From contig JBEKTZ010000004.1 of the NCBI GenBank assembly GCA_049515535.1, positions 201,462-265,461 on the forward strand: DNA of 64,000 nucleotides, read 5' to 3'. Source of the DNA: Candidatus Aminicenantales bacterium. GTDB lineage: Bacteria > Acidobacteriota > Aminicenantia > Aminicenantales > UBA4085. Each line of letters begins with the position of its first letter. The first letter of the stretch is position 1. Positions 1 to 64,000 of the stretch are shown piece after piece. The notes beneath the pieces are model-generated. The model was not told where the DNA came from. It worked only from the letters and a program-made list of their open reading frames with translations, and made no database searches. The position numbers were made by a program, and so were the translations under genes.

Positions 1-1726
1 TAAAAGATTTATGGGCCGCCGTTACCAGGAGGTTCCGGGCGAAATCAAACAGGTTCCCTTCAAGGTCACGGAAGCGTCGAACGGTGATGTCCGGGTCGAA
101 GCGCTTAACAAGAAATACTCTCCGCCGGAAATTTCAGCTTTGATCCTTCAAAAACTGAAAAAGGCGGCAGAGGATTATTTGGGGGAGAAAATTGAGAAGG
201 CCGTCATTACCGTCCCCGCGTATTTCAACGACAGCCAAAGGAAAGCGACAAAAGACGCCGGCACGATCGCCGGCTTGGAAGTTGTCCGCATCATCAACGA
301 ACCCACTGCGGCCGCATTGGCCTACGGGATGGACAAAAAGAAGGACGAGACGATTGCCGTCTACGATTTTGGCGGCGGGACATTCGATATTTCCATCCTC
401 GAAGTCGGAGAAGGCATCGTCGAGGTAAAGTCCACGAACGGAGACACCCACCTGGGTGGGGACGATATCGACCAGCGCGTTCAGGACTGGATCGTTGCTG
501 AATTCAAGAAAGACGCGGGCATCGACTTGACCAAGGACAAGATGGCCATTCAAAGACTCAAAGAGGCGGCGGAAAAGGCCAAGATCGAACTCTCGACGAC
601 CATGGAGAGTGAGATCAATCTGCCGTTCATCACGGCCGACGCTTCGGGGCCGAAACACCTCTTGATGAAAATGACCCGGGCTAAACTTGAGCAGCTCGTG
701 GAAGATATCATCCAGAAATCCGTAGCTCCCGTCAAACAGGCCTTGACCGACGCCAACCTCAAATCGTCCGATATCGACGAGGTCGTTCTCGTCGGCGGTC
801 AGACCCGCATGCCGAGGATCCAGCAGCTCGTTCACGATCTTTTCAGCAGAGAGCCCCATAAGGGCGTCAACCCGGACGAAGTCGTGGCTGTGGGCGCGGC
901 CATTCAAGGCGCCGTCCTATCGGGATCGGTTAAGGATGTCCTTCTTCTCGACGTCACGCCGCTGACATTGGGTATCGAAACCCTCGGCGGGGTCTTCACG
1001 AAAATGATCGTCCGCAATACGACGATTCCGACCAAGAAGACCGAGGTCTTTTCAACCGCGTCCGACAACCAGCCGAGCGTTGAAATCCATGTTCTTCAGG
1101 GCGAACGGGAAATGGCCTCCGCCAACCGGACACTGGGACGGTTTCACCTCGACGGCATCCCGCCCGCGCCCCGCGGCGTGCCCAAAATCGAGGTGATGTT
1201 CGACATCGACGCGAACGGCATCCTTCATGTCCAGGCCAAAGACATGGGGACCGGCAAGCAACAGGCCATCACGATCACCGGCCACAGCGGTCTGGACGAA
1301 AAAGAAATCGATCGGATGGTGAAAGACGCGGAAGTTCATTCCTCCGAAGACAAGAAACGCCGGGAAATGATCGATGCCAAAAACCAGGCCGACCAGCTCG
1401 TCTATAGCCTCGAGAAGCTCCTCCGCGAGAACAAGGACAAGATTCCCGAAAGCGAGGCGGATCGAGTTCGGACCGAGATGGAAAACACCAAAAAAGCCAT
1501 CGAAAGCGAGAATGTCGATCGCATAAAGGAGGCCATGGAGAACTTGAACCGGGCTTCCCATAAGCTGACCGAGATGATGTATCAGCAGGCATCCCAGCAG
1601 CAAGCGCAGCCTGGAGGCGCCGACCAGCCCCACGCTTCTTCAAATTCGGACAAGGGCCAGGGCTCGGGCGGCGATGAAGGCGAAGTCATCGATGCCGAAG
1701 TCGTGGACGATGACAAAAAAAATTAA
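1..1726 (+). CDS. dnaK: Molecular chaperone DnaK (Hsp70), 5'-truncated by window edge (frame begins at nt 2)
   Basis: Translation has the Hsp70 hallmarks: [33 protein letters not shown] and [12 protein letters not shown]. The substrate-binding beta domain is followed by a full helical lid and an acidic C-terminus (EVVDDDKKN). The reading frame is open to nt 2, so the N-terminal ~70 aa lie upstream of the window. Confidence 0.95.
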
Positions 1727-1778
1727 GGCTACAAGAACCGCGCGTTCTTGGATATGATAAGGGCCGGGAGGGCCGGCG

Positions 1779-2900
1779 ATGAATATGGATTACTATCAGG
1801 TCCTGGGCGTTGGACGAAAAGCCTCGGTCGCCGAGATCAAGAAGGCTTATCGCAAGTTGGCCCGCAAATACCACCCCGATCTCAATCCCCATGATAAATC
1901 CTCCGAAGCCAAGTTCAAAGAGATTCAGGAAGCCTATTCCGTCCTTAGCGATCCAAAAAAGAAAACACAGTATGACCAGGTCGGGTTCGTCGGGGATCGG
2001 CCTCCCGGCGGCGGCCCGCAGGGACCGGCATCATCCGGGTTTGAAGGCTTCAATTTTTCGGATTTCGGAACGTCGTCCTTCCATGATTTTTTCGAGAGTA
2101 TTTTCAGCGGAGCGCCGGCCGGGCGAACGGCCGGGACGGCACAGAATCACCCCGAACGGGGAGAAGACCTCATTTATACGATGAACATCGGCTTTGAGGA
2201 CGCGATACGAGGTCTTCAGACGAAAATCAAATTGACCAGGATGGTGAATTGCGCGGGATGCGAAGGATCGGGCGCGTCACGCGGCGGCGGGGCTTCAACA
2301 TGTCCAACCTGCGGCGGCAGCGGCCGGACGAACATGCAGCGCGGGTTCATGAAGTTCTCCTCGGCCTGCCCGGCCTGCGGCGGAAGCGGAACCAAGCGCG
2401 GTAAAAGCTGTCCGGACTGCCGGGGCCAGGGCCTGGTCGAGCGGACGGATCTCATCAGCGTCAGGATTCCAGCCGGCGTAGACACCGGTTCCAAGGTCCG
2501 TATTCCGGAAAAAGGGAACGCCGGGCCGAACGGGGGTGGGGCCGGCGATCTTTATATCACAATCAAGGTGACGCCGCACCCGCTTTTTCGGAGAGAAGGC
2601 ACGAGTCTTTATGTCAAAGTGCCCATCACCGTTCCCGAAGCGACGCTGGGGGGCAAGATCGAGGTCCCCACGCTCGACGGCAGAACCGTGATCAAGATTC
2701 CGCCGGGAACGAAATCGGGCCAAAAGTTCCGGATCCGGGAGCGCGGCGCTCCGCTTCCCGGCGGGCGGGTGCGCGGTGATGAGTTCGTCGAGGTGACCAT
2801 CGTGCCTCCGGCATTCGGCGATGAGCGCGTCCGCGAGTTGATGAAGGAACTGGAAAAGATCGGCGGCGCGAACCCGAGAACCGACCTGGGAGCGAACTGA
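1779..2900 (+). CDS. dnaJ: Co-chaperone DnaJ (J domain, G/F region, CxxCxGxG zinc-finger repeats, C-terminal substrate-binding domain)
   Basis: YYQVLGV...[17 protein letters not shown] identifies the J domain with its HPD motif. Four CxxCxGxG repeats are present ([32 protein letters not shown]). It lies 52 nt downstream of dnaK. Confidence 0.93.
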
Positions 2901-2901
2901 G

Positions 2902-3306
2902 ATGAAAAGGAAATCGAAACCAAAGGAAAGCCGGGCGACCTACCATATCAGCAGCGTTTCCCAGCGCTATGATATCCATCCCCAAACGCTGCGTCTCTAC
3001 GAACGGGAAGGTCTCCTTCGGCCGTCGCGCAGCGAGGGCAACACCCGTCTTTATACGGATGAGGATCTCAAGCAATTGGAACTGATCCTGACGCTTGTGA
3101 GGGATCTGGGCGTAAATCTGGCCGGTGTCGAGGTCGTTCTTCATATGCGGACGAAAATCGAACAGATCGAGGCCGGAGTCAATGAGATGCTGGAATTTCT
3201 CAAAAAAGAATATTTCTCAGGCGGGGAAAACGAGTTCGAGAGGAGACAAACCGACCTGATGCCTCTCTCCCAGACTCGGATCATGAAGATCGAAAGGAAA
3301 GATTGA
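2902..3306 (+). CDS. hspR: MerR-family heat-shock transcriptional repressor (HspR-like)
   Basis: N-terminal MerR helix-turn-helix (YHISSVSQRYDIHPQTLRLYEREGLLRPSRSEGNTRLYTDEDL). The gene sits immediately after dnaK-dnaJ with a 1-nt gap, as in canonical dnaK-dnaJ-hspR operons. Confidence 0.75.
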   Translation: MKRKSKPKESRATYHISSVSQRYDIHPQTLRLYEREGLLRPSRSEGNTRLYTDEDLKQLELILTLVRDLGVNLAGVEVVLHMRTKIEQIEAGVNEMLEFLKKEYFSGGENEFERRQTDLMPLSQTRIMKIERKD

Positions 3307-3321
3307 GGGGCGTCGTCGAAT

Positions 3322-3338
3322 CCGCCCCCCAGGGGCGG
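3322..3338 (+). terminator. GC-rich hairpin (CCGCCCC-CCA-GGGGCGG) just after the hspR stop; no T-run follows
   Basis: 7-bp perfect GC stem with a 3-nt loop, read directly from the sequence. It could be an operon-end hairpin. The missing U-tract makes intrinsic-terminator function uncertain. Confidence 0.3.
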
Positions 3339-3371
3339 GTAAGGGCGGCGGCCGCCAGGCTTTTGAACTGA

Positions 3372-3596
3372 AGCATCAAACGCCAGATCCGGGATATTCA
3401 CGAGGCATTGGATGAAAAGGAAGTTTTTGTGTTAAAATGGCGGTTCGGATTGGATGACGATCAGCCCCTGACGCTCCGGGAGATCGGCGACAAGCTCCAC
3501 CTGACCAGGGAAGGCATCCGCCAGATCGAGCGGAAAGCGATGTACAAGCTGTCCCGGTCGAGAAAGCTTAGTCCATGGCGAGGAAATTTGAACTGA
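3372..3596 (+). CDS. Orphan ORF encoding only a sigma-70 region 4 (region 4.2 HTH) segment; possible sigma-factor remnant or small stand-alone region-4 protein
   Basis: The open frame SIKRQIRDIHEALDEKEVFVLKWRFGLDDDQPLTLREIGDKLHLTREGIRQIERKAMYKLSRS aligns to the RpoD C-terminus (VLxxRFGL...TLEEIGxxFxVTRERIRQIEAKALRKL). An in-frame stop lies at 3369-3371 and hspR ends at 3306. No sigma regions 1-3 can therefore be encoded upstream. The listed ORF uses a TTG start at 3408. Confidence 0.35.
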   Translation, partial: SIKRQIRDIHEALDEKEVFVLKWRFGLDDDQPLTLREIGDKLHLTREGIRQIERKAMYKLSRSRKLSPWRGNLN

Positions 3597-4357
3597 TGGC
3601 CGAGATAATTTGCTCCGCTTGCCAGGATACCGGCTGGGTCCTCGATGACGCGCAGGGCCACTCTCTGGCCAGACGATGTTCCTGCTTCATCGCCAAACAA
3701 GGCCGGATCCTGATTGCGAAGGCGAACATCCCAAAGCGCTATGAACGTTGCACGTTCGCCAATTTCGAGATCCACGATGAGACGCAGAGGGACGCCCTCA
3801 AAATATCCAAGAAAATGATCGAAAATTATCCCGTTCAGGAAATCGGGCTTCTTTTCATTGGTCCGCCGGGCGTCGGGAAAACGCATTTGGCCGTGGCCAT
3901 CCTGAATGAACTGATGAGCCGGAAAAACGCGGGCTGCGTGTTTTACGATTTCCGCGATCTCATCCGGGACATCCAAAGCACGTTCACCCCGGATTCGGTC
4001 CTCTCGGAATCCGATATCCTGGCGCCCGTATTCGAGAGCCAAGTGCTCGTCCTGGACGAATTAGGCGCGAAGAGGTCGTCGAGCTGGGTCGAAGAAACGA
4101 TATTTTATATCATCAACCACCGTTACAATCAAAAGAAAATGACGATCTTCACGTCGAATTTTCTCGATACGAGCGATGAAGAAGATCCGCGGCAGACGAT
4201 GTTCAAGAAGACCGATATCAACAAAAAGGGAGACGACTCGCTCGTCGACCGGATCGGCTACAGATTGAGATCCCGGCTTTATGAAATGTGCAAAGTCGTG
4301 GAAATTTCCGGAAAAGATTACCGCAAGATCGCCAAACAGGCCAGCTATCGGTTCTGA
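3575..4357 (+). CDS. DnaC/DnaI/IstB-like AAA+ ATPase (putative helicase loader) with N-terminal Cys cluster
   Basis: Walker A (GPPGVGKTHLAVAI) and Walker B (VLVLDELG) motifs are present, with the layout of DnaC-family loaders. An N-terminal CSACQDTGW...CSC cysteine cluster precedes them. The start overlaps the tail of the sigma-fragment ORF. Confidence 0.6.
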   Translation: MARKFELMAEIICSACQDTGWVLDDAQGHSLARRCSCFIAKQGRILIAKANIPKRYERCTFANFEIHDETQRDALKISKKMIENYPVQEIGLLFIGPPGVGKTHLAVAILNELMSRKNAGCVFYDFRDLIRDIQSTFTPDSVLSESDILAPVFESQVLVLDELGAKRSSSWVEETIFYIINHRYNQKKMTIFTSNFLDTSDEEDPRQTMFKKTDINKKGDDSLVDRIGYRLRSRLYEMCKVVEISGKDYRKIAKQASYRF

Positions 4358-6120
4358 TGCAACCGGGCGGCCAACTTTTCGCAGTTTTGCCGGATTTCAT
4401 AGGGGACGCGGCGGCCGAATGTGTCCAAGAAGGCCTTGATGTCCTTGATCTCATCTCGCCATTCCGCGGGATTGACCTCGAATAGTTTTTCCATGTCCCT
4501 GTGGGAGGTCTTCAATCCGTCCATCGCGAAGTCATTGATGTTCGGCACGAGCCCGATGGGCGTTTCCTTCGCTCCGACCCGGCCGTTCACCCGGTCGACG
4601 ATCCATTTGAGAACGCGCGCGTTGTCGCCGAAGCCCGGCCATAGGAATTTGCCGTTCTCGTCCACGCGGAACCAATTGACCGAGTAGATCTTTGGAGGCT
4701 TGGTGATGAAACCGCCCATGTTGATCCAGTGGCGGAAATAGTCGCCCATGTTATAGCCGCAGAAGGGAAGCATGGCGAAGGGGTCGCGGCGAAGCACGCC
4801 GACCTGGCCGGCCGCCGCGGCCGTCGTTTCCGATCCGGTCCTCGCGCCCATAAAAACGCCGTGAGCCCAATCGAAAGCTTCGGTCACGAGCGGAATCACG
4901 CGCGAGCGGCGGCCACCCAGCAGAATCGCCGAAATCGGAACGCCCTGCGGGTTGTCGAATTGCGGGGAGAGCGTCGGGCAGTTGTAAAGCGAAACCGTGA
5001 AGCGCGAATTGGGGTGGGCGGCTTTAGTCCCCTTGGCCGGATCCCAGGGCTTTCCCTGCCAGTCCAGCATGTTTTTCGGCGGGCCTTCCAGCCCTTCCCA
5101 CCACGGTTCGTTCGTATCGACGTCGAGGCCGACGTTGGTGAAAAGCGTCGGATAAAAATTCGAAGCTTTGAGAGTCCGCATCATATTGGGGTTCGTTTTC
5201 ATCGAGGTCCCCGGCGCGACGCCGAAGAATCCCGCCTCTGGGTTGATGGCCCACAGCCGGCCGTCCGGGCCGATGTTCATCCAAGCGATGTCGTCGCCGA
5301 TCGTCGTGATCTTATATTCGGGCAAAGCGGATTCCATCATCGCCAGATTCGTTTTCCCGCAGGCCGAAGGCATGGCCGCCGTCACGTAGGTCACGCTGCC
5401 TTTCATGTCCTCGATGCCGATGATGACCATGTGTTCGGCGAGCCACATCTGCCTCAGCCCGAGATACGAGGCGATGCGGAGCGAAAAGCATTTTTTCCCG
5501 AGCAGGGCGTTGCCGCCGTAGCCGGAGCCGATGCTCCAGACCAGGCTGTCCTGAGGGAAGTGCATGATGAAACGCCGGTTCGGATCGAAATCTCCGACCG
5601 AATGGATGCCCTTGACGAAATTTTCGGAATTGCCGATCTTTCTGATCGTATGCGGGCCCATCCGGGTCATGATCCTCATGCTGACGGCGACATAGGAGAT
5701 GTCGGTGATCTGGATGCAGGGCCTAGCGTAAGGCGAATCGGGATGGCCCATCATGTAGGGCAGGACATACATCGTCCGGCCCCGCATGGCGCCTTGGGAC
5801 AGCCCGATCAACTTTTTCTTGGCCTCGGCCGGGTCCATCCAATTGTTGTTCGGTCCCGACTGATCTTTTTCAGGATGGCAGACGAAGGTCAAGTGCTCGG
5901 TCCGCGCTACGTCCGTGGGATGGCTGCGATGGAGATAAGCCTTAGGCCACGTTCTGTGATTGAGTTCGCTGAAGATGGGGTTAGCGCCGATTTTCTCTTC
6001 GCGCATCCCTTTGTCGATGAGCCGGCGGGCCTCGCCCTCCGATCCATCGCACCAATAGATCTCTTTCGGTTGGAAAAGTCGGGCTTGTTCTTCGACCCAT
6101 CGTTCAAGCGGTGTGGCCAT
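4345..6120 (-). CDS. pckG: Phosphoenolpyruvate carboxykinase (GTP)
   Basis: MATPLERWVEEQARLFQPKEIYWCDGSEGE is the typical N-terminus of GTP-PEPCK. The P-loop region AMPSACGKTNLAMM is present. The listed ORF extends 42 codons further upstream, which I treat as non-coding leader. Confidence 0.88.
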   Translation of the reverse strand: MATPLERWVEEQARLFQPKEIYWCDGSEGEARRLIDKGMREEKIGANPIFSELNHRTWPKAYLHRSHPTDVARTEHLTFVCHPEKDQSGPNNNWMDPAEAKKKLIGLSQGAMRGRTMYVLPYMMGHPDSPYARPCIQITDISYVAVSMRIMTRMGPHTIRKIGNSENFVKGIHSVGDFDPNRRFIMHFPQDSLVWSIGSGYGGNALLGKKCFSLRIASYLGLRQMWLAEHMVIIGIEDMKGSVTYVTAAMPSACGKTNLAMMESALPEYKITTIGDDIAWMNIGPDGRLWAINPEAGFFGVAPGTSMKTNPNMMRTLKASNFYPTLFTNVGLDVDTNEPWWEGLEGPPKNMLDWQGKPWDPAKGTKAAHPNSRFTVSLYNCPTLSPQFDNPQGVPISAILLGGRRSRVIPLVTEAFDWAHGVFMGARTGSETTAAAAGQVGVLRRDPFAMLPFCGYNMGDYFRHWINMGGFITKPPKIYSVNWFRVDENGKFLWPGFGDNARVLKWIVDRVNGRVGAKETPIGLVPNINDFAMDGLKTSHRDMEKLFEVNPAEWRDEIKDIKAFLDTFGRRVPYEIRQNCEKLAARLHQNR

Positions 6121-6298
6121 GGCGCTTCCTTTCTCGATAGAAACCAAAAAATAACACAGGCGAAGGGATCTTGTCAAAATCCTCGGCCGGAAAAATCGGC
6201 TCGGCGGCACCGGCCGCGTCCGAATCGACGCGGACAGTTCCGTCATTCGATTTTAAATTGAATTTTGAATCCGTTTATGCTAATTTAGCCGGGACTGC

Positions 6299-6374
6299 TC
6301 CCCGGTAGCTCAATAGGCAGAGCGGTTGGCTGTTAACCAATAGGTTGGAGGTTCGAGTCCTTCCCGGGGAGCCA
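6299..6374 (+). tRNA. tRNA-Asn (anticodon GTT)
   Basis: Cloverleaf read by hand. Acceptor stem TCCCCGG/CCGGGGA, D stem GCTC/GAGC, anticodon stem GTTGG/CCAAT, loop CTGTTAA, T stem GGAGG/CCTTC with TTCGAGT loop. CCA is encoded and a T-run follows. Confidence 0.85.
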
Positions 6375-6399
6375 TTTTTTTTCGTGCCGCCCGTCATCC

Positions 6400-7137
6400 C
6401 TATTTCATGTTCCGGACGCGGACGTCGATCCCCTTTTGGTCTTTCAGGAGTTCGACCAACCTGGAAACGTCCGTATCGCCATAATGATAGGGATACAGGA
6501 CTTTAGGCTGGATGACCCTTGCGGCTTCAGCCGTCATCTCGGGCGACATCGTATAGGGGAGATTCATCGGCAGAAAAGCGATGTCGATCGTTCCGAGACG
6601 TTTCATTTCCGGGATGTTCTCCGTGTCGCCCGCGACATAGACGCGCTTATCGGCGAACGTGAGGACATATCCGTTGCCGTCTCCTTTGGGATGGAACGGG
6701 TTTCCCGGGCTGCGGACGCCGACGATATTATAGGCCGGAACGGCTTCGATCTTGATCCCCTGACAGGTCCGGCTGTCGCCGTTTTTCATGATGACGGCGT
6801 TCGGGAGCTTTTCCGCGCATTTTTGGGTGGCGAGAACTTCGGTCGTGGGTTTTGTCAGCTTTCCGATAAGGGCCGGATCCAGGTGATCCCCATGCTCGTG
6901 AGTGACCAGGATGATGTCCGCCTTGGCCAGCGGGCCGTAATCCCCGTAACGGCTTACCGGATCGATGTGAAGGATCTTGCCGTTGAACGAGATCATCAGC
7001 GAACCGTGTCCGATGAAGGTCATTTTCAGGTCGCCCTGAGTTGTTTTGAAGAGATCTTCTTCAAAGGCCGAAAGCTTCGTAGCCAGCAACAAAATCCCCA
7101 TCATCAGGGCTCCCGGTAATAAAGACCATTTAAACAT
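6400..7137 (-). CDS. Secreted MBL-fold metallo-hydrolase
   Basis: THEHGDH (HxHxDH) metal-binding motif. N-terminal signal peptide MFKWSLLPGALMMGILLLATKLSA. Start trimmed to the Met preceding the signal peptide. Confidence 0.75.
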   Translation of the reverse strand: MFKWSLLPGALMMGILLLATKLSAFEEDLFKTTQGDLKMTFIGHGSLMISFNGKILHIDPVSRYGDYGPLAKADIILVTHEHGDHLDPALIGKLTKPTTEVLATQKCAEKLPNAVIMKNGDSRTCQGIKIEAVPAYNIVGVRSPGNPFHPKGDGNGYVLTFADKRVYVAGDTENIPEMKRLGTIDIAFLPMNLPYTMSPEMTAEAARVIQPKVLYPYHYGDTDVSRLVELLKDQKGIDVRVRNMK

Positions 7138-7365
7138 GAAAACCTCCTTGGGCGCCGGGGACTTTTTTATGCGATGTCCGGCGACCGCCATGCCCTTCGC
7201 CCTTCTTCCGGCGGGGGAGAGGGTGATTTTATGACATCGTCATGATCTTACGGGAATGAAACCCATGGACCTTGGCCTGGGCGCGATCATGTTGATAAGC
7301 ATATTATAGCGAAGAAGCGTTCTCTTGACAAACCGGATTCCTCTTGTATCCGCATCGACAGCGAG

Positions 7366-8148
7366 CTATTTCGAAGAAAGGGCAGCGGATGTGTTCGGAG
7401 GGTCCGCTATCACCGCCGTTGGGGCCGGGTTAAAGGGATTGATCCGGGCGGCCAGCGAAAACAAGAATGGATAGCTTTCCTTGAGGTGCATGGCATAGGC
7501 GAGCCATTCGCTCGCGATCTTGGAATAAGCCCGCTGGACGTCGCCCGCCAAGTGGAGGTAATCCGCCTCGGGCAGGCCTTCAAGGTTTCCCTCGCGCATT
7601 TCGAGCTCATCCATGATATGGAAAACGGCCCACAGAAGATCGGTGAATTGGTCGTGTTCGAGGAGGTTTGGATTTTCGAGCAGCCGGAGGAGGAAGGTAC
7701 GGTGACCGCAGAAAAGCTCCCTGAGGTCGCGGAGAGTGGACGGCGCGACATGGACCTTGTAAGAAAAGCTTTTCGCCGCTTCTCCGGCTTTCGAAAAGTC
7801 CTTTTTCTGCCATGAGCCGCCGAAGACGAGCAAGGGCGCCAGTTGAGCCGAATTCTCCACGAACACCGGAAAGCTTTTCAGGATTTTCAGCCCCACTTCA
7901 TTAAAAAACGTCCCGATGACCATATTCATCTTCTTCATGAGAGTCTGTTTTTCGCGGCGGGATAGGACTTCCTCGACGATGATGATGACCACGAGAATAT
8001 AAATGAAAAGGAACGCAACGTTGTCGAACAGACCGGCCAACAATTTCGCCGGGTTGCCAAAAATGAAATAGTCCAAAGCGTAGACGACGAGGGAAGCTCC
8101 GATCAAGACCACTGACATGGCCACGCGCCAACGGCCGGCATTTTTCAT
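7366..8148 (-). CDS. Hypothetical membrane protein (2 N-terminal TM helices plus soluble domain)
   Basis: Long ORF with hydrophobic N-terminal segments. No motif I can assign to a known family. Confidence 0.5.
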   Translation of the reverse strand: MKNAGRWRVAMSVVLIGASLVVYALDYFIFGNPAKLLAGLFDNVAFLFIYILVVIIIVEEVLSRREKQTLMKKMNMVIGTFFNEVGLKILKSFPVFVENSAQLAPLLVFGGSWQKKDFSKAGEAAKSFSYKVHVAPSTLRDLRELFCGHRTFLLRLLENPNLLEHDQFTDLLWAVFHIMDELEMREGNLEGLPEADYLHLAGDVQRAYSKIASEWLAYAMHLKESYPFLFSLAARINPFNPAPTAVIADPPNTSAALSSK

Positions 8149-8197
8149 CTTGTCCTACCTCCTTATCGGGAAACCGGACCTCGGCGCGGCCGGGGTA

Positions 8198-9328
8198 TCA
8201 ACGAGGGGATATCCGTCTCGGGCAATCGGGGAGCGATAGGCTTTCCATGGGCCCCCGGCCATCGGTGACCGCGCATTCCTCGGGCCGGCAGCATGTCTCG
8301 CAGGTCCGTTTGAAGCCTCGATAACCCGTGAGGTCGACATGCGGGGCAAAAAAGCCGGGTTTTACGGGCTCTTTTTTCATGAGATCGGTGCTGAGATATT
8401 TCTTGTTGTCATCGGAGAATATCGTCACGACGACGGCATCCTTGCCGAGCTCATTTTGGACCATGAGGGCCCCCAGGAAGTTCGCGCCCGAGGATATGCC
8501 GACGGCGATCCCGAGCTCGGAAGCCAGTTTTTGGGCCATGATGATCGCATCGCCGTCGTCCACGGCGACGACCTTGTCGAGCCTGTCCAACTTGACGATA
8601 GGAGGGATGAACTCGTCGGAAATCCCCTGGATACGGTGTTTACCGACCTTGTGACCGGTGGACATTGTCGGCGAATTGGAGGGCTCTAAAGGATAGAGCT
8701 TGATTCGCGGATTCTTCTCGCGAAGGAAGCGCCCGGTGCCCATGATCGTCCCGCCCGTGCCCACGCCGGCGATAAAGGCGCCGGGCCTCAAGCCGTGGAA
8801 ATTGAGCTGCCACCAGATCTCAGGACCGGTGGTCAGATAGTGAGCTTCGACATTGTGCTCATTGGAGAACTGGCGAGGAAGAAACGAGCCGGGCGTGCGG
8901 GCTGCCAACTCTTCGGAAAGGCGGATGCTTCCGAGGAACCCGCCTTCCTCGGCGCTGACGAGATGGATCATCGCGCCCAGGCTCCGGATCAGGTTGATCC
9001 GCTCGAAACTCATCCAGTTGGGCATGAAGATGGTGATGGGATGTCCGAGGGCGCGGCCGATGGCCGAAAAGGCGATTCCCGTATTTCCGCTCGTCGCTTC
9101 TATGATCAGCCCTCCTGGAACAAGGGTTCCCGTCTCATAGGCTCTCTTGAGGATATGAAAGGCCATCCGGTCCTTGATGCTGCCAGTCATGTTCAAGTTT
9201 TCGGCCTTGGCGTAGATGATCCGTTTCTCGTCCCGGTAAGAAAATTCGATGGCCAGGAGGGGAGTGTTCCCGATCAGACTGGACAACTCGCGAATCCGGC
9301 GGTGTTGGTCTTCTGTGATGACGATCAT
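8198..9328 (-). CDS. cysK: Cysteine synthase / O-acetylserine sulfhydrylase-like PLP enzyme with ~55-aa Cys-rich C-terminal extension
   Basis: PLP-lysine region [21 protein letters not shown] and [10 protein letters not shown] are typical CysK/CysM motifs. The C-terminal tail [10 protein letters not shown]...DC is not part of canonical CysK. Start trimmed to MIVITEDQH. Confidence 0.8.
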
Positions 9329-9477
9329 ATGAAGCCTCCGATCCATGGGCAATCCGGAAAACGATAGTCTTCTATTTTTGAGTAGGAGGGGAGGGAAAGT
9401 CAAGCCATTAAAAATCGCGCCACTTGGGATATTTGACGCGATTTCCGTATTTCCATAAAATTGGACGGACGCGATCC

Positions 9478-9981
9478 ATGATCTATTACTTGAGCCTCGG
9501 AAGCAACCAGGGGATAGCTGAAAAGAATTTAGAAACGGCGCGGCTCGAGCTGAAAAGGACCGGGATCAAGATCCGACGGTGCTCATCGCTCTTTAAGACC
9601 GAACCTGTGGGTCTTATCGCTCAGCCGTGGTTTATCAATCAGGCCGTCGAGATCGCGACCGGCCTATCTCCTTGGGAATTATTGAAAGCCGTCAAAGGGA
9701 TCGAGGAAAGAATGGGCCGTCGGCCGTCCTTGCACAACGGGCCGCGGATCATCGATATCGACATCCTGCTGGCCGGGGATACCGTCGTCGATATGGCGGA
9801 ACTCGTCATTCCGCATCCGCGCTTGGCCAAACGGAATTTCGTCCTTGTCCCGCTCGCCGAGATCGCCGGCCGCGTCGTCCACCCTTTGTTGAAACGCTCG
9901 ATCGGCGATCTGATGGGCCGCTGCCGCGACCTTTCGAAGGTCGAAAGAGTCGGATCTAAAAAGCGTCCTCGATGTGCCTAA
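9478..9981 (+). CDS. folK: 2-amino-4-hydroxy-6-hydroxymethyldihydropteridine diphosphokinase (HPPK)
   Basis: [12 protein letters not shown]...[23 protein letters not shown]...[17 protein letters not shown] matches the HPPK signature. Confidence 0.85.
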
Positions 9982-10324
9982 TCCGAGGCCGGCTTTGGCC
10001 CTCGATGAGGACGGAAACGGCGTCGAATCGGCACGGACAATCCCCGAGGCGTTTTTTCTGGATATACCCTTCGGCGATCTTGCGGAGTTGGCTCTGCTTG
10101 GCATAGGTCACGGATTCCTCCGGATATCCGTAGCTTTCGCCCGACCTCGTTTTGACCTCGACGAAGACAAGCGTTTTGCGGTCCAAGGCGATGATATCGA
10201 TTTCTCCTCGGAAGAGACGGAATCCCCGTTCGAGGATTTTGAACCGTTTTTTTCTTAGGAACCGGGCGGCCGCATCTTCGCCAGCTTTACCCAGCGTCAG
10301 CCTGTCTTTTTTACGATCTTCCAT
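9956..10324 (-). CDS. yraN: YraN-family (UPF0102) endonuclease
   Basis: GEDAAARFLRKKRFKILERGFR...GEIDIIALDRKTLVFVEVKTR has the conserved YraN architecture. Confidence 0.8.
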   Translation of the reverse strand: MEDRKKDRLTLGKAGEDAAARFLRKKRFKILERGFRLFRGEIDIIALDRKTLVFVEVKTRSGESYGYPEESVTYAKQSQLRKIAEGYIQKKRLGDCPCRFDAVSVLIEGQSRPRIRHIEDAF

Positions 10325-11703
10325 CGCACGCCGTCTTTGGTGTCCTCAAGAACGACCCCGGCCTCTTCCAGTTCTTTGCGGAGCTGATCGGCCAACTTGA
10401 AGTTCCGATCCTTTCGCGCCCGTTCCCGTTCCCGGATCTTTGGCAGAAGCGCGTCCGGAAGCGAGGGCTCCTGTTTGGGCGGGAGGATCGCAAGGACCTC
10501 ATTCAAAGAATAGACGAACGACAACGCGTCTTTTGCGTCATCCGCGAGAAGTTTTTCCTGTTTGATCAAGACGTTGATCTTCTTGACGAAATCGAATAAG
10601 GCAGTCATGGCCTGGGAGACGTTGAGGTCGTCGGCCAGTCCGTCCTTGAACTTGCCCTCAGTTTTCCTGAAGAGCTTTTGAACCTCGGAGCTTTTTCCCT
10701 GGGAAAAGGAACGGTTCTCGAGTTCATAGAGGAAATCCTTGATCCTCTGCAGGGCGGACTGGGCTTGGCCCAGCGCTTCGAACGTGAAATTGAGAACCTT
10801 GCGATAATGGGTCGAGAGGAGAAGATAGCGGATGGCCATGGGATCGATCTTCCGCGTTTCCGTAAGATCCCGTAGCAGGAAAAAATTACCTTTGGATTTC
10901 GCCATTTTTTCGCCGTCGACGATCAAATGGTGGCAATGCAGCCAGAACCGCACGAACGGCTCTCCGGAATAGGCTTCGGATTGGGCGATCTCGTTTTCAT
11001 GATGGGGAAAGATATTGTCCATGCCGCCGCAATGGATATCGAACGTTTGGCCGAGATATTTCGAGCTCATCGCAGAACATTCGATGTGCCATCCGGGACG
11101 TCCAGGGCCGATCTCGGTCTCCCAAAATGGCTCTCCTGGCTTCGGAGCTTTCCAGAGGGCGAAATCGCGAGCGTGCTCCTTTTCGTACTCGTCCGACTCG
11201 ACGCGCTCCGTCGATTGGAGTTCCTCGACGTCGATTTTGGATAGTTTTCCGTATCCGGGGAATTTGGCGATGCTGAAATAGATCGAGCCTTCCTTGCGAT
11301 AAGCGAAGCCTTTTTCGATGAGCGCTTTGATGATCCGGACCATATCCGGGATGTGTTCCGTGGCCCGGGGATAATGGTCGGCCGGATCGATCCGGAGAAC
11401 CTCGAGATCGGCGAAGAAGGCCCGAATATATTCCGTGGTGTAAGCGTTCAGATCGACGCCTTTGGCCTTGGCCCCGCGAATGGTCTTGTCGTCCACGTCG
11501 GTGATATTCATGACGTGCGTCACCCGGAATCCGCAGAATTTCAGGAACCTTTTCAGCAGGTCCTCGAAAATATAAGCGCGAAAATTGCCGATATGAGCGT
11601 AATCATAGACGGTCGGGCCGCACGTATAGAGCTTGACATGGCCGGGTACAAGCGGAACGAAGATCTCTTTTTTTCCGTTCAACGTGTTGAAAAATTGAAT
11701 CAT
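10297..11703 (-). CDS. cysS: Cysteine--tRNA ligase
   Basis: HIGH-class motif in CGPTVYDYAHIGNFRAY and a KMSKS-type KMAKSKGN motif. Zinc-binding Cys residues present. Confidence 0.93.
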   Translation of the reverse strand: MIQFFNTLNGKKEIFVPLVPGHVKLYTCGPTVYDYAHIGNFRAYIFEDLLKRFLKFCGFRVTHVMNITDVDDKTIRGAKAKGVDLNAYTTEYIRAFFADLEVLRIDPADHYPRATEHIPDMVRIIKALIEKGFAYRKEGSIYFSIAKFPGYGKLSKIDVEELQSTERVESDEYEKEHARDFALWKAPKPGEPFWETEIGPGRPGWHIECSAMSSKYLGQTFDIHCGGMDNIFPHHENEIAQSEAYSGEPFVRFWLHCHHLIVDGEKMAKSKGNFFLLRDLTETRKIDPMAIRYLLLSTHYRKVLNFTFEALGQAQSALQRIKDFLYELENRSFSQGKSSEVQKLFRKTEGKFKDGLADDLNVSQAMTALFDFVKKINVLIKQEKLLADDAKDALSFVYSLNEVLAILPPKQEPSLPDALLPKIRERERARKDRNFKLADQLRKELEEAGVVLEDTKDGVRWKIVKKTG

Positions 11704-11780
11704 GAGCAGACATTATACAATATCGTTCGATTCTCGCCAAAAAATGAGATCAAGAGAGGACGGCTCGGTCCGGCTTTCGA

Positions 11781-11809
11781 TTGACCGGCGGAGATATTTA
11801 TGCCATAAT
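11781..11809 (+). promoter_or_regulatory. Predicted sigma-70-type promoter (TTGACC-N17-CATAAT) in the divergent cysS/LKR intergenic region
   Basis: Hexamers read directly from the sequence, ~40 nt upstream of the 11851 start codon. Confidence 0.4.
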
Positions 11810-11850
11810 ATGGCTTAATTCAATATTCCTTTCTTAAACGAGATCCAACC

Positions 11851-13173
11851 ATGAACCAGCTCGCCATCGGCATCCGGCGTGAGGACAAAAACGATTGGGA
11901 ACGCCGTGTCCCCCTTATCCCCAGCCATGTCCGTGAACTCATGAAGGCGCACGGGCTCAAGTTTTACGTCCAGCCGTCTCCGATCCGGGTCTTCGCGGAT
12001 GACGATTTCCGCCTGGAAGGGGCGAAAATTCAAGAAAGCCTCGCTCCCTGTCGGGTGGTTCTCGCGGTGAAGGAAATTCCCCTGCCGTTCTTCGAGGAAG
12101 GGAAGACCTATTTCTTTTTTTCCCACACGATCAAGGGCCAGGCCGCTAACATGCCCATGCTCCAGAAAATGATCGATCTGCGCTGCACGCTTATCGACTA
12201 TGAGAAGATCGTTGACGAGAAAGGACGAAGACTGGTGTTCTTCGGCCGTCAGGCGGGGGACGCCGGCATGATCGACACGCTCTGGGCTCTGGGCCGCCGC
12301 CTCGAGATCGAGAGCGTCAAAAATCCCTTTTCGGAGCTCCGTCAAACCTATCGGTACCTAAGCCTTGTCGAAGCCAAGGAAGAGATTGCTTACATCGGCG
12401 AAGAGATCCGGCGATCGGGCTTGCCCAAAATCATGGTCCCGTTCATCTGCGGCTTCGCCGGATACGGGCATGTCTCCCAAGGAGCCCAGGAGATATTCGA
12501 TCTCCTGCCGAGCGACGAGATCGAGCCCGAGGAATTCGCGGACTTCATCGCCGGCGGGAATTTCTCTCCCCACCGCGTTTATAAAATCGTCTTCAGGGAA
12601 GAGCATATGGTCAGGCCCCGAGGGAGGGGACGAGTTTTCGAACTCCAGGATTATTATCAGAATCCGGAGAAATACGAACCCGTTCTCGAAAGCTTTCTTC
12701 CCCATCTCACCGTCCTCGTCAACGGAATTTACTGGGCTCCGAAATATCCGCGCTTCGTCACGAAAAAATTCATCCGGGAGCTCTATGACAAGGAAGCGCG
12801 GCCCCGGCTTCGCGTCATCGGCGATATCTCATGCGATGTCGAAGGCGGTATCGAAATCACGGTCCGGGCCACCGATCCCAAAAATCCGGTCTACGTCTAT
12901 GATCCCCTCAAAGACGAGGCGATCTCGGGGTTCGAAGGCCGCGGTCCGGTCATCATGGCCGTGGATAATTTGCCGGCCGAGATCTCGCTGGAGTCCTCGG
13001 TTTTCTTCAGCCAGTCGCTCCGACCTTTCATCCCGGACATCGCCCAAGCGGACTGCGCCGGTTCGTTTGATTCCTGCCGGCTTCCGGACCCGATAAAGAG
13101 AGCCGTGATCCTGTTCAAGGGCGAATTCACGGACAATTATCGATACATGCATGGTTTTTTGAAATCACCTTGA
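11851..13173 (+). CDS. Lysine-ketoglutarate reductase-like / saccharopine dehydrogenase (L-lysine-forming) domain protein (AlaDH/PNT fold)
   Basis: IGIRREDKNDWERRVPLIP...FFFSHTIKGQAANMPML...LIDYEKIVDEKGRRLVFFGRQAGDAGMID aligns to the LKR half of eukaryotic AASS/LYS1. Confidence 0.7.
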   Translation: MNQLAIGIRREDKNDWERRVPLIPSHVRELMKAHGLKFYVQPSPIRVFADDDFRLEGAKIQESLAPCRVVLAVKEIPLPFFEEGKTYFFFSHTIKGQAANMPMLQKMIDLRCTLIDYEKIVDEKGRRLVFFGRQAGDAGMIDTLWALGRRLEIESVKNPFSELRQTYRYLSLVEAKEEIAYIGEEIRRSGLPKIMVPFICGFAGYGHVSQGAQEIFDLLPSDEIEPEEFADFIAGGNFSPHRVYKIVFREEHMVRPRGRGRVFELQDYYQNPEKYEPVLESFLPHLTVLVNGIYWAPKYPRFVTKKFIRELYDKEARPRLRVIGDISCDVEGGIEITVRATDPKNPVYVYDPLKDEAISGFEGRGPVIMAVDNLPAEISLESSVFFSQSLRPFIPDIAQADCAGSFDSCRLPDPIKRAVILFKGEFTDNYRYMHGFLKSP

Positions 13174-13207
13174 TACGGGGAGAACAGCCATCAAAAAAAT
13201 ACTCGTT

Positions 13208-14515
13208 TTGGGTGCGGGGTTTGTCGCCGGTCCGGTCGTAAAATATTTTCTGGAACGTCCCGAAACGGATGTCACGGTCGCGGATATGGATCTCGAAAAG
13301 GCGAAGGCACTCGTCGGCTCACGGGCCAATGGCCAAGCGCTCGTTTTGAATCTCAGGGATCAAGACGGATTGAATAAAGTCATCGCGGGCGCCGACGTCG
13401 TCGTCAGCCTCGTGCCTTACACATTCCATCCCCTGGTCGCCGAGACCTGCATCGCTCTGCGCCGAAACATGGTGACGACGTCCTACGTCGGCGAAGCGAT
13501 GAGAGCGCTGGACGAGAAGGCCCGCGAGGCGGGCATCGTCATTCTCAACGAAGTCGGGCTCGATCCGGGGATCGACCACATGGAGGCCATGCGGATCATC
13601 CACGAGGTAAAAAACCAGGGCGGAAAAATCCTGGGCTTCACGTCCTACTGCGGAGGGCTGCCGGCGCCCGAAGCCAATAACAATCCTTTCGGCTACAAAT
13701 TTTCATGGAGTCCGCGCGGTGTCCTCCTGGCCGGGAAAAACGCCGCCCATTATTTGAAGGACGGTCAGGATGTCCAAGTATCCGCCGAGAGCCTTTTCGA
13801 TCACTATACGATGATTCCCGTCGAAGGGTTGGGCCGATTCGAAGGATATCCGAACCGCGATGCGTTGCCGTATATCGGGCTTTACGGGATCCCGGAGACA
13901 CGGACGATGTTCCGAGGGACGTTGCGATACCCCGGCTGGTGCGAGACATTGAAGAAAATCGCGGACCTCGGACTCCTTGAGCAGGACGAGATGGATTTGA
14001 GGGGGAAAACGCACGCGGATCTCGTCCGAGACTTGGCCGGCGTGCCCGAAGCGCAGGACATCAAAAGCGAGTTGCGCAGAAAATTGGGCCTGAAGCCGGA
14101 TTCCAAAGTCATCGACAAACTGGAATGGCTTGGACTCTTGAGCGAAGATCGGATTTCCCTCGAATACGGATCCCCTCTCGACGTCCTCGAAATGCTCATG
14201 CTCAAGAGACTCCAATATGAGGAAGGCGAAAGGGACATGGTTGTCCTTCAGCACGAATTCGTCGCCGTCGATGACCGAGGCAAAAAACAAAAAATCACGT
14301 CGACCTTGATTGATTTCGGCGTTCCCGGCGGCGATTCATCGATGGCCCGGACTGTCGGTCTTCCCGCCGCGGTAGGTACGCGCCTTGTCCTTGAAGGCCG
14401 GATCCGAAGGACGGGTGTCTCGGTCCCGGTTCATCCCGAGGTCTACGGCCCGATTCTCGAGGAGTTGGAAAATCACGGCATCATTTTCAACGTGAAAAAA
14501 TCCTGGGCCGACTGA
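13208..14515 (+). CDS. Saccharopine dehydrogenase (L-glutamate-forming)-like protein (LYS9 / AASS SDH-half homolog)
   Basis: FTSYCGGLPAPEANNNPFGYKFSWSPRGVLLAG and EGYPNRDALPYIGLYGI match the SDH domain. The Rossmann motif (KKILVLGAGFVAG) begins before the listed TTG start, so the true start may lie a few codons earlier or use a non-canonical codon. Confidence 0.7.
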   Translation: MGAGFVAGPVVKYFLERPETDVTVADMDLEKAKALVGSRANGQALVLNLRDQDGLNKVIAGADVVVSLVPYTFHPLVAETCIALRRNMVTTSYVGEAMRALDEKAREAGIVILNEVGLDPGIDHMEAMRIIHEVKNQGGKILGFTSYCGGLPAPEANNNPFGYKFSWSPRGVLLAGKNAAHYLKDGQDVQVSAESLFDHYTMIPVEGLGRFEGYPNRDALPYIGLYGIPETRTMFRGTLRYPGWCETLKKIADLGLLEQDEMDLRGKTHADLVRDLAGVPEAQDIKSELRRKLGLKPDSKVIDKLEWLGLLSEDRISLEYGSPLDVLEMLMLKRLQYEEGERDMVVLQHEFVAVDDRGKKQKITSTLIDFGVPGGDSSMARTVGLPAAVGTRLVLEGRIRRTGVSVPVHPEVYGPILEELENHGIIFNVKKSWAD

Positions 14516-14531
14516 GTTCGAGGAGGGGAAC

Positions 14532-15338
14532 ATGAAGAGAAAAGCCGCCGTCGCTGGATCTTTCTATCCCGGGAATCCTCAAGAACTTCGCCGAATGCTC
14601 AGCCGAATGGTCGATCTTGAAGCCCCAAAGACCAAGGCCCTGGCCGTGGTTTCGCCGCATGCCGGATTGATCTATTCCGGCCCAGTGGCCGGCGCGGTCT
14701 TCTCTTCCGTGGATCTGCCCGACACCATCCTCATCCTCGCGCCGAGTCACCGCCCGATGCGATCCCTCTTCGCCCTGATGAAGGATGGAGAGTGGGAAAC
14801 GCCGTTGGGGACCATCCCCGTCGCTTCCGGGCTGGCGGAGTCGATCCTGAACTCCTCGGATCTGGTGGCTACGGACTCGGCCGCCCATGCCCAGGAGCAT
14901 TCGCTCGAAGTCCAGCTCCCCTTCATCCAATACATCAAAACCCGATTTTCGATCGTCCCGATCAATATTTCGCATCTCGCCTCATACCGGGATCTGGAAG
15001 AACTGGGAGGAGGCATCGCCGCCGGTATCCTCGCTCAGAACGAGGAAGTGCTGATCGTCGCCAGCACGGATATGAGCCATTACGTCAGCCGGGCCGAAGC
15101 GGAACGGAAGGATTTCCTGGCCATCCGGAAAATCCTGGAACTCGATCCTAGAGGATTGTTCGACATCGTCGGATCCGAGGACATCAGCATGTGCGGCTAT
15201 CAGCCCGTCACGGCCGGTCTGATCGCGGCCAAGAAGCTCGGCGCGAAGAAGGCGGAACTCGTCAAATACGCGACGTCCGGCGACCGCACGGGAGATGATC
15301 GGGAAGTCGTCGGCTACGCCGGAATCAGGATTATCTAA
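14532..15338 (+). CDS. Memo1-like protein (AmmeMemoRadiSam system protein B family)
   Basis: GSFYPGNPQELRRML...AVVSPHAGLIYSGPVAGAVF is the conserved Memo/protein-B N-terminus. Confidence 0.7.
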   Translation: MKRKAAVAGSFYPGNPQELRRMLSRMVDLEAPKTKALAVVSPHAGLIYSGPVAGAVFSSVDLPDTILILAPSHRPMRSLFALMKDGEWETPLGTIPVASGLAESILNSSDLVATDSAAHAQEHSLEVQLPFIQYIKTRFSIVPINISHLASYRDLEELGGGIAAGILAQNEEVLIVASTDMSHYVSRAEAERKDFLAIRKILELDPRGLFDIVGSEDISMCGYQPVTAGLIAAKKLGAKKAELVKYATSGDRTGDDREVVGYAGIRII

Positions 15339-15396
15339 ACCCCCGGCCTTCATTGACTTCGCCTCGACTCCGGTTATAATATCCTACGGAACGATC

Positions 15397-16440
15397 ATGA
15401 AAAACCCCGGACTTCGAGACAAAGACAAGATCGTCCTGAAAGCGATCGTCGAGCATTATCTCAAGATCGGCAAACCTATCAGCTCGGGCTTCATTCATCA
15501 GAAAAGAGTTCTCTCCGATTCCCCCGCCAGCCTCAGGAACATCATGCTCAAGCTCGAGGAACTCGGTTTTCTTTCTCAGCCGCACGCTTCGGCCGGCCGG
15601 ATTCCGACGGATAAGGGCCTCCGTTTTTATGTCAACAGTCTCCTCGAGGAATCGCCGTTGTCGCTCGATCAAATGAGCCTTCTGACGAGCGATCTGTCCA
15701 TAAAGAAGGGGGACCTGAATTCGCTTCTTCATCGGATCTCGCTCCACCTGGCCGACCAGTCGGACAGCCTGGGTTTCGTCCTCTCGCCGCGCATCTCCAA
15801 GATCCATTTTCATCATCTCCGGTTCATCAAGATCGCCGAAAACAAGGTGATGATCATCCTTGTGACGTCGTTCAACGTCGTCCTGACGGAAATCGTTTCG
15901 ACGGAAACCTATTTCGACCAATCCGAGCTCGACCAGGCTTCGCAATACATCAACCAGAATTTTCACGGCAAGAACCTGCTGCTCGTCCGGGACCGCCTGC
16001 TCGGCGAGCTTCCCAAATATCAATCCAAGTTCGAGCAGGCGTTCAATAAGCTGATGTCCCTCATCAAGGACTCGATCGTTCAGGAAGACATGGAGAATCC
16101 CATCATCCTCCAGGGAACGGCCAGGCTCATCGATAAGTTCGAAACCTTCGACATGGCCAAAATGAAGTCGCTGTTCCAGAACTTCGAGGAAAAAGCCAAT
16201 CTGGCGAAGCTCCTTTCCGATTTCATATCCCTTGACCGGGTGAAAGTGCTCATCGGCTCCGAGTCCAACCTGCCGATCATTTCGGACTGTTCGCTCGTCC
16301 TCTCCCATTATGGAGACGAGAATCAGGTCATGGGCTCCCTGGGCATCATCGGGCCGAAGCGGATTCCCTATAAAAAGATCATTCCGCTCGTCGACAATGT
16401 CGCCAAAAGACTGAGCCGGACGATCAGCCAAAACCACTAG
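15397..16440 (+). CDS. hrcA: Heat-inducible transcription repressor HrcA
   Basis: Length and position directly upstream of grpE fit HrcA. N-terminal winged helix (KDKIVLKAIVEHYLKIGKPISSGFI). Start trimmed from the upstream-extended ORF to MKNPGLRDK. Confidence 0.75.
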   Translation: MKNPGLRDKDKIVLKAIVEHYLKIGKPISSGFIHQKRVLSDSPASLRNIMLKLEELGFLSQPHASAGRIPTDKGLRFYVNSLLEESPLSLDQMSLLTSDLSIKKGDLNSLLHRISLHLADQSDSLGFVLSPRISKIHFHHLRFIKIAENKVMIILVTSFNVVLTEIVSTETYFDQSELDQASQYINQNFHGKNLLLVRDRLLGELPKYQSKFEQAFNKLMSLIKDSIVQEDMENPIILQGTARLIDKFETFDMAKMKSLFQNFEEKANLAKLLSDFISLDRVKVLIGSESNLPIISDCSLVLSHYGDENQVMGSLGIIGPKRIPYKKIIPLVDNVAKRLSRTISQNH

Positions 16441-16457
16441 AGAAGGCGAAGGAACAC

Positions 16458-17153
16458 ATGGATATCGAAGACGAAAAAGAGCAGGAAGAAGATCCGGGGG
16501 AAGACACGGGACACCAGCCGGACGCGGATTCCGCCGGGGACGCCCCGGAAGACGAAAAAGAAAAGGGAACCGCGACGAAGAAGGCCGCGAGCGAAGAACA
16601 TGGCGGGCATGATCAACATGAAAAAGCGGATCATGAGGACGCTAAATCCTTGAAAGGAAAGCTCCGGAAGAAAGAGCATGAGATCAAAAACCACAAGGCG
16701 GAAATCGAGGAATTGAGAAAAGAGAAAGCCGAGATCAAAGATAAATTCCTCAGAGCGCTGGCCGAGATGGACAATCAGCGGAAGAGGCTCGAGCGGGAGA
16801 AGAGCGAGTTTTATCAGTTCGCTCTCAGCGATCTCCTCAAGGAAATATTGCTGGTTCTCGATAATTTCGAAAGAGCCCTGAAGAACAGGGATCAAACGGA
16901 TGACAAAAGCTTCCAAGAAGGCGTCGAGCTCATCTCTAAGCAGTTCCAAGATATGATCCGGAAACAAGGCCTGACTCCTGTCGGAGAGGAACATCAGAAA
17001 TTCGATCCCTCGGCCCACCATGCGGTCCTGACCGAAGAATCCGATCAAATCGATGAGCCGGAAATCGGCGAAGTGCTCCAGAAAGGCTACTTCCTCAACG
17101 ACCGGCTTCTCCGTCCCGCCCTGGTCAAAGTGATGGTTCCCAAAAAGAGCTAG
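16458..17153 (+). CDS. grpE: Nucleotide exchange factor GrpE
   Basis: Acidic N-terminus. Coiled-coil segment, then RALAEMDNQRKRLEREK...DLLKEILLVLDNFERAL and a C-terminal beta domain (GYFLNDRLLRPALVKV). Confidence 0.88.
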   Translation: MDIEDEKEQEEDPGEDTGHQPDADSAGDAPEDEKEKGTATKKAASEEHGGHDQHEKADHEDAKSLKGKLRKKEHEIKNHKAEIEELRKEKAEIKDKFLRALAEMDNQRKRLEREKSEFYQFALSDLLKEILLVLDNFERALKNRDQTDDKSFQEGVELISKQFQDMIRKQGLTPVGEEHQKFDPSAHHAVLTEESDQIDEPEIGEVLQKGYFLNDRLLRPALVKVMVPKKS

Positions 17154-17154
17154 A

Positions 17155-18723
17155 ATGGGCCCCATCATCGGCATCGATCTCGGCACGACGTATTCCTGCA
17201 TGGCCCACCTCGCGGGAGGGCAGCCGCGCGTCATTCCTAATCTGGAGGGGTCCACGACGACGCCGTCCATGGCGGCGTTCACGGCATCGGGGGATACCCT
17301 GATCGGGAGCATCGCCGCGAGACAGGCCGTCACGAATCCCGCAATGACGCTGTACGCCGTCAAGCGGCTGATCGGGAAAAAAGCGGGGTCTCCGGACGTC
17401 CAGAAAATCCGGAAGAGATTGCCGTACAAGCTGGCCGAAGCCCCGAACGGCGATGTCCTGATCGATATCGGGAACCGGATGATCACCCCCCAAGAGGTCT
17501 CGGCCTTGATCCTCGCCTACCTCAAGAGATGCGCCGAGTCCTATTTCGGCGAAGACATCATGGATGCGGTCATAACCGTCCCCGCGCATTTCGGCGATCA
17601 CCAAAGACAGGCGACCAAAGACGCCGCCGCCATCGCCGGGCTGAACGTCCTCCGTGTCATCAACGAGCCGACCGCCGCGAGCCTGGCCTTCGGCCTCGAC
17701 CAGAAGAAGAACGGCCGAGTGGCCGTCTTCGACATGGGCGGAGGGACGTTCGACATCACCCTGCTCGAGATCCATAACGGCGTGTTTCACATTCTTGCCA
17801 CGAACGGCGACTCCTTCCTTGGCGGCGAGGATTTCGACCAAAAAATCATCGACTGGTTCGTGGAAGAGGCGAAAAAAGAGCTTGGCATCGATCTCTCGGG
17901 CGACTTGTTCGCCCTGCAGAGAATCAAGGAGGCCGCGGAGCGGGCCAAGCGGGAGCTTTCGTTCACTCACGAAACCGAGATCAACCTGCCGTTCATCCAC
18001 GCCGCGCCGAGAGGTTCGGGTCATTTCCGCAAAGTGATATCGCGGTCCCTCCTTGAAAGCCTCACCGCGGATCTCGTCGAAAGGCCGTTTTCCCTGGTTG
18101 AACGGACTCTCGAAGAAAGCGGGCTCAAGCCGGGAGGGATCGACCACGTGATCCTCGTCGGAGGGCAGACGCGCATGCCGCTCGTCCGCGAGCGCGTTTC
18201 AAAATTCTTCAGGAAGAAAATTCACGAGCATGTCCATCCGGATGAAAGCGTCGCCCTGGGGGCGGCCATTCAATCCGGAATCCTGGAGGGAGAGCTGCGC
18301 GACCTTGTCCTGCTTCTGGACGTGACATCGTTCGCCCTCGGCATCGAGACCGAACGCGACGGCTACGAAAAAATCATCGAGAAGAACGCCACGATCCCCT
18401 TGAAGAAGGCCAAGGCCTTCACGACGGTCGAGAACAACCAGCGCCAAGTCAAAATCCATGTTTTGCAGGGCGACGGACCGCGCGCTTCGGACAGCGTGTC
18501 ATTGGCCAAGTTCGATCTCATCGGCCTTCTGCCGGCCCTGGCCGGAATCCCTCAAATCGACGTGACGTTCGAGATCGACGCGGACGGCCTGGTCAAGGTA
18601 TCGGCCAAGGATGCCTTGTCGGGCAAGGAGCAGAAGATCGTCGTCCGGCCCTCTTCGGGATTGAGCCGGCAGCAGATCAACAGCCTCCGGTTGAAGGCGC
18701 GGGATAAAGAGGCGAAGACGTAA
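17155..18723 (+). CDS. Hsp70-family chaperone paralog lacking the C-terminal alpha-helical lid (522 aa)
   Basis: Nucleotide-binding-domain motifs [24 protein letters not shown] and INEPTAAS, plus the interdomain linker LLLDVT and a beta-sandwich SBD. The protein ends ~25 aa after the SBD (...[23 protein letters not shown]), whereas the window's dnaK continues ~130 aa further. It sits in the dnaK position of an hrcA-grpE-X-dnaJ operon. Confidence 0.85.
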
Positions 18724-18727
18724 AGTC

Positions 18728-19858
18728 ATGGCCAAAAAAGATTATTATGAGGTGCTGGGGATTCCGCGGAGAGCCGCAGTCGACGACATAAAGAAAGCTT
18801 ACCGGCAAAAGGCATTGAAACACCATCCCGACCGCAACCCCGGGAATAAAGAAGCCGAGGAAATGTTCAAAGAAGCGGCCGAGGCGTATAGCGTCCTCGG
18901 CGATCCTCAAAAACGGTCCCTCTATGATCAGTACGGACCCGACGGACTCCGGGGCGAAGCGTTCTCGGGATTCAACGCGACGGTCTTCGAGGACTTCGAG
19001 GACATCCTCGGGAATATTTTCGGTTTTAATTTCGGCTTCGGGGATGTTTTCGGCTCCGGAACGAGACAGAGAGGCTCCTCGTCCCAACGCGGCCGGGATC
19101 TGGCTCTGGAGATAGAAATCACGCTCGAAGAGGCCGCGGCAGGCGTCGCCAAGGACATTTCCCTCCACCGGGCGGAGCCTTGTCCTTCGTGTCAGGGAAC
19201 GAAGTTGCGGCCGGGAACAAAGAAATCGATCTGTTCTTCATGCGGCGGCCGCGGGCAGATCCGCCATCATCAGGGTTTCTTCACGTTGGCAAGGACCTGT
19301 CCGCAATGCGGAGGGAGCGGAGACATCATCGCCACGCCTTGCGATGAATGCCGCGGGACTGGCCACATGCGGCAAAAAAAAGCGCTGAATGTCCGAATTC
19401 CGGCGGGTATCGATAACGGATCCCGGCTCCGTATCCAGGGGGAGGGGGAAGCCGGGGACGGGGAGGGGAGAAGGGGAGATCTTTACATCGCCATCAAGGT
19501 CATGACGCACGATTTCTTCGTGCGTGAGCAGAATCATCTGTATTGCGAAATCTCGATCGCGTTTGTCCAAGCCGCGCTTGGCGTAACCATCGAAGTTCCC
19601 ACGCTCGAAGGCGCCGAGAAGCTCAAGATTCCCCCCGGCACGCAATCCGGCGAGGTTTTCCGGTTAAAGGGCCGGGGGATCAAAGACCTGGAGAGCCGAA
19701 GGCTCGGCGACTTGCTCGTCAAGATTCAAGTGAAAACCCCGGAAGACCTGTCCAAGGAACAAAAGGGCGTGTTGCGCCAGCTGGCCGAGTTGCGCGCTGA
19801 AAATCTGGATTTCATCGACCGGGAGACCGTGATGAAAGAAAGACGTCGCGTCCATTAG
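18728..19858 (+). CDS. dnaJ: Co-chaperone DnaJ (second copy)
   Basis: J domain DYYEVLGI...HHPDRNP, a G/F region and four CxxCxGxG zinc-finger repeats. It starts 5 nt after the Hsp70 paralog. Confidence 0.9.
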
Positions 19859-20011
19859 AGCCGCCTTTGATATCGAACCATTTTTGCGTCGACAACAAAA
19901 GGGCCGAAGGATGGAAAGCGGTTTCCCGCGGCGGTTGTAAGTCCGTCGGCGCGGGCGACACGATCGCAAAGGCGGAAATGGCGGCCCCGGTTTCGGGGTC
20001 GATTCTCCCGC

Positions 20012-20968
20012 ATGTCAGGAATCTCTAGGATGTTTCTTCAAGGACAGAAAGTCGGAAAGTATGAAATCATCCGTTCCCTTGGGAGCGGCGGATTCGGGTC
20101 CGTCTTCCTGGCTAAAGACACGTGGCTCGACATCAAGGTGGCCATCAAGGTTCCCCATAAGCAATCCCAGGAGCTTTTCAAGCTCCTCAAAGAGCCACGC
20201 CTTCAGGCCGCGCTCAACCATCCCAATATCGTCCGCATGATTTCGGCGGAAAAAGAGGACAAGACTTTTTTCATGGTCATGGAATACGTTCGCGGGAAGA
20301 CGATGGAGAAGATCCTTCAGAAAGAGAAAGTCCTCGATGTGGAACAGGCCATGGACTATACCAAGCAGCTGTGTGCCGGCGTGGATCATGCCCACAAGAA
20401 CAAGATTATCCATCGGGATCTGCGACCATCGAACATCATGGTCTCGGAGGAAGGAACGGTCAAAATCACGGATTTCGGGACGTCGGCGTGGCTGCAGAAC
20501 GTGCCCTATGCTTCGACGCGGATCGGATCGCCGCCCTACATGGCGCCGGAGCAGTTTCAGGGCAAGGCGACATTCGCCTCGGACATCTATTCCATCGGCT
20601 GCATCCTCTATGAAATGATCATCGGCCGTCCGCCGATTTTCGATCCGGATCCTTTCAAGATTCTGGAAAAGGCGCAGGAGGGCAAGATCACGCCTCCGCG
20701 CCTGAAAGACACCCGCGTTCCTCGCGAGCTCGACGACATTATTATGAAATGCCTAGCGTCGAAGGTCGAGGATCGCTACCAGCGCCCTTCTGAAATCATA
20801 CGGGCCATGTCCGAGATCAAGGGCGAGAAACACCATAAATCCGAGATCGAGGATATTCTGGGCCGGATCAAGGCCCGCGAGCAGTCCTCGGCCGAGCAAT
20901 GCTGGAACTGCCGGCGACATCTGCCGCTCCGCTCGAAAATCTGTCCTTATTGCGGAGAATCCGTATAG
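20012..20968 (+). CDS. Ser/Thr protein kinase with C-terminal zinc-ribbon (CWNC...CPYC)
   Basis: GxGxxG loop (LGSGGFGSV), catalytic loop HRDLRPSNIMV, and DFG/APE motifs. Terminal CWNCRRHLPLRSKICPYCGESV forms a zinc ribbon. Confidence 0.8.
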   Translation: MSGISRMFLQGQKVGKYEIIRSLGSGGFGSVFLAKDTWLDIKVAIKVPHKQSQELFKLLKEPRLQAALNHPNIVRMISAEKEDKTFFMVMEYVRGKTMEKILQKEKVLDVEQAMDYTKQLCAGVDHAHKNKIIHRDLRPSNIMVSEEGTVKITDFGTSAWLQNVPYASTRIGSPPYMAPEQFQGKATFASDIYSIGCILYEMIIGRPPIFDPDPFKILEKAQEGKITPPRLKDTRVPRELDDIIMKCLASKVEDRYQRPSEIIRAMSEIKGEKHHKSEIEDILGRIKAREQSSAEQCWNCRRHLPLRSKICPYCGESV

Positions 20969-21066
20969 ACTCCAATCTTTTCATAGCCGGGCTCCGGCGT
21001 TGACTCCACGAAGCCATTCTGAGTAAGATAACTCCTTAGGTCGAATTCGAACATAAGGAGTGATAT

Positions 21067-21996
21067 ATGAGTCCTTTTCGGGAAGATGCAATCGTCTGGA
21101 TGAACGGCCGACTCGTGCCTTGGAAAGAGGCGAATATTTCCATCGCTTCGCACGTGATCCATTACGGAAGCTCGATCTTCGAAGGTTTTCGCGCTTACGC
21201 CAACTCCAAGGGCACGGCCATCTTCCGGTTGGGGGCTCATACGAAGCGGCTCTACAATTCCTGCAAGATCTATCGCATGGTCGTCCCGTACAGCCAGGAC
21301 GAATTCAACCGGGCCATCATTTCGACCGTCGAAGCCAACCATCTCAAGGAATGCTATATCCGGCCCATCGTTTATAGAGGGTACGGCTCGCTCGGTGTCG
21401 ATCCTTTTCCCAATCCGGTCGATTGCGCGATCCTCGTTTGGGAATGGGGCAAGTATCTGGGTGACGGAGCGCTGGAGAGCGGCGTGGACGTCAAGGTTTC
21501 GACCTGGCAGAGAATGGCGCCGAATTCCTTTCCCGCCTTGGCCAAGACCGGCGCCAATTATATGAACTCCCAGCTCATCAAAATGGAAGCCAAGTTGGAG
21601 GGCTACAGCGAAGGCATCGCCCTCAACATCCGGGGACATATCAGCGAGGGCAGCGGCGAAAATATTTTCCTGGTGATGAACGGCGTCATCTACACACCGC
21701 CCTTGTCGTCCTCCGTCCTGCCGGGGATCACCAGGGAATGCGTGATGATCTTGGCCCGCGAAGCGGGCTACATGGTCGTCGAAGATACGCTCCCCCGTGA
21801 GATGCTTTACATCGCGGACGAGGTCTTTTTCACGGGTTCGGCGGTCGAGATCACGCCGATCCGTTCGATCGACAAAATCGTCGTCGGCGACGGCAAGCGC
21901 GGGCCCGTCGCCAAGCATCTTCAGGAGAAATTTTTCGGGATCATCAGAGGAGAGATTGAGGACAAGCTTGGCTGGTTGACCTACGTCAATGTCTGA
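21067..21996 (+). CDS. ilvE: Branched-chain amino acid aminotransferase
   Basis: Fold-type IV PLP aminotransferase features: [14 protein letters not shown]...[11 protein letters not shown]...[11 protein letters not shown]...[14 protein letters not shown]. Confidence 0.85.
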
Positions 21997-22012
21997 GGGT
22001 GAGGGAAAATAC

Positions 22013-23167
22013 ATGAACATCAACGATATCTTGAAGATCGCGACTGAAATGGGCGCCTCCGATCTCCATCTCAAGGCTGGAAATCCCCCTCAATTGCGGG
22101 TCCAAGGCATCCTGACCTCGCTCTCACAGCTTCCCCGCCTGACGCCCAAAGACACCGAGGAACTAGCCAACCAGATGATGGGCGAGCCCCAGCGAAAGAC
22201 GCTCAAGGAGGACCTCGACCTGGACCTGGCCTACAGTTTGGCCGGCTTCGGCCGGTTCCGCGGCAGCATCTTCAAGCAAAGGGGATCGATCGCCATCGCC
22301 CTTCGCATCATTCCTTTCGACGTCAAGCCGATCCGGGAACTGCTTCTGCCGGATATCCTCGAGAAGATCTCCGGTTACGAACGGGGCTTCATCCTCGTGA
22401 CCGGTTCCACGGGAAGCGGCAAGAGCACGACCCTGGCTTCCATGATCGATTTCATCAATGGCAGCCGGCAAAAACATATCATCACGATCGAGGATCCGAT
22501 CGAATTCCTTCACAAGGACAAGAAGAGCACGATTTGCCAGAGAGAGATCGGCTGGGACGTGAAGAGTTTTTCTCGAGGGCTGCGCAGCGCGCTCCGCGAA
22601 GACCCCGACATCATCCTCGTCGGAGAGATGCGGGATGTGGATACGATCGAGACCGCGCTGATCGCTGCCGAGACGGGCCATCTCGTCCTCAGCACACTCC
22701 ACACTCTCGACGCTTCCGAAACCATCAACCGGATCGTTTCCGTGTTCCCGCCGTACCAGCAGCGACAGGTTCGCATCCAGCTCGCCAGCATTCTGCGGGC
22801 CGTCATATCGATGCGGCTTCTGCCCCGCAAGGACGGAAAGGGCCGGGTACCCGCCGTAGAGGTGATGATCACGACGCCCTATATCCAGGATTGCATCCAG
22901 GACCGGGAAAAGACCAGGCTCATCCGTGACGCCATCACCGCGGGCGTGTCGCAATACGGGATGCAAACGTTCGATCAATCGATTTATCACCTCTTCAAGC
23001 AGGATCTGATCTCGTTCGAGCAGGGCCTCCGCTATTCGACGAGTCCGGACAACTTTCGTCTGCGCGTCCAGGGCATTCAATCCACGATGGACATCGCCCA
23101 GGAGGAAATGGAAAAAACGATGAGCCGGACCGGCCTCCGCGACAACGGCCGGGAAAAAGAAAGATAG
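22013..23167 (+). CDS. pilT: Type IV pilus retraction ATPase PilT
   Basis: GASDLHLKAGNPPQLRVQG and the Walker A GSTGSGKSTTLASMID. Asp-box and His-box regions of PilT/PilU ATPases are present. Start trimmed to MNINDIL. Confidence 0.8.
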   Translation: MNINDILKIATEMGASDLHLKAGNPPQLRVQGILTSLSQLPRLTPKDTEELANQMMGEPQRKTLKEDLDLDLAYSLAGFGRFRGSIFKQRGSIAIALRIIPFDVKPIRELLLPDILEKISGYERGFILVTGSTGSGKSTTLASMIDFINGSRQKHIITIEDPIEFLHKDKKSTICQREIGWDVKSFSRGLRSALREDPDIILVGEMRDVDTIETALIAAETGHLVLSTLHTLDASETINRIVSVFPPYQQRQVRIQLASILRAVISMRLLPRKDGKGRVPAVEVMITTPYIQDCIQDREKTRLIRDAITAGVSQYGMQTFDQSIYHLFKQDLISFEQGLRYSTSPDNFRLRVQGIQSTMDIAQEEMEKTMSRTGLRDNGREKER

Positions 23168-25804
23168 ATGAACGCCCAGGATATTCGCCGGACGTTTTTG
23201 GATTATTTCTTCAAGAAAGGCCATAAAATCCTGCCGAGCTCATCGCTCCTGCCCAAGGACGATCCGACCATCCTGTTCACCAACGCCGGGATGAACCAGT
23301 TCAAGGACATCTTTCTCGGCCTTGAGAAGCGGAGCTATAAACGGGCGACGACGGTCCAGAAATGCATGCGCGTAAGCGGCAAACACAACGATCTTGAGCA
23401 AGTCGGCCGGACACGAAAGCATCATACATTCTTCGAGATGCTCGGCAATTTTTCGTTTGGGGATTACTTCAAGGAAGACGCCATCGCCTTCGCCTGGGAG
23501 CTCATGACCGAGGTCTTCAAGTTCCCCCAGGACCGCCTCTATGTGACCGTTTATGAAGAAGATGACGAGGCTCTGGGGATTTGGCGCCGGGAAGCCGGGG
23601 TGCCGGAAGAAAAGATCTTTCGGCTGGGGAAAAAGGACAATTTCTGGGCCATGGGCGAGACCGGTCCCTGCGGTCCATGCTCGGAAATCCATTACGACTT
23701 CGATCCCGGGTACGAAAAAGGGACGCCGCTCGAACTCATCGAAAAGGGAAGCGACCGGATGGTCGAACTTTGGAACCTGGTATTCATGCAGTTTGTCCAG
23801 GACGAGAAGGGAGTCCTTCATCGGCTGCCGGCGCCCTCGATCGACACGGGCATGGGCCTCGAAAGGATGGCCGCCTCGCTCCAGCACAAAACGAGCACTT
23901 TCGACACCGACCTGTTCCGGCCGTTGATCGGGGACATCTGCGGATTCGCGTCGCGGGAATACCCGGCCCACGATGACGGCGACATTGCCGTCCGCGTCAT
24001 CGCCGACCATACCCGGGCGATCGCGTTTCTGATCGGCGACGGCGTCATGCCGGCGAACGACGGCCGGGGCTATGTCCTCCGCCGGCTCATCCGCCGGGCC
24101 TTCCGCCACGGGAATCTCATCGGCATCGATAAACCGTTTGTCTATAAGCTCGTCGGCGCGGTCAGCGACATCATGAAGGACGCCTATCCGGAGCTCTTGT
24201 CGTCGCTGATCTTTATTTCGAAGATCTGCCGCGCCGAAGAAGAGCGGTTCGCCCAGACGCTCGCGTCCGGACTGCGCTATTTCCATCAGTTCGCCGGACA
24301 AGCCAAGCGTTTGGGCGGCAAGACGATTTCCGGAGAGGCGGCCTTTAAGCTCTACGATACGTTCGGCTTTCCCTTCGATCTTTCCCAAGAGCTGGCCCAG
24401 GAAGAACGGCTGGCCGTCGACGAGGAAGGCTTTAAAGTGGAACTTGAGAAACAGAAAGAACGAGCCCGTCAGTCCTGGAAAGGCGATACGCAACAGAAAG
24501 AACGGAAGGCTTATGACAAGATCAAAAACGCCGTCGTGAAGTTCTCCGGATACGACAGGGACGGGATTTCGGAAGCGGGCGTTTTAGCCCTATTCAAGGA
24601 CGGTTCACAGGTTGTCGAGCTCCGCGCGGGGGAGACGGGAGAGGTCGTCCTCGACGTCACGCCGTTTTATGCCGAGGCCGGCGGGCAAGTGGGAGACACG
24701 GGACTGATGAAGAACGCGCGTTTTTCGGCCGTCGTCGAAAACGCTTTTTATCCGGTCCCCGGGATCATCAGCCACAAGACCAGGATCCTCTCCGGGACTT
24801 TAAGGGAAGGCGATAGGATCGACGCGGTCATCGATGCGGTCCGGAGGACGGCCATCCGCGATAATCATACGGCCACGCACCTTCTCCATGCGTCCTTGCG
24901 CCAGGTTCTCGGCGACCATGTCAAGCAGGCCGGGTCGTTCGTCGCCACCGAGCGGTTGCGTTTCGATTTCACGCATTTTCAAGCCCTGACAGCCGCGGAA
25001 ATTCGGAAAGTCGAAAACCTCGTGAATGAGAAAATCAGGGAGAACATCCCCCTCGGCATTAAGGAAACCAGCTTGGAGGAAGGTTTGCGCGAAGGCGCGA
25101 CGGCGATCTTCGAGGAAAAATACGGGGAAAAAGTCCGCATGGTCTCCGTCGGGGACTTCAGCAAGGAGCTCTGCGGCGGCGCGCACGCTTCGGCGACGGG
25201 CGAAATCGGGCTCTTCAAGATCATCGAGGAATCGAGCGTGGCCGCGGGGATGCGGCGCATCGAAGCTCTGACCGGGGGCGAAGCCCTGGCGTATATCCAG
25301 GAAAGCGAGGCGATTCTCCAAGATGCCGCCGCATCGCTTCATGCGCCGCGTCAAGGCCTCGCGGATCATCTCGAGAGGATAAAGGATCTCCTTAAAGAAA
25401 AAGATCACGAGATCAGATCTCTGCGACAAAAAATGCTGCGGGAGGAAATCGAAAAACCCGCCGGTGACCTCAAGACCGTCAAAGGCGTTTCCGTGTTCAT
25501 TCAAAGAATGGATGGCTTGAATCCGGGCGAAGCGAGAGGGCTGGCGGATAACCTTAAACAGAAAATCAAATCGGGCGTCGTCATTCTCGTATCGGCGCTC
25601 GACGATAAGGTTTTTCTCGTCGTCGGCGTGACCAAAGACCTGACGGACCGCGTGTCGGCGGCTGAGATCATCAAACGGGCGGCGCCGATCGTCGGAGGCG
25701 GGGGAGGCGGACGCCCGGATTTCGCTCAGGCCGGGGGGACCCTGACGGGAGATCTGGACCGAGCCCTTCAAGAATGCCTGGCTGTCATCGATCAGTCTCT
25801 TTAA
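23168..25804 (+). CDS. alaS: Alanine--tRNA ligase
   Basis: 878 aa. N-terminal FLDYFFKKGH...TILFTNAGMNQFKD, an editing domain with H..H...CGG..H, and a C-terminal DHHA1-like domain. Confidence 0.95.
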   Translation: MNAQDIRRTFLDYFFKKGHKILPSSSLLPKDDPTILFTNAGMNQFKDIFLGLEKRSYKRATTVQKCMRVSGKHNDLEQVGRTRKHHTFFEMLGNFSFGDYFKEDAIAFAWELMTEVFKFPQDRLYVTVYEEDDEALGIWRREAGVPEEKIFRLGKKDNFWAMGETGPCGPCSEIHYDFDPGYEKGTPLELIEKGSDRMVELWNLVFMQFVQDEKGVLHRLPAPSIDTGMGLERMAASLQHKTSTFDTDLFRPLIGDICGFASREYPAHDDGDIAVRVIADHTRAIAFLIGDGVMPANDGRGYVLRRLIRRAFRHGNLIGIDKPFVYKLVGAVSDIMKDAYPELLSSLIFISKICRAEEERFAQTLASGLRYFHQFAGQAKRLGGKTISGEAAFKLYDTFGFPFDLSQELAQEERLAVDEEGFKVELEKQKERARQSWKGDTQQKERKAYDKIKNAVVKFSGYDRDGISEAGVLALFKDGSQVVELRAGETGEVVLDVTPFYAEAGGQVGDTGLMKNARFSAVVENAFYPVPGIISHKTRILSGTLREGDRIDAVIDAVRRTAIRDNHTATHLLHASLRQVLGDHVKQAGSFVATERLRFDFTHFQALTAAEIRKVENLVNEKIRENIPLGIKETSLEEGLREGATAIFEEKYGEKVRMVSVGDFSKELCGGAHASATGEIGLFKIIEESSVAAGMRRIEALTGGEALAYIQESEAILQDAAASLHAPRQGLADHLERIKDLLKEKDHEIRSLRQKMLREEIEKPAGDLKTVKGVSVFIQRMDGLNPGEARGLADNLKQKIKSGVVILVSALDDKVFLVVGVTKDLTDRVSAAEIIKRAAPIVGGGGGGRPDFAQAGGTLTGDLDRALQECLAVIDQSL

Positions 25805-25849
25805 ATTCACCCCAAAAGGGGATTGAACTTTGTCGAGAATAAGGGCATC

Positions 25850-26440
25850 ATGAAGGCGATGATGCCGATAAAAAAACGGGCGATCTCCGGGTTGTCGGTT
25901 TTCTTTTGTGGGCTGATTTCTCTCGGCTTTGGCGCGAAGATCGATCCTCGTCTCAAGTCGAGATACGATCCTATCATCCGGAGAATCGCCGCCCGATATA
26001 CCGTCGATCCCGCGCTTATCCATTCGATCATCGCCGCGGAATCCGCCTATAACCGATGGGCCATTTCGAACAAGGGCGCCTTGGGACTCATGCAGCTCAT
26101 GCCCGAAACCGCGAAGGACTACGGCGTCCAGGACGCTTTCAGTGCCGACGACAATATTGAGGGAGGCGTCAAATTATTGAAAAATCTCCAGAAGATCTAT
26201 CCCCGGCAGCCTGACCTGGTGATCGCGGCTTACAATGCCGGGCATAAAGCCGTTCAGGATCACGGCGGCATTCCGCCCTATCCCGAAACGCGGAATTACG
26301 TAGCCCAAGTGAAAGATTATTGGGCCAAGGAAAGCAGGCCCCGGAAAACCACGATTTACGAGTTTGTCGACAGCCGCGGAAAGCGCGTCATCACCAACGA
26401 CATTCGTCTGCTCTCGGCCTCCAAAAGCCGGACCCCGTAA
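25850..26440 (+). CDS. Lytic transglycosylase (SLT domain), lipoprotein/secreted
   Basis: ESAYNRWAISNKGALGLMQLMPETA...AYNAG is the SLT catalytic-Glu signature. N-terminal hydrophobic segment. Confidence 0.75.
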   Translation: MKAMMPIKKRAISGLSVFFCGLISLGFGAKIDPRLKSRYDPIIRRIAARYTVDPALIHSIIAAESAYNRWAISNKGALGLMQLMPETAKDYGVQDAFSADDNIEGGVKLLKNLQKIYPRQPDLVIAAYNAGHKAVQDHGGIPPYPETRNYVAQVKDYWAKESRPRKTTIYEFVDSRGKRVITNDIRLLSASKSRTP

Positions 26441-26492
26441 TCTCGACGGCGGCCGGGGCTCCGGGTTTTGCCCGAGGGGGCGCTTCCACCGT

Positions 26493-26523
26493 ACTCGCCC
26501 GTGGATATAAGGCACGGGCGAGT
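26493..26523. terminator. Perfect 11-bp-stem hairpin (ACTCGCCCGTG-N9-CACGGGCGAGT) between convergent genes
   Basis: Read directly from the sequence. It lies between the + strand SLT gene (ends 26440) and the - strand lipid-kinase gene (ends 26550). A bidirectional terminator hairpin is plausible, but there is no U-tract. Confidence 0.35.
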
Positions 26524-26549
26524 GGCGAGCCGAAGGCTCGTCCCTTGAC

Positions 26550-27488
26550 TCACAGATAGCCCTTGATCAGCAGGCTGCGGGGAACCATTTCAAAAGTCGC
26601 CGGCAGCGTCCCCAACTGCTCGCCGTCCAGCTCCAGAAGCACGATTTCTCTTTCATCTTCCGGAATAGCTTCGATCTTCCGGCTTTGAATGAGGCAGATC
26701 TTGGGGTGGTTCAGGTGCGTGCCATTCATCAGCTTCCAGCCATTGAGGCAAAACTCAAGGAATTTCATGCTTTTAACGTATACGAAATCGAACAAGCCGT
26801 CGTCGAGACGGGCGTTCGGCGCAATTTTCATCCCTTTGCCGAAGATCCGGCCGTTGGCCACGGCGCCGATAAGATACTCTCCCGGCGGCAGATCGCGATC
26901 GTCCACGCGGATCCGGACGCGCTTGCTTTTGTATTGCATCATGGTCGTGACCAGGCAGCGGATATAGGAAGAAGCTTTGCGTTCCAAGCGCCTCTGGTTG
27001 ACCTTATGAACGACTTCGCCTCCGACGCCGAAGTCGGCCACATTGAGAAAGAAACGCTCATCGAAGCCGCCTCCGGCAGTCCGAAATTTCACCTTGCCCA
27101 CGTCCATGGCGTTGGAGGGCGCCTGCGTAATCACGGACATCGCATCCTTGAGCTTTAGAGGGATCTTCAAGCTCCGCATCAAATCGCAACCCGTTCCCGA
27201 AGGAACGATGCCCAGCGTCGCTTCGGGATTGATGATCTTCCTGTTCTCGTAAAATCCGTTGGCGATCTCGTTCATGGTCCCGTCGCCGCCGACGCCGATG
27301 ACGAGTTCGATGCCGTCTTTGATCGCGGCCCGGGTCAGCTCGATCGCGTGGAGCGGACGATCGGTGAATTCGTATTTGAACTCCCGGATGAAATGCTTGA
27401 TGCCCTCCCGGATATGGCCCCACCGTTTGCGGGTTTGTCCCTTGTTCGATTCGGGATTGACGATGACTTGGGTCTTGAGTCGTTTCAT
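26550..27488 (-). CDS. Diacylglycerol-kinase-family lipid kinase (DAGK_cat; YegS/BmrU-like)
   Basis: IVNPESNKGQT...ELVIGVGGDGTMNEIANG...GIVPSGTGCDL is the DAGK catalytic-domain signature. Confidence 0.8.
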   Translation of the reverse strand: MKRLKTQVIVNPESNKGQTRKRWGHIREGIKHFIREFKYEFTDRPLHAIELTRAAIKDGIELVIGVGGDGTMNEIANGFYENRKIINPEATLGIVPSGTGCDLMRSLKIPLKLKDAMSVITQAPSNAMDVGKVKFRTAGGGFDERFFLNVADFGVGGEVVHKVNQRRLERKASSYIRCLVTTMMQYKSKRVRIRVDDRDLPPGEYLIGAVANGRIFGKGMKIAPNARLDDGLFDFVYVKSMKFLEFCLNGWKLMNGTHLNHPKICLIQSRKIEAIPEDEREIVLLELDGEQLGTLPATFEMVPRSLLIKGYL

Positions 27489-28012
27489 GGCTGGGGAGGA
27501 GGCGGAGGAAGGGGGCCGGGCTGTTGCGGCGCGCTCTGAGCCCCAGGCCGCGTCTTTTTACCGCAGAGCGCGATTCCGATCACGCCGCCCAATGCGCCCA
27601 GAGCCGCGCATAAAGCCGCTGAGATGAGCAATCCGAAGAATATCACGGCCAGCGAGACCGGTTCGTTTCCTTGGTTCATCAGGTCGCTCAACTGAGCGGG
27701 CATCTGCTTCATATAATCGGCGAAATATTCCATGATTTTTTTCGTCAAGACCTCTTCCATGGGACGGAACGGGATGCTGATCAACGCGCGGATAAAAGCG
27801 GCCAGGATTCCGGCAAAGGCGCCGACGAGGGCGCCGTCTCCGGACGATAAGACGATCGGGGAATCTTTCCAGAGGAGGTAAGCGGCCAGCGCGGCGCCGC
27901 CGATGATCCATAGACAACAACAACAGTTCACGAAAGGAATGCCGGAAAGAAGGCCGGCGGCCGCGCCCCCAAGCAGGGCGGGCATGAATAAACGAGGCTT
28001 TGGATCGTTCAT
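27485..28012 (-). CDS. Hypothetical small membrane protein (CCCC motif, Pro-rich C-terminus)
   Basis: Several predicted TM helices. VNCCCCLW and a terminal PQQPGPLPPPPPQP. It overlaps the downstream kinase start by 4 nt, which suggests an operon. Confidence 0.5.
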   Translation of the reverse strand: MNDPKPRLFMPALLGGAAAGLLSGIPFVNCCCCLWIIGGAALAAYLLWKDSPIVLSSGDGALVGAFAGILAAFIRALISIPFRPMEEVLTKKIMEYFADYMKQMPAQLSDLMNQGNEPVSLAVIFFGLLISAALCAALGALGGVIGIALCGKKTRPGAQSAPQQPGPLPPPPPQP

Positions 28013-28045
28013 CCGCGTTTCCTCCTTTCGGCTCGAATGATCATT

Positions 28046-28519
28046 CTATTTTTTATGTGCGCGCAATGCAAGTTCGCCCAGGCCGGTCAAGAAATAGAAG
28101 GGAAGGATCGAGCCCCAGAGAAAGCCGGTCGCGAAGCGAAGGACATTGGATCCCGTCCAAAAACCCAGCCTATTGGCGATGGCGTCGATGGCGATGGGCG
28201 CGGAAACGATCCAGAAAAAGGCCGGCTTCGGCAGGCGGACCGAAGAAAATCCCCTTTGGAATGGATAGAGGACCAGTCCTCCCAAAAAGCCCGCGTATAT
28301 TCCGAGGCATCGGGCGCAGACCGCAAGCGGGAAACCGAAGAGATGGAAGGACCGAGAAGGAATCTGGTGGCAAACCGTCGAAAAACAGGAATAGATCAAA
28401 GGCGCGACGCCGCTTGCCTGGCTGCGGAGGTAAGGCGCCGCGCCGATGGCGCCCAGCCAAAAACTCGTGATCAACAGCGTTGACCAATAAATGATCGCTA
28501 TCTTTCGTTCGATGCGCAT
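28046..28519 (-). CDS. DUF2085-like membrane protein
   Basis: Polytopic. CxxC...CARC pattern typical of DUF2085. Confidence 0.5.
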   Translation of the reverse strand: MRIERKIAIIYWSTLLITSFWLGAIGAAPYLRSQASGVAPLIYSCFSTVCHQIPSRSFHLFGFPLAVCARCLGIYAGFLGGLVLYPFQRGFSSVRLPKPAFFWIVSAPIAIDAIANRLGFWTGSNVLRFATGFLWGSILPFYFLTGLGELALRAHKK

Positions 28520-28531
28520 GGTCGTATTTCG

Positions 28532-29716
28532 TCAAGCGGCGTTTTTCCACCGGATATAAAACAGAGCCGAGACGATGATCATGAAGCAGATCGTGGGGAC
28601 GGACCAAGCCATGAACCGCGCGTAGAAATGCCGTCCCATCAGGTCATAGAACGAAAAGCCGATGATCAGGAAAGCGGCGACAAGCAGGACTTTCCAGGGC
28701 TTGGGAAAGACCGCGAAATGTCTGAGAACGAGAACGATCGCCGGGAAGGCGGAAAGAAACGTGTAATCCCAACCGAGCGGTGAGAGCAACGGGATGGAGA
28801 CAAGAAGGAGGGCGGATTCCGCGAGAACGGAGGGCCGGCGTCGCCTGCCTTTAAGAATGAACAACAGAAGCGTCGCTAAGGCCAGCGCCGCGACGGCGGC
28901 GCCGAACAGGGCGACGGACATGGACTCGTTCCCCGTCCACTTGACGAGGCAGGCCAGCAAAGAGACATTGTCCTGGGAGGTGAAAAGCGAAGGGGTGGAT
29001 TGAGAGAGGCTCACGATCCATTCCTTGATGACGGCCAGGTTTCCCTGCGGACCGTAGAAGAAAATCGGGACGCATAACGAAACGGCAAGGACCATCATCC
29101 CGGGCGCCAGGACCCGCCATTTCTTTTTCCATAGGAAATAAGGAAGGAAGATCAGGGCATAGGGTTTGAGCGCGGTAGCCAACCCCCAGAACAAACCGGC
29201 CGTTCGTTCGCTCGTCGCTGAGGGCATTTCTTCGTCTTTCACCAGCGACCAGGTCATTCCCATCAGGATCGCCGTGATCACGGCATTGATCTGTCCGAGC
29301 TGGAGCTCGCGGAGAAAATATTTGGCGAGAATGAGAAAGGATATGAGCGCTGCGGGCAGAATCCGCCCGCGCTCGAAAGACGCGAGTTTGAGCGATAGAA
29401 AGACCAGCACGCAGGACGAGACAATGACCAGATAATACCAGATCGCTTTGGCCGCGGCGAGCGGCAGCCGAGATAGCGGAAGATAGAGCAGGGCTGAAAA
29501 AGGGGAATATTTGAACTGCCAGTGGCCGTCCGATTCCCAGCCCGGGTCGGGTTTCCAGGACCGGTAGAGCGTTTCGCCCAGGGCCAGACGGTGTCCGGCC
29601 GTATAATTGACTTGGAAATCATGCATCTCATTTTTGATTTTGCCCAGAAAAAGAACAAGGGATAAGATCAATCCCGCAAGGATCAAGAGGAGACGTAGTC
29701 TTTCGCGGCGGGCCAT
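28532..29716 (-). CDS. Polytopic membrane protein, DUF2029/GT87-like (putative glycosyltransferase)
   Basis: About 10 TM helices with loop motifs reminiscent of the PimE/GT87 mannosyltransferase family. Assignment by resemblance only. Confidence 0.45.
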   Translation of the reverse strand: MARRERLRLLLILAGLILSLVLFLGKIKNEMHDFQVNYTAGHRLALGETLYRSWKPDPGWESDGHWQFKYSPFSALLYLPLSRLPLAAAKAIWYYLVIVSSCVLVFLSLKLASFERGRILPAALISFLILAKYFLRELQLGQINAVITAILMGMTWSLVKDEEMPSATSERTAGLFWGLATALKPYALIFLPYFLWKKKWRVLAPGMMVLAVSLCVPIFFYGPQGNLAVIKEWIVSLSQSTPSLFTSQDNVSLLACLVKWTGNESMSVALFGAAVAALALATLLLFILKGRRRRPSVLAESALLLVSIPLLSPLGWDYTFLSAFPAIVLVLRHFAVFPKPWKVLLVAAFLIIGFSFYDLMGRHFYARFMAWSVPTICFMIIVSALFYIRWKNAA

Positions 29717-29744
29717 GGTTTTTCATGCTACTCCGGCCCGGAAG

Positions 29745-29776
29745 TTCTGTCAATTTTCATTTTGGAATTGACAGAA
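29745..29776. promoter_or_regulatory. Perfect 11-bp inverted repeat TTCTGTCAATT-N10-AATTGACAGAA overlapping a TTGACA -35 hexamer; putative operator in divergent promoter region
   Basis: Read directly from the sequence. It sits between the minus-strand membrane operon start (29716) and the plus-strand peptidase-TPR gene (29842). The right arm contains TTGACA, and TAATAA/TATAAT lie downstream. Confidence 0.45.
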
Positions 29777-29841
29777 TTTTAGCCGAAGTGTAATAATATA
29801 ATTTATTCGTTCGATATCCTGTCGGACGTTCAGGAGGAATC

Positions 29842-31674
29842 ATGAATATGAAAACAGCCAAAGCTCTCGCTTTAAGCCTGGCGGTTTTTTTGTCGGGATT
29901 GACGCTTTACGGTCAGACGGAGGAATCCGCCAAGATTCTCGCCCAGACCGGGCCGAGCGTGATGAGCCTGGTCGCCTACGGAAAAGACAAGCAGGAAATC
30001 GCCAGGGGTTCGGCTTTCGCCTTTGCCGAAGGCCTGGCTGCGACGAGCTATCATCTTATCAGCCAGGCGGCGAATTGCGTCGGGTTCAACATGAAAAAGA
30101 AAGAAGTGGACATCCTCGGCGTCGTGGCTGTGGATAAGAACCTCGATCTCGCTCTGGTCAAATACGACGGTAAGGTCACGCCTCTGAGTCTGGGAGCTCC
30201 CGATGAGATGGCCGCCGGATCCAAAATTTTTGCCATCGGCGCCAATGAGGCGGGAGAAATCATCGTCTCCGACGGCTCGATCAGAGGCTTTTTCGATCTC
30301 AGCGGAAGCCGGAAAGTCGCAGACGTATCGCTGGCCGTCCCCGGCACCTTTTCGGGATGTCTCGTGATCGGGGCCGGTGGAAAAGCGCTCGGCCAGGTTC
30401 AGCTTATGGATAGCCGTCTTAAATTCATGGTGCCCCTAGGCGCCATAGGCGCCCTTCCCAGGACAGGGAAAGTGACGCCGTTCAAGAGTTGGCCGCCCGA
30501 AAACTATATGGAGACATTGGAGGCTTCCTGGCTAACGGGGCAACTCTATACGTTCCTGGGAGAGCCGTATAGTGCCCAAAAGGGACTGGAAAAAGTCATC
30601 AAGTCTCAGCCGAACAACCTGGAAGTCTGGTCGCTTCTGGCGAAAGTTTATGATGGACAGAGGGATTATCAGAATGCCGTCACGGCCTTTAAAAAGATCA
30701 CGGAACTCGACCCCAAACGGGCCGACGCGTTTTACGGCCTGGGGCAGATTTATATCCGCCTGCAACAGCCTGCGGAAGCGCTCGCCGCGTTGAACCAGGC
30801 CATCGAAATCGATCCTTCGAACAAAGAAGCCTTTCTCTTTCTGGGCAACGCCTACGAAGATAGCCGCGAGTTTCAAAAGGCCGGCGACGCGTACGAAAAA
30901 TACCTGGCCATGAAGACCGAAAAACCCTGGACGGCCTATCAACGCTTGGGTATGTCGCGCTTGAACGCGAACCAATTCGACGCCGCCGCTTCGGCCTTGG
31001 CCGAAGCGCTCAAAGCGCAGCCGCAAGATCCCAACATCGGATTCAATCTCGCCCAGGCTTACCAAAAAGCCGGCAGGCTTCAAGAGGCGGAAGAGACCTA
31101 TAAAAAGCTGGCTGAAATCTCACCCAAGGACGCCGGCAATTGGTATAGCTACATTTTGAAGATGTACAGCGACGCGCAGAAATCGGATAAGGCCATCGAA
31201 GCCGCCAGGAAAATCGTCGAACTCAAGCCGAACGATGAGCTGTCGCTGATCAATCTCGGGAACATGTACCAACAGGTCCAAAAGTATGCGGAAGCCATCA
31301 CGGCGTACCAACAGGCCCTGAAGATCAAACCGGGGTACGATCTCGCCCATTTTCAGATCGGTGCCTGTCTCTATAATCTGAAGCGGTACACGGAAGCGAT
31401 CGAGTCCTTCAAAAAGACCGTCGCGATCGACCCCAATAATGGCGCGGGTTGGCAGTACCTGGCTATCAGCGAAATGCAGCTCAAGAGATTCGATGCCGCC
31501 CTTGATCCGATGAAAAAAGCGGCAGAACTGCAACCGACCAGCGGCAACATCTTGTACAACCTGGCCATCATCTACCTTAACCTTAAGGACAAGTATAGTG
31601 CCGCGGACATCCAGAAAAAGTTGCAGACGATCGACCCCAATCTTGCTGCGAAGCTCAAGGCGCTGATCAAATAA
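29842..31674 (+). CDS. Secreted trypsin-like serine peptidase domain fused to a long TPR-repeat domain
   Basis: Signal peptide. The N-terminal ~200 aa resemble an S1-type peptidase (His in SYHLI, Asp in DLALVKY, Ser in GTFSGC). The C-terminal ~400 aa are tandem TPRs (AFYGLGQIY, AFLFLGNAY and others). AGGAGG RBS 6 nt upstream. Confidence 0.6.
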   Translation: MNMKTAKALALSLAVFLSGLTLYGQTEESAKILAQTGPSVMSLVAYGKDKQEIARGSAFAFAEGLAATSYHLISQAANCVGFNMKKKEVDILGVVAVDKNLDLALVKYDGKVTPLSLGAPDEMAAGSKIFAIGANEAGEIIVSDGSIRGFFDLSGSRKVADVSLAVPGTFSGCLVIGAGGKALGQVQLMDSRLKFMVPLGAIGALPRTGKVTPFKSWPPENYMETLEASWLTGQLYTFLGEPYSAQKGLEKVIKSQPNNLEVWSLLAKVYDGQRDYQNAVTAFKKITELDPKRADAFYGLGQIYIRLQQPAEALAALNQAIEIDPSNKEAFLFLGNAYEDSREFQKAGDAYEKYLAMKTEKPWTAYQRLGMSRLNANQFDAAASALAEALKAQPQDPNIGFNLAQAYQKAGRLQEAEETYKKLAEISPKDAGNWYSYILKMYSDAQKSDKAIEAARKIVELKPNDELSLINLGNMYQQVQKYAEAITAYQQALKIKPGYDLAHFQIGACLYNLKRYTEAIESFKKTVAIDPNNGAGWQYLAISEMQLKRFDAALDPMKKAAELQPTSGNILYNLAIIYLNLKDKYSAADIQKKLQTIDPNLAAKLKALIK

Positions 31675-31732
31675 ACCGCTGGCGCGGGGCGACGGCAACA
31701 CGAGGAAAGACGGGCCGACGGGCTCATGGAAA

Positions 31733-31761
31733 TTGACAAGAGCGACGCGAGTGTGTTATAA
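31733..31761 (+). promoter_or_regulatory. Predicted strong sigma-70 promoter TTGACA-N17-TTATAA (TG-extended) upstream of tRNA-Leu/tig
   Basis: Consensus -35 and near-consensus extended -10, read directly. It lies ~130 nt upstream of the tRNA. Confidence 0.4.
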
Positions 31762-31889
31762 GAAAAGTCCTTCGTTCTAATCCAGAACTGATATCGCGTC
31801 GCCGGTTCCTTATTCCATAGAGAAAGGCCCTTTTCATAAAGGGAATCCAGATCGAGGAACAACCTGCTTCCTATCGATATGTTCTTGAT

Positions 31890-31973
31890 GGGCAGATGGC
31901 GGAATGGCAGACGCGCTAGGCTTAGGACCTAGTTCCTGATGAGGGAGTGCGGGTTCGACTCCCGCTCTGCCCA
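31890..31973 (+). tRNA. tRNA-Leu (anticodon TAG), class II with long variable arm; CCA not encoded
   Basis: Acceptor GGGCAGA/TCTGCCC, anticodon stem CTAGG/CCTAG with loop CTTAGGA, long variable arm, T arm GCGGG-TTCGACT-CCCGC, discriminator A. Confidence 0.8.
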
Positions 31974-31996
31974 TGTTTGAAAAAGGATAGATCCAG

Positions 31997-33280
31997 ATGA
32001 GTGACCCAAGCGAACGCCTCAAGAGCGAGATCAGAGACTTGAGCGGAACCCAGAAAGAAATCGTCGCTGAACTCCGGGCGGAAGACGTCGGCCGCGAATA
32101 TGAACGCGTTCTCGATCAATACGCGGGACGCGTCAAGCTGAAAGGCTTCCGCCAGGGCAAAGCGCCCAAAGCCCTCGTCAAGCAGATGTTTGCCCCCGAT
32201 ATCCAGAAATCCGTCCTGGATACGCTGATCCCCCAGGTCTTGGACGAGATTATCGCTTCGAACAACATCCGCGTCGTCGGCACTCCCGTCATCGACGACG
32301 TTTCCTGCGAAGAAGAACAACCCCTGAAATTCAAGGCCGTGATCGATGTCTGGCAGGAATTCGATCTGCCCTCCTACAAAAAGATCAAAGCGAAAAGGAA
32401 GGAAGCCGTCGTGACGGACGAGGACATCGAGCGGGCCATGGGCGAGCTCCGCGAAAAAGCCGCCGAGGTCGTCCCTGTCGAAGAGCGGGGAGTAGTCGCC
32501 GGTGATTATGCCGTCATTGAACTCCAAGGGAAGGACCAGAAAACTAAAAGGCTCATGCCTTCGGAAAAAGTCGCCGTCCTGGCCGGTCACGAGAGCAACG
32601 ACCCGGCCATCAACGAACATTTGATCGGACTGAAACCGGGAGAAGAGAAGAAATTCGTTTTTTCTTATCCCGCGGAGCATAAGAGCAAGAAACTGGCGGG
32701 AAAGGTGATCGAATACAGGCTCAAGCTGGATTCGATCAAAGAAAAACGGCTTCCCCCGCTGAACGACGATTTCGCCAAGACGATAGGCGAGTTCGACAAC
32801 CTGACCGCGCTCAAGGATAAGATCCGCCAGGAAATCCTGACCGCGCGCGAGCAGAGCGGTCGGCGCGAAACGGCCGAAGAGATCCTTCGGGTCGTTATGG
32901 ATCGCACGTCGGTCGTTCTGCCGACGAGCGTCGTCGAGGACGAAGCCGAAACGGTCTTGAAGAACATGTTGTCGTCCGCCGCTTTGCAGCAAAACCTGAC
33001 CAAGGAGACGCTGGAGGCGCTTCAGGCGAGCGCCAGAAAACAAGCCGAGACGAACCTCAAACGCCACCTCATCTTGCGAAAGATCGCCGAAATAGAGACA
33101 CTCAAAGTCGGCGAGGAGGATGTCGATCAGGAGATCAAAGCTCTAGCCAGAGCCAATAATATCCCCTTGGCCAGAGCGATCGAAACCTTCAACCAGGAGG
33201 ATCGTCGTGAAAGCCTCAAGACCAACCTTCTCTTGAGGAAAACGATTGACTTTCTGGTCGGACAGGCTATACTAGAATGA
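31997..33280 (+). CDS. tig: Trigger factor
   Basis: Ribosome-binding N domain with [16 protein letters not shown] (the GFRxGxxP signature), a central PPIase-like domain and a C-terminal arm. Position upstream of clpP-clpX. Confidence 0.88.
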
Positions 33281-33296
33281 GCCAAACATCATTCCC

Positions 33297-33893
33297 ATGA
33301 CTTTAATCCCCTTTGTCGTCGAACAAGACGGAAAAACCGAGCGCGCTTATGACATCTATTCGAGATTGCTCAAAGACAACATCATTTTTGTCGGGACCGA
33401 GATTACCGATGACGTGGCCAACCTCGTCACCGCGCAGCTCCTGTACCTGGAGGCCGAAAACCCGGAAAAGGAGATTTCTCTGTATATCAATTCCCCGGGA
33501 GGAAGCATCACTGCGGGGCTCGCGATTTACGACACGATGCAATTTATCGGCAATGACGTATCCACCATTTGTGTGGGTCAGGCCGCCAGCATGGCCGCCT
33601 TGCTGCTGGCTTCAGGCACCCCGGGAAAACGCATCTCCCTTCCGAATTCCCGGATCATTCTCCATCAGCCTTTCGGAGGATACCAGGGACAAGCTTCGGA
33701 TATCGCCATCCAGGCCAAGGAGATCCTCCGGATCAGAGAAAGTATTTATCATATCCTGGTCAAACATGCGGGCCAGCCGAAGGCCAAGATCCAAACGGAC
33801 ATCGAGCGGGATTTCATCATGACCGCGGCGCAAGCGAAGGACTACGGTTTGATCGATCGGATCATCACGACGAGGACCCGGGCCAAGAAGTAG
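33297..33893 (+). CDS. clpP: ATP-dependent Clp protease proteolytic subunit
   Basis: Catalytic Ser in GQAASMAA and His in ILHQP. The overall sequence is highly conserved ClpP. Confidence 0.95.
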
Positions 33894-33935
33894 GTCGCGG
33901 ACCGACGGCCCCGCACCTTCAGACCAGGCAGAAAA

Positions 33936-35204
33936 ATGAGCGACGATATGGATGACGACACGCAGGAGAAGATGAACACACCGGCTAAATGCAGTTTCTG
34001 CGGGCATAACCAGGCCCAGGCCTGGAAATTGATCGCCGGTCCGGGCGGCATTTTTATCTGCGACAAATGTATCGAAGTCGGCCATTCCATGGTGGCCGGA
34101 GACAAGACCAATGCGGATGAACCCTTGGCGGCCGCCGATTTTCCGACCCCCCATCAGATAAAGGAGGCCCTCGATGAGCATATCATCGGCCAGGAGAAGG
34201 CCAAAAAGAAAATCTCGGTAGCGGTTTACAACCATTATAAGCGGATCTCCCTGCCGCGGACGAAGGGGGAAGTGGAGATATCCAAAAGCAACATCCTTCT
34301 CATAGGACCGACCGGAACGGGCAAGACGCTGATGGCCCAGATCCTGGCCAAGATCCTGTCCGTGCCGTTTGCCATCGCCGATGCCACGACCTTGACCGAA
34401 GCCGGCTATGTCGGCGAGGACGTCGAAAACGTCGTTCTGAAGCTCTTCCAGGCGGCCAAAGGCCAGATCGCCAAAGCGCAAAAAGGCATCATCTATATCG
34501 ACGAGATCGACAAGATCAGCCGAAAAAGCGAGAGCCCCTCCATCACTCGAGACGTTTCGGGCGAGGGGGTGCAACAGGCCCTCCTCAAAATCATCGAAGG
34601 GACCGTGGCCGGTATCCCTCCCCAGGGCGGTCGGAAGCATCCCTATCAGGAATTCATCCCTATCGACACGACCGACATTCTCTTCATCTGCGGCGGAGCC
34701 TTTGTCGGGCTGGACAAGATCATCGCCCAGAGAATGGGGAAAGCCGTCATCGGATTCAATTCGGATACGAAACTGAAAAGGCCGGATATGAGCGCCGAGC
34801 TTCTCCAGGAGCTCATCCCGCAGGACTTGATCAAATATGGCCTGATTCCGGAACTCGTCGGCCGGATCCCGGTGGTTGCGCCGTTTTCGGAACTCGATGT
34901 CAACGACCTCGTGGACATCCTGACCGAACCCAAGAACGCCCTGATCAAGCAATATCAGAAGCTCTTTGAAATGGAAGGCGTGGAGCTCGAATTCACGGAC
35001 GACGCCCTCCAGACCATTGCCCGGAAATCGCTGGAGCGCCGGCTCGGCGCCCGGGGTCTCCGGACGATCATCGAAGACCTTATGCTCGATATCATGTTTT
35101 ATCTGCCCTCGTCCAAGAAAACGGCCAAGATCAAAATCACGAAGCGCATGGTGGAAGAGAACGAACTGAGCTTCGCCCGCGTCAAGCAGGCCATTGGAGA
35201 ATGA
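33936..35204 (+). CDS. clpX: ATP-dependent Clp protease ATP-binding subunit ClpX
   Basis: N-terminal C4 zinc finger (CSFCGH...CDKC). Walker A GPTGTGKT, Walker [11 protein letters not shown], the GYVG pore loop and sensor motifs. Confidence 0.95.
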
Positions 35205-37663
35205 CCATGGAAAATTCCGGCGAAAATCAAGAAATCCTGAGGAACGTCCCCCTCATTCCTCTGCGGGAGCTGGTCATTTTTCCCTCGACCCTCGTTCCCT
35301 TCATCATCGGACGGCCGTCCTCGATCCAGGCCTTGGAGAAAGCCGTCGAAGGCGACAAGATGGTCCTCCTTGCGGCCCAAATCGACCCTTCGCTGGACAA
35401 CCCCGGGCCCCAGGACATCTACTCCATAGGCGTCACAGCCAAGGTTATCCGGACCGTTCCGATGGACGATCATAATGTCAGGGTCATCGTCGAAGGGAAG
35501 CGCCGGGCGCGCATCCTGGAATACGTCAGCTCGATTCCGTTCTATCATGTGCTGGCCAAAGAGATCAAGGCCGCTCCCGAACCGGGCAAAGAATCGCCCG
35601 ACGACATGAAGCGCGTCCTGGCCCTCTTTGAGGAATACCTCAAACTCAGCCAGAACACGAACTTTCAATCCATTATCCCGGCGCTCCGCGACCACACGGC
35701 CGACCGGATCGCGGACATCATCTCATCGCATCTTTTTCTTCCGCTCGAGGAGAAGCAAAACCTGCTGGAGACGATCAGCAGCCGCGAGCGGATACGACGC
35801 CTTCATTTCCTCATCGAGAACGAGATTTATAAGATGCAAAACAACCTGCGCAAGGACGGAAAAGTCCTGAACCGTCGCAAGATCCCGTTAGGACGGGAGG
35901 GCGGATCGAATTTTTTTTCACCAAGCGGAACGTCCGGGCAGAAAAAAGAAGAGCAGGCCAACGAGATCGAAGAGCTGAAGAAGAAGGTGGCTGCGGCCAT
36001 GATGCCGGCGGACGCCAACGAAAAAGCGCGGAAGGAAATCGAGAGGCTCGAAACCATGCCGCCGATGTCGGCCGAGGCCACGGTCTGCCGCAATTATCTG
36101 GATTGGCTCCTGGCCGTGCCCTGGAATAAAAAATCGCGCGAAAAACGCAGCCTCAAGGAGGCCGAGCGGATCCTGAACGAAGATCATTACGGCCTGGAAA
36201 AGGTCAAAGAGCGGATCCTCGAATTCTTGTCCATTCGTCAACTCGTTAAAAGCCCCAAAGGTGTCATCCTAGGACTGATCGGCCCGCCGGGGGTGGGAAA
36301 AAGCTCCCTCGGAAAATCGATCGCGCGGGCCACGGGGCGAAAATTCGTCCGCCTTTCCCTGGGGGGAGTCCGGGACGAGGCTGAGATCCGCGGTCACCGC
36401 CGGACCTATATCGGAGCTTACCCGGGCCGGATCATCCAAATGATCAAGCGGGCCGGCACCAAAAACCCGGTTTTTCTTTTGGACGAAGTGGACAAGATGA
36501 GCATGGACTTCCGGGGCGATCCGGCTTCGGCGCTCATGGAAGTGCTCGATCCTGAACAGAATTGCGCTTTTCTCGACCATTATCTCGACACGGATTTCGA
36601 CCTGTCCCAGGTCATGTTCATCGTGACGGCCAACATGCCCGATGCCATTCCGCCGCCGCTCCTCGACCGTATGGAAATCATCCGCCTCCCCGGCTATACC
36701 GAGGACGAGAAGCTCCAGATCGCCAAGCAGTTTCTGTGGTCGAAGCAACTAAAAGCCCATGGAATTTCGGATAAGAACCTGGAGATCTCGGACAAGGCGA
36801 TCATGAAATTGATCAACGAATACACGCGGGAGGCCGGCGTCCGCAGCCTGGAGCGCGAGATCACTTCGATCAATCGCAAGGTCGTCAAGAAAGTGGTCAC
36901 GAAAGGCAGGTCCCATAAGGAAAAAGTGACCGTCAAAAACCTGGAGTCCTATCTTGGCGTGCCTAAATTCAGGCGGTCTGAGATCGATAAGGAGGACGAG
37001 ATCGGCGTGGCCATCGGCATGGCCTGGACGGAATTCGGGGGGGAGCTTCTGACCTTCGAAGCCACAAAAATCCATGGCAAGGGGAGCTTCACGTTGACCG
37101 GCCAGCTCGGCGAGATCATGCAGGAATCGGCCCAAGCCGCATTCAGTTTTGTCCGGGCCAAGGTCTTCGAGCTTAACGTGGCCAGGGACGTCACCAAGAA
37201 TTTCGATATCCATATTCACGTCCCCGAGGGGGCGACACCCAAAGAAGGGCCATCGGCGGGGATCACCATCGCCATCGCCATCCTGTCGCTGCTCACGGAG
37301 ATTCCCGTGAGCAAAAAAGTGGCCATGAGCGGCGAGATCACGCTCCGCGGCAAGGTGCTGCCGGTCGGCGGCATCAAGGAAAAATTGCTGGGCGCGCATC
37401 GCGAAGGCATCAGGGAGGCCATCCTTCCTCTCGACAACAAACCCGATTTGAAGGACCTGCCTAAAAAGATCTCCCAGGACATGAAGATCCATTTGGTTGA
37501 AAATATGGAGGAGGTCTTGAAGATCGTTTTGACACGCGACCTCCCGCCCAAATACGGGCAGCATAAACGGAATAAAAGCACGAAGGGCGACAACCTCGCT
37601 GAAATTCCGGTCGGAGAAGGGGAGGGGACCGGGACGCCGAAGGAACCCCCCCTAACGCATTAA
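35201..37663 (+). CDS. lon: ATP-dependent Lon protease
   Basis: LON N-terminal domain. AAA+ module (GPPGVGKSS, Walker B LLDEVDK). Protease domain with catalytic [10 protein letters not shown] Ser and Lys. Confidence 0.95.
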
Positions 37664-37669
37664 TGAGAG

Positions 37670-39001
37670 GTGAACACCATGACGAAAGAATTGAAAGACG
37701 CCAAGGAACCGGCGAAAGAGTTGAAAGAATTCAGCCTGATCGAATTGGAAAGCAAAGAAACGAAGGAATTGATCAAGATCGCCAGTCAGATCGGGCTTCC
37801 CGACGAGGAGATCGAGAAGGACAACCGCCATAACCTCGTCTTCAAGATTCTTGAAGCCCAGGCCAAGAAGCAGGGACTGCTTTTTTCGGAAGGCGTACTC
37901 GAGTGTCTGGAGGACGGGTTCGGGTTTCTCCGGGCTCCCGAATTCAGCTATCTGCCAAGCCAGGACGACATTTATGTCTCGCCGTCGCAGATCCGAAAAT
38001 TCCAGCTAAGGACGGGCGACACGCTCTCCGGCATCGTCCGGCCCCCGAAAAACGGCGAAAAATATTTCGCCCTGATCAAGATCGAAGCGATCAATTTCAT
38101 GGAGCCTGACATTCTCATCGATTCCCGAAGAAACGTCCATTTCGAGCAGCTGACCCCGGTCTATCCTCATGAAATGATCAAGCTCCAGGACGGCAATCCC
38201 AAGAACCTGAACGCGCGCATCATGGAGCTCATGACGCCCATCGGAAAAGGTCAGAGAGGCCTGATCGTATCGCCCCCCCGGGCGGGGAAGACAACGCTGC
38301 TGAAGACCATCGCCAAGTCCATCGAGAAGAATCATCCGGAAATTTTTCTGATCGTCCTGCTCGTCGCCGAAAGGCCCGAGGAAGTGACCGATTTCCAGCG
38401 GAGCGTCAACGGCGAGGTCGTCGCCTCGACGTTCGATGAGCCGCCCGCCCGAAACGCTCAAGTGGCGAACATCACCCTCGAAAAGGCCAAACGCCTCGTC
38501 GAGATCAAGCGTGATGTGGTCATCCTTCTCGACAGCATCACCCGCTTGGCCAGGGCGCACAACGCCATCATTCCTCCGTCGGGCAAGGTCCTCTCCGGAG
38601 GCATAGACGCCAACGCCCTGAACAAACCCAAGAAATTCTTCGGCTCCGCGCGCAAGGTCGAAGAAGGGGGCAGCCTGACGATCATCGCCACGGCCTTGAT
38701 CGACACCGGCAGCCGGATGGACGAAGTCATTTTCGAGGAGTTCAAGGGCACGGGCAATATGGAAATCAACCTCGACCGCCGGCTGGTCGACAAACGGACA
38801 TTCCCGGCCATCGACATCAACCGGTCGGCAACGCGCAAGGAAGAGCTGTTAATCGAAGAAGCCGATCTCAACCGGATCTGGATCCTGCGCAAGGTGCTAA
38901 GCCAACTCTCGGAAGTCGAAGCCATGGAACTGCTGATCGACCGGCTGGGGAAGACAAAGACCAATCTGGACTTCCTGAACGCGATGAGCAAAGGGCTTTA
39001 A
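37670..39001 (+). CDS. rho: Transcription termination factor Rho
   Basis: N-terminal OB/CSD RNA-binding region ([17 protein letters not shown]). RecA-like ATPase with P-loop [11 protein letters not shown]- and R-loops. Confidence 0.93.
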
Positions 39002-39175
39002 AAAGACCGAGATCAGACCGCCGGCGTTCGGGTCGCCCAAAACGGGACTTATGGAAGCCGTTCCCGGCTTTCGTATCGCCGGCCCGCATTTCCTTATTTT
39101 CCATTCCGCCAAAATAAAGAGTATAATCCATCTTGATTTTTGTGATGATTGAAAATGAAGGAGGATCTTTTTCCC

Positions 39176-40006
39176 ATGAATAAAACGAGTTTGAAAGCCT
39201 CAGCTTTAATTATATTGTTGGCTCTTATGATCCCGGCGGCGTCACGGGCGCAAAATGCGGCGGTGGAAAGCCGATGGGCCAGCGGGAACATCAAGATCGA
39301 CGGCGTCGCCAAAGAATGGGACGGTATTCCGCTTTTGACCTGGGATAAGGCCGAAATCCAATACGCTTTCCAAAACGACGCGGACACGCTTTATATCCTG
39401 CTCATATTCAAGAATCCTAAGTACCGCAGCAGCGTCGAAGAGGAAGGGCTGGTCGTTTATTTCGACGAAGCGGGGAAAACAAGAAATGATTACGGCATCA
39501 GCTTCCGTAAACGCCGGATCACGGCGGGAGAGCTGCTCAATCTCCTGGCAAAAGAAGGCCCCGTTTCTGACGATCAAAGGACGCAGGTGCAGTCGAAGCC
39601 CTTCTATGATTATTATGACAGCGAAGTAAAAGTCGCAAAGCTGGAATCGTCCCAAACACCCGGTGCAGGCGATGGGCGACGGGCGATCTTCCGCTATGCC
39701 CCGCAACAAAAAACGATGGTGTATGAGTTCGCCATCCCGCTAAATCGAGTTTCTACGGCTGCGGCTGGAGTCGGAGGGCAGCCCGGGGCGACTATCGCTC
39801 TCGGCTTCGAATGGGGAGGGCCAACGGAGGAACAGAGAAAAGCAATGATCCGCTATCAAGGCGGGAAGGCGAGCATATCCAACGAAGAGATCGACGGTGG
39901 AAAAACCGACCTTGTTATGCAAAAGACAGGATCTTCGGACCGCATTCCAACGAAATACTTCTTTTGGAACGAAGTACGGTTGGCTACTAAATCTCCGAGC
40001 GATTAA
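39176..40006 (+). CDS. Hypothetical secreted protein
   Basis: Signal peptide (MNKTSLKASALIILLALMIPAASRA). No recognisable catalytic motif. AGGAGG RBS upstream. GC content lower than the surrounding core genes. Confidence 0.55.
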   Translation: MNKTSLKASALIILLALMIPAASRAQNAAVESRWASGNIKIDGVAKEWDGIPLLTWDKAEIQYAFQNDADTLYILLIFKNPKYRSSVEEEGLVVYFDEAGKTRNDYGISFRKRRITAGELLNLLAKEGPVSDDQRTQVQSKPFYDYYDSEVKVAKLESSQTPGAGDGRRAIFRYAPQQKTMVYEFAIPLNRVSTAAAGVGGQPGATIALGFEWGGPTEEQRKAMIRYQGGKASISNEEIDGGKTDLVMQKTGSSDRIPTKYFFWNEVRLATKSPSD

Positions 40007-40402
40007 CCGAAACAAGCACGCCGGAAAAGGCGACGAGGCGACAGTCAGCTATTACTTTTCGCTTTTTTGAAATAATATAAAACCGATAATCTTAAATTCT
40101 GGGAAAAAGACCTCATATTGATAAAAATATTATCCTAATCGTTAATCCGCGATTAATCGTAATATGAATTGAGCCCAATAGAAGGGGATGGTTTTCCACA
40201 TATGCACAATTTGTTGTCTGCGATTTTTTGCACAATAGGGGAATAGTTGTAACAGATTGAATATAAAAGAAATAAAAAGGATATATAAAATGAGTCGCAT
40301 AACGATTATTATGTAAACTAACTAATTCTTTGCCATAATCTCCTAAAAAAGAGACGCCTAAGGCTAAATAGAAAGGTTTTTTCCTTCCCCCAAAAAAAGC
40401 GC
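40007..40402. other. ~400-bp AT-rich non-coding block (roughly 30% GC against ~60% background) with short palindromes
   Basis: No ORF of 60 aa or more on either strand. Contains the palindrome CGATTAATCG at 40150-40159, flanked by TAATCG repeats, and a near-DnaA-box TTTTCCACA at 40192-40200. It is immediately downstream of parB. Confidence 0.6.
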
Positions 40403-41209
40403 TTATTGGTGCTGTTTGAGCTTAGAAATCAAATCTTCGAGGATACGGATGATTTCCTGCCTGTTGACCGATTCCTTTTTGAATTCAATGCGAAGGCTGA
40501 AAGATCGATCTTCCTTCGGACTATAATTAAAAACATAAGATTTCTGTTTCTTCTTGTCTGCGTCCTTACTTTTCAGGAGTTTGGTCAAGTCGCGGGTGTC
40601 CTCTCTTTTTAAACCTCGCTCTTTTATATTGTCGAGGAGCGATGTCATTTCGTTCTCATTCTTGAGTTTGGAAATCTCGATCAAAATGCTTCGATTTTTA
40701 TCTAATGAATGGGTTTGGCAAAGACGGCGTATCGAAGCGGGTATCTTGCTGATGTTGATGATTTCCGTAATGGTGGATCGCGCTTTGCCGATTTTCTCGG
40801 AAATTTGGCTATGGCTATAACCATAGGTATCCATTAAAGCCTTTAACCCGTCCGCTTCTTCGAAGATGTCAAGGTCTTTGCGCTGAAGATTCTCTATCAG
40901 CGAGATTTCCATGGCCTCGTTATCAGTCGCGTTCATTTCAATACAGGGTATGTCCTTGAGGGCCGCGTTTTTGGATGCCACATAGCGGCGTTCTCCGGCG
41001 ATGATCTCGTATTTATCGCCCTTGGGACGGACGATGATCGGCTCCAGAACCCCCTTGGCTTTGATCGACGTCACCAACTCTTCGATATTTCCTAGCTCGC
41101 TGCGCGCTTGGCGGGGGTTAGGCTCAATGCGATCCAACGCAATGAGGCGTAACAGCGGAGCGCTGGCTTTTTTGGAAATGAACTCGACGAAATGCGTGTC
41201 ATGCCGCAT
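40403..41209 (-). CDS. parB: ParB/Spo0J-family partition protein with divergent C-terminal region
   Basis: ParB N-terminal box (LEPIIVRPKGDKYEIIAGERRYVAS, GxRR motif) and an HTH (SHSQISEKIGKARSTITEII). The C-terminal ~110 aa are Lys/Glu-rich and not recognisably Spo0J-like. Start trimmed to MRHDTHF just after the parA stop. Confidence 0.75.
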   Translation of the reverse strand: MRHDTHFVEFISKKASAPLLRLIALDRIEPNPRQARSELGNIEELVTSIKAKGVLEPIIVRPKGDKYEIIAGERRYVASKNAALKDIPCIEMNATDNEAMEISLIENLQRKDLDIFEEADGLKALMDTYGYSHSQISEKIGKARSTITEIINISKIPASIRRLCQTHSLDKNRSILIEISKLKNENEMTSLLDNIKERGLKREDTRDLTKLLKSKDADKKKQKSYVFNYSPKEDRSFSLRIEFKKESVNRQEIIRILEDLISKLKQHQ

Positions 41210-41237
41210 TCCGATGGTGTCCGGAAGTCCTGATCGT

Positions 41238-42002
41238 TTAGTTTTTTGCACGGTCCAAAATCTCCTCGGCCACTTTTTTGTATTGGAGAGAGCCGATCGA
41301 AGCGGCCGCATAAGTGAAGATCGATTCCTTATAAGCCGGGCTTTCTTCAAGCTTGACGCTCTTAGAGATATGGGTATGAAAGACTTTTTCGCCGAAGACG
41401 CGTTGAATGCGCTCGACCACGTCTCTAGCGATATTTGTCCGGGTATCATGCAAAGTGATCAAAACCCCGAGGATTTGGAGTCCGGGATTCGCTACTCGTC
41501 TCACCTTCTCGATCGTCTCGAGAAGATCATCCGTCCCCTCGAGACTGAGGAACGATGATTGAATAGGAATCAGGAGATGTGATGCCGCCACCAAGGCATT
41601 CAAGGTAATCAAGCCGAGCGTCGGCGGCGTATCGATGAAGATGAAATCATAGCGTTCGCGGATCGGCTCGATGATGTCTTTCAAACGAAAATGCCCGTCA
41701 ATCTGACCCAGCAAAGACGCTTCAAGTTTGGCCATGGATGTCCTGGCGATGGCGACATCCAAACCTGGGACAGTGGATTTCATGATCACGCTTTGGATTT
41801 TCATTTCAGGACGCATGAGAACATCATAAAGAGACATTTCGCTGCGATCAGGATCTTTGACGCAGAACTTTGTGCTATGGCCCTGAGAATCGGTATCGAC
41901 AAGGAGAATGCGGCAGCCGCTGAGCGCTAAAGCGGCCGATACATTGACGGCTGTCGTGGTCTTGCCGACTCCCCCTTTCTGATTGGTTATGGCGACGATC
42001 AC
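41238..42002 (-). CDS. parA: ParA/Soj-family partition ATPase
   Basis: Deviant Walker A NQKGGVGKTTTAVNVSAALA, Walker A' LLVDTDSQ and Walker B FIFIDTPP. Confidence 0.88.
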   Translation of the reverse strand: MIVAITNQKGGVGKTTTAVNVSAALALSGCRILLVDTDSQGHSTKFCVKDPDRSEMSLYDVLMRPEMKIQSVIMKSTVPGLDVAIARTSMAKLEASLLGQIDGHFRLKDIIEPIRERYDFIFIDTPPTLGLITLNALVAASHLLIPIQSSFLSLEGTDDLLETIEKVRRVANPGLQILGVLITLHDTRTNIARDVVERIQRVFGEKVFHTHISKSVKLEESPAYKESIFTYAAASIGSLQYKKVAEEILDRAKN

Positions 42003-42395
42003 AATTCATGACTCCGAAAAATTTCTTGAGGATACATTTTAAAAAAACCCTGAACTACCATAACGAATATCGCCGAAAAGTTCAAGCTTTTATTTTTGGG
42101 GATGTCGGCCGGCCGACATTTGATGTAACTGTCGAGATATCAAATAATTAGGAGATAAATAGTGACGAGCGGCGAGAACGGGATTCACGGAATAAAAGAA
42201 AAATGGTTCGAAGATATCGCCAAAGGGAGTTCATCCGGCGCCTGATTTTTTCAGATCGATTTATAATACAATTAATCTATAGGAATAGTAATATATTATT
42301 GAAGTCTCTGCTATCTTTGCATATAATGCGTTGGAGAAAATTGAAAAGAATTTTATGAGTCATTCACGATGATAAAAATTTCATAATAAGGCTGG
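42003..42395. other. ~390-bp AT-rich divergent intergenic region between parA (-) and the permease (+)
   Basis: Low GC and no ORF of 60 aa or more. It contains the 18-bp palindrome at 42102-42119 and AT-rich stretches that could serve as promoters. Confidence 0.6.
42102..42119. repeat. Perfect 18-bp palindrome ATGTCGGCCGGCCGACAT about 100 bp upstream of parA; candidate centromere-like or operator site
   Basis: Read directly from the sequence. It is GC-rich and embedded in an AT-rich promoter region. It does not match the canonical parS (TGTTNCACGTGNAACA). Confidence 0.5.
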
Positions 42396-43787
42396 TTGAT
42401 TTTGAATGAGCTCGATCGAAAACTTGGCCTTGCGGATTCCGTTTTCCTCGTTATAGGATCCGTTTTTGGATCCGGCATTTTTCTCACAACCGGCATCATA
42501 GCCGGCTATATTCCCTCTCCGGGTCTGATCTGTATCGTTTGGATTCTCGGAGGAGTCCTGACTCTGTTGGGGGCCTTGGCTTATGCCGAACTCGGAACAT
42601 TATTTCCCGGGGCGGGAGGACCTTACATCTATCTCAGAGAAGCCTACGGCCCATCGGTCTCATTTCTTTACGGCTGGACGTTTTTTTGGGTGATAGGAGG
42701 AGGAGGGATCGCCGCGCTGGCCATGGGGTTCGCCGAATATGCAGGGGTCCTGGTTCCTGGACTATCAGCCGATAAACTTCTTCTAGATTCAGGCCTCGGA
42801 CCGATCAAAGTTCATTTGACCGGCGCCCACTTCACGGCCGTTTTTTCGATCGTGGTTCTTTCCTTGCTCAACCTTTTCGGTGTCAAATCAGGGGTCCTCT
42901 TCCAGAACTTCATGACGGTCTTGCGCTTCCTTGCCCTGGGCGCTTTTGTCGCTTTCGGTCTCGTTCTCGGACGCCATCCCGGCCTGCTTAATCTGCATCC
43001 GCTATTTCCGAAAGGCCCTCTCCCCTCCTGGACTTTGTTCGGCGCCGCCTTCTTGGCCGTCGTATGGACCTATGACGGTTGGTATTCCGTGAACTGCGCC
43101 GCGGAAGAAGTCCGGAACCCGCAACGAACGATTCCTCGCTCGCTTGTCCTGGGCACGATAGCTGTTACCGTGCTTTATTTGATGGCCAATATGGTTTATA
43201 GTATAGCTCTTCCGGTGGAGAATATGCGTGGTGTCGTCCGGATCGGTGAACTCGCGGCTCTCCGTCTTTTCGGGCCCGGCAGCGCCCTGTTTTTTTCGGC
43301 CTTGATCGCCGTCGCTATTCTAGGTTGCCTGAGCGCGAATATTCTGTACTGCCCTCGAGTCTCATTCGCCATGGCTCGGGACGGCTTATTCTTCAAAAGT
43401 CTCTCGGTCGTCCATCCCCGGAAACGCGTTCCTTCGAACGCCATCCTGGCCCAGATGATCTGGTCGAGCTTGCTCTGCTTTTCAGGAACGTATCAGGGCC
43501 TCATCGAATATGTGGCCTTCGCCCTGGTCCTCTTCTTTGCCGCCACGGGCTTTTCCGTGTTCGTTCTCCGGCGGAAGATGCCGGAGCGGGAACGTCCCTT
43601 CCGGACATGGGGATATCCCGTTTTACCGGCTCTTTACATCGTCTCCAACTCGGCCATTTTCTTTGCCGTGATCATAGCCCGGCCGCTCCAGGCCTTGGCC
43701 GGAGCGATCCTGATCGCGGCCGGTCTGCCGGCGTATTTGCTCTGGATGAAAAACAAGCGGATCCGCGCCGATGGAGCAAGGGCATGA
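42396..43787 (+). CDS. APC-superfamily amino acid/polyamine permease
   Basis: 12 predicted TM helices and the N-terminal APC motif GSVFGSGIFLTTGIIAGY. TTG start as listed. Confidence 0.8.
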   Translation: MILNELDRKLGLADSVFLVIGSVFGSGIFLTTGIIAGYIPSPGLICIVWILGGVLTLLGALAYAELGTLFPGAGGPYIYLREAYGPSVSFLYGWTFFWVIGGGGIAALAMGFAEYAGVLVPGLSADKLLLDSGLGPIKVHLTGAHFTAVFSIVVLSLLNLFGVKSGVLFQNFMTVLRFLALGAFVAFGLVLGRHPGLLNLHPLFPKGPLPSWTLFGAAFLAVVWTYDGWYSVNCAAEEVRNPQRTIPRSLVLGTIAVTVLYLMANMVYSIALPVENMRGVVRIGELAALRLFGPGSALFFSALIAVAILGCLSANILYCPRVSFAMARDGLFFKSLSVVHPRKRVPSNAILAQMIWSSLLCFSGTYQGLIEYVAFALVLFFAATGFSVFVLRRKMPERERPFRTWGYPVLPALYIVSNSAIFFAVIIARPLQALAGAILIAAGLPAYLLWMKNKRIRADGARA

Positions 43788-45556
43788 GACGCGTCGTGAA
43801 AGTTCTTCCGGAAGGACTGGATTTGAGAGCCGCACCGGGCGAACTTCTGTCCGATGTCATGGAGAGAGCCGGTATCCCCCTCAGCTTGTATTGCGGGCGC
43901 CGGGGCTTATGCGGCAAATGCCGCGTCGAAATCGTCCGCGGAGCGATTCCTGAGGCGGATGAATTCGAGCGAAGTCTCATGGCGCGAGGGAGTCTTCCCA
44001 AAAACCATCGTCTCGCCTGCCGCTTCCATGTCGATAGCGATGTGTCTGTCCGCGTTCCTCCGGGATCTCGGATCCTCCAAATGCCCGTATTGAGCCGGGG
44101 AACCGGACGCTCCGTCGCGTTGGCTCCCGCCATAAAAAAAATAAGGTTCTCCTTATCGAGACCCGGCCTTGTCTCCGCCGATAGCGTCTTGGATTCGATC
44201 CATCTCCAATTCCCCGGGATCGCGCTTCGCGGGCCCTCTCTGGAAACGTTGCGGCGATTGTCCCGCCACGCTCTCGTGGAAAGCGGGCCGGCCAGAGACA
44301 TGACCGCTGTCATCCATGCCGATGCAGAATTGCTCGATATAGAGCCGGGAGACACAACCGCCAGGAATTTCGGCCTTGCCATTGACCTGGGAACGACGAC
44401 CGTCGTCGTCGAACTCCTGGATTTGAACTCGGGGACCTCTCTGGGCTCAGTGACCGGGCTCAACGCTCAGGCCCAATTCGGAACCGACGTCGTGTCGAGA
44501 ATCACGGCGGCTTATATGGACGCGGGAAAACTCAAGGAACTGCGCGCCTCCGTCGTCGCGGGCCTCAACGCCATGATCGGCGTGTTGATCGCTGAAAATC
44601 AGGTGTCTTCGGACGCCGTGTATGAAACGGTCCTGGCCGGCAATACGGCCATGAACCACCTCTTTCTCGGCCTGTCCGTCGCGACACTGGCCGTCGCTCC
44701 CTATCATGCCGTCTTCAGCGTCCTCCCGGCGCTTCCGTCGGCCGAGACGGGGCTCACCGTCAACCCTCTCGGAAAAGTTTATCTCGCTCCCAACATAAAA
44801 AGTTTTGTCGGCGGAGACATCGCCGCCGGACTGGCCGCGGTCGGCATGGACCGTCAAAAAGGAAATTTCCTTTTCGTCGATTTAGGAACGAACGGGGAAA
44901 TCGTCATCAAAAAAGGGACCCGTTTTACGACAACGTCGACGGCCGCCGGACCCGCTTTCGAAGGAATGGCGATCGGTTGCGGCATGCTCGCTCTTCCCGG
45001 CGCCGTTTATAAGGCCCACTATGGAAAAAATCTGATGATTGAGACTATCGGCGGGTTGCCGGCGCGCGGCATCTGCGGCACGGGCCTCATCGACCTCGTG
45101 GCAGGCGCCTTGGACAAAGGCCTCGTTTCTTCCCGGGGAAATGTCCTGAATCCATCCAGGACAATCGCCGTCACGAAGGATATCTCCTTGATCCAGAAGG
45201 ATATCCGCGAGATCCAATTGGCCGTCGCGGCCATAAAGACGGGCATCCGGATGTTGCTCGGGGAGAACAGGATGACGACCGGAGATCTTGACGGCATTTA
45301 CGTAGCCGGAGCGTTCGGAAATTACCTCAGCATTGATAACGCCGTGAAGCTTGGCCTTCTCCCCCGTTTCAACCGCCGTAAGATCCATTTCGTCGGCAAT
45401 ACCTCGGTGGCCGGGGCCAAGGCCCTCCTCTTGTCGCTCTCCGAACGGAGGCGCTGTGAGAAAATGGCTCAAAAAATTCGTCATGTCAGTTTGGCAAAGG
45501 GCGACGAATTTCAAGCGGCCTTCGTCGAAGCGCTGGAGTTCAAAGCCTGGAGTTGA
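43785..45556 (+). CDS. RACo-type reductive activator of corrinoid proteins (plant-type 2Fe-2S ferredoxin domain plus ASKHA ATPase domain)
   Basis: N-terminal ferredoxin Cys pattern YCGRRGLCGKCRV...LACRF. The C-terminal region has ASKHA motifs (LAIDLGTTT, FVDLGTNGEIV, AGAFGNYL). The ATG overlaps the permease stop (ATGA). Confidence 0.65.
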
Positions 45557-45592
45557 GTCAGGAACGCAAATTCCGCCTGAAGGAGTCTTTCC

Positions 45593-46258
45593 ATGGAATT
45601 GAAGAATCGTCTGTTGCGAATGATGGCCGCGGCCATCGTCGAAGGTGACAAGGAAACGGCCGAAGTCCTGGCCAGGAAAGCCTTGGCCGAGAAGCTCGAT
45701 CTCCACGAGGTCATCGATAAAGGATATCTCCCGGGCATCCAAAAAGTCGGCGAACTCTGGGAGAAGGGGGAGTATTTCCTGCCCGAGCTCATCACCAGCG
45801 CCGAATGCATGAAGGCGGCCATGGCCGTTCTCAGACCGTCGCTGGAAGCCTCCCACGCGAACAGCTTGTCCCGTGGAAAAATCGTTATCGGGACGATCGA
45901 AGGCGATATTCACGATATCGGGAAGAACCTGGTCGCGTCGATGCTCTCGGCCAATGGGTTCGAAGTCATGGATCTGGGCGCCGACGTCAAGCTGACCCGA
46001 TTCATCGATAAAGCCCAGGAAACGCAGGCGGAGATCATCTGCCTGTCCGCCCTGCTCACGACAACGATGCTCAATCAGGGGCGTCTGATCGAACTGCTCA
46101 AGGAGCGCGGACTTCGCGAACGGTTTAAAGTGCTCGTGGGCGGCGCCCCTGTGACGCGGAAATGGGCGGCGGATATCGGGGCGGACGGCTACGGGGAAAA
46201 CGCGCCGAGCGCCGTCAAACTAGCCCTGGAGATCAGCCCGAAAAGAGGCCAATTATGA
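45593..46258 (+). CDS. Cobalamin-binding corrinoid protein (B12-binding domain with N-terminal helical cap)
   Basis: DxHxxG motif (GDIHDIGKN) followed by a Rossmann-like B12-binding fold. Layout matches MtmC/MtbC/MtgC-type methyl carriers. Confidence 0.75.
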   Translation: MELKNRLLRMMAAAIVEGDKETAEVLARKALAEKLDLHEVIDKGYLPGIQKVGELWEKGEYFLPELITSAECMKAAMAVLRPSLEASHANSLSRGKIVIGTIEGDIHDIGKNLVASMLSANGFEVMDLGADVKLTRFIDKAQETQAEIICLSALLTTTMLNQGRLIELLKERGLRERFKVLVGGAPVTRKWAADIGADGYGENAPSAVKLALEISPKRGQL

Positions 46259-47724
46259 TCCGGGCCAAGCGTCCCAAGGTCGAGCTCCTCAGCCGGACGT
46301 TCGTCGAGAAGATCATCGGTGAAGCTCTGCTTCTCCTGGAGCGGCAAGGCGTATTTGTCGAGAACGCGGAAGCCCGCGCGCTCTTCAAGCTCGCGGGAAT
46401 GTCCGTTGACGAAACGCATTTCCGGGTCCTTATCCGACAAAAGCTCATCGAGGAATCCCTTGCCTCGACGCCGTCGGCCTTTAAAATCTATGACCGCTCG
46501 GGAAAAAAGGCCTTTACCATAGGACGCGATCATGTCCATTTTGACCCGGGCTCGGCGGCCGTCAAAATCCTTGACCATACGACGCGGCAGGAAAGGAGGC
46601 CCGAGACGGGCGACTTGATCCGGCTGTCCCGGCTGACCGAGGCCTGCGAGCACATCCATTTTCAAAGCACCGCTCTCGTCAGCGGCGATGTCCCGGAGAA
46701 TATCGCCGACAGCTATCGGCTTTTCCTCAGCCTGCAATTCTCATCCAAACCGATCGTGACCGGAACGTTCCGGACGACGGGTTTCCGGCCGATGTTCGAG
46801 ATGCTGGCCGCCGTCCGCGGCGGGAGCGACGAGCTCCGGCGAAAACCGCTGGCCATATTCGACGCCTGCCCCTCCCCTCCCCTGAAATGGAGCAACCTGA
46901 CCGCGCAGAGCCTCATTGACTGCGCCCGGGCCGGTATTCCTTCCGAACTCATTTCCATGGGACTGACGGGCGCGACCTCTCCGGTAACGATTGCCGGCAC
47001 ACTCGTTCAGCACGTGGCCGAGAACCTGGCCGGTCTGGCGATCTGCCAGCTCGCGGGCAAGGGCGTGCCCGTGATCTTCGGCGGTTCGCCGGCAAGCTTC
47101 GACATGCGCAAAGGCACGACGCCCATGGGGGCGATCGAAACGATGATGATCGATATGTCCTATGCTCAAATCGGAAAACACCTCGGCCTTCCGACGCACG
47201 CTTATATGGGTCTGAGCGACGCCAAGATCAACGACTCGCAATCCGGATTGGAAACGAGCATGGGCGCCGTCCTCGCGGCGCTGGCCGGCATCAACGTCGT
47301 ATCTGGCGCCGGGATGGTGGATTTCGAGAGCGCGCAGAGCCTCGAAAAAATTCTGATCGACAATGAAATCTGCGGCATGGCCTACCGGCTAATCGAGGGG
47401 GTCGCCCAGCGTGATGAACCCCTGGCTCTGTCCCTTTTTGAGAAGCTCGGTCCGGAAAGCCAGTTCCTGACCATGCCCCATACGCGGAAATGGTACAGGA
47501 TCGAACACATGCTAACGTCCTTGGCCGATCGCGATACTTATGACGCCTGGGCCGCGCAGGGCGCGAAATCCATGGCCGATAGGGCGCACGAGCGTATCGA
47601 CCAGATCCTCGGCGGGACCGCCCCGAACCTGCTGAGTTATGACCTTCAGAAAGAACTCCGGAGGATCATGCTCGACGACGCCGTGATCAACGGATCCGGA
47701 AGCCTTCCGGAGATCCGGTTTTAA
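46255..47724 (+). CDS. MttB-superfamily methyltransferase, non-pyrrolysine member (quaternary amine:corrinoid methyltransferase-like)
   Basis: About 490 aa with MttB-like TIM-barrel layout and no in-frame amber codon. Its start overlaps the corrinoid-protein stop (ATGA). The methyl-donor substrate cannot be determined from sequence. Confidence 0.65.
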   Translation: MIRAKRPKVELLSRTFVEKIIGEALLLLERQGVFVENAEARALFKLAGMSVDETHFRVLIRQKLIEESLASTPSAFKIYDRSGKKAFTIGRDHVHFDPGSAAVKILDHTTRQERRPETGDLIRLSRLTEACEHIHFQSTALVSGDVPENIADSYRLFLSLQFSSKPIVTGTFRTTGFRPMFEMLAAVRGGSDELRRKPLAIFDACPSPPLKWSNLTAQSLIDCARAGIPSELISMGLTGATSPVTIAGTLVQHVAENLAGLAICQLAGKGVPVIFGGSPASFDMRKGTTPMGAIETMMIDMSYAQIGKHLGLPTHAYMGLSDAKINDSQSGLETSMGAVLAALAGINVVSGAGMVDFESAQSLEKILIDNEICGMAYRLIEGVAQRDEPLALSLFEKLGPESQFLTMPHTRKWYRIEHMLTSLADRDTYDAWAAQGAKSMADRAHERIDQILGGTAPNLLSYDLQKELRRIMLDDAVINGSGSLPEIRF

Positions 47725-48330
47725 GTGAACGAGCAGGTCATTCTCGGCGATTTCTCGTTTCGCTGGGACCACGATAAGATCCTGGTTCGAATCGGGTGCA
47801 AGGGCGGAAGAAGGGCGGCGGCCCCTTCTCTCCTTGCCCTCCTTGAGGAAATAGAGACGAAGCTTCCCGATCTGCTTAGGCCAAGGGGGGCGTATACGAT
47901 TATCGGTCACGAACAAACGAACGGGCATGGCGTCTTCGACAAAGCGGTCTTGGTCGCCCTTGGCCTCGTCACAGCCGGACCGATGATCGAGGCGGCATGC
48001 GAGAAATCATTCCAACAGGGCGATCCGATCAGCGGGCTCGTCTTGGATGCCTTCGGGACGGACGCGATCGTTCAAATCTTCAAGCAGACCGAGCGCCGCA
48101 TCGTCGAAGAGGCCTTACGGCGCGGCCTATGGCCGAGCAAGAGATTCTCGCCGGGATATCGCGGCTGGCCGCTCGAAGAACAGCGGTTTCTCTTTGGGAA
48201 GATCGACGCCTCGGCCATCGGCGTGCGCCTCAACGAATCGTGCATGATGGTTCCGCGCAAATCGAATTCCTTTCGGATCAATTTCTACGCCGACCGGAGC
48301 CTAACGAGCCGCCGCCTGGAAAAAGAATAG
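47725..48330 (+). CDS. Stand-alone homolog of the methionine synthase (MetH) reactivation / AdoMet-binding domain
   Basis: KRFSPGYRGWPLEEQRFLFGKIDAS resembles the conserved RxxPGYPxxPDHTEKxxLFxLLDA core of the MetH activation domain. The GTG start directly abuts the upstream stop. Confidence 0.5.
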   Translation: MNEQVILGDFSFRWDHDKILVRIGCKGGRRAAAPSLLALLEEIETKLPDLLRPRGAYTIIGHEQTNGHGVFDKAVLVALGLVTAGPMIEAACEKSFQQGDPISGLVLDAFGTDAIVQIFKQTERRIVEEALRRGLWPSKRFSPGYRGWPLEEQRFLFGKIDASAIGVRLNESCMMVPRKSNSFRINFYADRSLTSRRLEKE

Positions 48331-48355
48331 GCGAACTGGCCTAATCGGCGATTTT

Positions 48356-50743
48356 ATGGTAAAACTAGCGCTTATCCGTATGAATAACCGGCAAAAAAAC
48401 ATCGCTTTTTTCCTTTTATTCCTCGTTTTGACTCTTCTTTTCACGTATCCGCTCGTTCTTCGCATCGGCTCGGCTCTCCGGGGGACCGACCTCAACGCCT
48501 TGGGCGATCCTTTGTTCAACACCTGGGTTCTTGCCTGGGACGACCATAAGATCTCCCGGCTGGATTTTAAGGGGTTCCTGGACGCCAATTCGTTCTATCC
48601 CCAGCCTCATACGCTTCTGTATTCCGAAATTCTTCTGCCCCAGTCGTTATTGGCCCTTCCCGTCCAGCTCCTGACCGGCAATCCCGTCTTTGCCTATAAC
48701 TTCGTTTTCCTCTTGGGCTTGATCCTATCGGGCTACGGCATGTTCCTTCTGGCCCGGCATTTGACAAAGAGCGTGGCCGGCGGAATAGCCGCCGGAATGA
48801 TCTTCGCTTTCTCGCCTTTCTTCATCTCTCACTTTTTCCAGATCCAGATCGTCACCGCCTGGGGCATTCCATTCGCGTTTTTATATCTTCATAAATTCTT
48901 CGAACAAGACCGGCTCAAATATCTTCTTCTCTTCACTTTTTTTTATGTCGCGCAGGCCCTGAGCAACGATTATTATGCGCTTTATCTGTCGTTCTTCATG
49001 GGTCTTTGGATCTTCTATTTCGCGATCGCGCAGAAGAAATACCGTCAAATCCGCTTTTGGGCGCAGATGGGTCTGTTCTGCCTGATTTCTCTGACGATGA
49101 CAGGACCTATTTTTTATCAATACGCCAAGATCCATAATGAGATGGGATTTGTCCGGGGAATGGATTTTTATGCCCGCTTGACCAGTTATCTGGCCGCTCC
49201 CCCCGTCAACTGGCTTTACGGCAGGATCACGGCCCGCTTTATCATCCCCGAAGGCGAGCTGTTTCCCGGAATCATGGCCTTCGTCTTGGCTACGATCTCG
49301 ATCATCACCCTCGTCAAAGCCCGCGAACGCCGGACACCGGAAAAGCAAGACGAACCTAAAAAGTCGTTTTACGTCATACACCGCGTCCTCAATATCCTGA
49401 TCCTCATGTCTGCCGTCATCGTAATCTTCATCATGGGAGAAGGGGGTTTGGATCTGAATATTTTCGGCGTCAAGCTCATCAGGGCGCACAACCTGGGTCG
49501 TTCGCTGGCGCTGTTCTGCGTCCTTCTCATCGCCCGGATCCTCCTCGACATGGTCTTCAAATTCGAGCGCCGAACTCCGAAACATCCGGATGAAAGAAAC
49601 CTCATCGTCTATGCGGGAATGCTTCTCCTGGCCTTTCTCTTCACTTTTGGACCCCATGGGCCATATCTCTACCTGTATAAATACATTCCGGGTTTTCAAG
49701 CCGTCCGCGTCGCTTCCCGGTTCGGCGTCATGGTCATGTTTGCGTTGGCGGCGTTGGCGGCCTTCGGTCTCAGGGACATGATCTGCCGTTTTCGTCCGAC
49801 GAAAAAGACGGTCTGGACCGTCGTGGTCCTGCTGATCATCGGGATCGAATATCTTTCCGTCCCGATTCCCTATTACACGATTCCCGTCAAAAGGGAAATC
49901 CCTGATTGTTATCAATGGTTGGCGGCGTCGCCGGAGCGCGGTGTTCTGGTTGAACTCCCTCTGCCGTCCTATGCCCAGGGCGCCGGTTCGGTCGAAACGG
50001 CGCGCATGTATTTTTCGACCTATCACTGGAACTCTTTGATCAACGGCTATAGCGGCTGGTTTCCGCCGCTCTACAGTGAACTCTGCCGGCGCTGGGAGCA
50101 GTGGCCTCTTGAGAAGCTTTTGCGGGATTTCCGGACCCTGGGCGTGAAATATGTCCTGATCCATTTTGACGAGTTCGCAGAGAATGAGAGGCCGGCTTAC
50201 AAAGAAAAATTCGCTGCTGTCGAGAGCGAACTCCATCTTGTGAAACAATTCGAAGATGATTATCTTTGCGAAGTGATGCCCAAGAATGTCATTCCGGCGG
50301 AACGACCCACTCCGGCCGGGATGAAAAAACTCGACCGGACGGGCTGGACTGTCCGAGCTTCAATTAGCAACGATCGAGCCCCCCTGGCCATCGACGGCTC
50401 CCTGGAAACGCGCTGGGACTCGGGCGCGCAGAACCCGGGCGATTTTTTCGAGATCGACCTGAACAAGCCATCCGTCTGCCGCTGCGTCTCGCTGAAGTTC
50501 GGCCCGAGCGGCCTCGATTTTCCGCGCGGATACAAGATGGAGATTTCGAACGACGCAAAGACCTGGACCGAAGTCGCCCGCGATGAACAAACCGACCTTC
50601 CAATCCTAAGATACGTCAAACCCAGAAATCTGGATTTGGACATCTTCATGCCTCCCAGGGAGACCCGCTATATCCGGATCACGAACCTGGGCGCGGACAA
50701 TAAGTTTTACTGGTCGATTTACGACATCCAGATCTATCAATAA
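48356..50743 (+). CDS. Large polytopic membrane protein (GT-C-like N-terminal region) with C-terminal F5/8 type C (discoidin) domain
   Basis: About 14 TM helices over ~600 aa. The C-terminal ~150 aa carry discoidin-like motifs (SLETRWDSGAQNPGDFFEIDL...YIRITNLG). Confidence 0.6.
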   Translation: MVKLALIRMNNRQKNIAFFLLFLVLTLLFTYPLVLRIGSALRGTDLNALGDPLFNTWVLAWDDHKISRLDFKGFLDANSFYPQPHTLLYSEILLPQSLLALPVQLLTGNPVFAYNFVFLLGLILSGYGMFLLARHLTKSVAGGIAAGMIFAFSPFFISHFFQIQIVTAWGIPFAFLYLHKFFEQDRLKYLLLFTFFYVAQALSNDYYALYLSFFMGLWIFYFAIAQKKYRQIRFWAQMGLFCLISLTMTGPIFYQYAKIHNEMGFVRGMDFYARLTSYLAAPPVNWLYGRITARFIIPEGELFPGIMAFVLATISIITLVKARERRTPEKQDEPKKSFYVIHRVLNILILMSAVIVIFIMGEGGLDLNIFGVKLIRAHNLGRSLALFCVLLIARILLDMVFKFERRTPKHPDERNLIVYAGMLLLAFLFTFGPHGPYLYLYKYIPGFQAVRVASRFGVMVMFALAALAAFGLRDMICRFRPTKKTVWTVVVLLIIGIEYLSVPIPYYTIPVKREIPDCYQWLAASPERGVLVELPLPSYAQGAGSVETARMYFSTYHWNSLINGYSGWFPPLYSELCRRWEQWPLEKLLRDFRTLGVKYVLIHFDEFAENERPAYKEKFAAVESELHLVKQFEDDYLCEVMPKNVIPAERPTPAGMKKLDRTGWTVRASISNDRAPLAIDGSLETRWDSGAQNPGDFFEIDLNKPSVCRCVSLKFGPSGLDFPRGYKMEISNDAKTWTEVARDEQTDLPILRYVKPRNLDLDIFMPPRETRYIRITNLGADNKFYWSIYDIQIYQ

Positions 50744-50773
50744 GCGGGAGGATATGCTTGATACGGGGTAGAT

Positions 50774-52030
50774 ATGAACAAGGCTCCAGGAAAGAAACTC
50801 TATAAGGGACCCGAAATCGTCGCCCTTCTGCTCTTCATTTTGCTCTCGGCTTACGTTTATGTCGGTTTTTATTCACCCGACCCCTATGCCCTGAGACATG
50901 TCAGGACTTTATACGTCGTCCTGATTTTATGGGGTGCGCGGTTTTTGATCCCCCTCTGCGTGATAGGCGTTCTGCTCCTTTATAGAAAAGTGAAAAAAGG
51001 CCTCATTTCCCGGGCCCATATTGGTCTCGTGTTCGGCGGAGTCGTCCTGGGACTGTTCTTGATTTATCCTTTCGTGAATATTTTTTATGAAAAATCTCAT
51101 CGGCGCGCGGAGGGACTGCGCGATTATCATCCCTACTTTCAAGTGAACCCTCCCCTGCCTTCCGCTTCATTCAAGTCCCAGGGTCCGGATCTCTGGACCG
51201 TCATGTGCCTCGGAGGTTCGACGACGCAGTTCAAGGATTCGAAAGGACGCGACTGGCCTTCGCGGGTCGAGGACATCCTTCGCGACCGATATCGCGGTCA
51301 GAGGGTCGAAGTCCTGAATATGGGCATGATGTGGTACACCTCGCTTCATTCCTTGATGAATTACGCCGTCAATTTACGGCCTTTCAAACCCCGGGTGATC
51401 ATCGTCATGCACGCCATCAACGACCTTTTGCAAAATGCCGACTTTTCCTATTTCAGCCATGGTCCGTTCCGTGAGGACTACGGCCATTTCTTCGGGCCGG
51501 TCAACAACCTGTTCAATCGTCCGGGACTGCTCCGATCCGTATGGGATACGATCGGATATTTTTGGTATTACAAGCCGCGCCAGGTTATCGAGCAGACGGA
51601 TTTTCCCGGACTCATTCCCTTCCGGCGCAATATCAACGGGATCATCGACCTGGCCGAAAAAGACGGCGCCACGGTGGTTCTGATGACGCAGCCAACCCTG
51701 CTGAAAGACAATGTCCCGGCCGAAGAAAAGGCTGTCTTGACGATGGTCAATGATGAGGCCATAGGCCCGGAGAAATGCTGGTCCGTCGCGACGGCCTGGC
51801 GCGGAATGCGGGCCTATAACGACGCCGTGCGAGACATCGCCCGCGAGAGGAATGTCTATCTCATAGACCTGGAAAGGCAGATTCCCAAAACCCTGGAATA
51901 TTTTTCCGACGAAGTCCACTATAAGGACAAGACTTTTGATATCATCGGGAGTACTATCGCCGGAGAACTGATCAGGAGGGACGTCCTGGCCGCTACGCCT
52001 ACGGAAAAGCCGTCACGAAAAGCCCCTTAG
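50774..52030 (+). CDS. Membrane-anchored SGNH/GDSL-family hydrolase
   Basis: Three N-terminal TM helices followed by SGNH block I (VMCLGGSTT). Catalytic Asp/His plausible near the C-terminus. Confidence 0.55.
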   Translation: MNKAPGKKLYKGPEIVALLLFILLSAYVYVGFYSPDPYALRHVRTLYVVLILWGARFLIPLCVIGVLLLYRKVKKGLISRAHIGLVFGGVVLGLFLIYPFVNIFYEKSHRRAEGLRDYHPYFQVNPPLPSASFKSQGPDLWTVMCLGGSTTQFKDSKGRDWPSRVEDILRDRYRGQRVEVLNMGMMWYTSLHSLMNYAVNLRPFKPRVIIVMHAINDLLQNADFSYFSHGPFREDYGHFFGPVNNLFNRPGLLRSVWDTIGYFWYYKPRQVIEQTDFPGLIPFRRNINGIIDLAEKDGATVVLMTQPTLLKDNVPAEEKAVLTMVNDEAIGPEKCWSVATAWRGMRAYNDAVRDIARERNVYLIDLERQIPKTLEYFSDEVHYKDKTFDIIGSTIAGELIRRDVLAATPTEKPSRKAP

Positions 52031-52072
52031 CCGGAGCCCCGGCCATACGGCTTCTCTCGCGATCGGCCGTCG

Positions 52073-53470
52073 TCAGAGTTCGATGGTTTCTTTATAGCGG
52101 GGAACCGTAACCGGCCATTTCTTTTCTCTCTCTAAGAATGCGGCCAGTTCCAGGGACACCTCTTCCTCCCCGTGGGTCAAGAAAAGCCGGCGCGGCGGCG
52201 TTTTGAAGGCCCCGAGCCAGCGGAGGAGATCGTCTTTGTCGGCATGACCCGAGATCCCCTCGATTTTTTCAATCCGGGCCTTGACTTGGAACATTTTTCC
52301 ATTGATCCGGACCTCTCGGTCCCCCTCGATGATCTGCCTCCCCAGCGTGTGGCGCGCCTGGTAGCCCACAAAGAGGATCGTGCATTCGGGGCGTTCGATG
52401 TTATGCATCAAATGGTGCTTGATCCGGCCTCCCGTGCACATGCCCGACCCGGCCATGATGATACAAGAGCCTTTGATGGTATTGATGCCTTTGGATTCTT
52501 CGGGGGTCGTGAACAGTTTCAAACCGGGGAATTCAAAGGGATGCTCGTTCGAATGCAGAAGATCCGCGGTCTCCTCATCCATGTATTCCGGATACTGCAT
52601 ATAGACTTTGGTCGCCTCGACGGCCATCGGACTGTCCAGAAAAACCAGCAGGCGGGGAATTTTCTTGGCGCGGACGAGTCGGGCGATATAGAACAAAAGC
52701 CTCTGAGCACGCTCCACGGCGAAAACCGGGATGACGATGTTGCCGCCCCGGGCGACGGTCTCGTTGACACACCGCGCGAGCCGGCTTTCGATCTCTCCGG
52801 GGGCCTCGTGGATCTTGTCGCCATAGGTCGATTCCATGATGATGAAATCAGCGCTTTCGAAAACGGATGGATCGTGAACCAGAGGCTTATGCCATTGACC
52901 GATGTCCCCGGAGAAAATGATTCTCCGCTTCCGGCCTCCCTCGCGGACATCGATATCCAACATGGATGACCCGAGAATATGGCCGGCGTCATGGAACCGG
53001 ACGGTGGCCTGGCCGTTCAATGGGAGAGGCTGAAGATAGGCGACGTTCTCGAAAAGCGGGAACGACGCCCGGGCTTCCTCGCTCGTGTAGAGGGGGATTT
53101 CCGGATTCGGCCCGCTCCGGCCCTCTTTCTCATGACGTTTCTTTTTCAAGTTCACGTCTTCTTCCTGGATATGGGCGGTATCCAGGAGAATGATCTTGGT
53201 CAGGGCCGTCGTCGGGGCCGTCGCTTTGATTTTTTGAGAGTAGCCGAGTTTCACGAGACGGGGGATGAAACCGGAATGGTCCAAATGGGCATGCGTGAGG
53301 AGGAGAACGTCGATTTCTTCCGGCGGGACGGGGAACTTCTCCCAATTTCGATCGAGATAAGGCCGTTCCTGAAAAAGGCCGCAATCCACGAGGATTTTCA
53401 ACCCGGCGGCCTCGAGCAGATATTTGGAGCCCGTGACCTGGCGATCGGCGCCCAGAAATTTCAATCTCAT
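52073..53470 (-). CDS. MBL-fold beta-CASP ribonuclease (RNase J / CPSF-like)
   Basis: HAHLDHSG motif 2, beta-CASP motifs A-C and an RNA-metabolising C-terminal domain. Confidence 0.8.
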   Translation of the reverse strand: MRLKFLGADRQVTGSKYLLEAAGLKILVDCGLFQERPYLDRNWEKFPVPPEEIDVLLLTHAHLDHSGFIPRLVKLGYSQKIKATAPTTALTKIILLDTAHIQEEDVNLKKKRHEKEGRSGPNPEIPLYTSEEARASFPLFENVAYLQPLPLNGQATVRFHDAGHILGSSMLDIDVREGGRKRRIIFSGDIGQWHKPLVHDPSVFESADFIIMESTYGDKIHEAPGEIESRLARCVNETVARGGNIVIPVFAVERAQRLLFYIARLVRAKKIPRLLVFLDSPMAVEATKVYMQYPEYMDEETADLLHSNEHPFEFPGLKLFTTPEESKGINTIKGSCIIMAGSGMCTGGRIKHHLMHNIERPECTILFVGYQARHTLGRQIIEGDREVRINGKMFQVKARIEKIEGISGHADKDDLLRWLGAFKTPPRRLFLTHGEEEVSLELAAFLEREKKWPVTVPRYKETIEL

Positions 53471-53955
53471 GATTTCCCTTGAAGTCGGCAGGTATCCGCC
53501 TGGCCAGCGATATAAGTCTGCCAGCTCTTCCGCCGCGGAAAATACATGAAGAGGAGGATGAGCGAGGCGAGCAGGAGCACATAAAAATCCTGATTGAGGC
53601 CTCTGATGAAAAATAGGGCCAGTCCGATCAGGGCCGGCATTTCGGCAAAGGTCATAGCGAACACCGAAGACCGGTAAAGGGCCTGGACCAAGGCCTCCGG
53701 ATAGCCCCCATGGGCGCCCCTCTTTAAAAGCCGGCCGTTGATGATCCTGTTCAGGATGACCAGGACGACGGCCGCCGCGAAAAAGGAGTACCGAAGCGTC
53801 CGCGGGTCTTTGATTTCGGCGAATCCGGAAAACGGTCTGAAGCGGGCCCTGATGATTTCGACAAGAATCAAATATAGAAAAGGACAGACGGCGAGCGCCA
53901 CCGCGCTGAACTTGGCTGCTGAAAAGGCTTTATCCAATTCTTTCGGATGTTCCAT
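53467..53955 (-). CDS. Hypothetical membrane protein
   Basis: Four predicted TM helices. Overlaps the downstream gene start by 4 nt. Confidence 0.45.
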   Translation of the reverse strand: MEHPKELDKAFSAAKFSAVALAVCPFLYLILVEIIRARFRPFSGFAEIKDPRTLRYSFFAAAVVLVILNRIINGRLLKRGAHGGYPEALVQALYRSSVFAMTFAEMPALIGLALFFIRGLNQDFYVLLLASLILLFMYFPRRKSWQTYIAGQADTCRLQGKS

Positions 53956-54002
53956 GAATAGGTTGTCCCTCCTTCATTTCCTCTCTTCTGTCATGACGGA
54001 TC

Positions 54003-55175
54003 TCACTCGACGTAAAGCAGAAAGCCCTTCAGATAGTCGCCTTCCGGATGATAGAGGTTCACGGGATGATCATAAGCCTGGTGATGCCTCTGTAAGATCC
54101 TCACGTCCCGCGATGCCTCCCGCGCGGCCTGAAAAAGGACTTGTTGGAAAAGCGTCTCGGTTACGAAGAACGAGCAGGAGAACGTCAGGACCAGGCTTCG
54201 CGGGGGGGCTTTCTGAAAGATGAGGCGGTGGATGTCTTTGTAGCCCCGGCAGGCCCCCGTCACATCGCTTCTCTTTTTGGCAAATGCGGGAGGATCGAGA
54301 ATGATGAAGTCGTAATCCAGAGTCCGTTCCCTTATGAAATCGAATACGTCCGCGACATAAAAACGGGACTTTTCGGAGTCATAGCCGTTGATCCGGCAAT
54401 TCTCACGGGCCAGATCGAGCGCCCGGTCGGAAGAATCGACGCTGTCGGCCGAAACGGCTCCGCCCGCGAGAGCGAAGACCGAAAAACCGCCCGTGTAAGA
54501 AAATGCGTTGAGGACCCTCCGTCCCCCGGCGAGAGAGCGGACGAGAAGGCGCATCTCGCGCTGGTCGAGATAAAACCCCGTTTTTTGCGATGGGACGATA
54601 TCGACGAGGAATCGCAGACCGTTTTCAAGGATCTCGAAAGGTCCGACGGGCTCTCCGCGCAAATATCCTTCGAACATTCCGAGTCCCTCTTCACGGCGCG
54701 AAGGGAGGTTGGATTTTTCATAAATCACGCGCGGGGCCAAGCGGCGGGTGACGAGATCCAGGACGAACGGTTTGAGCCTTTCCATACCGAGTGTCGAGAT
54801 CTGAAGAACGAGAACATCGTGATAAAGGTCGGCGATGAGTCCGGGAAGCCCATCCCCTTCCCCATTGACGAGCCGATAAGCGTTCGTCGAAGCGCCAGCG
54901 AAAGTTCGTCTAAGGGCGATGGCCCGTTCGAGATTGTCTGCGATGGCGTCGAGCGGCGGCTTCTCATCGAAGTTCACCATCCGCCCGATGATCGAGCATT
55001 CCCGGTTGAAATAGGCGTGTCCCAGAAATTCCCCCTCCGCGGCGCGCACCGGCAAGATACTCCCATTTTCGAAAAAGGAGGGCAGGGACTTGACCGCCCC
55101 GGAAAAGATCCAATGATGGCGGTTTTTGACGGCCTTCTCCTTGCCTTTATGAAGGAAGACGGCGGGCTGTTCCAT
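54003..55175 (-). CDS. rlmI: Class I SAM-dependent RNA methyltransferase, RlmI/RlmK-like (PUA plus MTase)
   Basis: N-terminal PUA-like region (KAVKNRHHWIFSGAV). SAM motif I VLNAFSYTGGFSV and motif IV DFIILDPPAF. Start trimmed from a long upstream extension to MEQPAVF. Confidence 0.75.
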   Translation of the reverse strand: MEQPAVFLHKGKEKAVKNRHHWIFSGAVKSLPSFFENGSILPVRAAEGEFLGHAYFNRECSIIGRMVNFDEKPPLDAIADNLERAIALRRTFAGASTNAYRLVNGEGDGLPGLIADLYHDVLVLQISTLGMERLKPFVLDLVTRRLAPRVIYEKSNLPSRREEGLGMFEGYLRGEPVGPFEILENGLRFLVDIVPSQKTGFYLDQREMRLLVRSLAGGRRVLNAFSYTGGFSVFALAGGAVSADSVDSSDRALDLARENCRINGYDSEKSRFYVADVFDFIRERTLDYDFIILDPPAFAKKRSDVTGACRGYKDIHRLIFQKAPPRSLVLTFSCSFFVTETLFQQVLFQAAREASRDVRILQRHHQAYDHPVNLYHPEGDYLKGFLLYVE

Positions 55176-55180
55176 CTGTT

Positions 55181-55570
55181 TTACGCGGATTTCGATCCGA
55201 CCAGGATTTTCACGAGAGGACGGTCGGGCTCGGCAAAGACATAGTCCGGGAGATCGGCAGGACAGACCCACCGGACCTCGTCGTGGTCGTTGAGAACGAG
55301 TTCTCCTGACAGGATCGTGACCTGATAAGCCAGGAGCTCGATGTCCATGAATTCCGAATCGTAATGAAACGAGCCTAAACACGCGCCGATCGCGGATTCG
55401 ATACCGAGCTCTTCCATGAGTTCCCTTCGTAGACATTCCTCCGGGCTTTCGCCGGGCTCGATCTTGCCTCCGGGAAACTCCCAGACGTTTCCAAAGAGGT
55501 CCGATTTCCTCCGGCGAGCGATCAAAACGGCTCCATCCCTTTCGATCACGGCCGCCGTCACTTTTGGCAT
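55181..55570 (-). CDS. NUDIX hydrolase (MutT-like)
   Basis: Nudix box GGKIEPGESPEECLRRELMEELGI. Confidence 0.8.
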   Translation of the reverse strand: MPKVTAAVIERDGAVLIARRRKSDLFGNVWEFPGGKIEPGESPEECLRRELMEELGIESAIGACLGSFHYDSEFMDIELLAYQVTILSGELVLNDHDEVRWVCPADLPDYVFAEPDRPLVKILVGSKSA

Positions 55571-55638
55571 GGCTTTCAAATCATAAGTTTTCCCTGAGTT
55601 TTTGGCAAGGTTCGGCTTTTGTGTTAAAATATTTTCCC

Positions 55639-57081
55639 ATGAAAATAGCCCTTATCGCCTCCGAAGTCGCTCCTTATGCCAAAACGGGCGGTTTGGCCGA
55701 TGTGGCCGGAGCCCTGCCCCGATATCTCGTCAAGTTGGGCATGGAGGTTAAAGTCTTCATGCCGTTATATCGGGAAGTTCGTCAAAAGGGATTTCCCTTA
55801 ATGAAAATCGTCGACCGGATGACGCTCGATTGGTCCGGCCAAGATGAACCCTTCACCGTCTGGGAATCCGCGGAAGGAGCCGCTTCGACCTATTTTATCG
55901 ACAAGCCCGCATTCTTCGACCGCGAATGTCTTTACGGAACGCCGGCCGGCGATTATCCGGATAACGGCCGGCGGTTCGCTTTTTTCGCGAAAGCATCTCT
56001 GGCCGCCCTCAAAACGCTGAATTATGCGCCGGACATCGTTCATGTCCACGATTGGCAGGCTGCCATCGCTCTGGCTTGCCTGAGATTCATCTATGGCCAG
56101 GACGCTTTTTTCAAGAATACCAAATCGCTTTGCACGATCCACAACCTTGCTTATCAGGGGCTTTTCGATAAAAGCTTACTGAATGAGATTGGCCTGCCTG
56201 AGCATCTGTTCACTATGGACGCTTTGGAGTTTTACGACAAGGTCAGTTATCTTAAAGCCGGGATTCTTTATGCCTCGGCCCTAAGCACCGTCAGCTATCG
56301 CTATAGCCAAGAGATTCAGACTCCGGAATTCGGCTGCGGTCTTGAAGGACTGCTCAAAAAGCGCAGCGATGTCTTGACCGGGATCCTTAACGGCGTCGAT
56401 TATGCCGCCTGGGATCCGGGCGTCGATTCCTGCCTTGCCGCCAACTACACGCCCGCCGACCTCAAAGGCAAAGCGGAGTGCAAGAATGATCTTCTTGATG
56501 CTTTCAACTTGCCGGTCTCCAAGAAAGTCATTCCGGTCATCGGTATGGTCTCCCGCCTGGCCGGCCAGAAAGGACTCGATATTCTGATGGACGCCCTGGC
56601 TAAGCTTTTCCCCTTGGGAATCAAGCTCATCATCCTGGGGACGGGCGAAGAGAAAATCCAGGAAGCGCTCTCCTTTCTGAGAAATCGTTATCCATCGTTT
56701 TTCGGCCTTGAAATCGCCTTTGACGACCGATTGGCCCGCAAGATCTATGCCGGAAGCGATATGTTGCTCATTCCCTCCCGCTACGAGCCATGCGGACTGA
56801 CGCAGATGTATGGTTTGAAATACGGTTCGATCCCCATTGTTCGCGCCACGGGCGGTCTCGATGACTGTATACAGGACTTCAACCCTGAAGAGGGACGGGG
56901 AAACGGGTTTAAATTCGAGGCCTATTCGCCGTTAGATCTTCTCGGGGCCGTCCGGAGAGCCATCCACATTTATGAAAAAAAAGCGTTATGGGACATCCTT
57001 CTCCATAACGCCATGGCTTGTGATTTTTCCTGGGAGCGCTCGGCGCAGGAATATATCCTGCTTTATCAAAACATCGTCTGA
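55639..57081 (+). CDS. glgA: Glycogen synthase (ADP-glucose type, GT5)
   Basis: MKIALIASEVAPYAKTGGLADVAGALP contains the conserved KTGGL motif. GT-B C-terminal domain. Start trimmed to MKIALIA. Confidence 0.9.
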   Translation: MKIALIASEVAPYAKTGGLADVAGALPRYLVKLGMEVKVFMPLYREVRQKGFPLMKIVDRMTLDWSGQDEPFTVWESAEGAASTYFIDKPAFFDRECLYGTPAGDYPDNGRRFAFFAKASLAALKTLNYAPDIVHVHDWQAAIALACLRFIYGQDAFFKNTKSLCTIHNLAYQGLFDKSLLNEIGLPEHLFTMDALEFYDKVSYLKAGILYASALSTVSYRYSQEIQTPEFGCGLEGLLKKRSDVLTGILNGVDYAAWDPGVDSCLAANYTPADLKGKAECKNDLLDAFNLPVSKKVIPVIGMVSRLAGQKGLDILMDALAKLFPLGIKLIILGTGEEKIQEALSFLRNRYPSFFGLEIAFDDRLARKIYAGSDMLLIPSRYEPCGLTQMYGLKYGSIPIVRATGGLDDCIQDFNPEEGRGNGFKFEAYSPLDLLGAVRRAIHIYEKKALWDILLHNAMACDFSWERSAQEYILLYQNIV

Positions 57082-57096
57082 GAGAGACCTGAATCT

Positions 57097-57993
57097 TTAG
57101 GACCCGAACCCGATTTTGACGCCGATCGAGACAGCGAAGCCGGAAAGTCCGAGTTTGGCCGAGCGGGCGTTCGAAAACGTCGTGCCGGACGGCATCTCCT
57201 CCTGAAAGGCGAGCTGGCCGTAAGTCTTTTGGTTGACGTTCCAATCGTAATACCAGGCGGTCGAGTTGGTTCCGTTATCGTTGAAATTCCAGAAGTCCCC
57301 GCTCCCCTGCTCCGTCCAGTCGCCCTTGAATCCGCTGACCGAGGCGAGACGCCCTACGACGCTGAAAACCGCCGCGATCCCGGGCGATAAGGCATATTCG
57401 ATTCCGACCCCGATTTGGACGCCGAATCCCAAATGGCGCTCGGACTTGAAAATGAACTGATCGGTGCCGCTGAAGACCTGTGTGGTATCGTTGGGGAGTC
57501 TCATGCTGAGGTTCACGGCATCATTCCAATCGAGATTGGCGATGTAGAGGCTGGGTCCGGCCGAAAAATCCAAAGTGAACTTCGACGAGATAGGCCGGAA
57601 ATAATGAAAATTGATCGAGATCGGCATGACCGTGAAGCCGGGCGAGAGCCGCTCTTTGATCGAGATGGAATTGCTCTCGGTGCTGCTCTCGTAATCGACC
57701 TCGCTGTCTTTGGATATCCTGGAATAGCCGAATCCGAGCCCGATGCCGATGTCGGACCGAAGATAATACAGGATTTCAGCCTGAAAATTCAGGCCGGCAT
57801 GAGGAGAGAGAAATTCGCCGGTCAGCCCCGAATATGCGGCGGTGAGATAATCCGTCTGTCCCTTTAAACCGGCGGCGAAATCGCCCGCGGAGATCGAGTT
57901 CCAGCCGCTTCCCAGCTTCAGGGCGAACTTTTGGGAGAATCCAAACGAAGCGATGAAGAACAAGGACAAGGCCAGGGCGAACGATCTCTTCAT
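57097..57993 (-). CDS. Putative outer-membrane beta-barrel protein
   Basis: Signal peptide, alternating amphipathic beta-strand pattern and Gly/aromatic-rich segments. Confidence 0.5.
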   Translation of the reverse strand: MKRSFALALSLFFIASFGFSQKFALKLGSGWNSISAGDFAAGLKGQTDYLTAAYSGLTGEFLSPHAGLNFQAEILYYLRSDIGIGLGFGYSRISKDSEVDYESSTESNSISIKERLSPGFTVMPISINFHYFRPISSKFTLDFSAGPSLYIANLDWNDAVNLSMRLPNDTTQVFSGTDQFIFKSERHLGFGVQIGVGIEYALSPGIAAVFSVVGRLASVSGFKGDWTEQGSGDFWNFNDNGTNSTAWYYDWNVNQKTYGQLAFQEEMPSGTTFSNARSAKLGLSGFAVSIGVKIGFGS

Positions 57994-58071
57994 GGCACGC
58001 TCCTATCCGGCAGGATGTTAGCGGGAATGGCCCGAAAAATCAATTCCCTTGACGATTTCTTGCTTTTCGGC

Positions 58072-59094
58072 TCATTCCCGAAGGAACTTGGCCGCCCCTT
58101 CGGGCGGAACGGGGTTGATGTAGAAACCCGTTCCCCATTCGAATCCGGCGACATGCGTCAGCACGGGAATGATCTCGATATACCAATGGAAGATTCCCTC
58201 GATCTGAGGCCAGACCTTCCGGGCGAGACCGGGATGGGGCGCCTGGTGGAGGACGATATTGTAGGGCGGGTCCAGAAGGATGGCTTTCAACTTGGCCAGC
58301 ACGGACTTCAAGCCTTCGGCGAGAGACGGGAGCTCTTCATCCCGCGTCGAGGAAAACGAAGGCGCGTGGCGGAGAGGATGAATGCGCATCTCGAAAGGAA
58401 AGCGGGAGGCGAAAGGAGCGAGAACGGCGAAATGGGCATTGACCAGGACCACGCGTTCATCCCTCGCGAGCTCGTCTTGGATCGTCCGGCAAAAAACACA
58501 TTCCTGGAAGCGCTTGAAAAAGCGATCCGAAGCGTAAATCTCCTCTTTAACTCCTTTGGGGATGATCGGCGTGGCGACGATCTGGGAATGCGGATGAGTC
58601 AACGACGCGCCCGCTTCCTTCCCCTTGTTTTTGAAAAGCTGGATGTACTGATATTGGGCCTCGGTTTCGATACTCCGGATCCGCTGTCGGTACGTCCAGA
58701 GGATATCGCGCACATGCTCCAGGGGAAGATCGCTCAATTCTCTGTCGTGGTCGGGAGATTCGATGATGACCTCGTGGACGCCGACGCCGGGCATGGATTC
58801 GAAGATCCCGTTGATTTTTTTCTGGGGGGGGGCTCCTCGCGTCAAGGCGGGAAACTTATTGGGGACGACTCTCACGCGCCAATTCGGCCTGTCGGCTGCC
58901 GTCGCTCCCTCCCTGACAGCGAAGACTTCCGCGGGTGTTTTGGTTTCATTGCCGAGGCAGAAAGGGCAGAACCCCGAGCCCGATTCCTTTTTCTCTGTTT
59001 GCGGCGGCCGGAAATCGTCGGGCCTCTTGCTCCGCTCGGAGGCGATGATGACCCAGCGGCCGCTGATCAGGTCTTTTCGCAATTGCGAAGTCAT
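58072..59094 (-). CDS. galT: HIT-family GalT-like nucleotidyltransferase (galactose-1-phosphate uridylyltransferase / ADP-glucose phosphorylase-like)
   Basis: Zinc site CPFC. HxHxQ active-site motif (THPHSQIV). Two-domain GalT layout. Confidence 0.75.
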   Translation of the reverse strand: MTSQLRKDLISGRWVIIASERSKRPDDFRPPQTEKKESGSGFCPFCLGNETKTPAEVFAVREGATAADRPNWRVRVVPNKFPALTRGAPPQKKINGIFESMPGVGVHEVIIESPDHDRELSDLPLEHVRDILWTYRQRIRSIETEAQYQYIQLFKNKGKEAGASLTHPHSQIVATPIIPKGVKEEIYASDRFFKRFQECVFCRTIQDELARDERVVLVNAHFAVLAPFASRFPFEMRIHPLRHAPSFSSTRDEELPSLAEGLKSVLAKLKAILLDPPYNIVLHQAPHPGLARKVWPQIEGIFHWYIEIIPVLTHVAGFEWGTGFYINPVPPEGAAKFLRE

Positions 59095-59444
59095 CGGTCG
59101 ATGATTTCCCGAATCTTCGACTTGAGTTCTTGGAGCGACGAAGATTTGACGATATAGGCATCGGCCGCCCAGGTCATGAAATCTTCTTTATAGCTTTGAT
59201 ACGCAGTGTTGATGATGATCGGAATATCCTTGCGCAAGCCCATGATCTGGGTGATGAACTCCACGCCGTCACGACCCGGCATCCGGATATCCGTGATGAT
59301 CAAATCGAATCGCTCGCGATTTAGGGCCTCGAGTCCTTGTTCCGCGTTCTGGGCGGTCGTCACCGCATAGCCCTCCCGACTCAATTCCTCCTTGTAGAGG
59401 AGGCATAAGTCATCTTCGTCCTCGACGATCAGAAGTTTTTTCAT
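59091..59444 (-). CDS. Single-domain response regulator (CheY-like receiver)
   Basis: DD pair (IVEDEDD), phospho-acceptor Asp in LIITDIRMPG, and T/K motifs. Confidence 0.85.
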   Translation of the reverse strand: MKKLLIVEDEDDLCLLYKEELSREGYAVTTAQNAEQGLEALNRERFDLIITDIRMPGRDGVEFITQIMGLRKDIPIIINTAYQSYKEDFMTWAADAYIVKSSSLQELKSKIREIIDR

Positions 59445-60796
59445 GCGTCCGTTCTCCCTTCCTCAGCGCTCTTAAAGTGGAGTTGGAACGTGGTGCCCCG
59501 TCCGGCTTCGCTGTCCACTTCGATTCTCCCTCCGCAGGATTCCATGACCCGTTTGACGTAGAGAAGTCCCAATCCCAAGCCTTTGTCTTTCGTCGAGAAA
59601 AAAGACGAAAAAAGCTTTTCCCTGACGGCGGGAAGCATGCCCTTCCCGTTATCGTGCACGCTGACCACGACCCAGTTTTGGTCTTCACGGCGGCCCTGAA
59701 TCGAAACGCAGCCGCCCCTTGACGAGGCTTCCAAGGCATTGACGATAAGGTTGCGGAAAGCCTCGCCCACATAGGTTGCATCGCCAAGAATCCGCGGCAA
59801 GTTCTCCTCGAAGTTGACGCGGATCTCGATCTCTTCGCTTTTCATTTTGAGGGCTGAACCTTGAATGGCGCCCTGGAGAACGGACGGCAAATCGAAGGGG
59901 ACCATTTTTCTGAGATCGACCTTAAGAAAACGGGCAAGCCTGTCGACGACATCCTCGAGCCTCCGGATTTCTTTCCTGATGATCTCGAGATTGCGTCGTT
60001 TTTTGGCCTCGTCGCTCGGGGAATTGAGGAGTTGGTCAGTGAACCCCCCGATCGCTGTCAGGGGGTTGCGGAGCTGATGGGTGATGAACATCGCCATCTC
60101 TCCCAAAGCCGCCAAGCGTTCCATCTCGATCATCCTGTTATGGAGAAGAGTGGCGTACATATAGTTCCCGGCCATCAGGCCGCACAAGCTGGCCAGCTTG
60201 ACGTCCTTGGGTTCGATAGGCCGCAGAGTATACGCGTTATCGAGGATAATGAGACCCATGACCTCTTCTCCCCGGACGAAGAGCGGCACGCAGAGGAACT
60301 CCTCGACGTCGATCACTTCGAGGAACTTCGGATCGATCTGTGGTTCCTGCCGGGCGTTTCGGACGAGGAGCATTTCTTTGCGAGCTGCGGAAGTCGCGGG
60401 AATGGTCAGGTTGTCCTGGGCCAGCGAATAGACGAGCGGCTTGACGATCTGGCTGAGCGAGTCGGCCTGCCGAGTCAGCAGCCAGCGGTTATGCTCGATG
60501 ATCTCGATATAGCCGATGCCGGGCGTCGACAGGACGTCCCATATGCTTTTCGCTTCCTCGGCCGACCGCGGACCCAGCCAGGCCTCGCCTTTGAGTTTGT
60601 CGTCGGCCGTCCGGAAGAGCATGGCCCGGTTGAATCCGACGCCCGATCCAGACGTCAGCGCCGTCAGGATAACGAGAAGATTGTCTTCGATGGAAAAGGG
60701 TTGAAAGAAGCTCTGGGAGATGATGGAGAGAAGCGCCAACTCCTTGGGTTCCTTGCTATGGAAGTCCGGCGCAAGGAACTGGAAGCGTTCGATCAA
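59441..60796 (-). CDS. Cytoplasmic sensor histidine kinase with N-terminal GAF domain
   Basis: H-box FITHQLRNPLTAI. N, G1 (DNGKGM) and G2 (GLGLGL) boxes. No TM segments. Confidence 0.85.
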   Translation of the reverse strand: MIERFQFLAPDFHSKEPKELALLSIISQSFFQPFSIEDNLLVILTALTSGSGVGFNRAMLFRTADDKLKGEAWLGPRSAEEAKSIWDVLSTPGIGYIEIIEHNRWLLTRQADSLSQIVKPLVYSLAQDNLTIPATSAARKEMLLVRNARQEPQIDPKFLEVIDVEEFLCVPLFVRGEEVMGLIILDNAYTLRPIEPKDVKLASLCGLMAGNYMYATLLHNRMIEMERLAALGEMAMFITHQLRNPLTAIGGFTDQLLNSPSDEAKKRRNLEIIRKEIRRLEDVVDRLARFLKVDLRKMVPFDLPSVLQGAIQGSALKMKSEEIEIRVNFEENLPRILGDATYVGEAFRNLIVNALEASSRGGCVSIQGRREDQNWVVVSVHDNGKGMLPAVREKLFSSFFSTKDKGLGLGLLYVKRVMESCGGRIEVDSEAGRGTTFQLHFKSAEEGRTDA

Positions 60797-61977
60797 ATAA
60801 GTCTCCAGTTCTTGGGCACGATCCGGATCCCGTCGCCGTAAATCTTGAAGTGCTTGCCGTCTTTTTCCGCGTCTTCGCCGATGACGAAATCGTCAGGGAT
60901 GATGGAATTCTTGTCGACGATCACTTTTTTTAAACGGGCGCGCCGCCCGACTTTCACGCCGGTGAAGATGATCGAATCTTGGATATCCGCGTTTTCGCCG
61001 ATACTGACCGCGGGAGAAAGAATCGAATTGCGGAGCTTGGCCTGGACCATGCGGCATCCCGGACCGATGATGGTATTGGTGGCCGTGCTTTTGTCCATGT
61101 AGGCCGGAGGAAATTGACCTTGATAGGTGCGGAGCGGCCAGGCGGCGTCCAGAATTTCGAACGGGGGGTTTGGCGATAGAAAGGCCATATTGGATTTCCA
61201 ATAGGCGTCGATCGTTCCGATATCTTCCCAATAGCCCTCATAAAGGCAGGCGGAAACCTTTTGCTCTCCGATGAGACGGGGAAGAATGTCCTTTCCGAAA
61301 TCATGGCTGCTTTTCGGGCTTTTGGCATCCTGCATCAAAGCCCGGATCAGGATGGGCGTCTTGAAGAGGTAAATGCCCATCGAGGCGAGCGAAAGATTTT
61401 CGTCGGCGGGGAGGGACGGAGGATTTTTCGGCTTTTCCAGGAAATCGGTGATCCGACCGTCCGCATCGATTCGCATGATGCCGAACCTCCGTCCGTCCTG
61501 GCGCGGGACGGGCTTGGCCAGGACGACGGCGTCGGATTCGGTTTCGAGATAGAATTGGATCATCTTCCGATAATCGGCTTTGTAGACATGATCCCCGGAG
61601 AGCACCAGGACGACTTCGGGATTATCCTGTTGGATGGAGTAGATATTTTGGAAGACCGCATCGGCCGTCCCTTCATACCAGCGGTCGCCGACTCTCCCCT
61701 GGGCGGGGAGCGAAATGATGAAGCCCCGGCTTTCGGGGTGATAAATGTTCCAGCCATGGAGGATATGACGTTCGAGCGACAGGGACTTGTACTGGGTGAG
61801 AAGAGCGATCCTCCGCAGTCCAGAATTCAGGCTGTTGGATAGGCTGAAATCGATGATCCTATAGGTCCCGAGGAACGGGACCGACGGCTTGGCCCTGTCC
61901 CTTGTCAGCGGGTAAAGGCGATCGCCCCTGCCTCCGCAAAGGATCATGACTAGCGTTTTCTCAAAAAGCTGCGGCAT
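60793..61977 (-). CDS. glgC: Glucose-1-phosphate adenylyltransferase
   Basis: ILCGGRGDRLYPLTRDRAKPSVPFLG is the GlgC N-terminal signature. Left-handed beta-helix C-terminus. Start trimmed to MPQLFEK. Confidence 0.88.
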   Translation of the reverse strand: MPQLFEKTLVMILCGGRGDRLYPLTRDRAKPSVPFLGTYRIIDFSLSNSLNSGLRRIALLTQYKSLSLERHILHGWNIYHPESRGFIISLPAQGRVGDRWYEGTADAVFQNIYSIQQDNPEVVLVLSGDHVYKADYRKMIQFYLETESDAVVLAKPVPRQDGRRFGIMRIDADGRITDFLEKPKNPPSLPADENLSLASMGIYLFKTPILIRALMQDAKSPKSSHDFGKDILPRLIGEQKVSACLYEGYWEDIGTIDAYWKSNMAFLSPNPPFEILDAAWPLRTYQGQFPPAYMDKSTATNTIIGPGCRMVQAKLRNSILSPAVSIGENADIQDSIIFTGVKVGRRARLKKVIVDKNSIIPDDFVIGEDAEKDGKHFKIYGDGIRIVPKNWRLI

Positions 61978-63946
61978 CGGACCTGACGGGCTCCTGGCCA
62001 TCGATCATTGTTATGCGGGCTTCGAATTCCTTGCCTCCCCCCAGCTCGATGGGCCAGATCGGGAGGAGGCAGAAACCTTGATGAATTATATCATAGCCCT
62101 TCTCGGATTGGGAAAGCGTTTGAAGCGGAAAATGCCAAAACTCCGTCTTAGGGACGACTTCGAAACGGATGCGGCCGCCGCATAAATCCGCGCCGTACTC
62201 TCGAAAGACGATCTCTTCCGGGATTTGATAGAGATTCCACTCGCTGGCAAAGAGGATCCTGACGGATATCTCGGAAGAGCTTTTGATCGATAACCGAACG
62301 CGGACGGCACGGCCTCGCGGTTCGATTCTTTTTTGAAAACGGACGGTGATCCGCTCATCCCCCATTCGGACATGGCCGTCCCGCTGAAGCCACAGATCCG
62401 GCTCCAGAATCCGGCCGTCGTATGGCTGATCGAGGAAATCGCCCAGCTCGCGGTTCGATCCGCCTTTGAATTCCTTGAGGGTCGTCTCCGGATGGAGGAA
62501 ATGGTCCAACGCGGACCGGCGGGGACGCGAATCATATCGGAAAAGCTTTTCGGCTTCCGGGGGAAGCGCTTTAGTCAGCTCATGGATGCTCTTGCCTTGT
62601 TCCGGACCAATGGGTTTGGGGACGTGGTAGGCTTCTTGACGGCGGGACAGGACGTCGGTCAAATTCCGGGACGTGGGATAATGGTCGATTTCGGCAAAAC
62701 TTCCCCCGGCGGAGGGCTTGACGATCAGGCCGAACGTCTCGTCCTGACGGATGGATTCCACGCGTCCGTCCAGGTCGAAATCGATTTCCCGCCAGCCGCG
62801 ATATGGCTCCGACATTTTCTCAGCCTTCAAAAGGTGTTCGTAAGCGGCCTCCCGCAGATGCGGAAGGTACAGGCCCCCGAAAATTCCGTGCCAAATGGGA
62901 TCGTTGCCCTGGCCTTTGTAAAGCTCTTTTTTGGCGGCCTCATTGTTTTCGACGGCGTTGACCTTTCGCGAAACCAAGACCATCCTCTTATTCAGATGAT
63001 CGGACTCCGGATATTTCAGAAAGAACTCGCGAAAAAAACCCCCGCGGATAAACCGTCGAGCTTCGGGCGAGTTCTTCGCTTTGACCGCTTTAAAAACGAC
63101 GGCGGCCTCGGGCTCGAGGACCCACTCCATCATCTCTTCATAGGACGCGGGAGGAAGATAAACGCGTCCCGCCGGCGGCAGTTCATCGAGAATTTCGGAG
63201 TATGTCCGGGTCCGGACGTTCTTTTCCTTCAAAAAACGCAGGAAACGAGACAGCCAGCCGTCGTCAAAGACCCATTTTCCGGTCCCGGGCCACAAACCGA
63301 ATTTTTCGCCGTCGTCCCCGAGAATGGCCAATCCTCCGCCGGCTTGAATTTCCGCAAGATATCTCTCGATATCGTCCAAGGGCCGGAAGGGAATGAGATA
63401 ACGCAATTTCTTGTCGATGGGAAAGAGCTTCAGCGGATACCCCTCGTCTTCCGTCATGTAATACGCATGGATGTCGCGCACTCCGGCGTAATGAAAATGC
63501 TCTTCATCGAGAAGCGTGTATTCGATGCCGGCTTGGGCTAATGTTTTCGGCAGCGTCGGCTCCCAGACGCGTTCCGTGAGCCATAGGCCGCGGGGGCGAA
63601 CATGGAAATGCTCTTCGAGGAATCGGCTCATCATCCGGATCTGTCCCTGCCGGTCCTCTTCGGGGATGATGGTCAGGATGGGCTCGTAGAAGCCTCCGCC
63701 CAGGAGCTCGACCTGGCCGCGCGCGACCATCGCTTTGAGAGTGTCCCAGCACTCGCGCTCTTTCTCTTTCATGTATTCCAACAGCGGGCCGGAATAATGA
63801 GCCGTAAATTTGACGTCTGGATGCTTTTCGAGCTCCCCCAAGAAAGGCTTGTAACAGTCCTTGAACGCCGTTTCGAAGACCGACCTGAAATTGCCGACGG
63901 GCTGGTGGTTGTGGACCGCCAGAAGAAAGACGCTTGGATCAGTCAT
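61961..63946 (-). CDS. GH57-family glycoside hydrolase (alpha-glucan branching enzyme / amylopullulanase-like)
   Basis: LLAVHNHQPVGNF...ELLGGGFYEPIL is the GH57 N-terminal signature with the HQP motif. Catalytic Glu/Asp region present. Start trimmed to MTDPSVF. Confidence 0.8.
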   Translation of the reverse strand: MTDPSVFLLAVHNHQPVGNFRSVFETAFKDCYKPFLGELEKHPDVKFTAHYSGPLLEYMKEKERECWDTLKAMVARGQVELLGGGFYEPILTIIPEEDRQGQIRMMSRFLEEHFHVRPRGLWLTERVWEPTLPKTLAQAGIEYTLLDEEHFHYAGVRDIHAYYMTEDEGYPLKLFPIDKKLRYLIPFRPLDDIERYLAEIQAGGGLAILGDDGEKFGLWPGTGKWVFDDGWLSRFLRFLKEKNVRTRTYSEILDELPPAGRVYLPPASYEEMMEWVLEPEAAVVFKAVKAKNSPEARRFIRGGFFREFFLKYPESDHLNKRMVLVSRKVNAVENNEAAKKELYKGQGNDPIWHGIFGGLYLPHLREAAYEHLLKAEKMSEPYRGWREIDFDLDGRVESIRQDETFGLIVKPSAGGSFAEIDHYPTSRNLTDVLSRRQEAYHVPKPIGPEQGKSIHELTKALPPEAEKLFRYDSRPRRSALDHFLHPETTLKEFKGGSNRELGDFLDQPYDGRILEPDLWLQRDGHVRMGDERITVRFQKRIEPRGRAVRVRLSIKSSSEISVRILFASEWNLYQIPEEIVFREYGADLCGGRIRFEVVPKTEFWHFPLQTLSQSEKGYDIIHQGFCLLPIWPIELGGGKEFEARITMIDGQEPVRSDAAAF

Positions 63947-64000
63947 GAGGCCGGATTCCCGATTGATGATAAGCTTCGCGGATATAGCTTTCAAAGAGAA

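Follow-up and report, generated by a model that had tools for sequence, protein, structure and literature searches.

The 74-codon open frame between hspR and a dnaC-like gene in a Candidatus Aminicenantales bacterium is very probably a non-functional pseudogene fragment of an RpoD/RpoS-like sigma factor gene; comparison with related genomes points to a gene of ~280 aa with regions 1.2, 2, 3 and 4. We established the orthology of the frame to that gene, the structure of the deletions that shortened it and the loss of purifying selection on what is left. The frame was studied within a stretch of 64,000 nucleotides analysed as a whole (the window), to which all unlabelled positions refer. The features are as follows.

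11-1726, + strand: dnaK
1779-2900, + strand: dnaJ
2902-3306, + strand: hspR, MerR-family heat-shock repressor, upstream neighbour of the frame (NCBIfam HspR, Pfam MerR_1)
3303-3371, + strand: scrap ORF of 22 codons opening with a TTG that overlaps the hspR stop; translation LRGVVESAPQGRVRAAAARLLN, then a stop
3308-3353, + strand: predicted GC-rich compound hairpin followed by CUUUUG, formed by a region-2.2 scrap and filler (~45 nt), from an RNA fold of 3296-3412
3369-3371, + strand: in-frame TGA directly before the region-4 frame, dividing it from the 22-codon scrap ORF (translation of 3300-3596)
3372-3596, + strand: sigma-gene 3′ remnant, 74 codons and a stop, covering the end of region 3.2, region 4.1 and region 4.2
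3408-3410, + strand: TTG, first in-frame start codon (ORF list)
3549-3596, + strand: last ~16 codons of the remnant, with GAGGAAA at 3580-3586 and the overlapping stop/start TGATG at 3594-3598
3596-4357, + strand: DnaC/DnaI/IstB-like AAA+ ATPase gene, downstream neighbour (Pfam IstB_IS21, E = 2e-17; NCBIfam PRK08116, DnaI and DnaC models)
4345-6246, − strand: GTP-dependent PEPCK gene, convergent

The frame runs from 3372 to 3593 with its stop at 3594-3596, and its translation is SIKRQIRDIHEALDEKEVFVLKWRFGLDDDQPLTLREIGDKLHLTREGIRQIERKAMYKLSRSRKLSPWRGNLN followed by that stop. A match to Pfam Sigma70_r4 (PF04545) over profile positions 4-48 of 50, with E = 6.2e-13 and 48.5 bits against a cut-off of 24.1, places it in this domain family with a complete region-4 helix-turn-helix. 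The C-terminus of the NCBIfam RpoD models also matches the frame (E ~ 1e-16), and residues 541-601 of E. coli sigma-70 align to it without a gap. A preliminary description made from the sequence had recognized a sigma-70 region 4 between hspR and a DnaC-like ATPase, and the profile search bears this out at a significant score. Sigma70_r4 is the sole domain found by a Pfam scan of the window frame. Region 2, on which core binding, −10 recognition and melting by a functional sigma-70 factor depend, is missing from the remnant; lacking regions 1.2-3, the window copy would be unable to bind core polymerase or the −10 element. When the remnant was compared with the whole window by tblastn and blastn for a source copy, a duplicate or another sigma gene, nothing better than E = 0.036 was obtained.

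The frame appears to have no convincing start site, its candidates being a TTG with a badly placed GAGG and internal codons only. The GAGG lies just 2 nt upstream of the TTG at 3408, too close to be well spaced as a ribosome-binding site. At GTG 3429 an AAGGA is found upstream at good spacing, and some translation from that codon is conceivable. JGI gene callers predict a 62-aa protein at the frame and name it a primary sigma factor. Several details of the preliminary description need to be adjusted: the stop that it placed three codons upstream is the TGA immediately before codon 3372, and hspR ends 65 nt, not 60 nt, before the frame. The listed TTG start was correct, as was the overlap of the tail with the next gene, which amounts to 22 nt if the dnaC-like gene begins at ATG 3575 and to 1 nt (TGATG) if it begins at ATG 3596. 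Selenocysteine insertion or other stop recoding at TGA 3369 was also considered and was rejected by inference, TGA being the ordinary stop of hspR and, in nearly all loci, of the sigma gene.

Alignment with orthologues backs the dnaC-like start at 3596. The alternative at 3575 is new in the window lineage and adds 7 residues; substitutions in the decaying sigma tail created this ATG, which shares the dnaC-like reading frame and precedes the conserved start by 7 codons. Among the sibling contigs, gene calls use one start or the other, with products of 260 or 253 aa. The dnaC-like gene (+) and the PEPCK gene (−) meet tail to tail and share 13 nt at their 3′ ends (4345-4357), with a similar convergent arrangement in relatives, and a tRNA-Asn gene (GTT) lies at 6299-6374 (+), downstream of the PEPCK region. 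An Rfam scan of 1-9000 found tRNA only. On the upstream side, the hspR product matches NCBIfam HspR with E = 8e-27 but below the curated cut-off (93 versus 105 bits). The hairpin that follows hspR is present in both the minimum free energy and the centroid structures, with an overall z-score of −0.99, that is, not significantly more stable than shuffled sequence. A promoter and terminator scan of 2800-4500 returned no promoter-like sites and called nothing in 3300-3600, the hairpin included. Weak termination behind hspR is a possible role for this hairpin, which could have arisen recently as a terminator-like structure or as a side effect of the deletion.

Intact orthologues and the deletions behind the remnant

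In order to examine the locus in relatives, loci were anchored on the DnaC-like protein, with the presence of a sigma gene playing no part in their selection. One set held 80 loci from GTDB contigs, one genome per species and nearly all Candidatus Aminicenantes, and a second set held 80 further loci from metagenomes. Using the 280-aa sigma of locus L002 in tblastn searches, we found a full-length collinear sigma gene between hspR and the dnaC-like gene in 73 GTDB-species loci and in 65 of the 67 evaluable metagenome loci. In L002 itself the gene is also of full length at this locus but carries one in-frame stop. Overall, a full-length 280-aa sigma is encoded here in ~137 of 147 related Aminicenantes loci, in the order dnaK-dnaJ-hspR-sigma-dnaC-like. 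The cluster as such is conserved (L010-L169, ~147 loci; 11-4357 in the window), with PEPCK convergent downstream.

The intact protein contains Sigma70_r1_2, r2, r3 and r4 domains (for example in L011, 4159-4998). Its best NCBIfam models are RpoD, RpoS and SigB, all at scores under the curated equivalog cut-offs; consequently, it cannot be assigned to RpoD, RpoS or RpoH proper. Its domain content indicates an RpoD-like sigma without region 1.1. To our knowledge, a sigma gene inside a dnaK-dnaJ-hspR cluster is unusual. The position of a primary-like sigma gene directly behind a heat-shock repressor gene suggests a sigma factor under heat-shock control; a literature search for a link between sigma factors and HspR in Aminicenantes found nothing relevant.

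The window frame is orthologous to residues 207-280 of this protein. It holds the same position between hspR and the dnaC-like gene, shares the overlapping stop/start including the TGATG junction, and has its closest similarity to these genes. With the full-length L002 sigma as query, the tblastn match in the window covers residues 207-280 only, at 72% identity, and DNA homology of the window to the sigma genes of L010 and L011 begins at ~3375.

The closest relative of the window locus is L001, whose DnaC-like protein is 96% identical and whose flanking genes are ~97% identical in DNA. In L001 the sigma matches consist of residues 80-121 (regions 2.2-2.4, KFISYAVWWIRQ) and 206-280. The two loci have a common junction at which the hspR stop is followed by TTG AGG GGC GTC GTC GAA TCC GC, and the GVVESA encoded there corresponds to the G(L/V)(L/I)E(A/S)A of region 2.2. 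Past this junction L001 runs on into region 2.3/2.4. In the window, the GVVESA codons (3309-3326, 18 nt), corresponding to residues ~80-85 of the intact sigma, stand directly after the hspR stop, and the remainder of the scrap ORF is GC-rich filler that is absent from L001. Codons 1-206 of the sigma gene are gone except for this scrap, and with them the native start. The preliminary description was therefore right that regions 1-3 are almost wholly missing upstream, but not entirely, as the region-2.2 scrap is left.

By parsimony, the start codon and the first ~78 codons would have been lost in an ancestor shared by the window organism and L001, an event that would have set the region-2.2 scrap directly against the hspR stop. 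Separate internal losses would then have removed ~codons 122-209 in L001 and ~codons 86-206 in the window lineage, the latter also acquiring a GC-rich filler of ~45 nt that contains an in-frame TGA. The surviving region-4 codons would subsequently have taken substitutions at about the neutral rate. The frame would still be open only because little time has elapsed, there being ~7% nucleotide differences and no indels. No further member of the window/L001 clade was found by a protein-anchored metagenome scan, which gave no relative closer than 81% and from which L151 and the 65 intact metagenome loci came, and an exact-DNA search of metagenome_contigs for the hspR/remnant junction gave 0 matches, that collection evidently lacking the window organism's samples.

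Loss of or damage to the hspR-linked sigma gene has occurred in at least four independent events, and the nearest neighbour of every decayed locus still has the gene intact. In L061 (3634-3924) the native ATG and 18 N-terminal codons are fused in frame to region 4. The same junction occurs in L151 (601-891), which comes from a different source and is 97.6% identical to L061 in DNA. In L151 a CAG>TAG change inside the recognition helix (TRERIR*IE), aligned with Q589 of sigma-70, ends the frame 29 codons early. In-frame deletions of region 2 and region 3.2 are present in L024 (4477-4995), and in L142 the Glu codon of LIDEGN is replaced by an internal stop. In L053 (4920-5000) all but a scrap and the last ~8 codons are lost, and the dnaC-like gene is intact. 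The recurrence of these independent losses suggests that some lineages can do without the sigma factor. In every case open to testing, the region-4-only remnants of the hspR-linked sigma appear from their sequences to be pseudogenes.

Substitutions in the remnant

Over 70 comparable codons, the remnants of the window and L001 differ by 12.8 nonsynonymous and 1.2 synonymous changes (dN 0.084, dS 0.025, omega 3.4). For dnaJ, hspR, the dnaC-like gene and PEPCK the same pair of loci gave 33 nonsynonymous and 70 synonymous changes in total, with dN of 0.011-0.015, dS of 0.07-0.125 and omega of 0.12-0.19. The dN of the remnant is close to the dS of the flanking genes. The 13:1 ratio of the remnant differs from the flanking 33:70 (Fisher's test, p = 1.6e-5) and does not depart significantly from neutrality (p = 0.2). 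In 364 pairwise comparisons of intact orthologues, the omega of region 4 has a median of 0.18 and a maximum of 0.59, and dN reaches 0.08 or more only where dS is at least 0.26. Purifying selection has been lost from the remnant, and with a full-length gene at the same position in relatives this upholds the suggestion in the preliminary description of a decayed sigma-factor remnant. The parallel pair behaves in the same way, the L061/L151 remnant having an omega of 0.84 against 0.03-0.28 for its neighbours.

Conserved sites are among those affected. Conservation across the 73 intact orthologues reaches 95% or more at 32 positions of region 4; here, 59 of the intact loci show no deviation, 11 show one and 3 show two. 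The window deviates at five of the 32 (A18V, Q36R, R48G, L69W and Y72N), and so does L001 (Q5I, I38L, R50P, L69W and Y72N). Private changes at residues that are 100% invariant are R48G in the window (R586 of sigma-70) and R50P (R588) and I38L in L001. The −35 element is read by R584, E585, R588 and Q589 of sigma-70. In the window, the −35 recognition helix, which is otherwise invariant in this orthologue group, has changed from TRERIRQIE to TREGIRQIE, with loss of an Arg that is 100% conserved in the 73 intact orthologues.

Some observations count against a pseudogene. The 74-codon frame is uninterrupted. The GTG at 3429 is well spaced from its AAGGA, and the 62-aa JGI call has been named a primary sigma factor. 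In L001, L024 and L061 region 4 is kept in frame, which is a possible hint of selection for translation. Finally, an omega of 3.4 could in principle mean positive selection, but this value rests on about one synonymous change.

Other readings of the surviving frame

The extreme 3′ end of the remnant differs from the rest. Stop and start codons of the successive sigma and dnaC-like genes overlap in 68 of 74 loci (TGATG or TTGA), and a GAGG lies within the conserved Arg-Gly-Tyr (RGY) codons ~11 nt upstream of that start. The last codons are kept in every remnant, L053 included. The final 48 nt are identical between the window and L001 against an average divergence of 6.7% over the remnant, a result for which our own calculation gives a chance of ~0.04 and which is marginal. 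We infer that the 3′ ~45 nt are probably kept as the ribosome-binding and overlapping stop/start region of the dnaC-like gene. Constraint would then act on the extreme 3′ end only, and the rest of region 4 would merely not yet have been deleted or interrupted.

A stronger form of this idea holds that the remnant is still translated, from TTG 3408, from GTG 3429 or through reinitiation, and that ribosomes stopping at TGA 3594-3596 reinitiate at ATG 3596. The frequent stop/start overlap with its upstream GAGG and the identity of the last 48 nt would fit such coupling, as would the retention of region 4 in frame after deletions in L001, L024 and L061. However, the TGA at 3369-3371 severs the frame from the upstream ORFs and no well-placed start comes after it; in L151 a stop lies inside region 4; and in L053, where region 4 is almost entirely gone and no such ORF exists, the dnaC-like gene is still intact. 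The excess of junctions that keep region 4 in frame (~4 of 6 versus 1/3 expected) is not statistically significant. On balance, we consider coupling through the remnant unlikely. If it did occur, the act of translation would matter and the sequence of the peptide would be irrelevant, which is compatible with a pseudogene as far as the protein is concerned.

The preliminary description had also raised the possibility of an expressed region-4 peptide that competes with sigma factors. As a stand-alone protein, such a peptide would be a decoy or would compete for −35 elements, the beta-flap or regulators that bind region 4. The open frame with its complete helix-turn-helix would be expected of such a protein, the survival of region 4 in three independent deletion lineages could be read as retention for use, and the omega above 1 between the window and L001 as adaptive change. 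However, purifying selection is absent, nearly all substitutions change an amino acid, and dN matches the neutral rate seen in the flanking genes. Invariant residues have been hit, including arginines of the recognition helix (R48G in the window, R50P in L001), and the parallel remnant in L151 has a nonsense codon within that helix. The start context is poor, with a stop directly upstream. Moreover, a search of 5.8 billion database proteins returned only five relatives of the frame, all from the same locus family, and at least three of these five (P0003-P0005) are gene-caller or contig-end fragments of longer sigma genes. These findings make a functional region-4 protein very unlikely.

The source of P0005 is locus L005 (1-1300, an ENA contig), in which the sigma, dnaC-like and PEPCK genes alike carry multiple frameshifts, a pattern typical of an error-rich long-read assembly. 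Its 66-aa 'region-4 ORF' is therefore a calling artefact of an otherwise full-length gene.

It can also be imagined that the deletions that spared region 4 (window/L001, L061/L151 and L024) gave a transient benefit before decay set in, either through a dominant-negative peptide acting on the beta-flap or −35 element or through translation into the dnaC-like start; we regard this as hardly probable.

It is extremely improbable that the remnant is one half of a split, two-polypeptide sigma of the SigO-RsoA kind in B. subtilis, with its region-2 partner elsewhere. L002 seemed to offer a precedent, having a 166-aa ORF (regions 1.2-3) directly before a 113-aa region-4 ORF, but the split comes down to a single in-frame TAG (1514-1516) where the otherwise identical L003 has GAG (11-13). 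L003 is from another sample, and we rejected the two-ORF sigma of L002 as a nonsense variant confined to one contig or a sequencing error. No region-2 ORF occurs beside the remnant or anywhere in the 64-kb window, the upstream 22-codon ORF being scrap, and the remnant evolves neutrally.

As for an assembly or sequencing artefact hiding an intact sigma gene in the organism, to which we give practically no credence, the collapse of repeats in short-read metagenome assemblies offers a general reason only and nothing specific was found in its favour, while the region is not repeated inside the window, L001 has the same 5′ junction in a different run, and the same truncated layout and an identical 62-aa ORF recur in 14 contigs of up to 380 kb drawn from several JGI samples. 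The four sibling contigs that were retrieved (L006-L009) share this layout, with 14-25 SNPs elsewhere relative to the window (~0.3-0.4% DNA divergence), and on account of this divergence they are independent assemblies. The recurrence of one truncation in 14 separately assembled contigs excludes an error of assembly. The four retrieved contigs all differ from the window at 3595, the middle base of the remnant stop, and are otherwise identical to it over 2751-3594.

Relation to known systems

The remnant is an ordinary, textbook pseudogene of a familiar kind; it does not represent a novel regulator. In itself it is of little importance, with some practical value for annotation. The label "RNA polymerase primary sigma factor" that automated annotation gives it is wrong; it would be better to mark the 62-aa ORF as a pseudogene and to list the window organism among those without the stress-cluster sigma factor.

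The ancestral 280-aa gene, with regions 1.2, 2, 3 and 4, resembles the group 2-like sigma-70 factors, that is, the non-essential RpoD/RpoS/SigB-like ones, from which the window copy differs in being without regions 1.2-3. Small stand-alone helix-turn-helix proteins of the GerE/LuxR type and the YlxM/p13-like type are structurally related to sigma region 4. Their size (~60-75 aa) and region-4-like fold are similar to those of the remnant. They are, however, conserved families under purifying selection with starts of their own, whereas the window sequence is orthologous to part of an RpoD-type gene and evolves neutrally.

SigO-RsoA of Bacillus subtilis is listed as a two-subunit sigma factor (PMC10141391), and it likewise has sigma domains on separate small polypeptides. 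Its two parts are conserved, co-encoded and functional, whereas the window remnant has no partner ORF and no sequence constraint.

Like bacterial pseudogene fragments made by deletion, the remnant is shorter than the intact orthologues that occupy its syntenic position, shows nested deletions specific to each lineage, has a dN/dS relaxed to about 1 and is matched by a parallel copy with a nonsense mutation. There is no essential difference from such fragments; the last ~45 nt of the remnant probably still serve the downstream gene.

Follow-up and report, generated by a model that had tools for sequence, protein, structure and literature searches.

The hrcA-grpE-hsp70-dnaJ operon of a Candidatus Aminicenantales bacterium encodes a lidless DnaK-type Hsp70 of 522 residues (hereafter short Hsp70 or, with its relatives, short K). 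The most likely interpretation is that this protein is a natural, DnaK-derived Hsp70 of an ancestral hrcA operon, acting as a fast-exchange partner beside a canonical DnaK. The lidless form is far beyond chance and is fixed in the class Aminicenantia (Acidobacteriota). The short Hsp70 of this class would be the natural counterpart of the laboratory lid-deletion mutant, kept beside a normal DnaK. An earlier sequence-only reading had drawn attention to this protein; its observation is confirmed here, while its interpretation is supported in part.

Two chaperone operons

ORF and domain calls recovered both chaperone operons of that reading in the window (the whole 64-kb stretch of DNA analysed), all on the forward strand. 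The first encodes, as had been claimed, a full-length DnaK, a DnaJ and a MerR/HspR-type protein. The canonical dnaK, with lid and acidic tail, lies at 2–1726, its 5′ end lost at the window edge (574 residues inside the window, 643 in full on the source contig). It is followed by a class A dnaJ (1779–2900, 373 aa, profile match) and a gene for a MerR-family, HspR-like repressor (2902–3306, 134 aa), which scores 93 bits with the HspR model, below the cut-off of 105.

The genes of the other operon are packed tightly at 15397–19858, with intergenic gaps of 17, 1 and 4 nt. An intact HrcA-family repressor gene comes first (15397–16440, 347 aa; TIGR00331 276.6 bits, cut-off 197.2), and HrcA of relatives is 348–349 aa long. 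An alternative hrcA start at 15295 overlaps the upstream gene, with homology only from residue 35 on. The grpE gene (16458–17153, 231 aa, profile match) stops 1 nt before the Hsp70 start, and its product carries an acidic, His-rich N-terminal extension. The short Hsp70 gene is whole (17155–18723), its identity resting on Pfam, NCBIfam, alignment, AlphaFold2 and Foldseek, and a class A dnaJ (18728–19858, 376 aa) with a J-domain containing HPD, a G/F region, a zinc finger and C-terminal domains closes the operon. In the short-K operons of relatives, rsmE lies 3′ of dnaJ.

A sigma-70-type, promoter-like site (TTGACT-16-TATAAT, 11 of 12 matches) is present at 15353–15380 on the forward strand, within the 58-nt gap between a Memo-like gene and hrcA, and CIRCE is absent from this gap. 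The sequence-only reading placed the two operons under different repressors and looked to HAIR and CIRCE operators, neither of which we found: CIRCE was absent with up to four mismatches, and HAIR in any credible form, both in the window and upstream of the full-length dnaK. In the same comparison, perfect CIRCE elements were present in outgroup hrcA operons. It is only the adjacency of the genes that points to a different repressor.

The grpE of the short-K operon is the only one within the 64-kb window and the 10 kb upstream of it, and in three genomes the full-length dnaK has no grpE next to it (∼74 kb covered here, and ∼14 kb per gene in two relatives). A dedicated GrpE and J-protein had been proposed for the short Hsp70; both do adjoin it, but this GrpE may serve both Hsp70s.

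Architecture of the short Hsp70

The short Hsp70 aligns with residues 1–520 of E. coli DnaK at ∼52–56% identity, and its database name is plain ‘DnaK’. It covers positions 1–518 of 599 in Pfam HSP70 and 1–515 of 625 in NCBIfam DnaK (PRK00290). From the alignment, the nucleotide-binding domain spans approximately residues 1–381 (17155–18297) and is followed by the interdomain linker VLLLD (residues 385–389, 18307–18321), which lies within DLVLLLDVT and is thus kept, as the sequence-only reading had it. The substrate-binding β-sandwich occupies approximately residues 392–503 (18328–18663; alignment and AlphaFold2 model), with a C-terminal helix-A stub at residues 505–521 (18667–18717; AlphaFold2 model), without lid helices B–E or the disordered tail. 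All of these features are on the forward strand.

The AlphaFold2 model (pLDDT 89.4, pTM 0.88) contains only the helix at 505–521 past the β-sandwich. Foldseek ranks the truncated DnaK 7KZU first (TMq 0.97, TMt 0.95, rmsd 1.6), whereas full-length ATP-state DnaK (4B9Q) reaches a TMt of only 0.82, because its lid finds no counterpart. The absence of an α-helical lid and C-terminal tail, on which profile coverage, model and short tail agree, accordingly holds for helices B–E, with helix A retained; the model thus describes a lidless protein that is not cut flush with the β-domain. The chain does stop soon after the β-sandwich, at 19 residues past the closing SSGL and not the ∼25 first counted.

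Conserved and class-specific residues

We surveyed 158 short-K sequences against 38 canonical DnaKs (E. coli DnaK numbering), with the roles of lid-contact, arch and cleft residues taken from PMC8215388. D8, K70, E171, D194, T199, D201, R167, N170, P419, F426, Q433 and V436 are conserved in 100% of the short Ks. Like canonical DnaK (that of E. coli and the 643-residue protein of the window), the short Hsp70 has intact catalytic and allosteric residues (D8, K70, E171, D194, T199, D201, R167, N170 and T173), the VLLLD linker and the F426, V436 and I438 peptide pocket, and it shares the classic primary operon order, with GrpE and class A DnaJ behind hrcA.

Besides the missing helices B–E and ∼30-residue tail, it differs from canonical DnaK where the lid would make contact. 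The partner residues of the latch (R467 and D431) and of the hinge (R445), each 100% conserved in the 38 canonical DnaKs, are replaced in the window's protein (R467A, D431N, R445G) and across the short Ks (R467 by A in 97%, D431 by H/N in 77%, R445 by S, G or N). In the arch, M/L404 becomes E (99%) and A429 becomes V (100%). Together, these losses and the E404/V429 arch suggest a β-domain adapted to the missing lid. In the nucleotide-binding domain, the class-specific changes are Y145H, K55A/L and E217H; K55 of the K55–E267 pair is replaced by L/M in short Ks, position 217 is H, N or Q, and Y145H is tolerated by E. coli DnaK (PMC4595643).

The change at position 217 has a possible complement in the operon's own DnaJ (J-domain/Hsp70 contact sets from PMC8215388). 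At position 217, 99% of short Ks have H, N or Q and 92% of canonical DnaKs have E; at J-domain position 27, 72% of the DnaJs in short-K operons, that of the window included, have Q, and 93% of those in canonical operons have K or R. Of 35 operons, 25 combine both changes, although these sequences are phylogenetically non-independent, and one lid-bearing K (L036) combines N217 with K27. The basic residue at J-domain position 27 and the acidic E217 of the Hsp70 have both been lost, and the operon's own DnaJ would be the cognate partner of the short Hsp70.

The short form is conserved

The short length recurs in every comparison we made. All 120 of the protein clusters closest to the short Hsp70 are 513–536 aa long, 35 complete short-K ORFs from other species stop at the same place, and the identical protein occurs on 13 contigs of four sources. 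In 153 distinct short sequences the tail past SSGL is 10–33 aa (median 23), against 99–143 aa in lid-bearing relatives. The hrcA-grpE-short K-dnaJ arrangement was found in 37 GTDB species genomes, practically all of them Aminicenantes.

It is scarcely conceivable that the short form is an ordinary dnaK truncated in this genome alone, by a recent deletion or by a frameshift from sequencing or assembly. The short length itself and the TIGR02350 DnaK equivalog score (681.5, under the cut-off of 822.55) would fit such an artefact or pseudogene, but the ATG of dnaJ lies only 4 nt past the TAA stop, with no lid-coding DNA downstream, so a frameshift is impossible. The shared end across sources, clusters and ORFs, the invariant active-site residues of the 158 sequences and the co-evolved loss of lid contacts also speak against it, and we rejected this origin on the strength of the conservation and the DNA downstream of the stop. 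It is also very improbable that the protein is an ordinary HscA or HscC, with the architecture normal for either family. Both families have shortened lids (PMC13580251), and the loss of K55–E267, one of two nucleotide-cleft salt bridges, is seen in HscA as well; however, the top NCBIfam match is DnaK (702 bits), with HscA models at 517 and 516 bits (cut-offs 708 and 620), and the ∼52–56% identity to E. coli DnaK extends over 520 residues. R56 and E264 are retained, position 436 is V and not Met, the neighbours are GrpE and a class A DnaJ and not HscB, those families do not use GrpE (PMC8215388), and the tree described below groups the short K with hrcA-operon DnaKs. We therefore rejected this identity on scores, DnaK identity, neighbours and tree placement, and regard the protein as DnaK-like.

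Descent of the two Hsp70s

The short Hsp70 shares 50% identity with the full-length DnaK of the window, and the DnaJs of the two operons share 41%. With its class-specific arch and J-contact residues, it is an old, diverged paralogue, in agreement with the earlier view that it is not a duplicate. The two-operon arrangement is shared by related genomes, with both operons on the same contig, 26–29 kb apart, in Ga0373628_0000005 and contig_54909; among the genomes compared, the two Hsp70 genes are always together, 12–29 kb apart, with conserved synteny. No protein of the region comes near the full-length DnaK in conservation (84–96% identity across the class). Between the same genome pairs it is 84–86% identical and the short K 66–68%, the latter drifting at the rate of an average protein, roughly double that of the resident canonical DnaK.

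In a distance-based neighbour-joining tree (502 columns), the short Ks and L036 form a clade with 100% bootstrap, all acidobacterial hrcA-operon Ks group together with 98%, and the full-length Ks of Aminicenantes fall among canonical DnaKs as a clade of their own (100%). The 98% value could be inflated by long-branch attraction, as the hrcA-operon Ks evolve fast. A short-only clade has 34% bootstrap, with L036 basal or nested, so the tree accommodates one lid loss or several. L036, an Aminicenantes K of 612 aa in the same operon, has a recognisable lid and yet carries E404, V429, A467 and H431; because it keeps the lid but has already undergone R467A and D431H, the lid was probably lost stepwise. 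The Bacillus-like gene order, rsmE after dnaJ and the 98% clustering indicate that the hrcA operon, called the ‘second’ operon in the sequence-only reading, is probably the lineage's ancestral primary dnaK locus, and the tree places the dnaK-dnaJ-hspR copy in a lineage of its own.

Proposed function

ATPase activity, J/GrpE dependence, kinetics and clients of the short Hsp70 are proposed here from residue conservation and by analogy with engineered E. coli mutants. The protein would undergo a normal ATP/ADP cycle, with hydrolysis triggered by the J-domain and exchange driven by GrpE, which may serve the canonical DnaK as well. Because the client is no longer trapped by a lid, the ADP state would have higher peptide on- and off-rates and lower affinity, as in engineered lidless DnaK. 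According to Buczynski (2001), as cited in PMC7968864, the KD of a lidless construct is 5.66-fold higher, and lid deletion raises both rates. The open groove could accept bulky, partly folded or aggregated clients, and the charged arch may shift sequence preference. The full-length DnaK would then provide general lid-dependent holding and folding, and the lidless protein specialised fast exchange.

A different division of roles is conceivable. The short Hsp70 could be an Hsp110- or Ssz1-like co-chaperone of the full-length DnaK, pairing through the ATPase domains for exchange or disaggregation, a role proposed generally for those bacterial DnaK paralogues whose lid is shortened or deleted (PMC13580251). 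The constant co-occurrence and conserved synteny of the two genes, the roughly twofold faster evolution of the short K and the lack of a grpE in the full-length operon are in keeping with this. We nevertheless consider it quite unlikely, as the short Hsp70, unlike Hsp110-type proteins, keeps all the residues checked for catalysis, NBD–SBD allostery and J-domain response (R167, N170, T173, D148, K414/N415, P419 and D481), has an intact hydrophobic pocket and linker, and is translationally packed with its own GrpE and a co-varying DnaJ; stand-alone and co-chaperone roles are, in any case, not mutually exclusive. There is also an outside chance that the roles are reversed, with the lidless Hsp70 as the main, constitutive housekeeping form and the full-length DnaK as a stress-only addition under HspR. 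The ancestral primary arrangement of the hrcA operon, its near-consensus promoter-like site with no CIRCE found, its possession of the only GrpE found and the HspR-like autorepressor gene of the other operon would all suit this reading. Against it, the full-length DnaK is conserved across the class as expected of a central hub while the short K drifts like average proteins, complementation by engineered DnaKs without lid or tail is poor (PMC8215388), and the HAIR operator was not found either.

Comparison with other shortened Hsp70s

Close parallels to the short Hsp70 are engineered: the ‘lidless’ DnaK(2-517), the truncated DnaK of 7KZU/7KRU, lid-truncated BiP (7A4U), M. genitalium DnaK without SBD-α (5OBU) and lidless mortalin (9BLU). 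The short Hsp70 has a near-identical end, stopping at approximately E. coli residue 520–523, and is expected to share the faster on- and off-rates, a KD ∼5.7-fold weaker and retained ATP control. It differs in that it occurs naturally, is ancient and has become fixed throughout a class, with an adapted β-domain and a co-varying DnaJ, where the constructs have wild-type β-domains.

HscA and HscC are likewise specialised, with weaker lid-latch contacts, an altered arch and a shortened lid or tail, but the lid is still present, both cleft salt bridges are missing, GrpE is not used and the dedicated J-proteins are not class A. The eukaryotic lidless relatives HSPA14/Ssz1 and HSPA12A/B are distant in sequence and show no evidence of shared origin, and Ssz1 is part of the ribosome-associated complex and not a J/NEF-cycled chaperone. 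The ‘DnaK derivates’ of Myxococcus xanthus and Anaeromyxobacter (FEBS J 2026, PMC13580251) also miss part or all of the lid and occur beside a bona fide DnaK; PMC13580251 describes none of them as filling the hrcA-grpE-dnaK-dnaJ slot with a GrpE and DnaJ of its own. Other Hsp70 clusters of ∼530 aa (P0155, P0208, P0217 and P0270) stop 20–35 residues past the β-domain, but are 42–48% identical to the short Hsp70 and form separate 50% clusters, with P0155 retaining the GG loop and the R467 equivalent.

A lidless DnaK in the hrcA operon

Four genes lie on the forward strand at 15397–19858 with virtually no gaps between them: hrcA (15397–16440; TIGR00331, 276.6 bits against a cut-off of 197.2), grpE (16458–17153), directly followed by an Hsp70 gene (17155–18723), and a class A dnaJ (18728–19858). 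The grpE and dnaJ assignments come from profile matches, and that of the Hsp70 from Pfam, NCBIfam and phmmer. The Hsp70 product is 522 residues long. The Pfam HSP70 profile covers it at positions 1–518 of 599 (E = 5e-191) and the NCBIfam DnaK model PRK00290 (NF001413) at 1–515 of 625, with a score of 702.1 that passes the cut-off of 648; the score for TIGR02350 (prok_dnaK), 681.5, is under the cut-off of 822.55. In a phmmer comparison with PDB sequences, residues 1–519 align to residues 1–520 of E. coli DnaK. The interdomain linker (DLVLLLDVT) occupies residues 383–391, and only 19 residues extend past the SSGL motif at the end of the β-sandwich. The lid is missing, as a 17-residue helix is all that comes after the β-domain, compared with ∼100 residues of SBD-α in DnaK. 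The disordered, charged C-terminal tail (∼30 residues in DnaK) is also missing, the protein stopping at residue 522 within helix A.

An AlphaFold2 model built with 66 family members (pLDDT 89.4, pTM 0.88) comprises the ATPase domain, the linker strand, the β-sandwich and one terminal helix (residues 505–521), with the β-strands of the substrate-binding subdomain predicted with confidence. Foldseek places this model on ATP-state DnaK structures, the top match being a laboratory-truncated DnaK (PDB ID: 7KZU; TMq 0.97, TMt 0.95, r.m.s.d. 1.6 Å). Against near-full-length DnaK (PDB IDs: 4B9Q and 5NRO) the query is still fully covered (TMq 0.94), and TMt falls to 0.81–0.82 because the lid of the target has no counterpart in the short protein. 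The sequence-only reading had placed a lidless Hsp70 in this operon, and the open reading frames, profile coverage, alignment and predicted structure all bear this out.

Two other explanations for the short length were ruled out. A frameshift or truncation artefact is incompatible with the conserved short length in relatives and with the spacing to dnaJ, whose ATG lies 4 nt past the TAA stop, leaving no room for lid-coding DNA and no frameshift scenario. Identity with HscA or HscC is contradicted by the alignment to E. coli DnaK and by the profile scores, since the protein fails both HscA models (TIGR01991, 517.3 with a cut-off of 708.55; NF003520, 516 with a cut-off of 620). Its neighbours are GrpE and a class A DnaJ, whereas HscA is recognised by an HscB partner and the lack of GrpE.

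The short form across Aminicenantia

The identical short protein is encoded by 13 contigs drawn from four data sources, and the best 120 clusters (at 90%) are all 513–536 aa in length and 62–75% identical to it. Across 153 distinct short sequences the tail past SSGL measures 10–33 aa (median 23), compared with 99–143 aa in lid-bearing relatives. In GTDB species-representative genomes we found the short form at 37 loci, with labels that are essentially all Aminicenantes, Aminicenantia or Saccharicenans. Of these reading frames, thirty-five are complete (519–536 aa) and two are cut at contig ends, and the gene order hrcA-grpE-hsp70-dnaJ is kept at all loci where the contig extends far enough. 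Clustering at 50% reduces the entire family to one representative (P0121, 530 aa). Its members are annotated in databases simply as ‘molecular chaperone DnaK’, so counts of ‘dnaK duplicates’ hide an architecturally distinct subfamily.

The C-terminus itself varies. A -[GR]LL ending (TRLL, KGLL, NRLL, KRLL and similar) is present in 27 of the 153 distinct short sequences, including the cluster representatives P0004, P0010, P0014 and P0121, and might act as a short motif for docking; the protein of the window ends in KEAKT and does not carry it.

A conserved engine and a decayed lid surface

We aligned 158 short-family sequences with a canonical set (38 DnaKs of other phyla and the full-length DnaK of the window) over residues 1–520 of E. 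coli DnaK, the numbering of which is used throughout. The catalytic residues Asp8, Lys70, Glu171, Asp194, Thr199 and Asp201 are present in all short-family sequences, including that of the window. The residues of the nucleotide-binding domain (NBD) at which the signal from J-domain and linker arrives are 99–100% conserved (Arg167, Asn170 and Thr173) or 92% conserved (Asp148), as are, at 99–100%, Leu391, Leu392 and Asp393 of the linker and Asn415 and Pro419. In the substrate pocket, Phe426, Gln433 and Val436 are invariant and position 438 is Ile, Val or Leu, while position 481 is Asp or Asn, as in canonical DnaKs. Judged from this alignment, the ATPase engine and allosteric wiring of the family are under strong purifying selection.

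A different picture emerges where DnaK holds its lid. Arg445, which we take to be the partner of Asp526 in helix A, is invariant in the canonical set and replaced by Ser, Gly, Asn or Glu in the short family. The lid latch of DnaK is formed by Arg467–Asp540 and Asp431–His544 (Mayer review, PMC8215388), and Arg467 and Asp431, both also invariant in the canonical set, are replaced by Ala in 97% and by His or Asn in 77% of short-family sequences, respectively (Ala and Asn in the window protein). The arch of DnaK is made by Met404 and Ala429 (PMC8215388); in the short family position 404 is Glu in 99% (Leu or Met in 82% of the canonical set) and position 429 is Val in 100% (Ala in 95% of the canonical set). 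In DnaK, nucleotide release is slowed and made dependent on GrpE by a pair of salt bridges spanning the nucleotide cleft, Lys55–Glu267 and Arg56–Glu264 (PMC8215388). Of their residues, Arg56, Glu264 and Glu267 are conserved and Lys55 is replaced, by Leu or Met in 89% of the family and by Ala in the window protein, the gene of which directly follows grpE. Tyr145, invariant in canonical DnaKs, is His in 91% of the short family, a substitution that leaves E. coli DnaK nearly wild-type (PMC4595643). These substitutions indicate decay of the surface that once held the lid and remodelling at the entrance to the binding groove. A kept engine, a decayed lid surface and a remodelled groove together are the signature of an old, functional loss of the lid, and not of a broken gene.

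A possible pairing with the operon DnaJ

Changes are also found on the face of the Hsp70 that meets its J-protein. Basic residues of the J-domain (Arg22, Lys26, Arg27, Lys48 and Lys51) face the acidic Glu206, Asp211, Glu217 and Asp477 of DnaK (PMC8215388). In the short family, Glu217 (92% in the canonical set) has become His, Asn or Gln in 99% of sequences, and Asp477 has become Glu, a systematic difference from canonical DnaKs. Position 27 of the J-domain is Gln in 72% and Lys or Arg in 25% of the DnaJs encoded beside short Hsp70s (n = 36), compared with Lys or Arg in 93% of those beside canonical DnaKs (n = 29), and positions 22, 26 and 48 remain basic in both groups. A non-acidic residue 217 is paired with a non-basic J-domain residue 27 in 25 of 35 short operons, these sequences being related, while Glu217 is paired with Lys27 or Arg27 in 28 of 33 other operons. 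This covariation suggests a privately tuned Hsp70–DnaJ pair; it falls short of proof because the sequences are related and because one locus, L036, is an exception to the pairing.

Two Hsp70 systems in one genome

The other chaperone operon had been described as dnaK, dnaJ and a MerR/HspR-type gene, and this layout held when checked by reading frames, profiles and the source contig. Its dnaK is truncated by the window edge and encodes 643 aa when read on the source contig; dnaJ (1779–2900) and, as the last gene, a MerR/HspR-like gene (2902–3306; NF047375, 93 bits with a cut-off of 105) follow on the forward strand. Neither in the source genome nor in two relatives does this operon include a grpE. 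The window holds one grpE, and a search across it found no second copy and no further Hsp70 or DnaJ genes. Sequence identity is 50% between the two Hsp70s and 41% between the two DnaJs.

Both operons also lie on one contig in two further genomes (Ga0373628_0000005, 521,620 bp, and contig_54909, 701,075 bp), separated by 26–29 kb with conserved synteny, so the arrangement is shared by these relatives, a point that the sequence-only reading had raised for checking; for two more pairs, longest contigs of equal length (254,134 and 320,747 bp) suggest the same. Between the same genome pairs the full-length DnaKs are 84–86% identical (81–96% over 120 clusters) and the short Hsp70s 66–68%, the latter value being similar to that of ordinary neighbouring proteins, Memo, saccharopine dehydrogenase and DnaJ among them.

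Evolutionary origin

Lid-bearing forms occupy the same slot in other genomes. At L036 (Aminicenantes, isolate CS4-C018) the Hsp70 of the hrcA-grpE-hsp70-dnaJ operon is 612 aa long with a recognisable lid (…EAEKYEHADRKK…); it already has Glu404, Val429, Ala467 and His431 and still keeps Arg445. Hsp70s of 601 aa are found in this slot in other Acidobacteriota (L059, L066, L069 and L072) and in another Aminicenantes metagenome-assembled genome (L079), and these have a lid without a long tail, together with Val429, Arg or Lys at position 404, and Arg or Lys at position 467.

We calculated a neighbour-joining tree from 502 columns of the NBD and SBD-β with 100 bootstraps, a distance tree with long branches. 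The short family groups with L036 (bootstrap 100%) and all acidobacterial hrcA-operon Hsp70s form one group (98%), while the Aminicenantes full-length, HspR-linked DnaKs fall elsewhere, in a clade of their own (100%) amid canonical DnaKs from other phyla. The short-only clade has a bootstrap of 34%, such that the tree does not separate a basal from a nested L036.

In relatives, rsmE, encoding the 16S rRNA U1498 methyltransferase, adjoins the operon dnaJ (L086, 8725–9495; L088, 8713–9453), and the dnaK operon of Bacillus likewise has rsmE after dnaJ. In the window, rsmE is absent, and dnaJ is separated by ∼150 nt (19859–20011) from a Ser/Thr protein kinase gene instead. Because of the lid-bearing forms in the slot, the tree groupings and rsmE after dnaJ in relatives, we read the ‘second’ operon as the probable ancestral primary dnaK locus, the Hsp70 of which would have changed first in the arch, then in the latch and finally in the lid. 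The dnaK-dnaJ-hspR operon reads as a distinct lineage, which may be an old paralogue or may have been acquired laterally.

Proposed mechanism and significance

The role of the Hsp70 lid (client trapping, contact with folded clients or tuning of allostery) has been debated for 25 years through engineered truncations, and lidless Hsp70 relatives are known in eukaryotes (HSPA14/Ssz1 and HSPA12). In bacteria, lid-shortened or lid-deleted ‘DnaK derivates’ occur in Myxococcus and Anaeromyxobacter (PMC13580251). We also observed other Hsp70 clusters of ∼530 aa outside the window (P0155, P0208, P0217 and P0270), 42–48% identical to the short protein of the window, that end 20–35 residues past the β-sandwich, and since these unrelated clusters also end just past the β-domain, the lid has probably been lost several times in bacteria. 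Given these three sets of examples, lid loss as such is recurrent and already known. Our literature search found no account of the short family or of any DnaK from Aminicenantes, nor one of a lidless Hsp70 in the hrcA-grpE-dnaK-dnaJ slot; on natural lidless DnaK it returned only general statements on the Myxococcus paralogues (PMC13580251), together with engineered constructs. The short family is not categorically new, but with its intermediate form and a partner that co-evolves it offers an unusually clean experiment of nature.

In the mechanism we propose, the short Hsp70 would cycle as DnaK does, without a lid. In an engineered lidless DnaK, on- and off-rates are raised and affinity is weakened about 5.7-fold, with ATP control kept (Buczynski 2001, cited in PMC7968864; PMC8215388). 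Segments of clients that are bulky, partly folded or aggregated would fit into the open groove, and the stabilisation of folded clients that the DnaK lid provides (PMC8215388) would be absent. The acidic Glu404 arch predicts a changed sequence preference, and lid-dependent functions would be left to the canonical DnaK, with GrpE possibly shared by both Hsp70s.

How the two Hsp70s divide their work can be read in several ways. A far-reaching reading, which we consider less likely than not, is a lidless Hsp70 with an open groove, a charged arch and a privately co-evolved DnaJ, canonical function having passed to the dnaK-dnaJ-hspR operon, which may have arrived by lateral transfer and would use the GrpE of the first operon. 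The roles might instead be reversed, with the lidless protein, encoded beside the single grpE of the window, as the housekeeping Hsp70; we consider this unlikely. A role as co-chaperone of the full-length DnaK, in line with a general proposal for bacterial DnaK paralogues that lack a lid (PMC13580251), seems improbable for a protein that retains every catalytic residue examined. If the far-reaching reading is true, these genomes hold a natural bacterial division of labour between one Hsp70 that holds and folds with the help of a lid and another that binds bulky or aggregated clients fast and without one, and the 601-aa, 612-aa and ∼525-aa forms are a ready evolutionary series for probing the purpose of the lid. 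A lidless DnaK apparently kept class-wide by purifying selection, with a full co-chaperone set, an adapted β-domain and a lid-bearing intermediate, would make two Hsp70s, two DnaJs and one GrpE a testable system for the gain from lid removal and for J-protein specificity.

Regulation and neighbouring genes

The sequence-only reading had also placed the two operons under different repressors. The hrcA and HspR-like genes are both present, and from this gene content two repressors with two regulons are plausible; their operators, CIRCE and HAIR, were not found. A scan of the whole window for CIRCE (TTAGCACTC-N9-GAGTGCTAA) gave no hit, even with 4 mismatches allowed, and no inverted repeats were found in the gap upstream of hrcA. 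The same scan gives perfect CIRCE elements in outgroup loci and therefore works: 16 outgroup hrcA operons, including those of Geobacter and Herpetosiphon, have CIRCE with 0–2 mismatches 34–102 nt 5′ of hrcA, while among Aminicenantes hrcA loci four show remnants with 4 mismatches and none has a better match.

The 58-nt gap 5′ of hrcA holds a near-consensus sigma-70-type promoter (TTGACT-16-TATAAT). Most Aminicenantes hrcA operons share TTGACA-N∼17-TTAATGCTATAAA, a promoter with an extended −10 resembling half a CIRCE arm; this is absent from the window, which, like its closest relative, has plain TTGAC(T/A)-N-TATAAT. One Aminicenantes subclade (L003, L007, L011–L014, L020 and L037) conserves a palindrome, CTGACT-N2/3-CAGTCA, abutting the hrcA −35 (15–30 nt 5′ of it), which is also absent from the window. 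Either motif could be a lineage-specific operator replacing CIRCE.

Upstream of the full-length dnaK, CTTGACA-N7-ACTAAG was considered as a HAIR element and rejected, as it overlaps the −35 and two relatives do not conserve its right half. At L081 (7890–8016, outside the window) the 127-nt leader of this gene is very rich in A and T and carries a conserved promoter (TTGACA...TATAtT), and three genomes conserve a TACTAAA box immediately 5′ of the AGGAGG ribosome-binding site. Directly after the HspR-like gene, the window carries a 62-aa sigma-70-family remnant (region 4; 3408–3596, forward strand) at the place where two relatives have a complete RpoD/RpoS-like sigma factor of 279–280 aa (L085, 9498–10340; L087, 9590–10429), followed in all three by a DnaC/IstB-like ATPase; the sigma gene appears to be 5′-truncated in the source genome.

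The window scan for HAIR (CTTGAGT-N7-ACTCAAG) gave one 3-mismatch match, at 40661 inside parB, which is at chance level. On the reverse strand, parB (40403–41449) and parA (41238–42002) are listed as overlapping reading frames, so the true parB start is probably further downstream. The stretch holding them (40403–42002) has the lowest GC content of the window (0.455 compared with about 0.55) and may lie near the replication origin region.

Follow-up and report, generated by a model that had tools for sequence, protein, structure and literature searches.

Within the 64-kb stretch of DNA analysed here (the window), a parA-parB pair lies between rho and an amino-acid permease gene (Table 1), as the preliminary description of this DNA had it, and is bracketed by two AT-rich intergenic regions, designated IG1 (parB side) and IG2 (parA side). 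The partition genes had been described as AT-richer than their background, and so they are: parA (50.2% GC, GC3 0.59), parB (46.3% GC, GC3 0.57), the neighbouring gene for a secreted hypothetical protein (51.7% GC, GC3 0.58; likewise described before as lower in GC) and both flanks rank lowest in GC within the window, compared with GC3 values of 0.74–0.77 for clpX, lon and rho and a window ORF mean of 0.685 (sd 0.057). The figures then given for the background (~60% GC) and for the flanks (~30% GC) have to be revised to 55.3% and to 34.3% (IG1) and 35.1% (IG2), respectively, and the AT-rich non-coding flanks of some 400 bp stand as located. Among 19 intergenic regions (median 125 bp, mean GC 53%), none of the others is as long or as AT-rich as IG1 and IG2, which also contain the two 400-bp windows with the lowest GC in the 64 kb; these extremes of length and AT-richness are well beyond chance. 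In agreement with the earlier account, no dnaA, gidA or rsmG was found among the ORFs annotated in the window, nor was a DnaA domain-IV signature; xerC, xerD and ftsK genes are likewise not in the window.

Table 1. Positions of genes, sites and polarity motifs in the window.
Feature	Position	Strand	Remarks
AGGGGAG (KOPS-like), left of dif	6555-37624	+	Copies at 6555, 9258, 9387, 19464, 19472, 37080, 37618
AGGGGAG, left of dif, opposite strand	14916	-	One copy
rho	37670-39001		One side of the parAB block
Secreted hypothetical gene	39149-40006	+	Between dif and the rho 3' end; outside the conserved module
IG1	40007-40402		AT-rich; the hypothetical gene and parB converge on it; holds the DnaA-box-like block and dif
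DnaA-box-like block	40188-40245		TTTTCCACA at 40192-40200; second box degenerate in this genome
dif, 28-bp XerC/XerD site	40292-40319		+ strand: GAGTCGCATAA CGATTA TTATGTAAACT
parB	40403-41251	-	282 aa; GTG start at 41251 (most likely); 14-bp overlap with the parA stop
parA	41238-42002	-	254 aa; Soj-type deviant Walker A ATPase without N-terminal HTH
IG2	42003-42395		AT-rich; parA and the permease gene diverge from it
Predicted parA promoter	42057-42085	-	-35 TTGAAC at 42080-42085; 17-bp spacer; -10 TATGGT at 42057-42062
Perfect 18-bp palindrome	42102-42119		ATGTCGGCCGGCCGACAT; core TGTCGGC-NN-GCCGACA; candidate lineage-specific parS or operator
Promoter-like site, divergent permease operon	42299-42327	+	TTGAAG-17-TATAAT; consensus scan, 10/12 positions; context only
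Amino-acid permease gene	42396-43787		Other side of the parAB block
AGGGGAG, right of dif	43020-61700	-	Copies at 43020, 46872, 46877, 51150, 57302, 61694; none on +

The parA product matches Pfam AAA_31 (3.6e-53) and also CbiA, and its closest PDB matches are the ParA of 8ray (7.8e-52) followed by the Soj proteins of H. pylori and T. thermophilus. For parB, the GTG start is preferred since the resulting length fits nearly all close homologues. Its product matches ParB_N (3.1e-25) and HTH_ParB (4.2e-14) in Pfam and passes the TIGR00180 cut-off; the top-scoring NCBIfam match is the Noc model, at 155 bits vs. a cut-off of 315 bits, and the top PDB sequence match is Thermus Spo0J (1.5e-35). Motifs GERRY and ENLQR are found in it, and a Foldseek search with its AF2 model (pLDDT 75.6) led to ParB and Noc structures (TM 0.86 to Caulobacter ParB-parS). 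Judged by modelled fold and motifs, it is a chromosomal-type CTPase ParB, the CTPase activity being predicted. Its recognition helix reads GKARSTITEIINISKIP, with GK(A/E)RSTVANALRLLxLP in the aligned Thermus and Myxococcus chains; residues R158, T162 and E163 of this helix are subfamily-invariant and differ from those of canonical ParB, and DKNRS stands in place of GHAR. An N-terminal peptide (KRGLPxxxxMRHDxHF/YVE) and a C-terminal beta-beta-alpha domain are also subfamily-specific, and the final third is as Lys/Glu-rich as had been reported (17% Lys, 11% Glu, 43% charged residues).

IG1, which yielded no Rfam match even at E ≤ 1, contains a 28-bp site with an 11-6-11 layout, both 11-bp arms of which are near-invariant across relatives, the 6-bp centre being variable. 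The site is identical to E. coli dif at 20 of 28 positions; its XerD arm (TTATGTAAACT) agrees with B. subtilis dif at 11 of 11 positions and with the dif sites predicted in the literature for Koribacter and Solibacter at 10 of 11, and no other match with ≤6 arm mismatches occurs in the 64 kb. By its sequence, this is the XerCD dif of the chromosome, i.e., its chromosome-dimer resolution site. About 20 of 27 Aminicenantia loci also carry two direct TGTGGAWAW motifs ~33 bp apart and 95–130 bp from dif; together with the ~60-bp AT-rich spacer beside them, these would be compatible with an element of origin or DnaA-regulatory type. Depending on the genome, 134 bp to 3.3 kb separate dif from rho, and in other genomes unrelated genes (e.g., SnoaL, SBBP propeller, racemase, CDGSH) occupy this gap. 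The secreted hypothetical gene found there in this genome has a homologue at the same position in only one of ~30 relatives (L007, 50% identity), has no NCBIfam match and only one Pfam match (DUF2283, below cut-off), and looks like variable cargo, being the only part of the locus to do so.

The KOPS-like motif AGGGGAG, which came out as the top convergent 7-mer in a search confined to relatives (60:3 and 26:1), points toward dif 13:1 in the window (p = 0.0009; Fisher test of strand vs. side of dif, p = 0.0047) and 8:1 outside the region shared with relatives (p = 0.02), independently of gene strand; the convergence was replicated in Vicinamibacterales (10:0) and Thermoanaerobaculia (19:3, p = 4e-4). 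Since this KOPS-like polarity of the whole 64 kb converges on it, dif appears to be the chromosome's own site. Left of dif, 75% of coding bases, including tig-clpP-clpX-lon-rho, point toward it and a GC3 skew of ~+0.03 supports a leading + strand; right of it, gene orientation is mixed (51% toward dif) and the skew is ~0, not reversed. Genes converge on dif in Thermoanaerobaculia. As dif marks where the replichores meet, the operon and the only nearby candidate ParB site are placed at the terminus, and we consider it very probable that the parAB-dif locus is the replication terminus rather than part of the origin domain.

Under the opposite reading, parAB would be an ordinary origin-proximal soj/spo0J; the AT-rich region 3' of parB, with its DnaA boxes, would form all or part of oriC, and the resemblance to dif would be incidental. 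The paired, conserved DnaA-box-like motifs of most Aminicenantia speak for it, as does the classical standing of parAB as an "origin gene" (PMC2099444, PMC7022226). However, dif is found almost everywhere, but L004, L014, L015, L018, L023 and the majority of loci from other classes lack these motifs; at ≤1 mismatch, IG1 has a single DnaA box and IG2 has none, and 7 occur in the whole window where 6 are expected by chance. Moreover, the KOPS-like motifs converge on the site instead of diverging from it, tig-clpP-clpX-lon-rho and most of the left coding bases would run head-on to the forks, and neither dnaA nor dnaN occurs within 24–40 kb of the locus, which makes an origin-proximal placement very unlikely. 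The preliminary description had named conservation next to oriC/dnaA as the mark of a native soj/spo0J: the locus has turned out to be conserved and is probably native, and ~0.88 Mb of such loci contain no DnaA signature.

On the other side of the operon, the perfect palindrome of IG2 occurs once in the window (chance expectation 0.06). Its core is present in ~24 of 27 Aminicenantia loci and follows the parA start (~80–380 bp upstream) irrespective of the presence of the permease gene. The parA promoter is predicted from CTTGmA ... TATnnTA blocks, kept at the same spacing in an alignment of ~28 parA upstream regions. The palindrome centre lies ~60 bp upstream of the predicted transcription start, a distance at which ordinary activator sites, too, are typically found. 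In a metagenome scan, a parA homologue adjoined the exact 18-mer in 79 of the 120 loci carrying it, including ones with a ParB only 37–44% identical. Canonical parS (TGTTNCACGTGAAACA, ≤3 mismatches) was found neither in the window nor in any of 30 related Aminicenantia loci, vs. 20 of 32 non-acidobacterial ParB loci in the same scan (p = 3e-8); the palindrome, in turn, occurs in 0/32 of the latter. The sole DNA-binding protein consistently encoded beside the palindrome is ParB, and this co-occurrence gives a somewhat better than even chance that ParB binds it. The earlier expectation that the AT-rich flanks hold cis-acting sites is supported: a conserved palindrome and the parA promoter lie in one and dif in the other, the centromere role of the palindrome being a candidate one.

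The arrangement is conserved well beyond this genome. In ~30 Aminicenantia genomes (locus GC 35–67%, ParB identity down to 56%, contigs of 0.26–4.28 Mb), MTTB-B12-RACo-permease genes diverge from parA-parB, which is followed by oppositely oriented rho-lon-clpX, and parAB shows a GC3 deficit relative to its neighbours in every one of them. The order palindrome-parA-parB-dif is common to at least three classes, Aminicenantia, Vicinamibacteria and Thermoanaerobaculia, with different flanking genes, and module members with names are all Acidobacteriota (Aminicenantes, Vicinamibacterales, Thermoanaerobaculia). Of 54 loci, 52 have dif after parB, 13–304 bp past its stop codon, and the two remain neighbours even in those lineages in which dif is turned around relative to parB. 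The conserved unit is, in fixed order, a 16–18-bp palindrome, the parA promoter with parA, parB and XerCD dif.

This distribution bears directly on the horizontally acquired or plasmid-derived cassette initially proposed, according to which the space between rho and the permease gene received a foreign parAB with its own centromere, still recognizable as such by its AT-richness. The low GC of the block and the variable cargo acquired in the pocket by dif are in its favour; the pairing of a par operon with a site-specific (Xer-type) resolution site is typical of plasmids and counts for such an origin and against a native one. Nevertheless, the locus, its synteny and its GC3 deficit are kept in ~30 Aminicenantia genomes of 35–67% GC and the module in two further classes, no integrase, tRNA, flanking direct repeat or second dif brackets the block, and the 64-kb polarity identifies dif as the chromosome's own. 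As for the plasmid vs. chromosomal affinity raised at the outset, PLSDB contains no similar DNA and no close ParB (best matches 29–40% identical and partial), and the nearest relatives by sequence and structure are chromosomal ParB and Soj. Altogether, a foreign cassette is extremely unlikely. A recent acquisition of parAB is effectively refuted; an ancient capture, before the Acidobacteriota radiation, may still have occurred. Because it recurs in all ~30 genomes, the low GC3 of parAB is an old lineage trait and not a signature of recent transfer; low parAB GC and long AT-rich spacers are Aminicenantia traits, not foreign marks.

The alternative put forward at the outset, an unusually placed chromosomal partition locus, is thus supported, with the replication terminus as a place that had not been foreseen. 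In our view, the block is probably a native, vertically inherited chromosome-partition operon of a bacterium of the Aminicenantia (Acidobacteriota), a phylum-level ParABS variant with its own probable parS and anchored at the terminus. A native operon could also have come to lie near dif by historical accident, with the palindrome serving as the operator of an unrelated factor or a mere autoregulatory site and the real centromeres of a classical origin-segregating ParABS lying near oriC. The location of a gene may indeed differ from the site of its action, the palindrome is usually single and in a typical regulator position, and the exact 18-mer recurs in contexts without parA. Such an accident is unlikely, though far from negligible: parB and dif have stayed adjacent in three classes although the flanking genes were all exchanged and dif was inverted relative to parB, which speaks for selection on their linkage; the two to three palindromes upstream of parA in some genomes (L012, L120, L131, L178) resemble centromere clusters; canonical parS likewise clusters beside parAB in canonical systems; and no other regulator gene is conserved nearby. 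In the terminus-anchored variant that we favour, a chromosomal-type CTPase clamp, ParB, with a changed recognition helix would no longer read canonical parS and would load at the palindrome, where it may act on the neighbouring parA promoter as a repressor or modulator; it could further slide over a few-kb zone including parAB and dif, and the Soj-type ParA would act on the ParB complex.

Compared with known systems, the locus shares with chromosomal ParABS (Soj/Spo0J-parS of Thermus, Bacillus, Caulobacter and Myxococcus) the operon, the ParA type, the ParB_N CTPase domain with GERR and ENLQR, the HTH domain, the fold and a short palindromic site adjoining the operon. It differs in lacking canonical parS, in its replaced recognition helix and "GHAR" segment, in its subfamily-specific termini and in the position of operon and site at dif, ori-domain location being a conserved feature of chromosomal systems (PMC7022226). 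Noc-NBS of Firmicutes nucleoid occlusion similarly involves a CTPase of the ParB family that took on a new DNA specificity through an altered HTH region, and the fold comparison placed Noc structures near the top; however, the present ParB is acidobacterial, far below the Noc cut-off and paired with ParA in an operon, its palindrome differs in sequence, and a membrane-targeting N-terminus is not evident. Plasmid modules such as those of P1, F and RK2 also combine partition genes with a resolution site, whereas here the chromosomes are multi-megabase, the neighbours housekeeping genes and the site the chromosomal dif with convergent polarity motifs; replication or resolvase genes and a close plasmid relative are absent.

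As in other XerCD-dif and FtsK-KOPS systems, the 28-bp site has a highly conserved XerD arm and a G-rich polar motif (AGGGGAG within GGGGAGGG; cf. E. coli KOPS, GGGNAGGG) converges on it. The site itself is no different; the novelty lies in the par operon that constantly accompanies it in three classes and ends 13–304 bp away. A functional coupling of the partition system to the terminus can be proposed only tentatively. The analogy with MatP-matS would be speculative and purely functional, the proteins being unrelated and MatP using many matS sites over a macrodomain vs. one to three sites here. If ParB acts where it is encoded, it would constitute a terminus-dedicated DNA-binding system around dif.

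The parAB operon is native to the chromosome that carries it. Homologues of its ParB at 70–83% identity are plentiful in Candidatus Aminicenantes MAGs, and contigs of 257 kb, 701 kb and 1.04 Mb have a gene order identical to that of the window, in which a tig-clpP-clpX-lon-rho block converges on parB-parA and a permease-RACo-B12-MTTB operon diverges from parA. A scan of species-representative genomes yielded approximately 25 further Aminicenantia loci (one of them on a closed 4.28-Mb chromosome, OY970261.1, with parB at about 1.487 Mb of 4.283 Mb), with gene order kept at locus GC contents from 35% to 67% and at ParB identities down to 56%; every relative examined has the locus at this position. 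The preliminary description had read it as a horizontally acquired or plasmid-derived cassette and proposed a check of its conservation in related genomes, which returned the same order across the Aminicenantia loci scanned. With synteny and a deficit of GC3 both kept in relatives, and with no close match in PLSDB, that reading has to be given up as far as a recent transfer is concerned. The search for plasmid affinity (tblastn of ParB against PLSDB) found no close plasmid relative, all matches being of partial length and at most 40% identity, with no record reaching 60%, and the corresponding DNA search returned no similar locus, its sole match covering 118 bp in parA. The closest relatives by sequence and by fold are the chromosomal Spo0J/ParB, Noc and Soj proteins. 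A genomic island or integrated mobile element was rejected as well, since the locus is not patchy and lacks boundary repeats, tRNA and integrase. In the window neither bracketing repeats nor, among annotated ORFs, an integrase were found, no tRNA lies near the block (the nearest is at 31889), and the 64 kb hold no second dif-like site, so that there is no IMEX signature. The operon diverging from parA is a methylamine or betaine demethylation cassette, syntenic across Aminicenantia; its products are an amino-acid permease, the corrinoid activase RACo, a protein that binds B12 and a methyltransferase of the MTTB family.

The unusual composition of the block is real. As first described, parA and parB (50.2% and 46.3% GC; GC3 of 0.59 and 0.57, respectively) are AT-richer than their surroundings, the whole window measuring 55.3% GC and not the approximately 60% initially assumed for the background; GC3 is 0.74–0.77 in the neighboring clpX, lon and rho and averages 0.685 (sd 0.057) over the window ORFs. 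Both non-coding flanks are AT-rich, being the longest two and the AT-richest two among 19 intergenic regions of the window, and the lowest-GC two 400-bp windows of the 64 kb fall within them, although their GC content (34.3% 3' of parB and 35.1% 5' of parA) is above the roughly 30% previously given. The start of parB has been moved to a GTG codon, which appears best placed because the resulting protein equals almost all close homologues in length. Since the measured values agree otherwise, the earlier description is right apart from background GC, spacer GC and this start; Pfam confirmed ParA, ParB, Rho and the amino-acid permease, in agreement with rho on one side of the block and the permease on the other. 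The same offset of parAB from the host norm recurs in every Aminicenantia genome, at any GC content: GC3 of parA and parB is below that of rho, lon, permease and RACo in every Aminicenantia locus scanned, including the most GC-rich genome (0.81/0.84 for parA/parB vs. 0.97–0.98 in neighbors). The offset is absent from the other classes examined. Low parAB GC combined with long AT-rich spacers is an Aminicenantia-specific trait and, being kept in all Aminicenantia loci, carries no trace of recent transfer. Elsewhere in the window lie two chaperone sets: in one, a MerR/HspR-like regulator comes after dnaK-dnaJ, and the other is a separate hrcA-grpE-dnaK-dnaJ operon.

Coordinates of the features discussed (window positions, except for the orphan ParB-like genes, which are given in their own loci)
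Feature	Position	Strand	Sequence or detail
Two chaperone sets	11-3306; 15295-19858		
IstB/DnaC-like AAA+ ORF	3575-4357		
dif-to-rho pocket	39002-40006		
Secreted hypothetical protein gene	39149-40006		
ctRNA_p42d match	39548-39605	-	within the hypothetical gene
Non-coding flank 3' of parB	40007-40402		
DnaA-box-like motif pair	40188-40245		CTGTGGATAW, approximately 33 bp on TTGTGCAnnTGTGGAWA
dif	40292-40319	+	GAGTCGCATAA CGATTA TTATGTAAACT; 11-6-11 XerC/XerD layout
parB	40403-41251		282 aa from GTG 41251 (probable start)
parA	41238-42002	-	
Non-coding flank 5' of parA	42003-42395		
Predicted parA promoter, -10	42057-42062		TATGGT
Predicted parA promoter, -35	42080-42085		TTGAAC
Palindrome upstream of parA	42102-42119		ATGTCGGCCGGCCGACAT; perfect, 18 bp
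Operon divergent from parA	42396-47724		
Orphan ParB-like gene, locus L031	5986-6729		
Orphan ParB-like gene, locus L032	2293-3036		
Orphan ParB-like gene, locus L033	737-1480		

Both partition proteins are of chromosomal type. ParA (of the ~250 aa class, with no N-terminal HTH) contains NQKGGVGKTT, matches AAA_31 at 3.6e-53 and has as best PDB matches a ParA (7.8e-52) followed by Soj of H. pylori and of T. thermophilus, which by sequence identifies it as a predicted Soj-type deviant Walker A ATPase; its gene is just upstream of parB, with the parA stop overlapping the GTG start. ParB matches the Pfam families ParB_N (3.1e-25) and HTH_ParB (4.2e-14) and passes the generic model TIGR00180 (143 bits vs. 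a cut-off of 58), its alignment to Thermus Spo0J displays the CTPase motifs GERRxR and ENLQR, and its predicted fold retrieved ParB and Noc matches with Foldseek and superimposes, as a model, on Caulobacter ParB-parS with a TM score of 0.86 and an rmsd of 2.3 Å. Judged from the alignments, the subfamily departs from canonical ParB exactly at the parts predicted to read DNA. Its recognition helix is GK(A/S)R(S/T)x(I/V)TE... vs. GK(A/E)RSTVANALRLL in the aligned Thermus and Myxococcus ParB, and NRS or SKS takes the place of the GHAR segment; the subfamily also has a characteristic N-terminal peptide, KRGLPxxxxMRHDxH(Y/F)VE, and a conserved C-terminal beta-beta-alpha domain, to which the Lys/Glu-rich C-terminal third noted earlier as atypical can now be assigned. 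A re-targeted HTH is a parallel with Noc, but the window protein is not a Noc, as it stays below the cut-off of the Noc model TIGR04285 (155 vs. 315 bits). In some Aminicenantes-labelled MAGs, an orphan 247-aa ParB-like gene directly follows glyS; its product has an altered recognition helix of the same type (GKARTTVTEMLEIANMP), no parA, palindrome or dif is found near it in the three loci listed in the table, and the gene is perhaps a paralogue serving a different function.

The expectation that the AT-rich flanks hold cis-acting sites was borne out, with dif in one and a palindrome plus the predicted parA promoter in the other. Counting of k-mers common to the intergenic regions of relatives brought out two elements more conserved than the genes themselves. 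One of these, TTAGTTkACATAA-N6-TTATGCGAC, occurs downstream of parB in all but one or two loci of the relatives; its two 11-bp arms, partially dyad-symmetric, are invariant and enclose a freely variable 6-bp center. The window site is identical to E. coli dif at 20 of 28 positions, its XerD arm equals that of B. subtilis dif (11/11), and the predicted dif sites of two cultured acidobacteria, Koribacter Ellin345 (at 2,622,908) and Solibacter Ellin6076 (at 4,815,082), match it (Kono et al., PMC3025954 and supplement) at 10 of 11 positions in the XerD arm and at 20–21 of 28 over the full site. It is the single such site in 64 kb even with six arm mismatches allowed; no xer or ftsK genes are present in the window. 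What lies 3' of parB is an ordinary XerCD dif, placed at a convergence of sequence polarity. The sole variable part of the neighborhood is the secreted hypothetical gene, for which a single relative has a homologue at the corresponding place. The dif-to-rho pocket that it occupies in the window is a gene-turnover hotspot, 134 bp to 3.3 kb long depending on the genome (as compared in the related loci L007, L011, L012, L013, L024, L030 and others) and housing elsewhere SnoaL-like, SBBP beta-propeller, Asp/Glu racemase or CDGSH genes. Neither phage or IMEX genes nor a second dif were seen in the pockets compared.

Upstream of parA, the 18-bp palindrome would be expected in 0.06 copies by chance, and its core TGTCGGC-NN-GCCGACA is found in approximately 24 of 27 Aminicenantia loci. 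Its position tracks the parA start (~80–380 bp upstream) with the permease gene present or absent. As a −35/−10 pair conserved in the alignment of upstream regions lies just downstream, the palindrome center would be ~60 bp upstream of the predicted parA start. No DNA-binding protein other than ParB is invariably encoded beside the palindrome, and in a few genomes two or three palindromes precede parA, for which reasons co-occurrence makes it fairly probable that the palindrome is the parS, or the operator, of this ParB subfamily. The near-universal canonical parS was looked for and rejected at these loci: the 16-bp sequence TGTTNCACGTGAAACA has no match at up to three mismatches in the 64-kb window, in 30 Aminicenantia loci or in one Thermoanaerobaculia locus, and none at up to two mismatches in another 21 loci that bear the palindrome and belong to other lineages. 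In contrast, of 32 non-acidobacterial ParB loci retrieved in the same genome scan as the Aminicenantia loci, 20 have one to eight parS sites (p = 3e-8) and none (0/32) has the palindrome. No paper giving the palindrome sequence was found in the literature.

Non-coding RNA in the flanks was considered and rejected, as neither flank contains an Rfam family at the gathering threshold or at E ≤ 1. At the gathering threshold the window has only two tRNAs, outside the flanks; the only further match at E ≤ 1 is ctRNA_p42d within the hypothetical gene (26.5 bits vs. a gathering threshold of 50; E = 0.0086), most likely a chance match. The exact 18-mer was also seen in contexts without parA, in the comparison loci L077, L107 and L095 (and L102, L116 and L098), L070, L101 and L140, and L091, L132 and L138. 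Some palindromes with no adjacent parA belong to truncated versions of this very locus; in one parA-less family, on contigs of 52–59% GC, a perfect DnaA box (TTATCCACA) is located 9–12 bp away. Pfam analysis of the ORFs beside these parA-less palindromes was uninformative.

A metagenome scan with the exact 18-mer extended the comparison to at least 120 loci, from sources named Vicinamibacterales/Vicinamibacteria, Thermoanaerobaculia or simply “Acidobacteriota” among the matches listed. A parA homologue adjoins the palindrome in 79 of the 120 matches listed, and many of the ParB proteins among them are only 37–44% identical to that of the window. The flanking genes differ there (miaB-like and BFN-domain genes upstream; PTPS, LptFG or others downstream), and a dif-like site is again 3' of parB in the Vicinamibacteria and Thermoanaerobaculia loci. 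Overall, dif is found 13–304 bp past the parB stop in 52 of 54 loci with enough downstream sequence, for a chance expectation that we estimate at ~5e-4 per locus; in some Vicinamibacterales it is inverted relative to parB, with adjacency kept. Since this order recurs across classes while the flanking genes change, the conserved unit is palindrome-parA-parB-dif, kept in at least three classes amid changed surroundings. No paper on dif-linked or terminus-located parAB in Acidobacteria was found. As a side observation, same-strand genes for a MiaB/RimO-like radical-SAM protein and a BFN protein (PF02577) always precede the unit in Vicinamibacteria and Thermoanaerobaculia, the BFN gene ending roughly 45–60 bp before the palindrome (loci L092, L115, L135, L136 and L186–L188).

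A dif site is expected where the replichores meet, and polarity around the locus is consistent with such a place. When all 7-mers were ranked, in relatives only, by how consistently they are oriented toward the dif-like site on either flank, AGGGGAG came first (60:3 on one side and 26:1 on the other; 86:4 in total among Aminicenantia relatives); as the core of GGGGAGGG, it fits the KOPS pattern of E. coli, GGGNAGGG. In the window, seven of eight copies left of dif are on the plus strand and all six to its right on the minus strand, i.e., 13:1 toward vs. away from dif (p = 0.0009; Fisher strand-by-side p = 0.0047), and beyond the 20 kb common to the relatives the ratio is 8:1 (p = 0.02). Its direction is independent of gene strand, the motif being antisense to the plus-strand genes at 42.4–52 kb. 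The same polarity toward dif is seen in Vicinamibacterales (10:0, in ten different sequence contexts) and Thermoanaerobaculia (19:3). Gene orientation converges as well: 75% of coding bases left of dif, the tig-clpP-clpX-lon-rho block included, point toward it, and in Thermoanaerobaculia the convergence is clean. GC3 skew by gene (a regression dominated by the coding strand) adds little, because its replication component agrees on the left (~+0.03) but is flat (~0) on the right.

An origin in the AT-rich flanks was rejected on the strength of this converging polarity and gene orientation, of chance-level DnaA boxes and of the lack of dnaA; with an origin here, polarity would have to run the other way and housekeeping operons would be head-on. 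No dnaA is found within 24–40 kb of the locus, nor in the window and ~0.88 Mb of related loci, in line with its reported lack around the locus. A DnaA signature regex gave two matches (in loci L155 and L160), neither within any ORF. DnaA-box counts in the window are at chance level, and the flanks hold at most two DnaA-box-like motifs, which are not universal. These two direct motifs, set beside dif after a ~60-bp AT-rich spacer and ~95–130 bp from it (related loci L001–L030), are present in approximately 20 of 27 Aminicenantia loci and largely lacking in other classes; a DnaA-titrating or regulatory site at the terminus is one possibility. Far to the left lies a lone IstB/DnaC-like AAA+ ORF with no adjoining transposase, which scores just over the model cut-off for the Bac_DnaA ATPase and much more strongly for IstB. 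The alternative that the preliminary description had offered, an unusually placed chromosomal partition locus, is the one that holds, parAB adjoining dif with converging KOPS-like polarity.

Location of the par operon and parS in the origin domain is listed in reviews as a conserved feature of chromosomal systems (PMC7022226), and parAB serves as an “origin gene” for locating oriC (PMC2099444). The present system has the parts, and presumably the mode of working, of a chromosomal ParABS; the canonical parS and the origin-domain location are the usual features that it does not share.

ParB proteins load at a palindrome in a CTP-gated manner and then slide over several kb. By extension of this established biology, ParB would load at the palindrome ~60 bp upstream of the predicted parA promoter start, could influence that promoter, and would occupy a zone including dif, ~1.8 kb away, and ParA would act on the complex at the terminus. 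It is possible, though less likely than not, that a re-targeted ParABS complex assembles at the terminus and positions or separates sister termini, or couples dimer resolution and division, a role that ParA may have instead of or besides segregating origins. A more conservative explanation, which we consider unlikely, is that the palindrome, beside the predicted promoter, would serve only autoregulation, and that the adjacency of dif, recurrent as it is across classes, would be functionally neutral.

Should the complex indeed serve the terminus, it would be the first chromosomal ParABS dedicated to that region. Chromosomal ParABS systems are commonly seen as machinery of the origin domain; in Acidobacteriota, whose members are abundant and for the most part uncultured bacteria of soils and sediments, the par operon is instead welded to dif, very probably at the terminus, and its ParB seems to do without the near-universal parS. 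A compositional “island” signal can, as seen here, be a trait conserved within a lineage. If the site of action of ParB is the locus that encodes it, a directly testable question arises of terminus segregation and of its coupling to XerCD/FtsK and division. If not, it would still provide a natural experiment in the rewiring of ParB specificity, with a precise candidate site, a caution against placing oriC by parAB in Acidobacteriota and, in palindrome-parAB-dif, a practical terminus marker for acidobacterial genomes and MAGs.

Follow-up and report, generated by a model that had tools for sequence, protein, structure and literature searches.

Among bacteria, chromosomal parS is regarded as a nearly invariant site. 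A 64-kb stretch of Aminicenantes DNA (hereafter the window, meaning the whole stretch analyzed) contains a parAB operon preceded by a palindrome that does not resemble parS, raising the question of which protein the palindrome serves and whether it acts as a centromere, as an operator, or as neither. We combined an inspection of the window with comparisons of orthologous par loci to address this question.

The palindrome and its surroundings

The features of the locus are collected in Table 1. The first-pass annotation had described a perfect 18-bp palindrome standing alone in AT-rich DNA upstream of parA, and all of this was confirmed. A distance of 99 nt separates the palindrome from the parA GTG, and the 393-nt spacer that contains the palindrome (42003-42395) has a GC content of 35% (34% minus the palindrome), compared with 55% for the window. 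No second copy of ATGTCGGCCGGCCGACAT is present in the 64-kb window with up to 3 mismatches allowed, and the 7-nt half-sites occur there at chance frequency (11 seen, ~10 expected).

Table 1. Coordinates of the par locus features in the window.
Feature	Position	Strand	Description
parB	40403-41251	-	282 aa, GTG start; ParB_N + HTH_ParB; overlaps parA stop by 14 nt
ParB recognition helix	HTH of parB, 40403-41251		GKARSTITEIINISKIP
parA	41238-42002	-	254 aa, GTG start; Soj/ParA-type Walker ATPase; Pfam AAA_31 (E=3.6e-53), CbiA, MipZ
Ribosome-binding site	42012-42015	-	GGAG, 9 nt 5′ of parA GTG
Predicted parA promoter	42057-42085	-	-35 TTGAAC (42085-42080), 17-nt spacer, -10 TATGGT (42062-42057)
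Perfect 18-bp palindrome	42102-42119		ATGTCGGCCGGCCGACAT
Conserved 16-mer core	42103-42118		TGTCGGC-CG-GCCGACA; 14 invariant bases, central dinucleotide variable
IHF-consensus element	42138-42150	+	TATCAAATAATTA, perfect match to WATCAANNNNTTR; 19 nt from palindrome, distal to parA
Amino-acid permease gene	42396-43787	+	Other side of spacer from parA

Taken alone, the palindrome is unremarkable for a window of this size, because 37% of shuffled windows (200 dinucleotide-preserving shuffles, counting those with at least one perfect palindrome with 9-nt arms) contain one. Another perfect 18-bp palindrome, AAAAGGAAATTTCCTTTT, is located at 44857-44874, and the FseI site GGCCGGCC that is nested in the parA-proximal palindrome occurs five times in the window. 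The significance of the palindrome comes from its conservation across genomes, not from its rarity in the window. An Rfam search of the whole window, and of the spacer at E<=1, matched only two tRNAs; a terminator scan called none at the palindrome, and a search for repeat arrays or iterons around parAB found just short repeats at chance level.

Judged by their sequences, ParA and ParB belong to genuine chromosomal types. The parA gene call agrees between two contigs, and an exact sequence match locates the ParA on a metagenome contig of 266 kb. The ParA N-terminus, MIVAITNQKGGVGKTT, has the deviant Walker A motif KGGVGKT at its very beginning. As it has no N-terminal HTH extension, ParA is not itself a site-specific operator binder. 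The window ParB carries the CTPase-type motifs NPRQAR, GERRYVA and ENLQRKDL. The divergent neighbor of parA is a permease-RACo-corrinoid-MttB operon. Two observations may weigh against reading the palindrome as parS: there is one copy of the motif within ~72 kb of the source genome (the window plus locus L203), and the origin markers dnaA and dnaN do not appear in the annotated parts of the window.

The predicted parA promoter, which was picked out by eye, scores 8/12 (the scan cut-off is 9/12), and its hexamers are footprinted in four related loci (L003, L004, L006, L009), with TTGAAT, TTGATT, TTGTCA or TTGCAT followed by TATCGT, TATTCT or TATTTT. Relative to this promoter the palindrome is centered at ~-61, with an A-rich tract of 17 nt separating it from the predicted -35. 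The A/T-rich flanks (aaaTGTCGGC..GCCGACAttt) together with a center near -61 are reminiscent of a CRP-type site of class I. Beyond the palindrome as seen from parA, the IHF-consensus element is perfect in 11 of 32 orthologous flanks and present with at most one mismatch in 24 of 32, compared with 0.5% and 15.5% of shuffled flanks, and it keeps a fixed distance to the motif. It is also found where the upstream gene is co-directional and thus is not simply a divergent promoter. With low confidence, we suggest that it may be an accessory bending site.

Conservation of the motif across the Acidobacteriota

Relatives were collected with a ParB-alignment scan using one genome per GTDB species, which yielded 80 loci from Aminicenantes and other Acidobacteriota classes. 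ParB homologues with 70-82% identity carry the annotation Candidatus Aminicenantes, and synteny is kept among the relatives (...lon-rho-x-parB-parA). When the 350 nt 5′ of parA were scanned blindly for palindromes, the core TGTCGGC-NN-GCCGACA was recovered in nearly all Aminicenantes loci with that region; in L014 the motif lies outside the 350-nt stretch scanned. Thirty Aminicenantes genome loci extend far enough to include the region 5′ of parA; by exact-pattern matching, 29 of these carry a perfect motif, and the sole exception (L015) has 1 mismatch. These loci carry 1-2 copies positioned ~50-390 nt 5′ of the parA start. The Aminicenantes loci with the motif range from 35 to 70% GC and the flanking spacer is unalignable. 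The motif is also located 5′ of parA in Thermoanaerobaculia (L062, L070) and in the Multivoradales genome L059. Per 20-kb locus the relatives have 1-3 copies, and the window has one in 64 kb. The first-pass annotation had proposed that finding no further copies genome-wide would speak against a ParB site, a test that is uninformative for this lineage since Aminicenantes loci have 1-2 copies, all at parA.

All 55 perfect instances share the same 14 arm bases, and the central dinucleotide is CG, AT, GT/AC, GC, CT or TG. Within the 18-bp palindrome, the likely functional unit is therefore the conserved 16-mer TGTCGGC-NN-GCCGACA, and the central CG with the nested FseI site is not conserved, so that the FseI site of the window copy is incidental. 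The concern that the palindrome is a restriction-site coincidence does not hold, as the arms are invariant across the phylum while the FseI center varies.

The permease-RACo operon is the upstream neighbor in many Aminicenantes loci. Elsewhere the motif is retained next to other genes, often co-directional ones, including those for a ferredoxin-like protein, BNR/sortilin proteins, an SDR and a CoA transferase. Since the motif persists at parA despite replacement of the neighbor, it belongs to parA and not to the neighboring operon, and we rejected control of the divergent permease-RACo-corrinoid-MttB operon as its function. Recent horizontal acquisition was likewise rejected as the cause of the low GC content of parAB, which in each Aminicenantes locus is 1-13 points lower than that of the flanking DNA.

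In Vicinamibacteria, Blastocatellia, Chloracidobacterium and others, the identical 16-mer is found ~516 nt into parB, where it encodes C-R-[L/R]-A-D. The motif codons TGT, CGG, GCC and GAC are invariant in 16 of 16 loci, whereas all 15 of the remaining invariant-residue degenerate codon columns listed for the surrounding 318-nt segment vary, the Ile codon immediately after the motif being one of them. This contrast between fixed motif codons and variable degenerate codons indicates selection on the DNA itself. Convergent genes follow parB in five of the intragenic-motif loci, which leaves no promoter downstream of the motif. Two to three copies per par locus were found in L010, L025, L176 and L177; L176 and L177 combine an intragenic copy with one or two copies 5′ of parA, as does the pair L046/L047 with a 1-mismatch copy. 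Some loci have additional copies that are located within 10 kb of parAB and adjoin unrelated housekeeping genes (accA, gcvT, glyS, TPR genes), and those of L045 and L049 are positioned in the gap after accA, which faces an opposite-strand gene. The presence of the motif is thus independent of promoter context, and the motif occurs at places typical for parS; canonical parS is also located inside spo0J in B. subtilis. The searches near parAB turned up no other conserved palindrome.

An exact-pattern scan of JGI metagenomes returned at least 120 matches. Among the matches listed, 28 of 120 have the motif in parB or just 5′ of parA, with parA and parB of this type, and the unusual ParB helix described below is present in all 26 of the adjacent ParB HTH regions recovered from them. 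Three non-par matches among those listed (L118, L153, L155) adjoin CRP-family genes with the recognition helix R-Q-[ST]-[TV]-N; the motif is located 120-150 nt 5′ of the CRP-family gene in L118 and L153, and the gene is adjacent in L155. Many of the remaining matches listed have a GC center, aaa/ttt flanks and unrelated housekeeping neighbors, and two of those listed (L087, L181) contain motif pairs 185-361 bp apart.

A remodeled ParB helix and a proposed parS

Canonical parS, TGTTNCACGTGNAACA, was not found in the window with up to 2 mismatches, and at the same threshold it is missing from 76 of the 80 genome loci. The remaining four are L046 and L047, a homologous pair with a 1-mismatch site, and L055 and L061, each with a 2-mismatch site. 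The palindrome matches canonical parS at 8 of 14 specified positions, in agreement with its earlier description as unlike parS.

The best PDB match of the window ParB is Thermus Spo0J (E=1.4e-35), and the protein aligns gap-free through the HTH with Thermus Spo0J, Myxococcus ParB and Noc. Where these have GK-x-[RQ]-S-T-[VI]-A-N-x-L-R-L-L-x-L-P, the window ParB reads G-K-A-R-S-T-I-T-E-I-I-N-I-S-K-I-P. GKxRSxxTE thereby replaces GKxRSxxAN, and the T-E signature is present in 80 of 80 acidobacterial loci. In Caulobacter numbering, as estimated from the offsets of the aligned stretches in the 6t1f match, G170, K171 and R173 appear to be kept, Q162 appears to be changed to H, N178 to E, R181 to N and A184 to K, and the GHAR segment (presumably 201-204) to be replaced by N-R-S or S-K-S. 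The CTPase-type motifs NPxQxR, GERR and ENLQRKDL are retained across the loci, and the third arginine of GERRxRA is V, I or M in Aminicenantes and H in Acidiferrales-type loci.

The residues of ParB reported to contact parS include Q162, G170, K171, S172, N178 and R204, which are reportedly conserved across ~1,800 ParB and ~400 Noc sequences (Jalal et al., PMC7383237); N178 is conserved across ~2,200 ParB/Noc sequences (PMC7383237). The changes at contact residues in the acidobacterial proteins fit an altered specificity rather than a loss of DNA binding. With its helix remodeled in this way, the protein is not expected to read canonical parS, which is indeed absent. Counting against a parS reading, Acidiferrales-type loci share the unusual ParB helix and have no motif within 10 kb, and a de novo palindrome search in these motif-less loci returned nothing shared.

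Compared with a standard ParABS system, the locus has adjacent genes for a deviant-Walker-A ParA and a ParB_N/HTH ParB, and a short palindrome at the par operon that is conserved among orthologous loci. It has neither a canonical parS match nor the full set of conserved ParB DNA-contact residues. We propose that TGTCGGC-NN-GCCGACA probably functions as the parS centromere for a ParB lineage present across the Acidobacteriota, and that it probably also acts on the parA promoter. This proposal draws on the helix change and the absence of canonical parS, joined with a conserved, DNA-selected palindrome at or inside parAB. We are reasonably confident that ParB binds the site, be it as a centromere or as an operator only. 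The first-pass suggestion of a ParB centromere and/or par operator with non-canonical specificity thereby gains support, at the level of sequence, from conservation, DNA-level selection, the missing parS and the changed helix.

In the mechanism that we envisage, a ParB dimer would read the two 7-bp arms with its remodeled helix-turn-helix, leaving the central 2 bp unread. The CTPase-type N-terminal domain would then close ParB into a clamp that slides onto flanking DNA, and the adjacent Soj-type ParA would move the ParB-DNA complex. The Aminicenantes site lies 17 nt 5′ of the predicted parAB -35, and loading of ParB there probably tunes parAB transcription as well, so that in Aminicenantes the site may serve as centromere and operator both. 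ParB as the binder, clamp loading, segregation and autoregulation are all roles that we infer.

A broader evolutionary scenario, which we judge about evenly balanced between right and wrong, is an Acidobacteriota-wide swap of a chromosomal centromere that is otherwise close to universal. A ParB with H162, E178 and a remodeled alpha6 would read TGTCGGC-NN-GCCGACA, by convergence also the CooA operator, and not TGTTNCACGTGNAACA. The site would have shifted from the parB interior (Vicinamibacteria, Blastocatellia, Chloracidobacterium) to the parA promoter (Aminicenantes, Thermoanaerobaculia), where it would form a single-site composite of centromere and operator with the adjacent IHF-consensus element.

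Alternative readings and known systems

A different protein family does use the same palindrome, as follows from the three CRP-linked metagenome matches and the CooA consensus. In the main alternative, the palindrome is the operator of a CRP/FNR-family factor with CooA-like specificity that acts on parAB from ~-61 in a class I-like manner, and ParB binds elsewhere. In addition to the position of the palindrome center near -61 of the predicted promoter, the aaa/ttt flanks favor such a factor, as they presumably resemble the 22-bp CRP consensus. The motifs of L118, L153 and L155 adjoin CRP-family genes among the metagenome matches listed, several extra sites lie 5′ of diverse metabolic genes, as expected of a global regulator, and the Aminicenantes site is always promoter-proximal. 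The palindrome is also exactly identical to the published CooA consensus TGTCGGCNNGCCGACA, the D. vulgaris cooSC site being TGTCGGCTAGCCGACA (PMC545781). We nevertheless consider this alternative unlikely. The synonymously constrained copies inside parB lie ~1.3 kb past the parA start, and in several classes a convergent gene follows, so these copies cannot be promoter sites; the L045 and L049 sites are located between opposite-strand genes. CRP/FNR operators keep fixed, helically phased distances to the core promoter (~-41.5, -61.5 and so on). In relatives the distance from motif to predicted -35 varies (17, 17, 18, 22 and 35 nt), which may argue against strict phasing at these predicted promoters. 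The annotated parts of the window contain no coo genes and no CRP/FNR gene. CRP-family genes near parA were found in just L007 and L013, with an FNR-like helix (S-[EA]-T-L-S-R) unlike the R-Q-x-x-N of L118, L153 and L155. A CRP/FNR operator would also leave the missing parS and the altered ParB helix unexplained.

A second alternative keeps ParB as the binder but makes the site solely an autoregulatory operator of parAB, with segregation depending on a centromere of different sequence, for example near oriC. A single promoter-adjacent copy in this lineage and the lack of origin markers in the annotated parts of the window would be in keeping with this. Operator-bound repressors of the ParB family are also known, KorB being one. 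P. aeruginosa ParB represses genes at the intergenic sites parS3 and parS4 (PMC7022226). We regard an operator-only role as improbable. Other classes have the site inside parB or between opposite-strand genes, where an operator role is impossible, and a second conserved palindrome that could serve as the centromere was not found near parAB. Moreover, one ParB HTH corresponds to one sequence, and from the ParB-CTP mechanism a specifically bound site would be expected to load clamps and thus to act as parS. Least credible of all, to the point of being barely tenable, is a chance or structural palindrome with no specific binder, such as a hairpin or terminator, a restriction cluster around the FseI site, or a REP/MITE-like repeat. 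In its favor, besides the frequency of perfect 18-bp palindromes in shuffled windows, a few intergenic copies (L049, L055) are embedded in longer palindromes followed by T-runs, and the L142 copy is near an IS200-like Y1 transposase gene. The phylum-wide pattern is the opposite of that expected, with invariant arms and variation confined to the center, where a hairpin would have its loop and where the FseI site is partly located. The window site is flanked by the predicted promoter and a divergent gene, and it shows no T-run, no terminator call and no Rfam match. The palindrome extends past 16 bp by mostly 0-2 nt, which led us to reject a hairpin requirement, and the motif is single-copy per locus and not dispersed in the manner of REP elements. 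The conservation pattern has effectively refuted a chance or structural origin.

The components of ParABS are known, and the specificity pair formed here by ParB and its proposed parS appears to be undescribed; the literature searched, of which our coverage was incomplete, yielded no account of an acidobacterial parS. If the parS reading is correct, a phylum-wide switch of site and reader would represent a second natural endpoint, besides Noc, for the evolution of ParB specificity, and it would account for any failure of canonical-consensus parS searches in these genomes. It would also provide an orthogonal ParB/parS pair for DNA labeling. The 16-mer is a simple marker of the partition locus in acidobacterial MAGs.

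A close parallel is canonical ParB/Spo0J-parS. Both sites are 16-bp palindromes that start with TGT and end with ACA, both are located in or beside parAB, including inside parB, and both systems have a Soj-type ParA and a ParB with ParB_N and HTH domains. They differ in that the central CG of TGTTNCACGTGNAACA is conserved and its positions 5 and 12 are free, whereas the acidobacterial motif has a free center. The readers differ in sequence: the acidobacterial helix has T-E for A-N, Q162 is replaced by H, the GHAR segment is replaced, and in Aminicenantes the third arginine of GERRxRA is V, I or M.

Plasmid centromeres offer partial parallels. The sopC unit bound by F plasmid SopB consists of 7-bp inverted arms around a 2-bp center, as in the acidobacterial motif, and P1 parS combines ParB boxes with an IHF site, comparable with the IHF-consensus element 19 nt from the palindrome. 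Both differ from the motif in sequence, in being plasmid centromeres downstream of parB, and in working with a large ParA with an operator-binding HTH. The suggested comparison with plasmid parC repeats did not bear out. Type Ib parC/parH are repeat arrays bound by a small RHH protein, whereas the window has no array and a large HTH ParB; such centromere/operators share with the palindrome just a position 5′ of parA. Intrinsic terminators and structured RNAs are characterized by a conserved loop, a co-varying stem and a T-run, in contrast to the invariant arms and variable center of the motif, and REP/MITE-like repeats have many dispersed copies per genome, compared with one per 64 kb in the window and 1-3 per 20-kb locus. 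At the KorB-OB sites of RK2, a ParB-family site just 5′ of a promoter can regulate transcription. The same is true of parS3 and parS4 of P. aeruginosa (PMC7022226). For the acidobacterial motif, in contrast to both, regulation is suggested by position alone.

CooA is a CO-sensing CRP/FNR activator of Rhodospirillum (R. rubrum) and Desulfovibrio, and its operator consensus TGTCGGCNNGCCGACA is identical to the acidobacterial motif (PMC545781). CooA sites are located at CO dehydrogenase and hydrogenase operons, whereas the acidobacterial motif is at parAB, has copies in a coding region under synonymous constraint, and no CooA-like regulator was found near it. The identity is most likely a convergence of two unrelated HTH families.

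Noc and its site NBS (ATTTCCCGGGAAAT) demonstrate that a few changes in the HTH region of ParB can re-target the protein to a different palindrome (PMC7383237). Noc and the acidobacterial ParB both have Lys at position 184. Their other changes differ: Noc keeps N178 and Q162 and changes R173 to Q, whereas the acidobacterial ParB keeps R173 and changes N178 and Q162. Noc is a paralogue of ParB, and the acidobacterial reader would be the ParA-linked ParB orthologue itself.

Composition of parAB and the ParB arginine patch

In every Aminicenantes locus, both in the window (parAB at 40403-42002) and in the parAB genome loci L001-L034, the GC content of parAB lies 1-13 points under that of its flanks, and it does so at any genome GC from 35 to 70%. 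Most other classes lack this dip, and a smaller one is found in the Vicinamibacteria and Thermoanaerobaculia loci. Recent transfer was considered as the source of the low GC and rejected, as no Aminicenantes locus is without the dip, at high or low genome GC; low parAB GC is a trait of the Aminicenantes lineage. The lineages also differ in the arginine patch of ParB (GERRxRA), where the third arginine is replaced by V, I or M in Aminicenantes and by H in Acidiferrales-type sequences, and is retained as R in Vicinamibacteria and Blastocatellia. This change may affect CTP binding or spreading.

Genes around parAB

The cluster next to parA (Table) is syntenic with it in many Aminicenantes and resembles a pathway of corrinoid-dependent methyl transfer that would act on a quaternary amine; its activase carries the domains Fer2, Raco_middle and RACo_C_ter. 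In the permease leader, the 27-codon ORF has AGGAG on its upstream side and a GGCGCC + T6 stretch on its downstream side; it has no Pfam or Rfam matches.

Features of the window
Feature	Position	Strand	Remarks
Small Sigma70_r4-only ORF, then IstB/IS21-like AAA ATPase	~3400-4357	+	L203 (locus of the same genome), 11630-12579
ParB arginine patch GERRYVA	~40990-41010	minus	within parB
IHF-consensus element WATCAANNNNTTR	42138-42150	+	palindrome's far side relative to parA
27-codon ORF VTSGENGIHGIKEKWFEDIAKGSSSGA	42162-42245	+	within permease gene leader
Gene cluster	42396-48330	+	permease, RACo-type corrinoid activase, B12-binding corrinoid protein, MttB-family methyltransferase, 201-aa protein
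Second perfect 18-bp palindrome AAAAGGAAATTTCCTTTT	44857-44874		inside RACo-like gene region

Elsewhere in the window, the IstB/IS21-like ATPase gives a weak Bac_DnaA match, and no IstA transposase gene was found beside it among the gene calls. There are two separate dnaK-dnaJ pairs (11-2900 and 15295-19858, plus strand), one followed by a MerR/HspR-like gene and the other downstream of hrcA (15295-16440).

Copies of the 16-mer in other settings

Intergenic copies of the palindrome's 16-mer core in four acidobacterial loci (L045, 3713; L049, 3708; L055, 221; L005, 5777) lie within much longer perfect palindromes of up to 48 bp whose flanks are unlike between loci; those of L049 and L055 are followed by T-runs and are terminator-like. 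GC-centred copies on five metagenome contigs (L095, L199, L201, L150 and L179) share the extended flank ACTTTAAA-TGTCGGCGCGCCGACA-TTT, yet their neighbours are unrelated (among them fumarase, ribBA and PPDK). The shared flank points to a more extended consensus in some lineage, which may be that of the Terriglobia-type genomes without the motif at their parAB loci.

On three high-GC metagenome contigs (L118, 2915; L153, 1667; L155, 327) the 16-mer adjoins CRP/FNR-family genes, 120-150 nt upstream of the gene in L118 and L153, and the encoded proteins have the recognition helix R-Q-[ST]-[TV]-N. In all likelihood these copies are true operators of the CooA-like or another CRP type, and hence an independent use of the palindrome. 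Two related genomes of Blastocatellia (L046, 6415; L047, 6964) have, besides the new motif, a canonical parS with one mismatch, TGTTGCACGTGAAATA, located ~2.3 kb upstream of parA. As the chance count expected over all loci is ~0.2 by our own estimate, this near-match may be due to chance.

An IHF-consensus element beside the palindrome

The IHF-consensus element keeps a fixed spacing from the palindrome, ~19-21 nt in most loci (flanks of L003-L034, L062 and L070). Perfect matches to the consensus are present in 11 of the 32 orthologous flanks versus 0.5% of shuffled flanks, and matches with at most one mismatch in 24/32 versus 15.5%. The partition site parS of P1 has an accessory IHF bending site. 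The element described here could have a similar accessory role in bending, or it could belong to a promoter.
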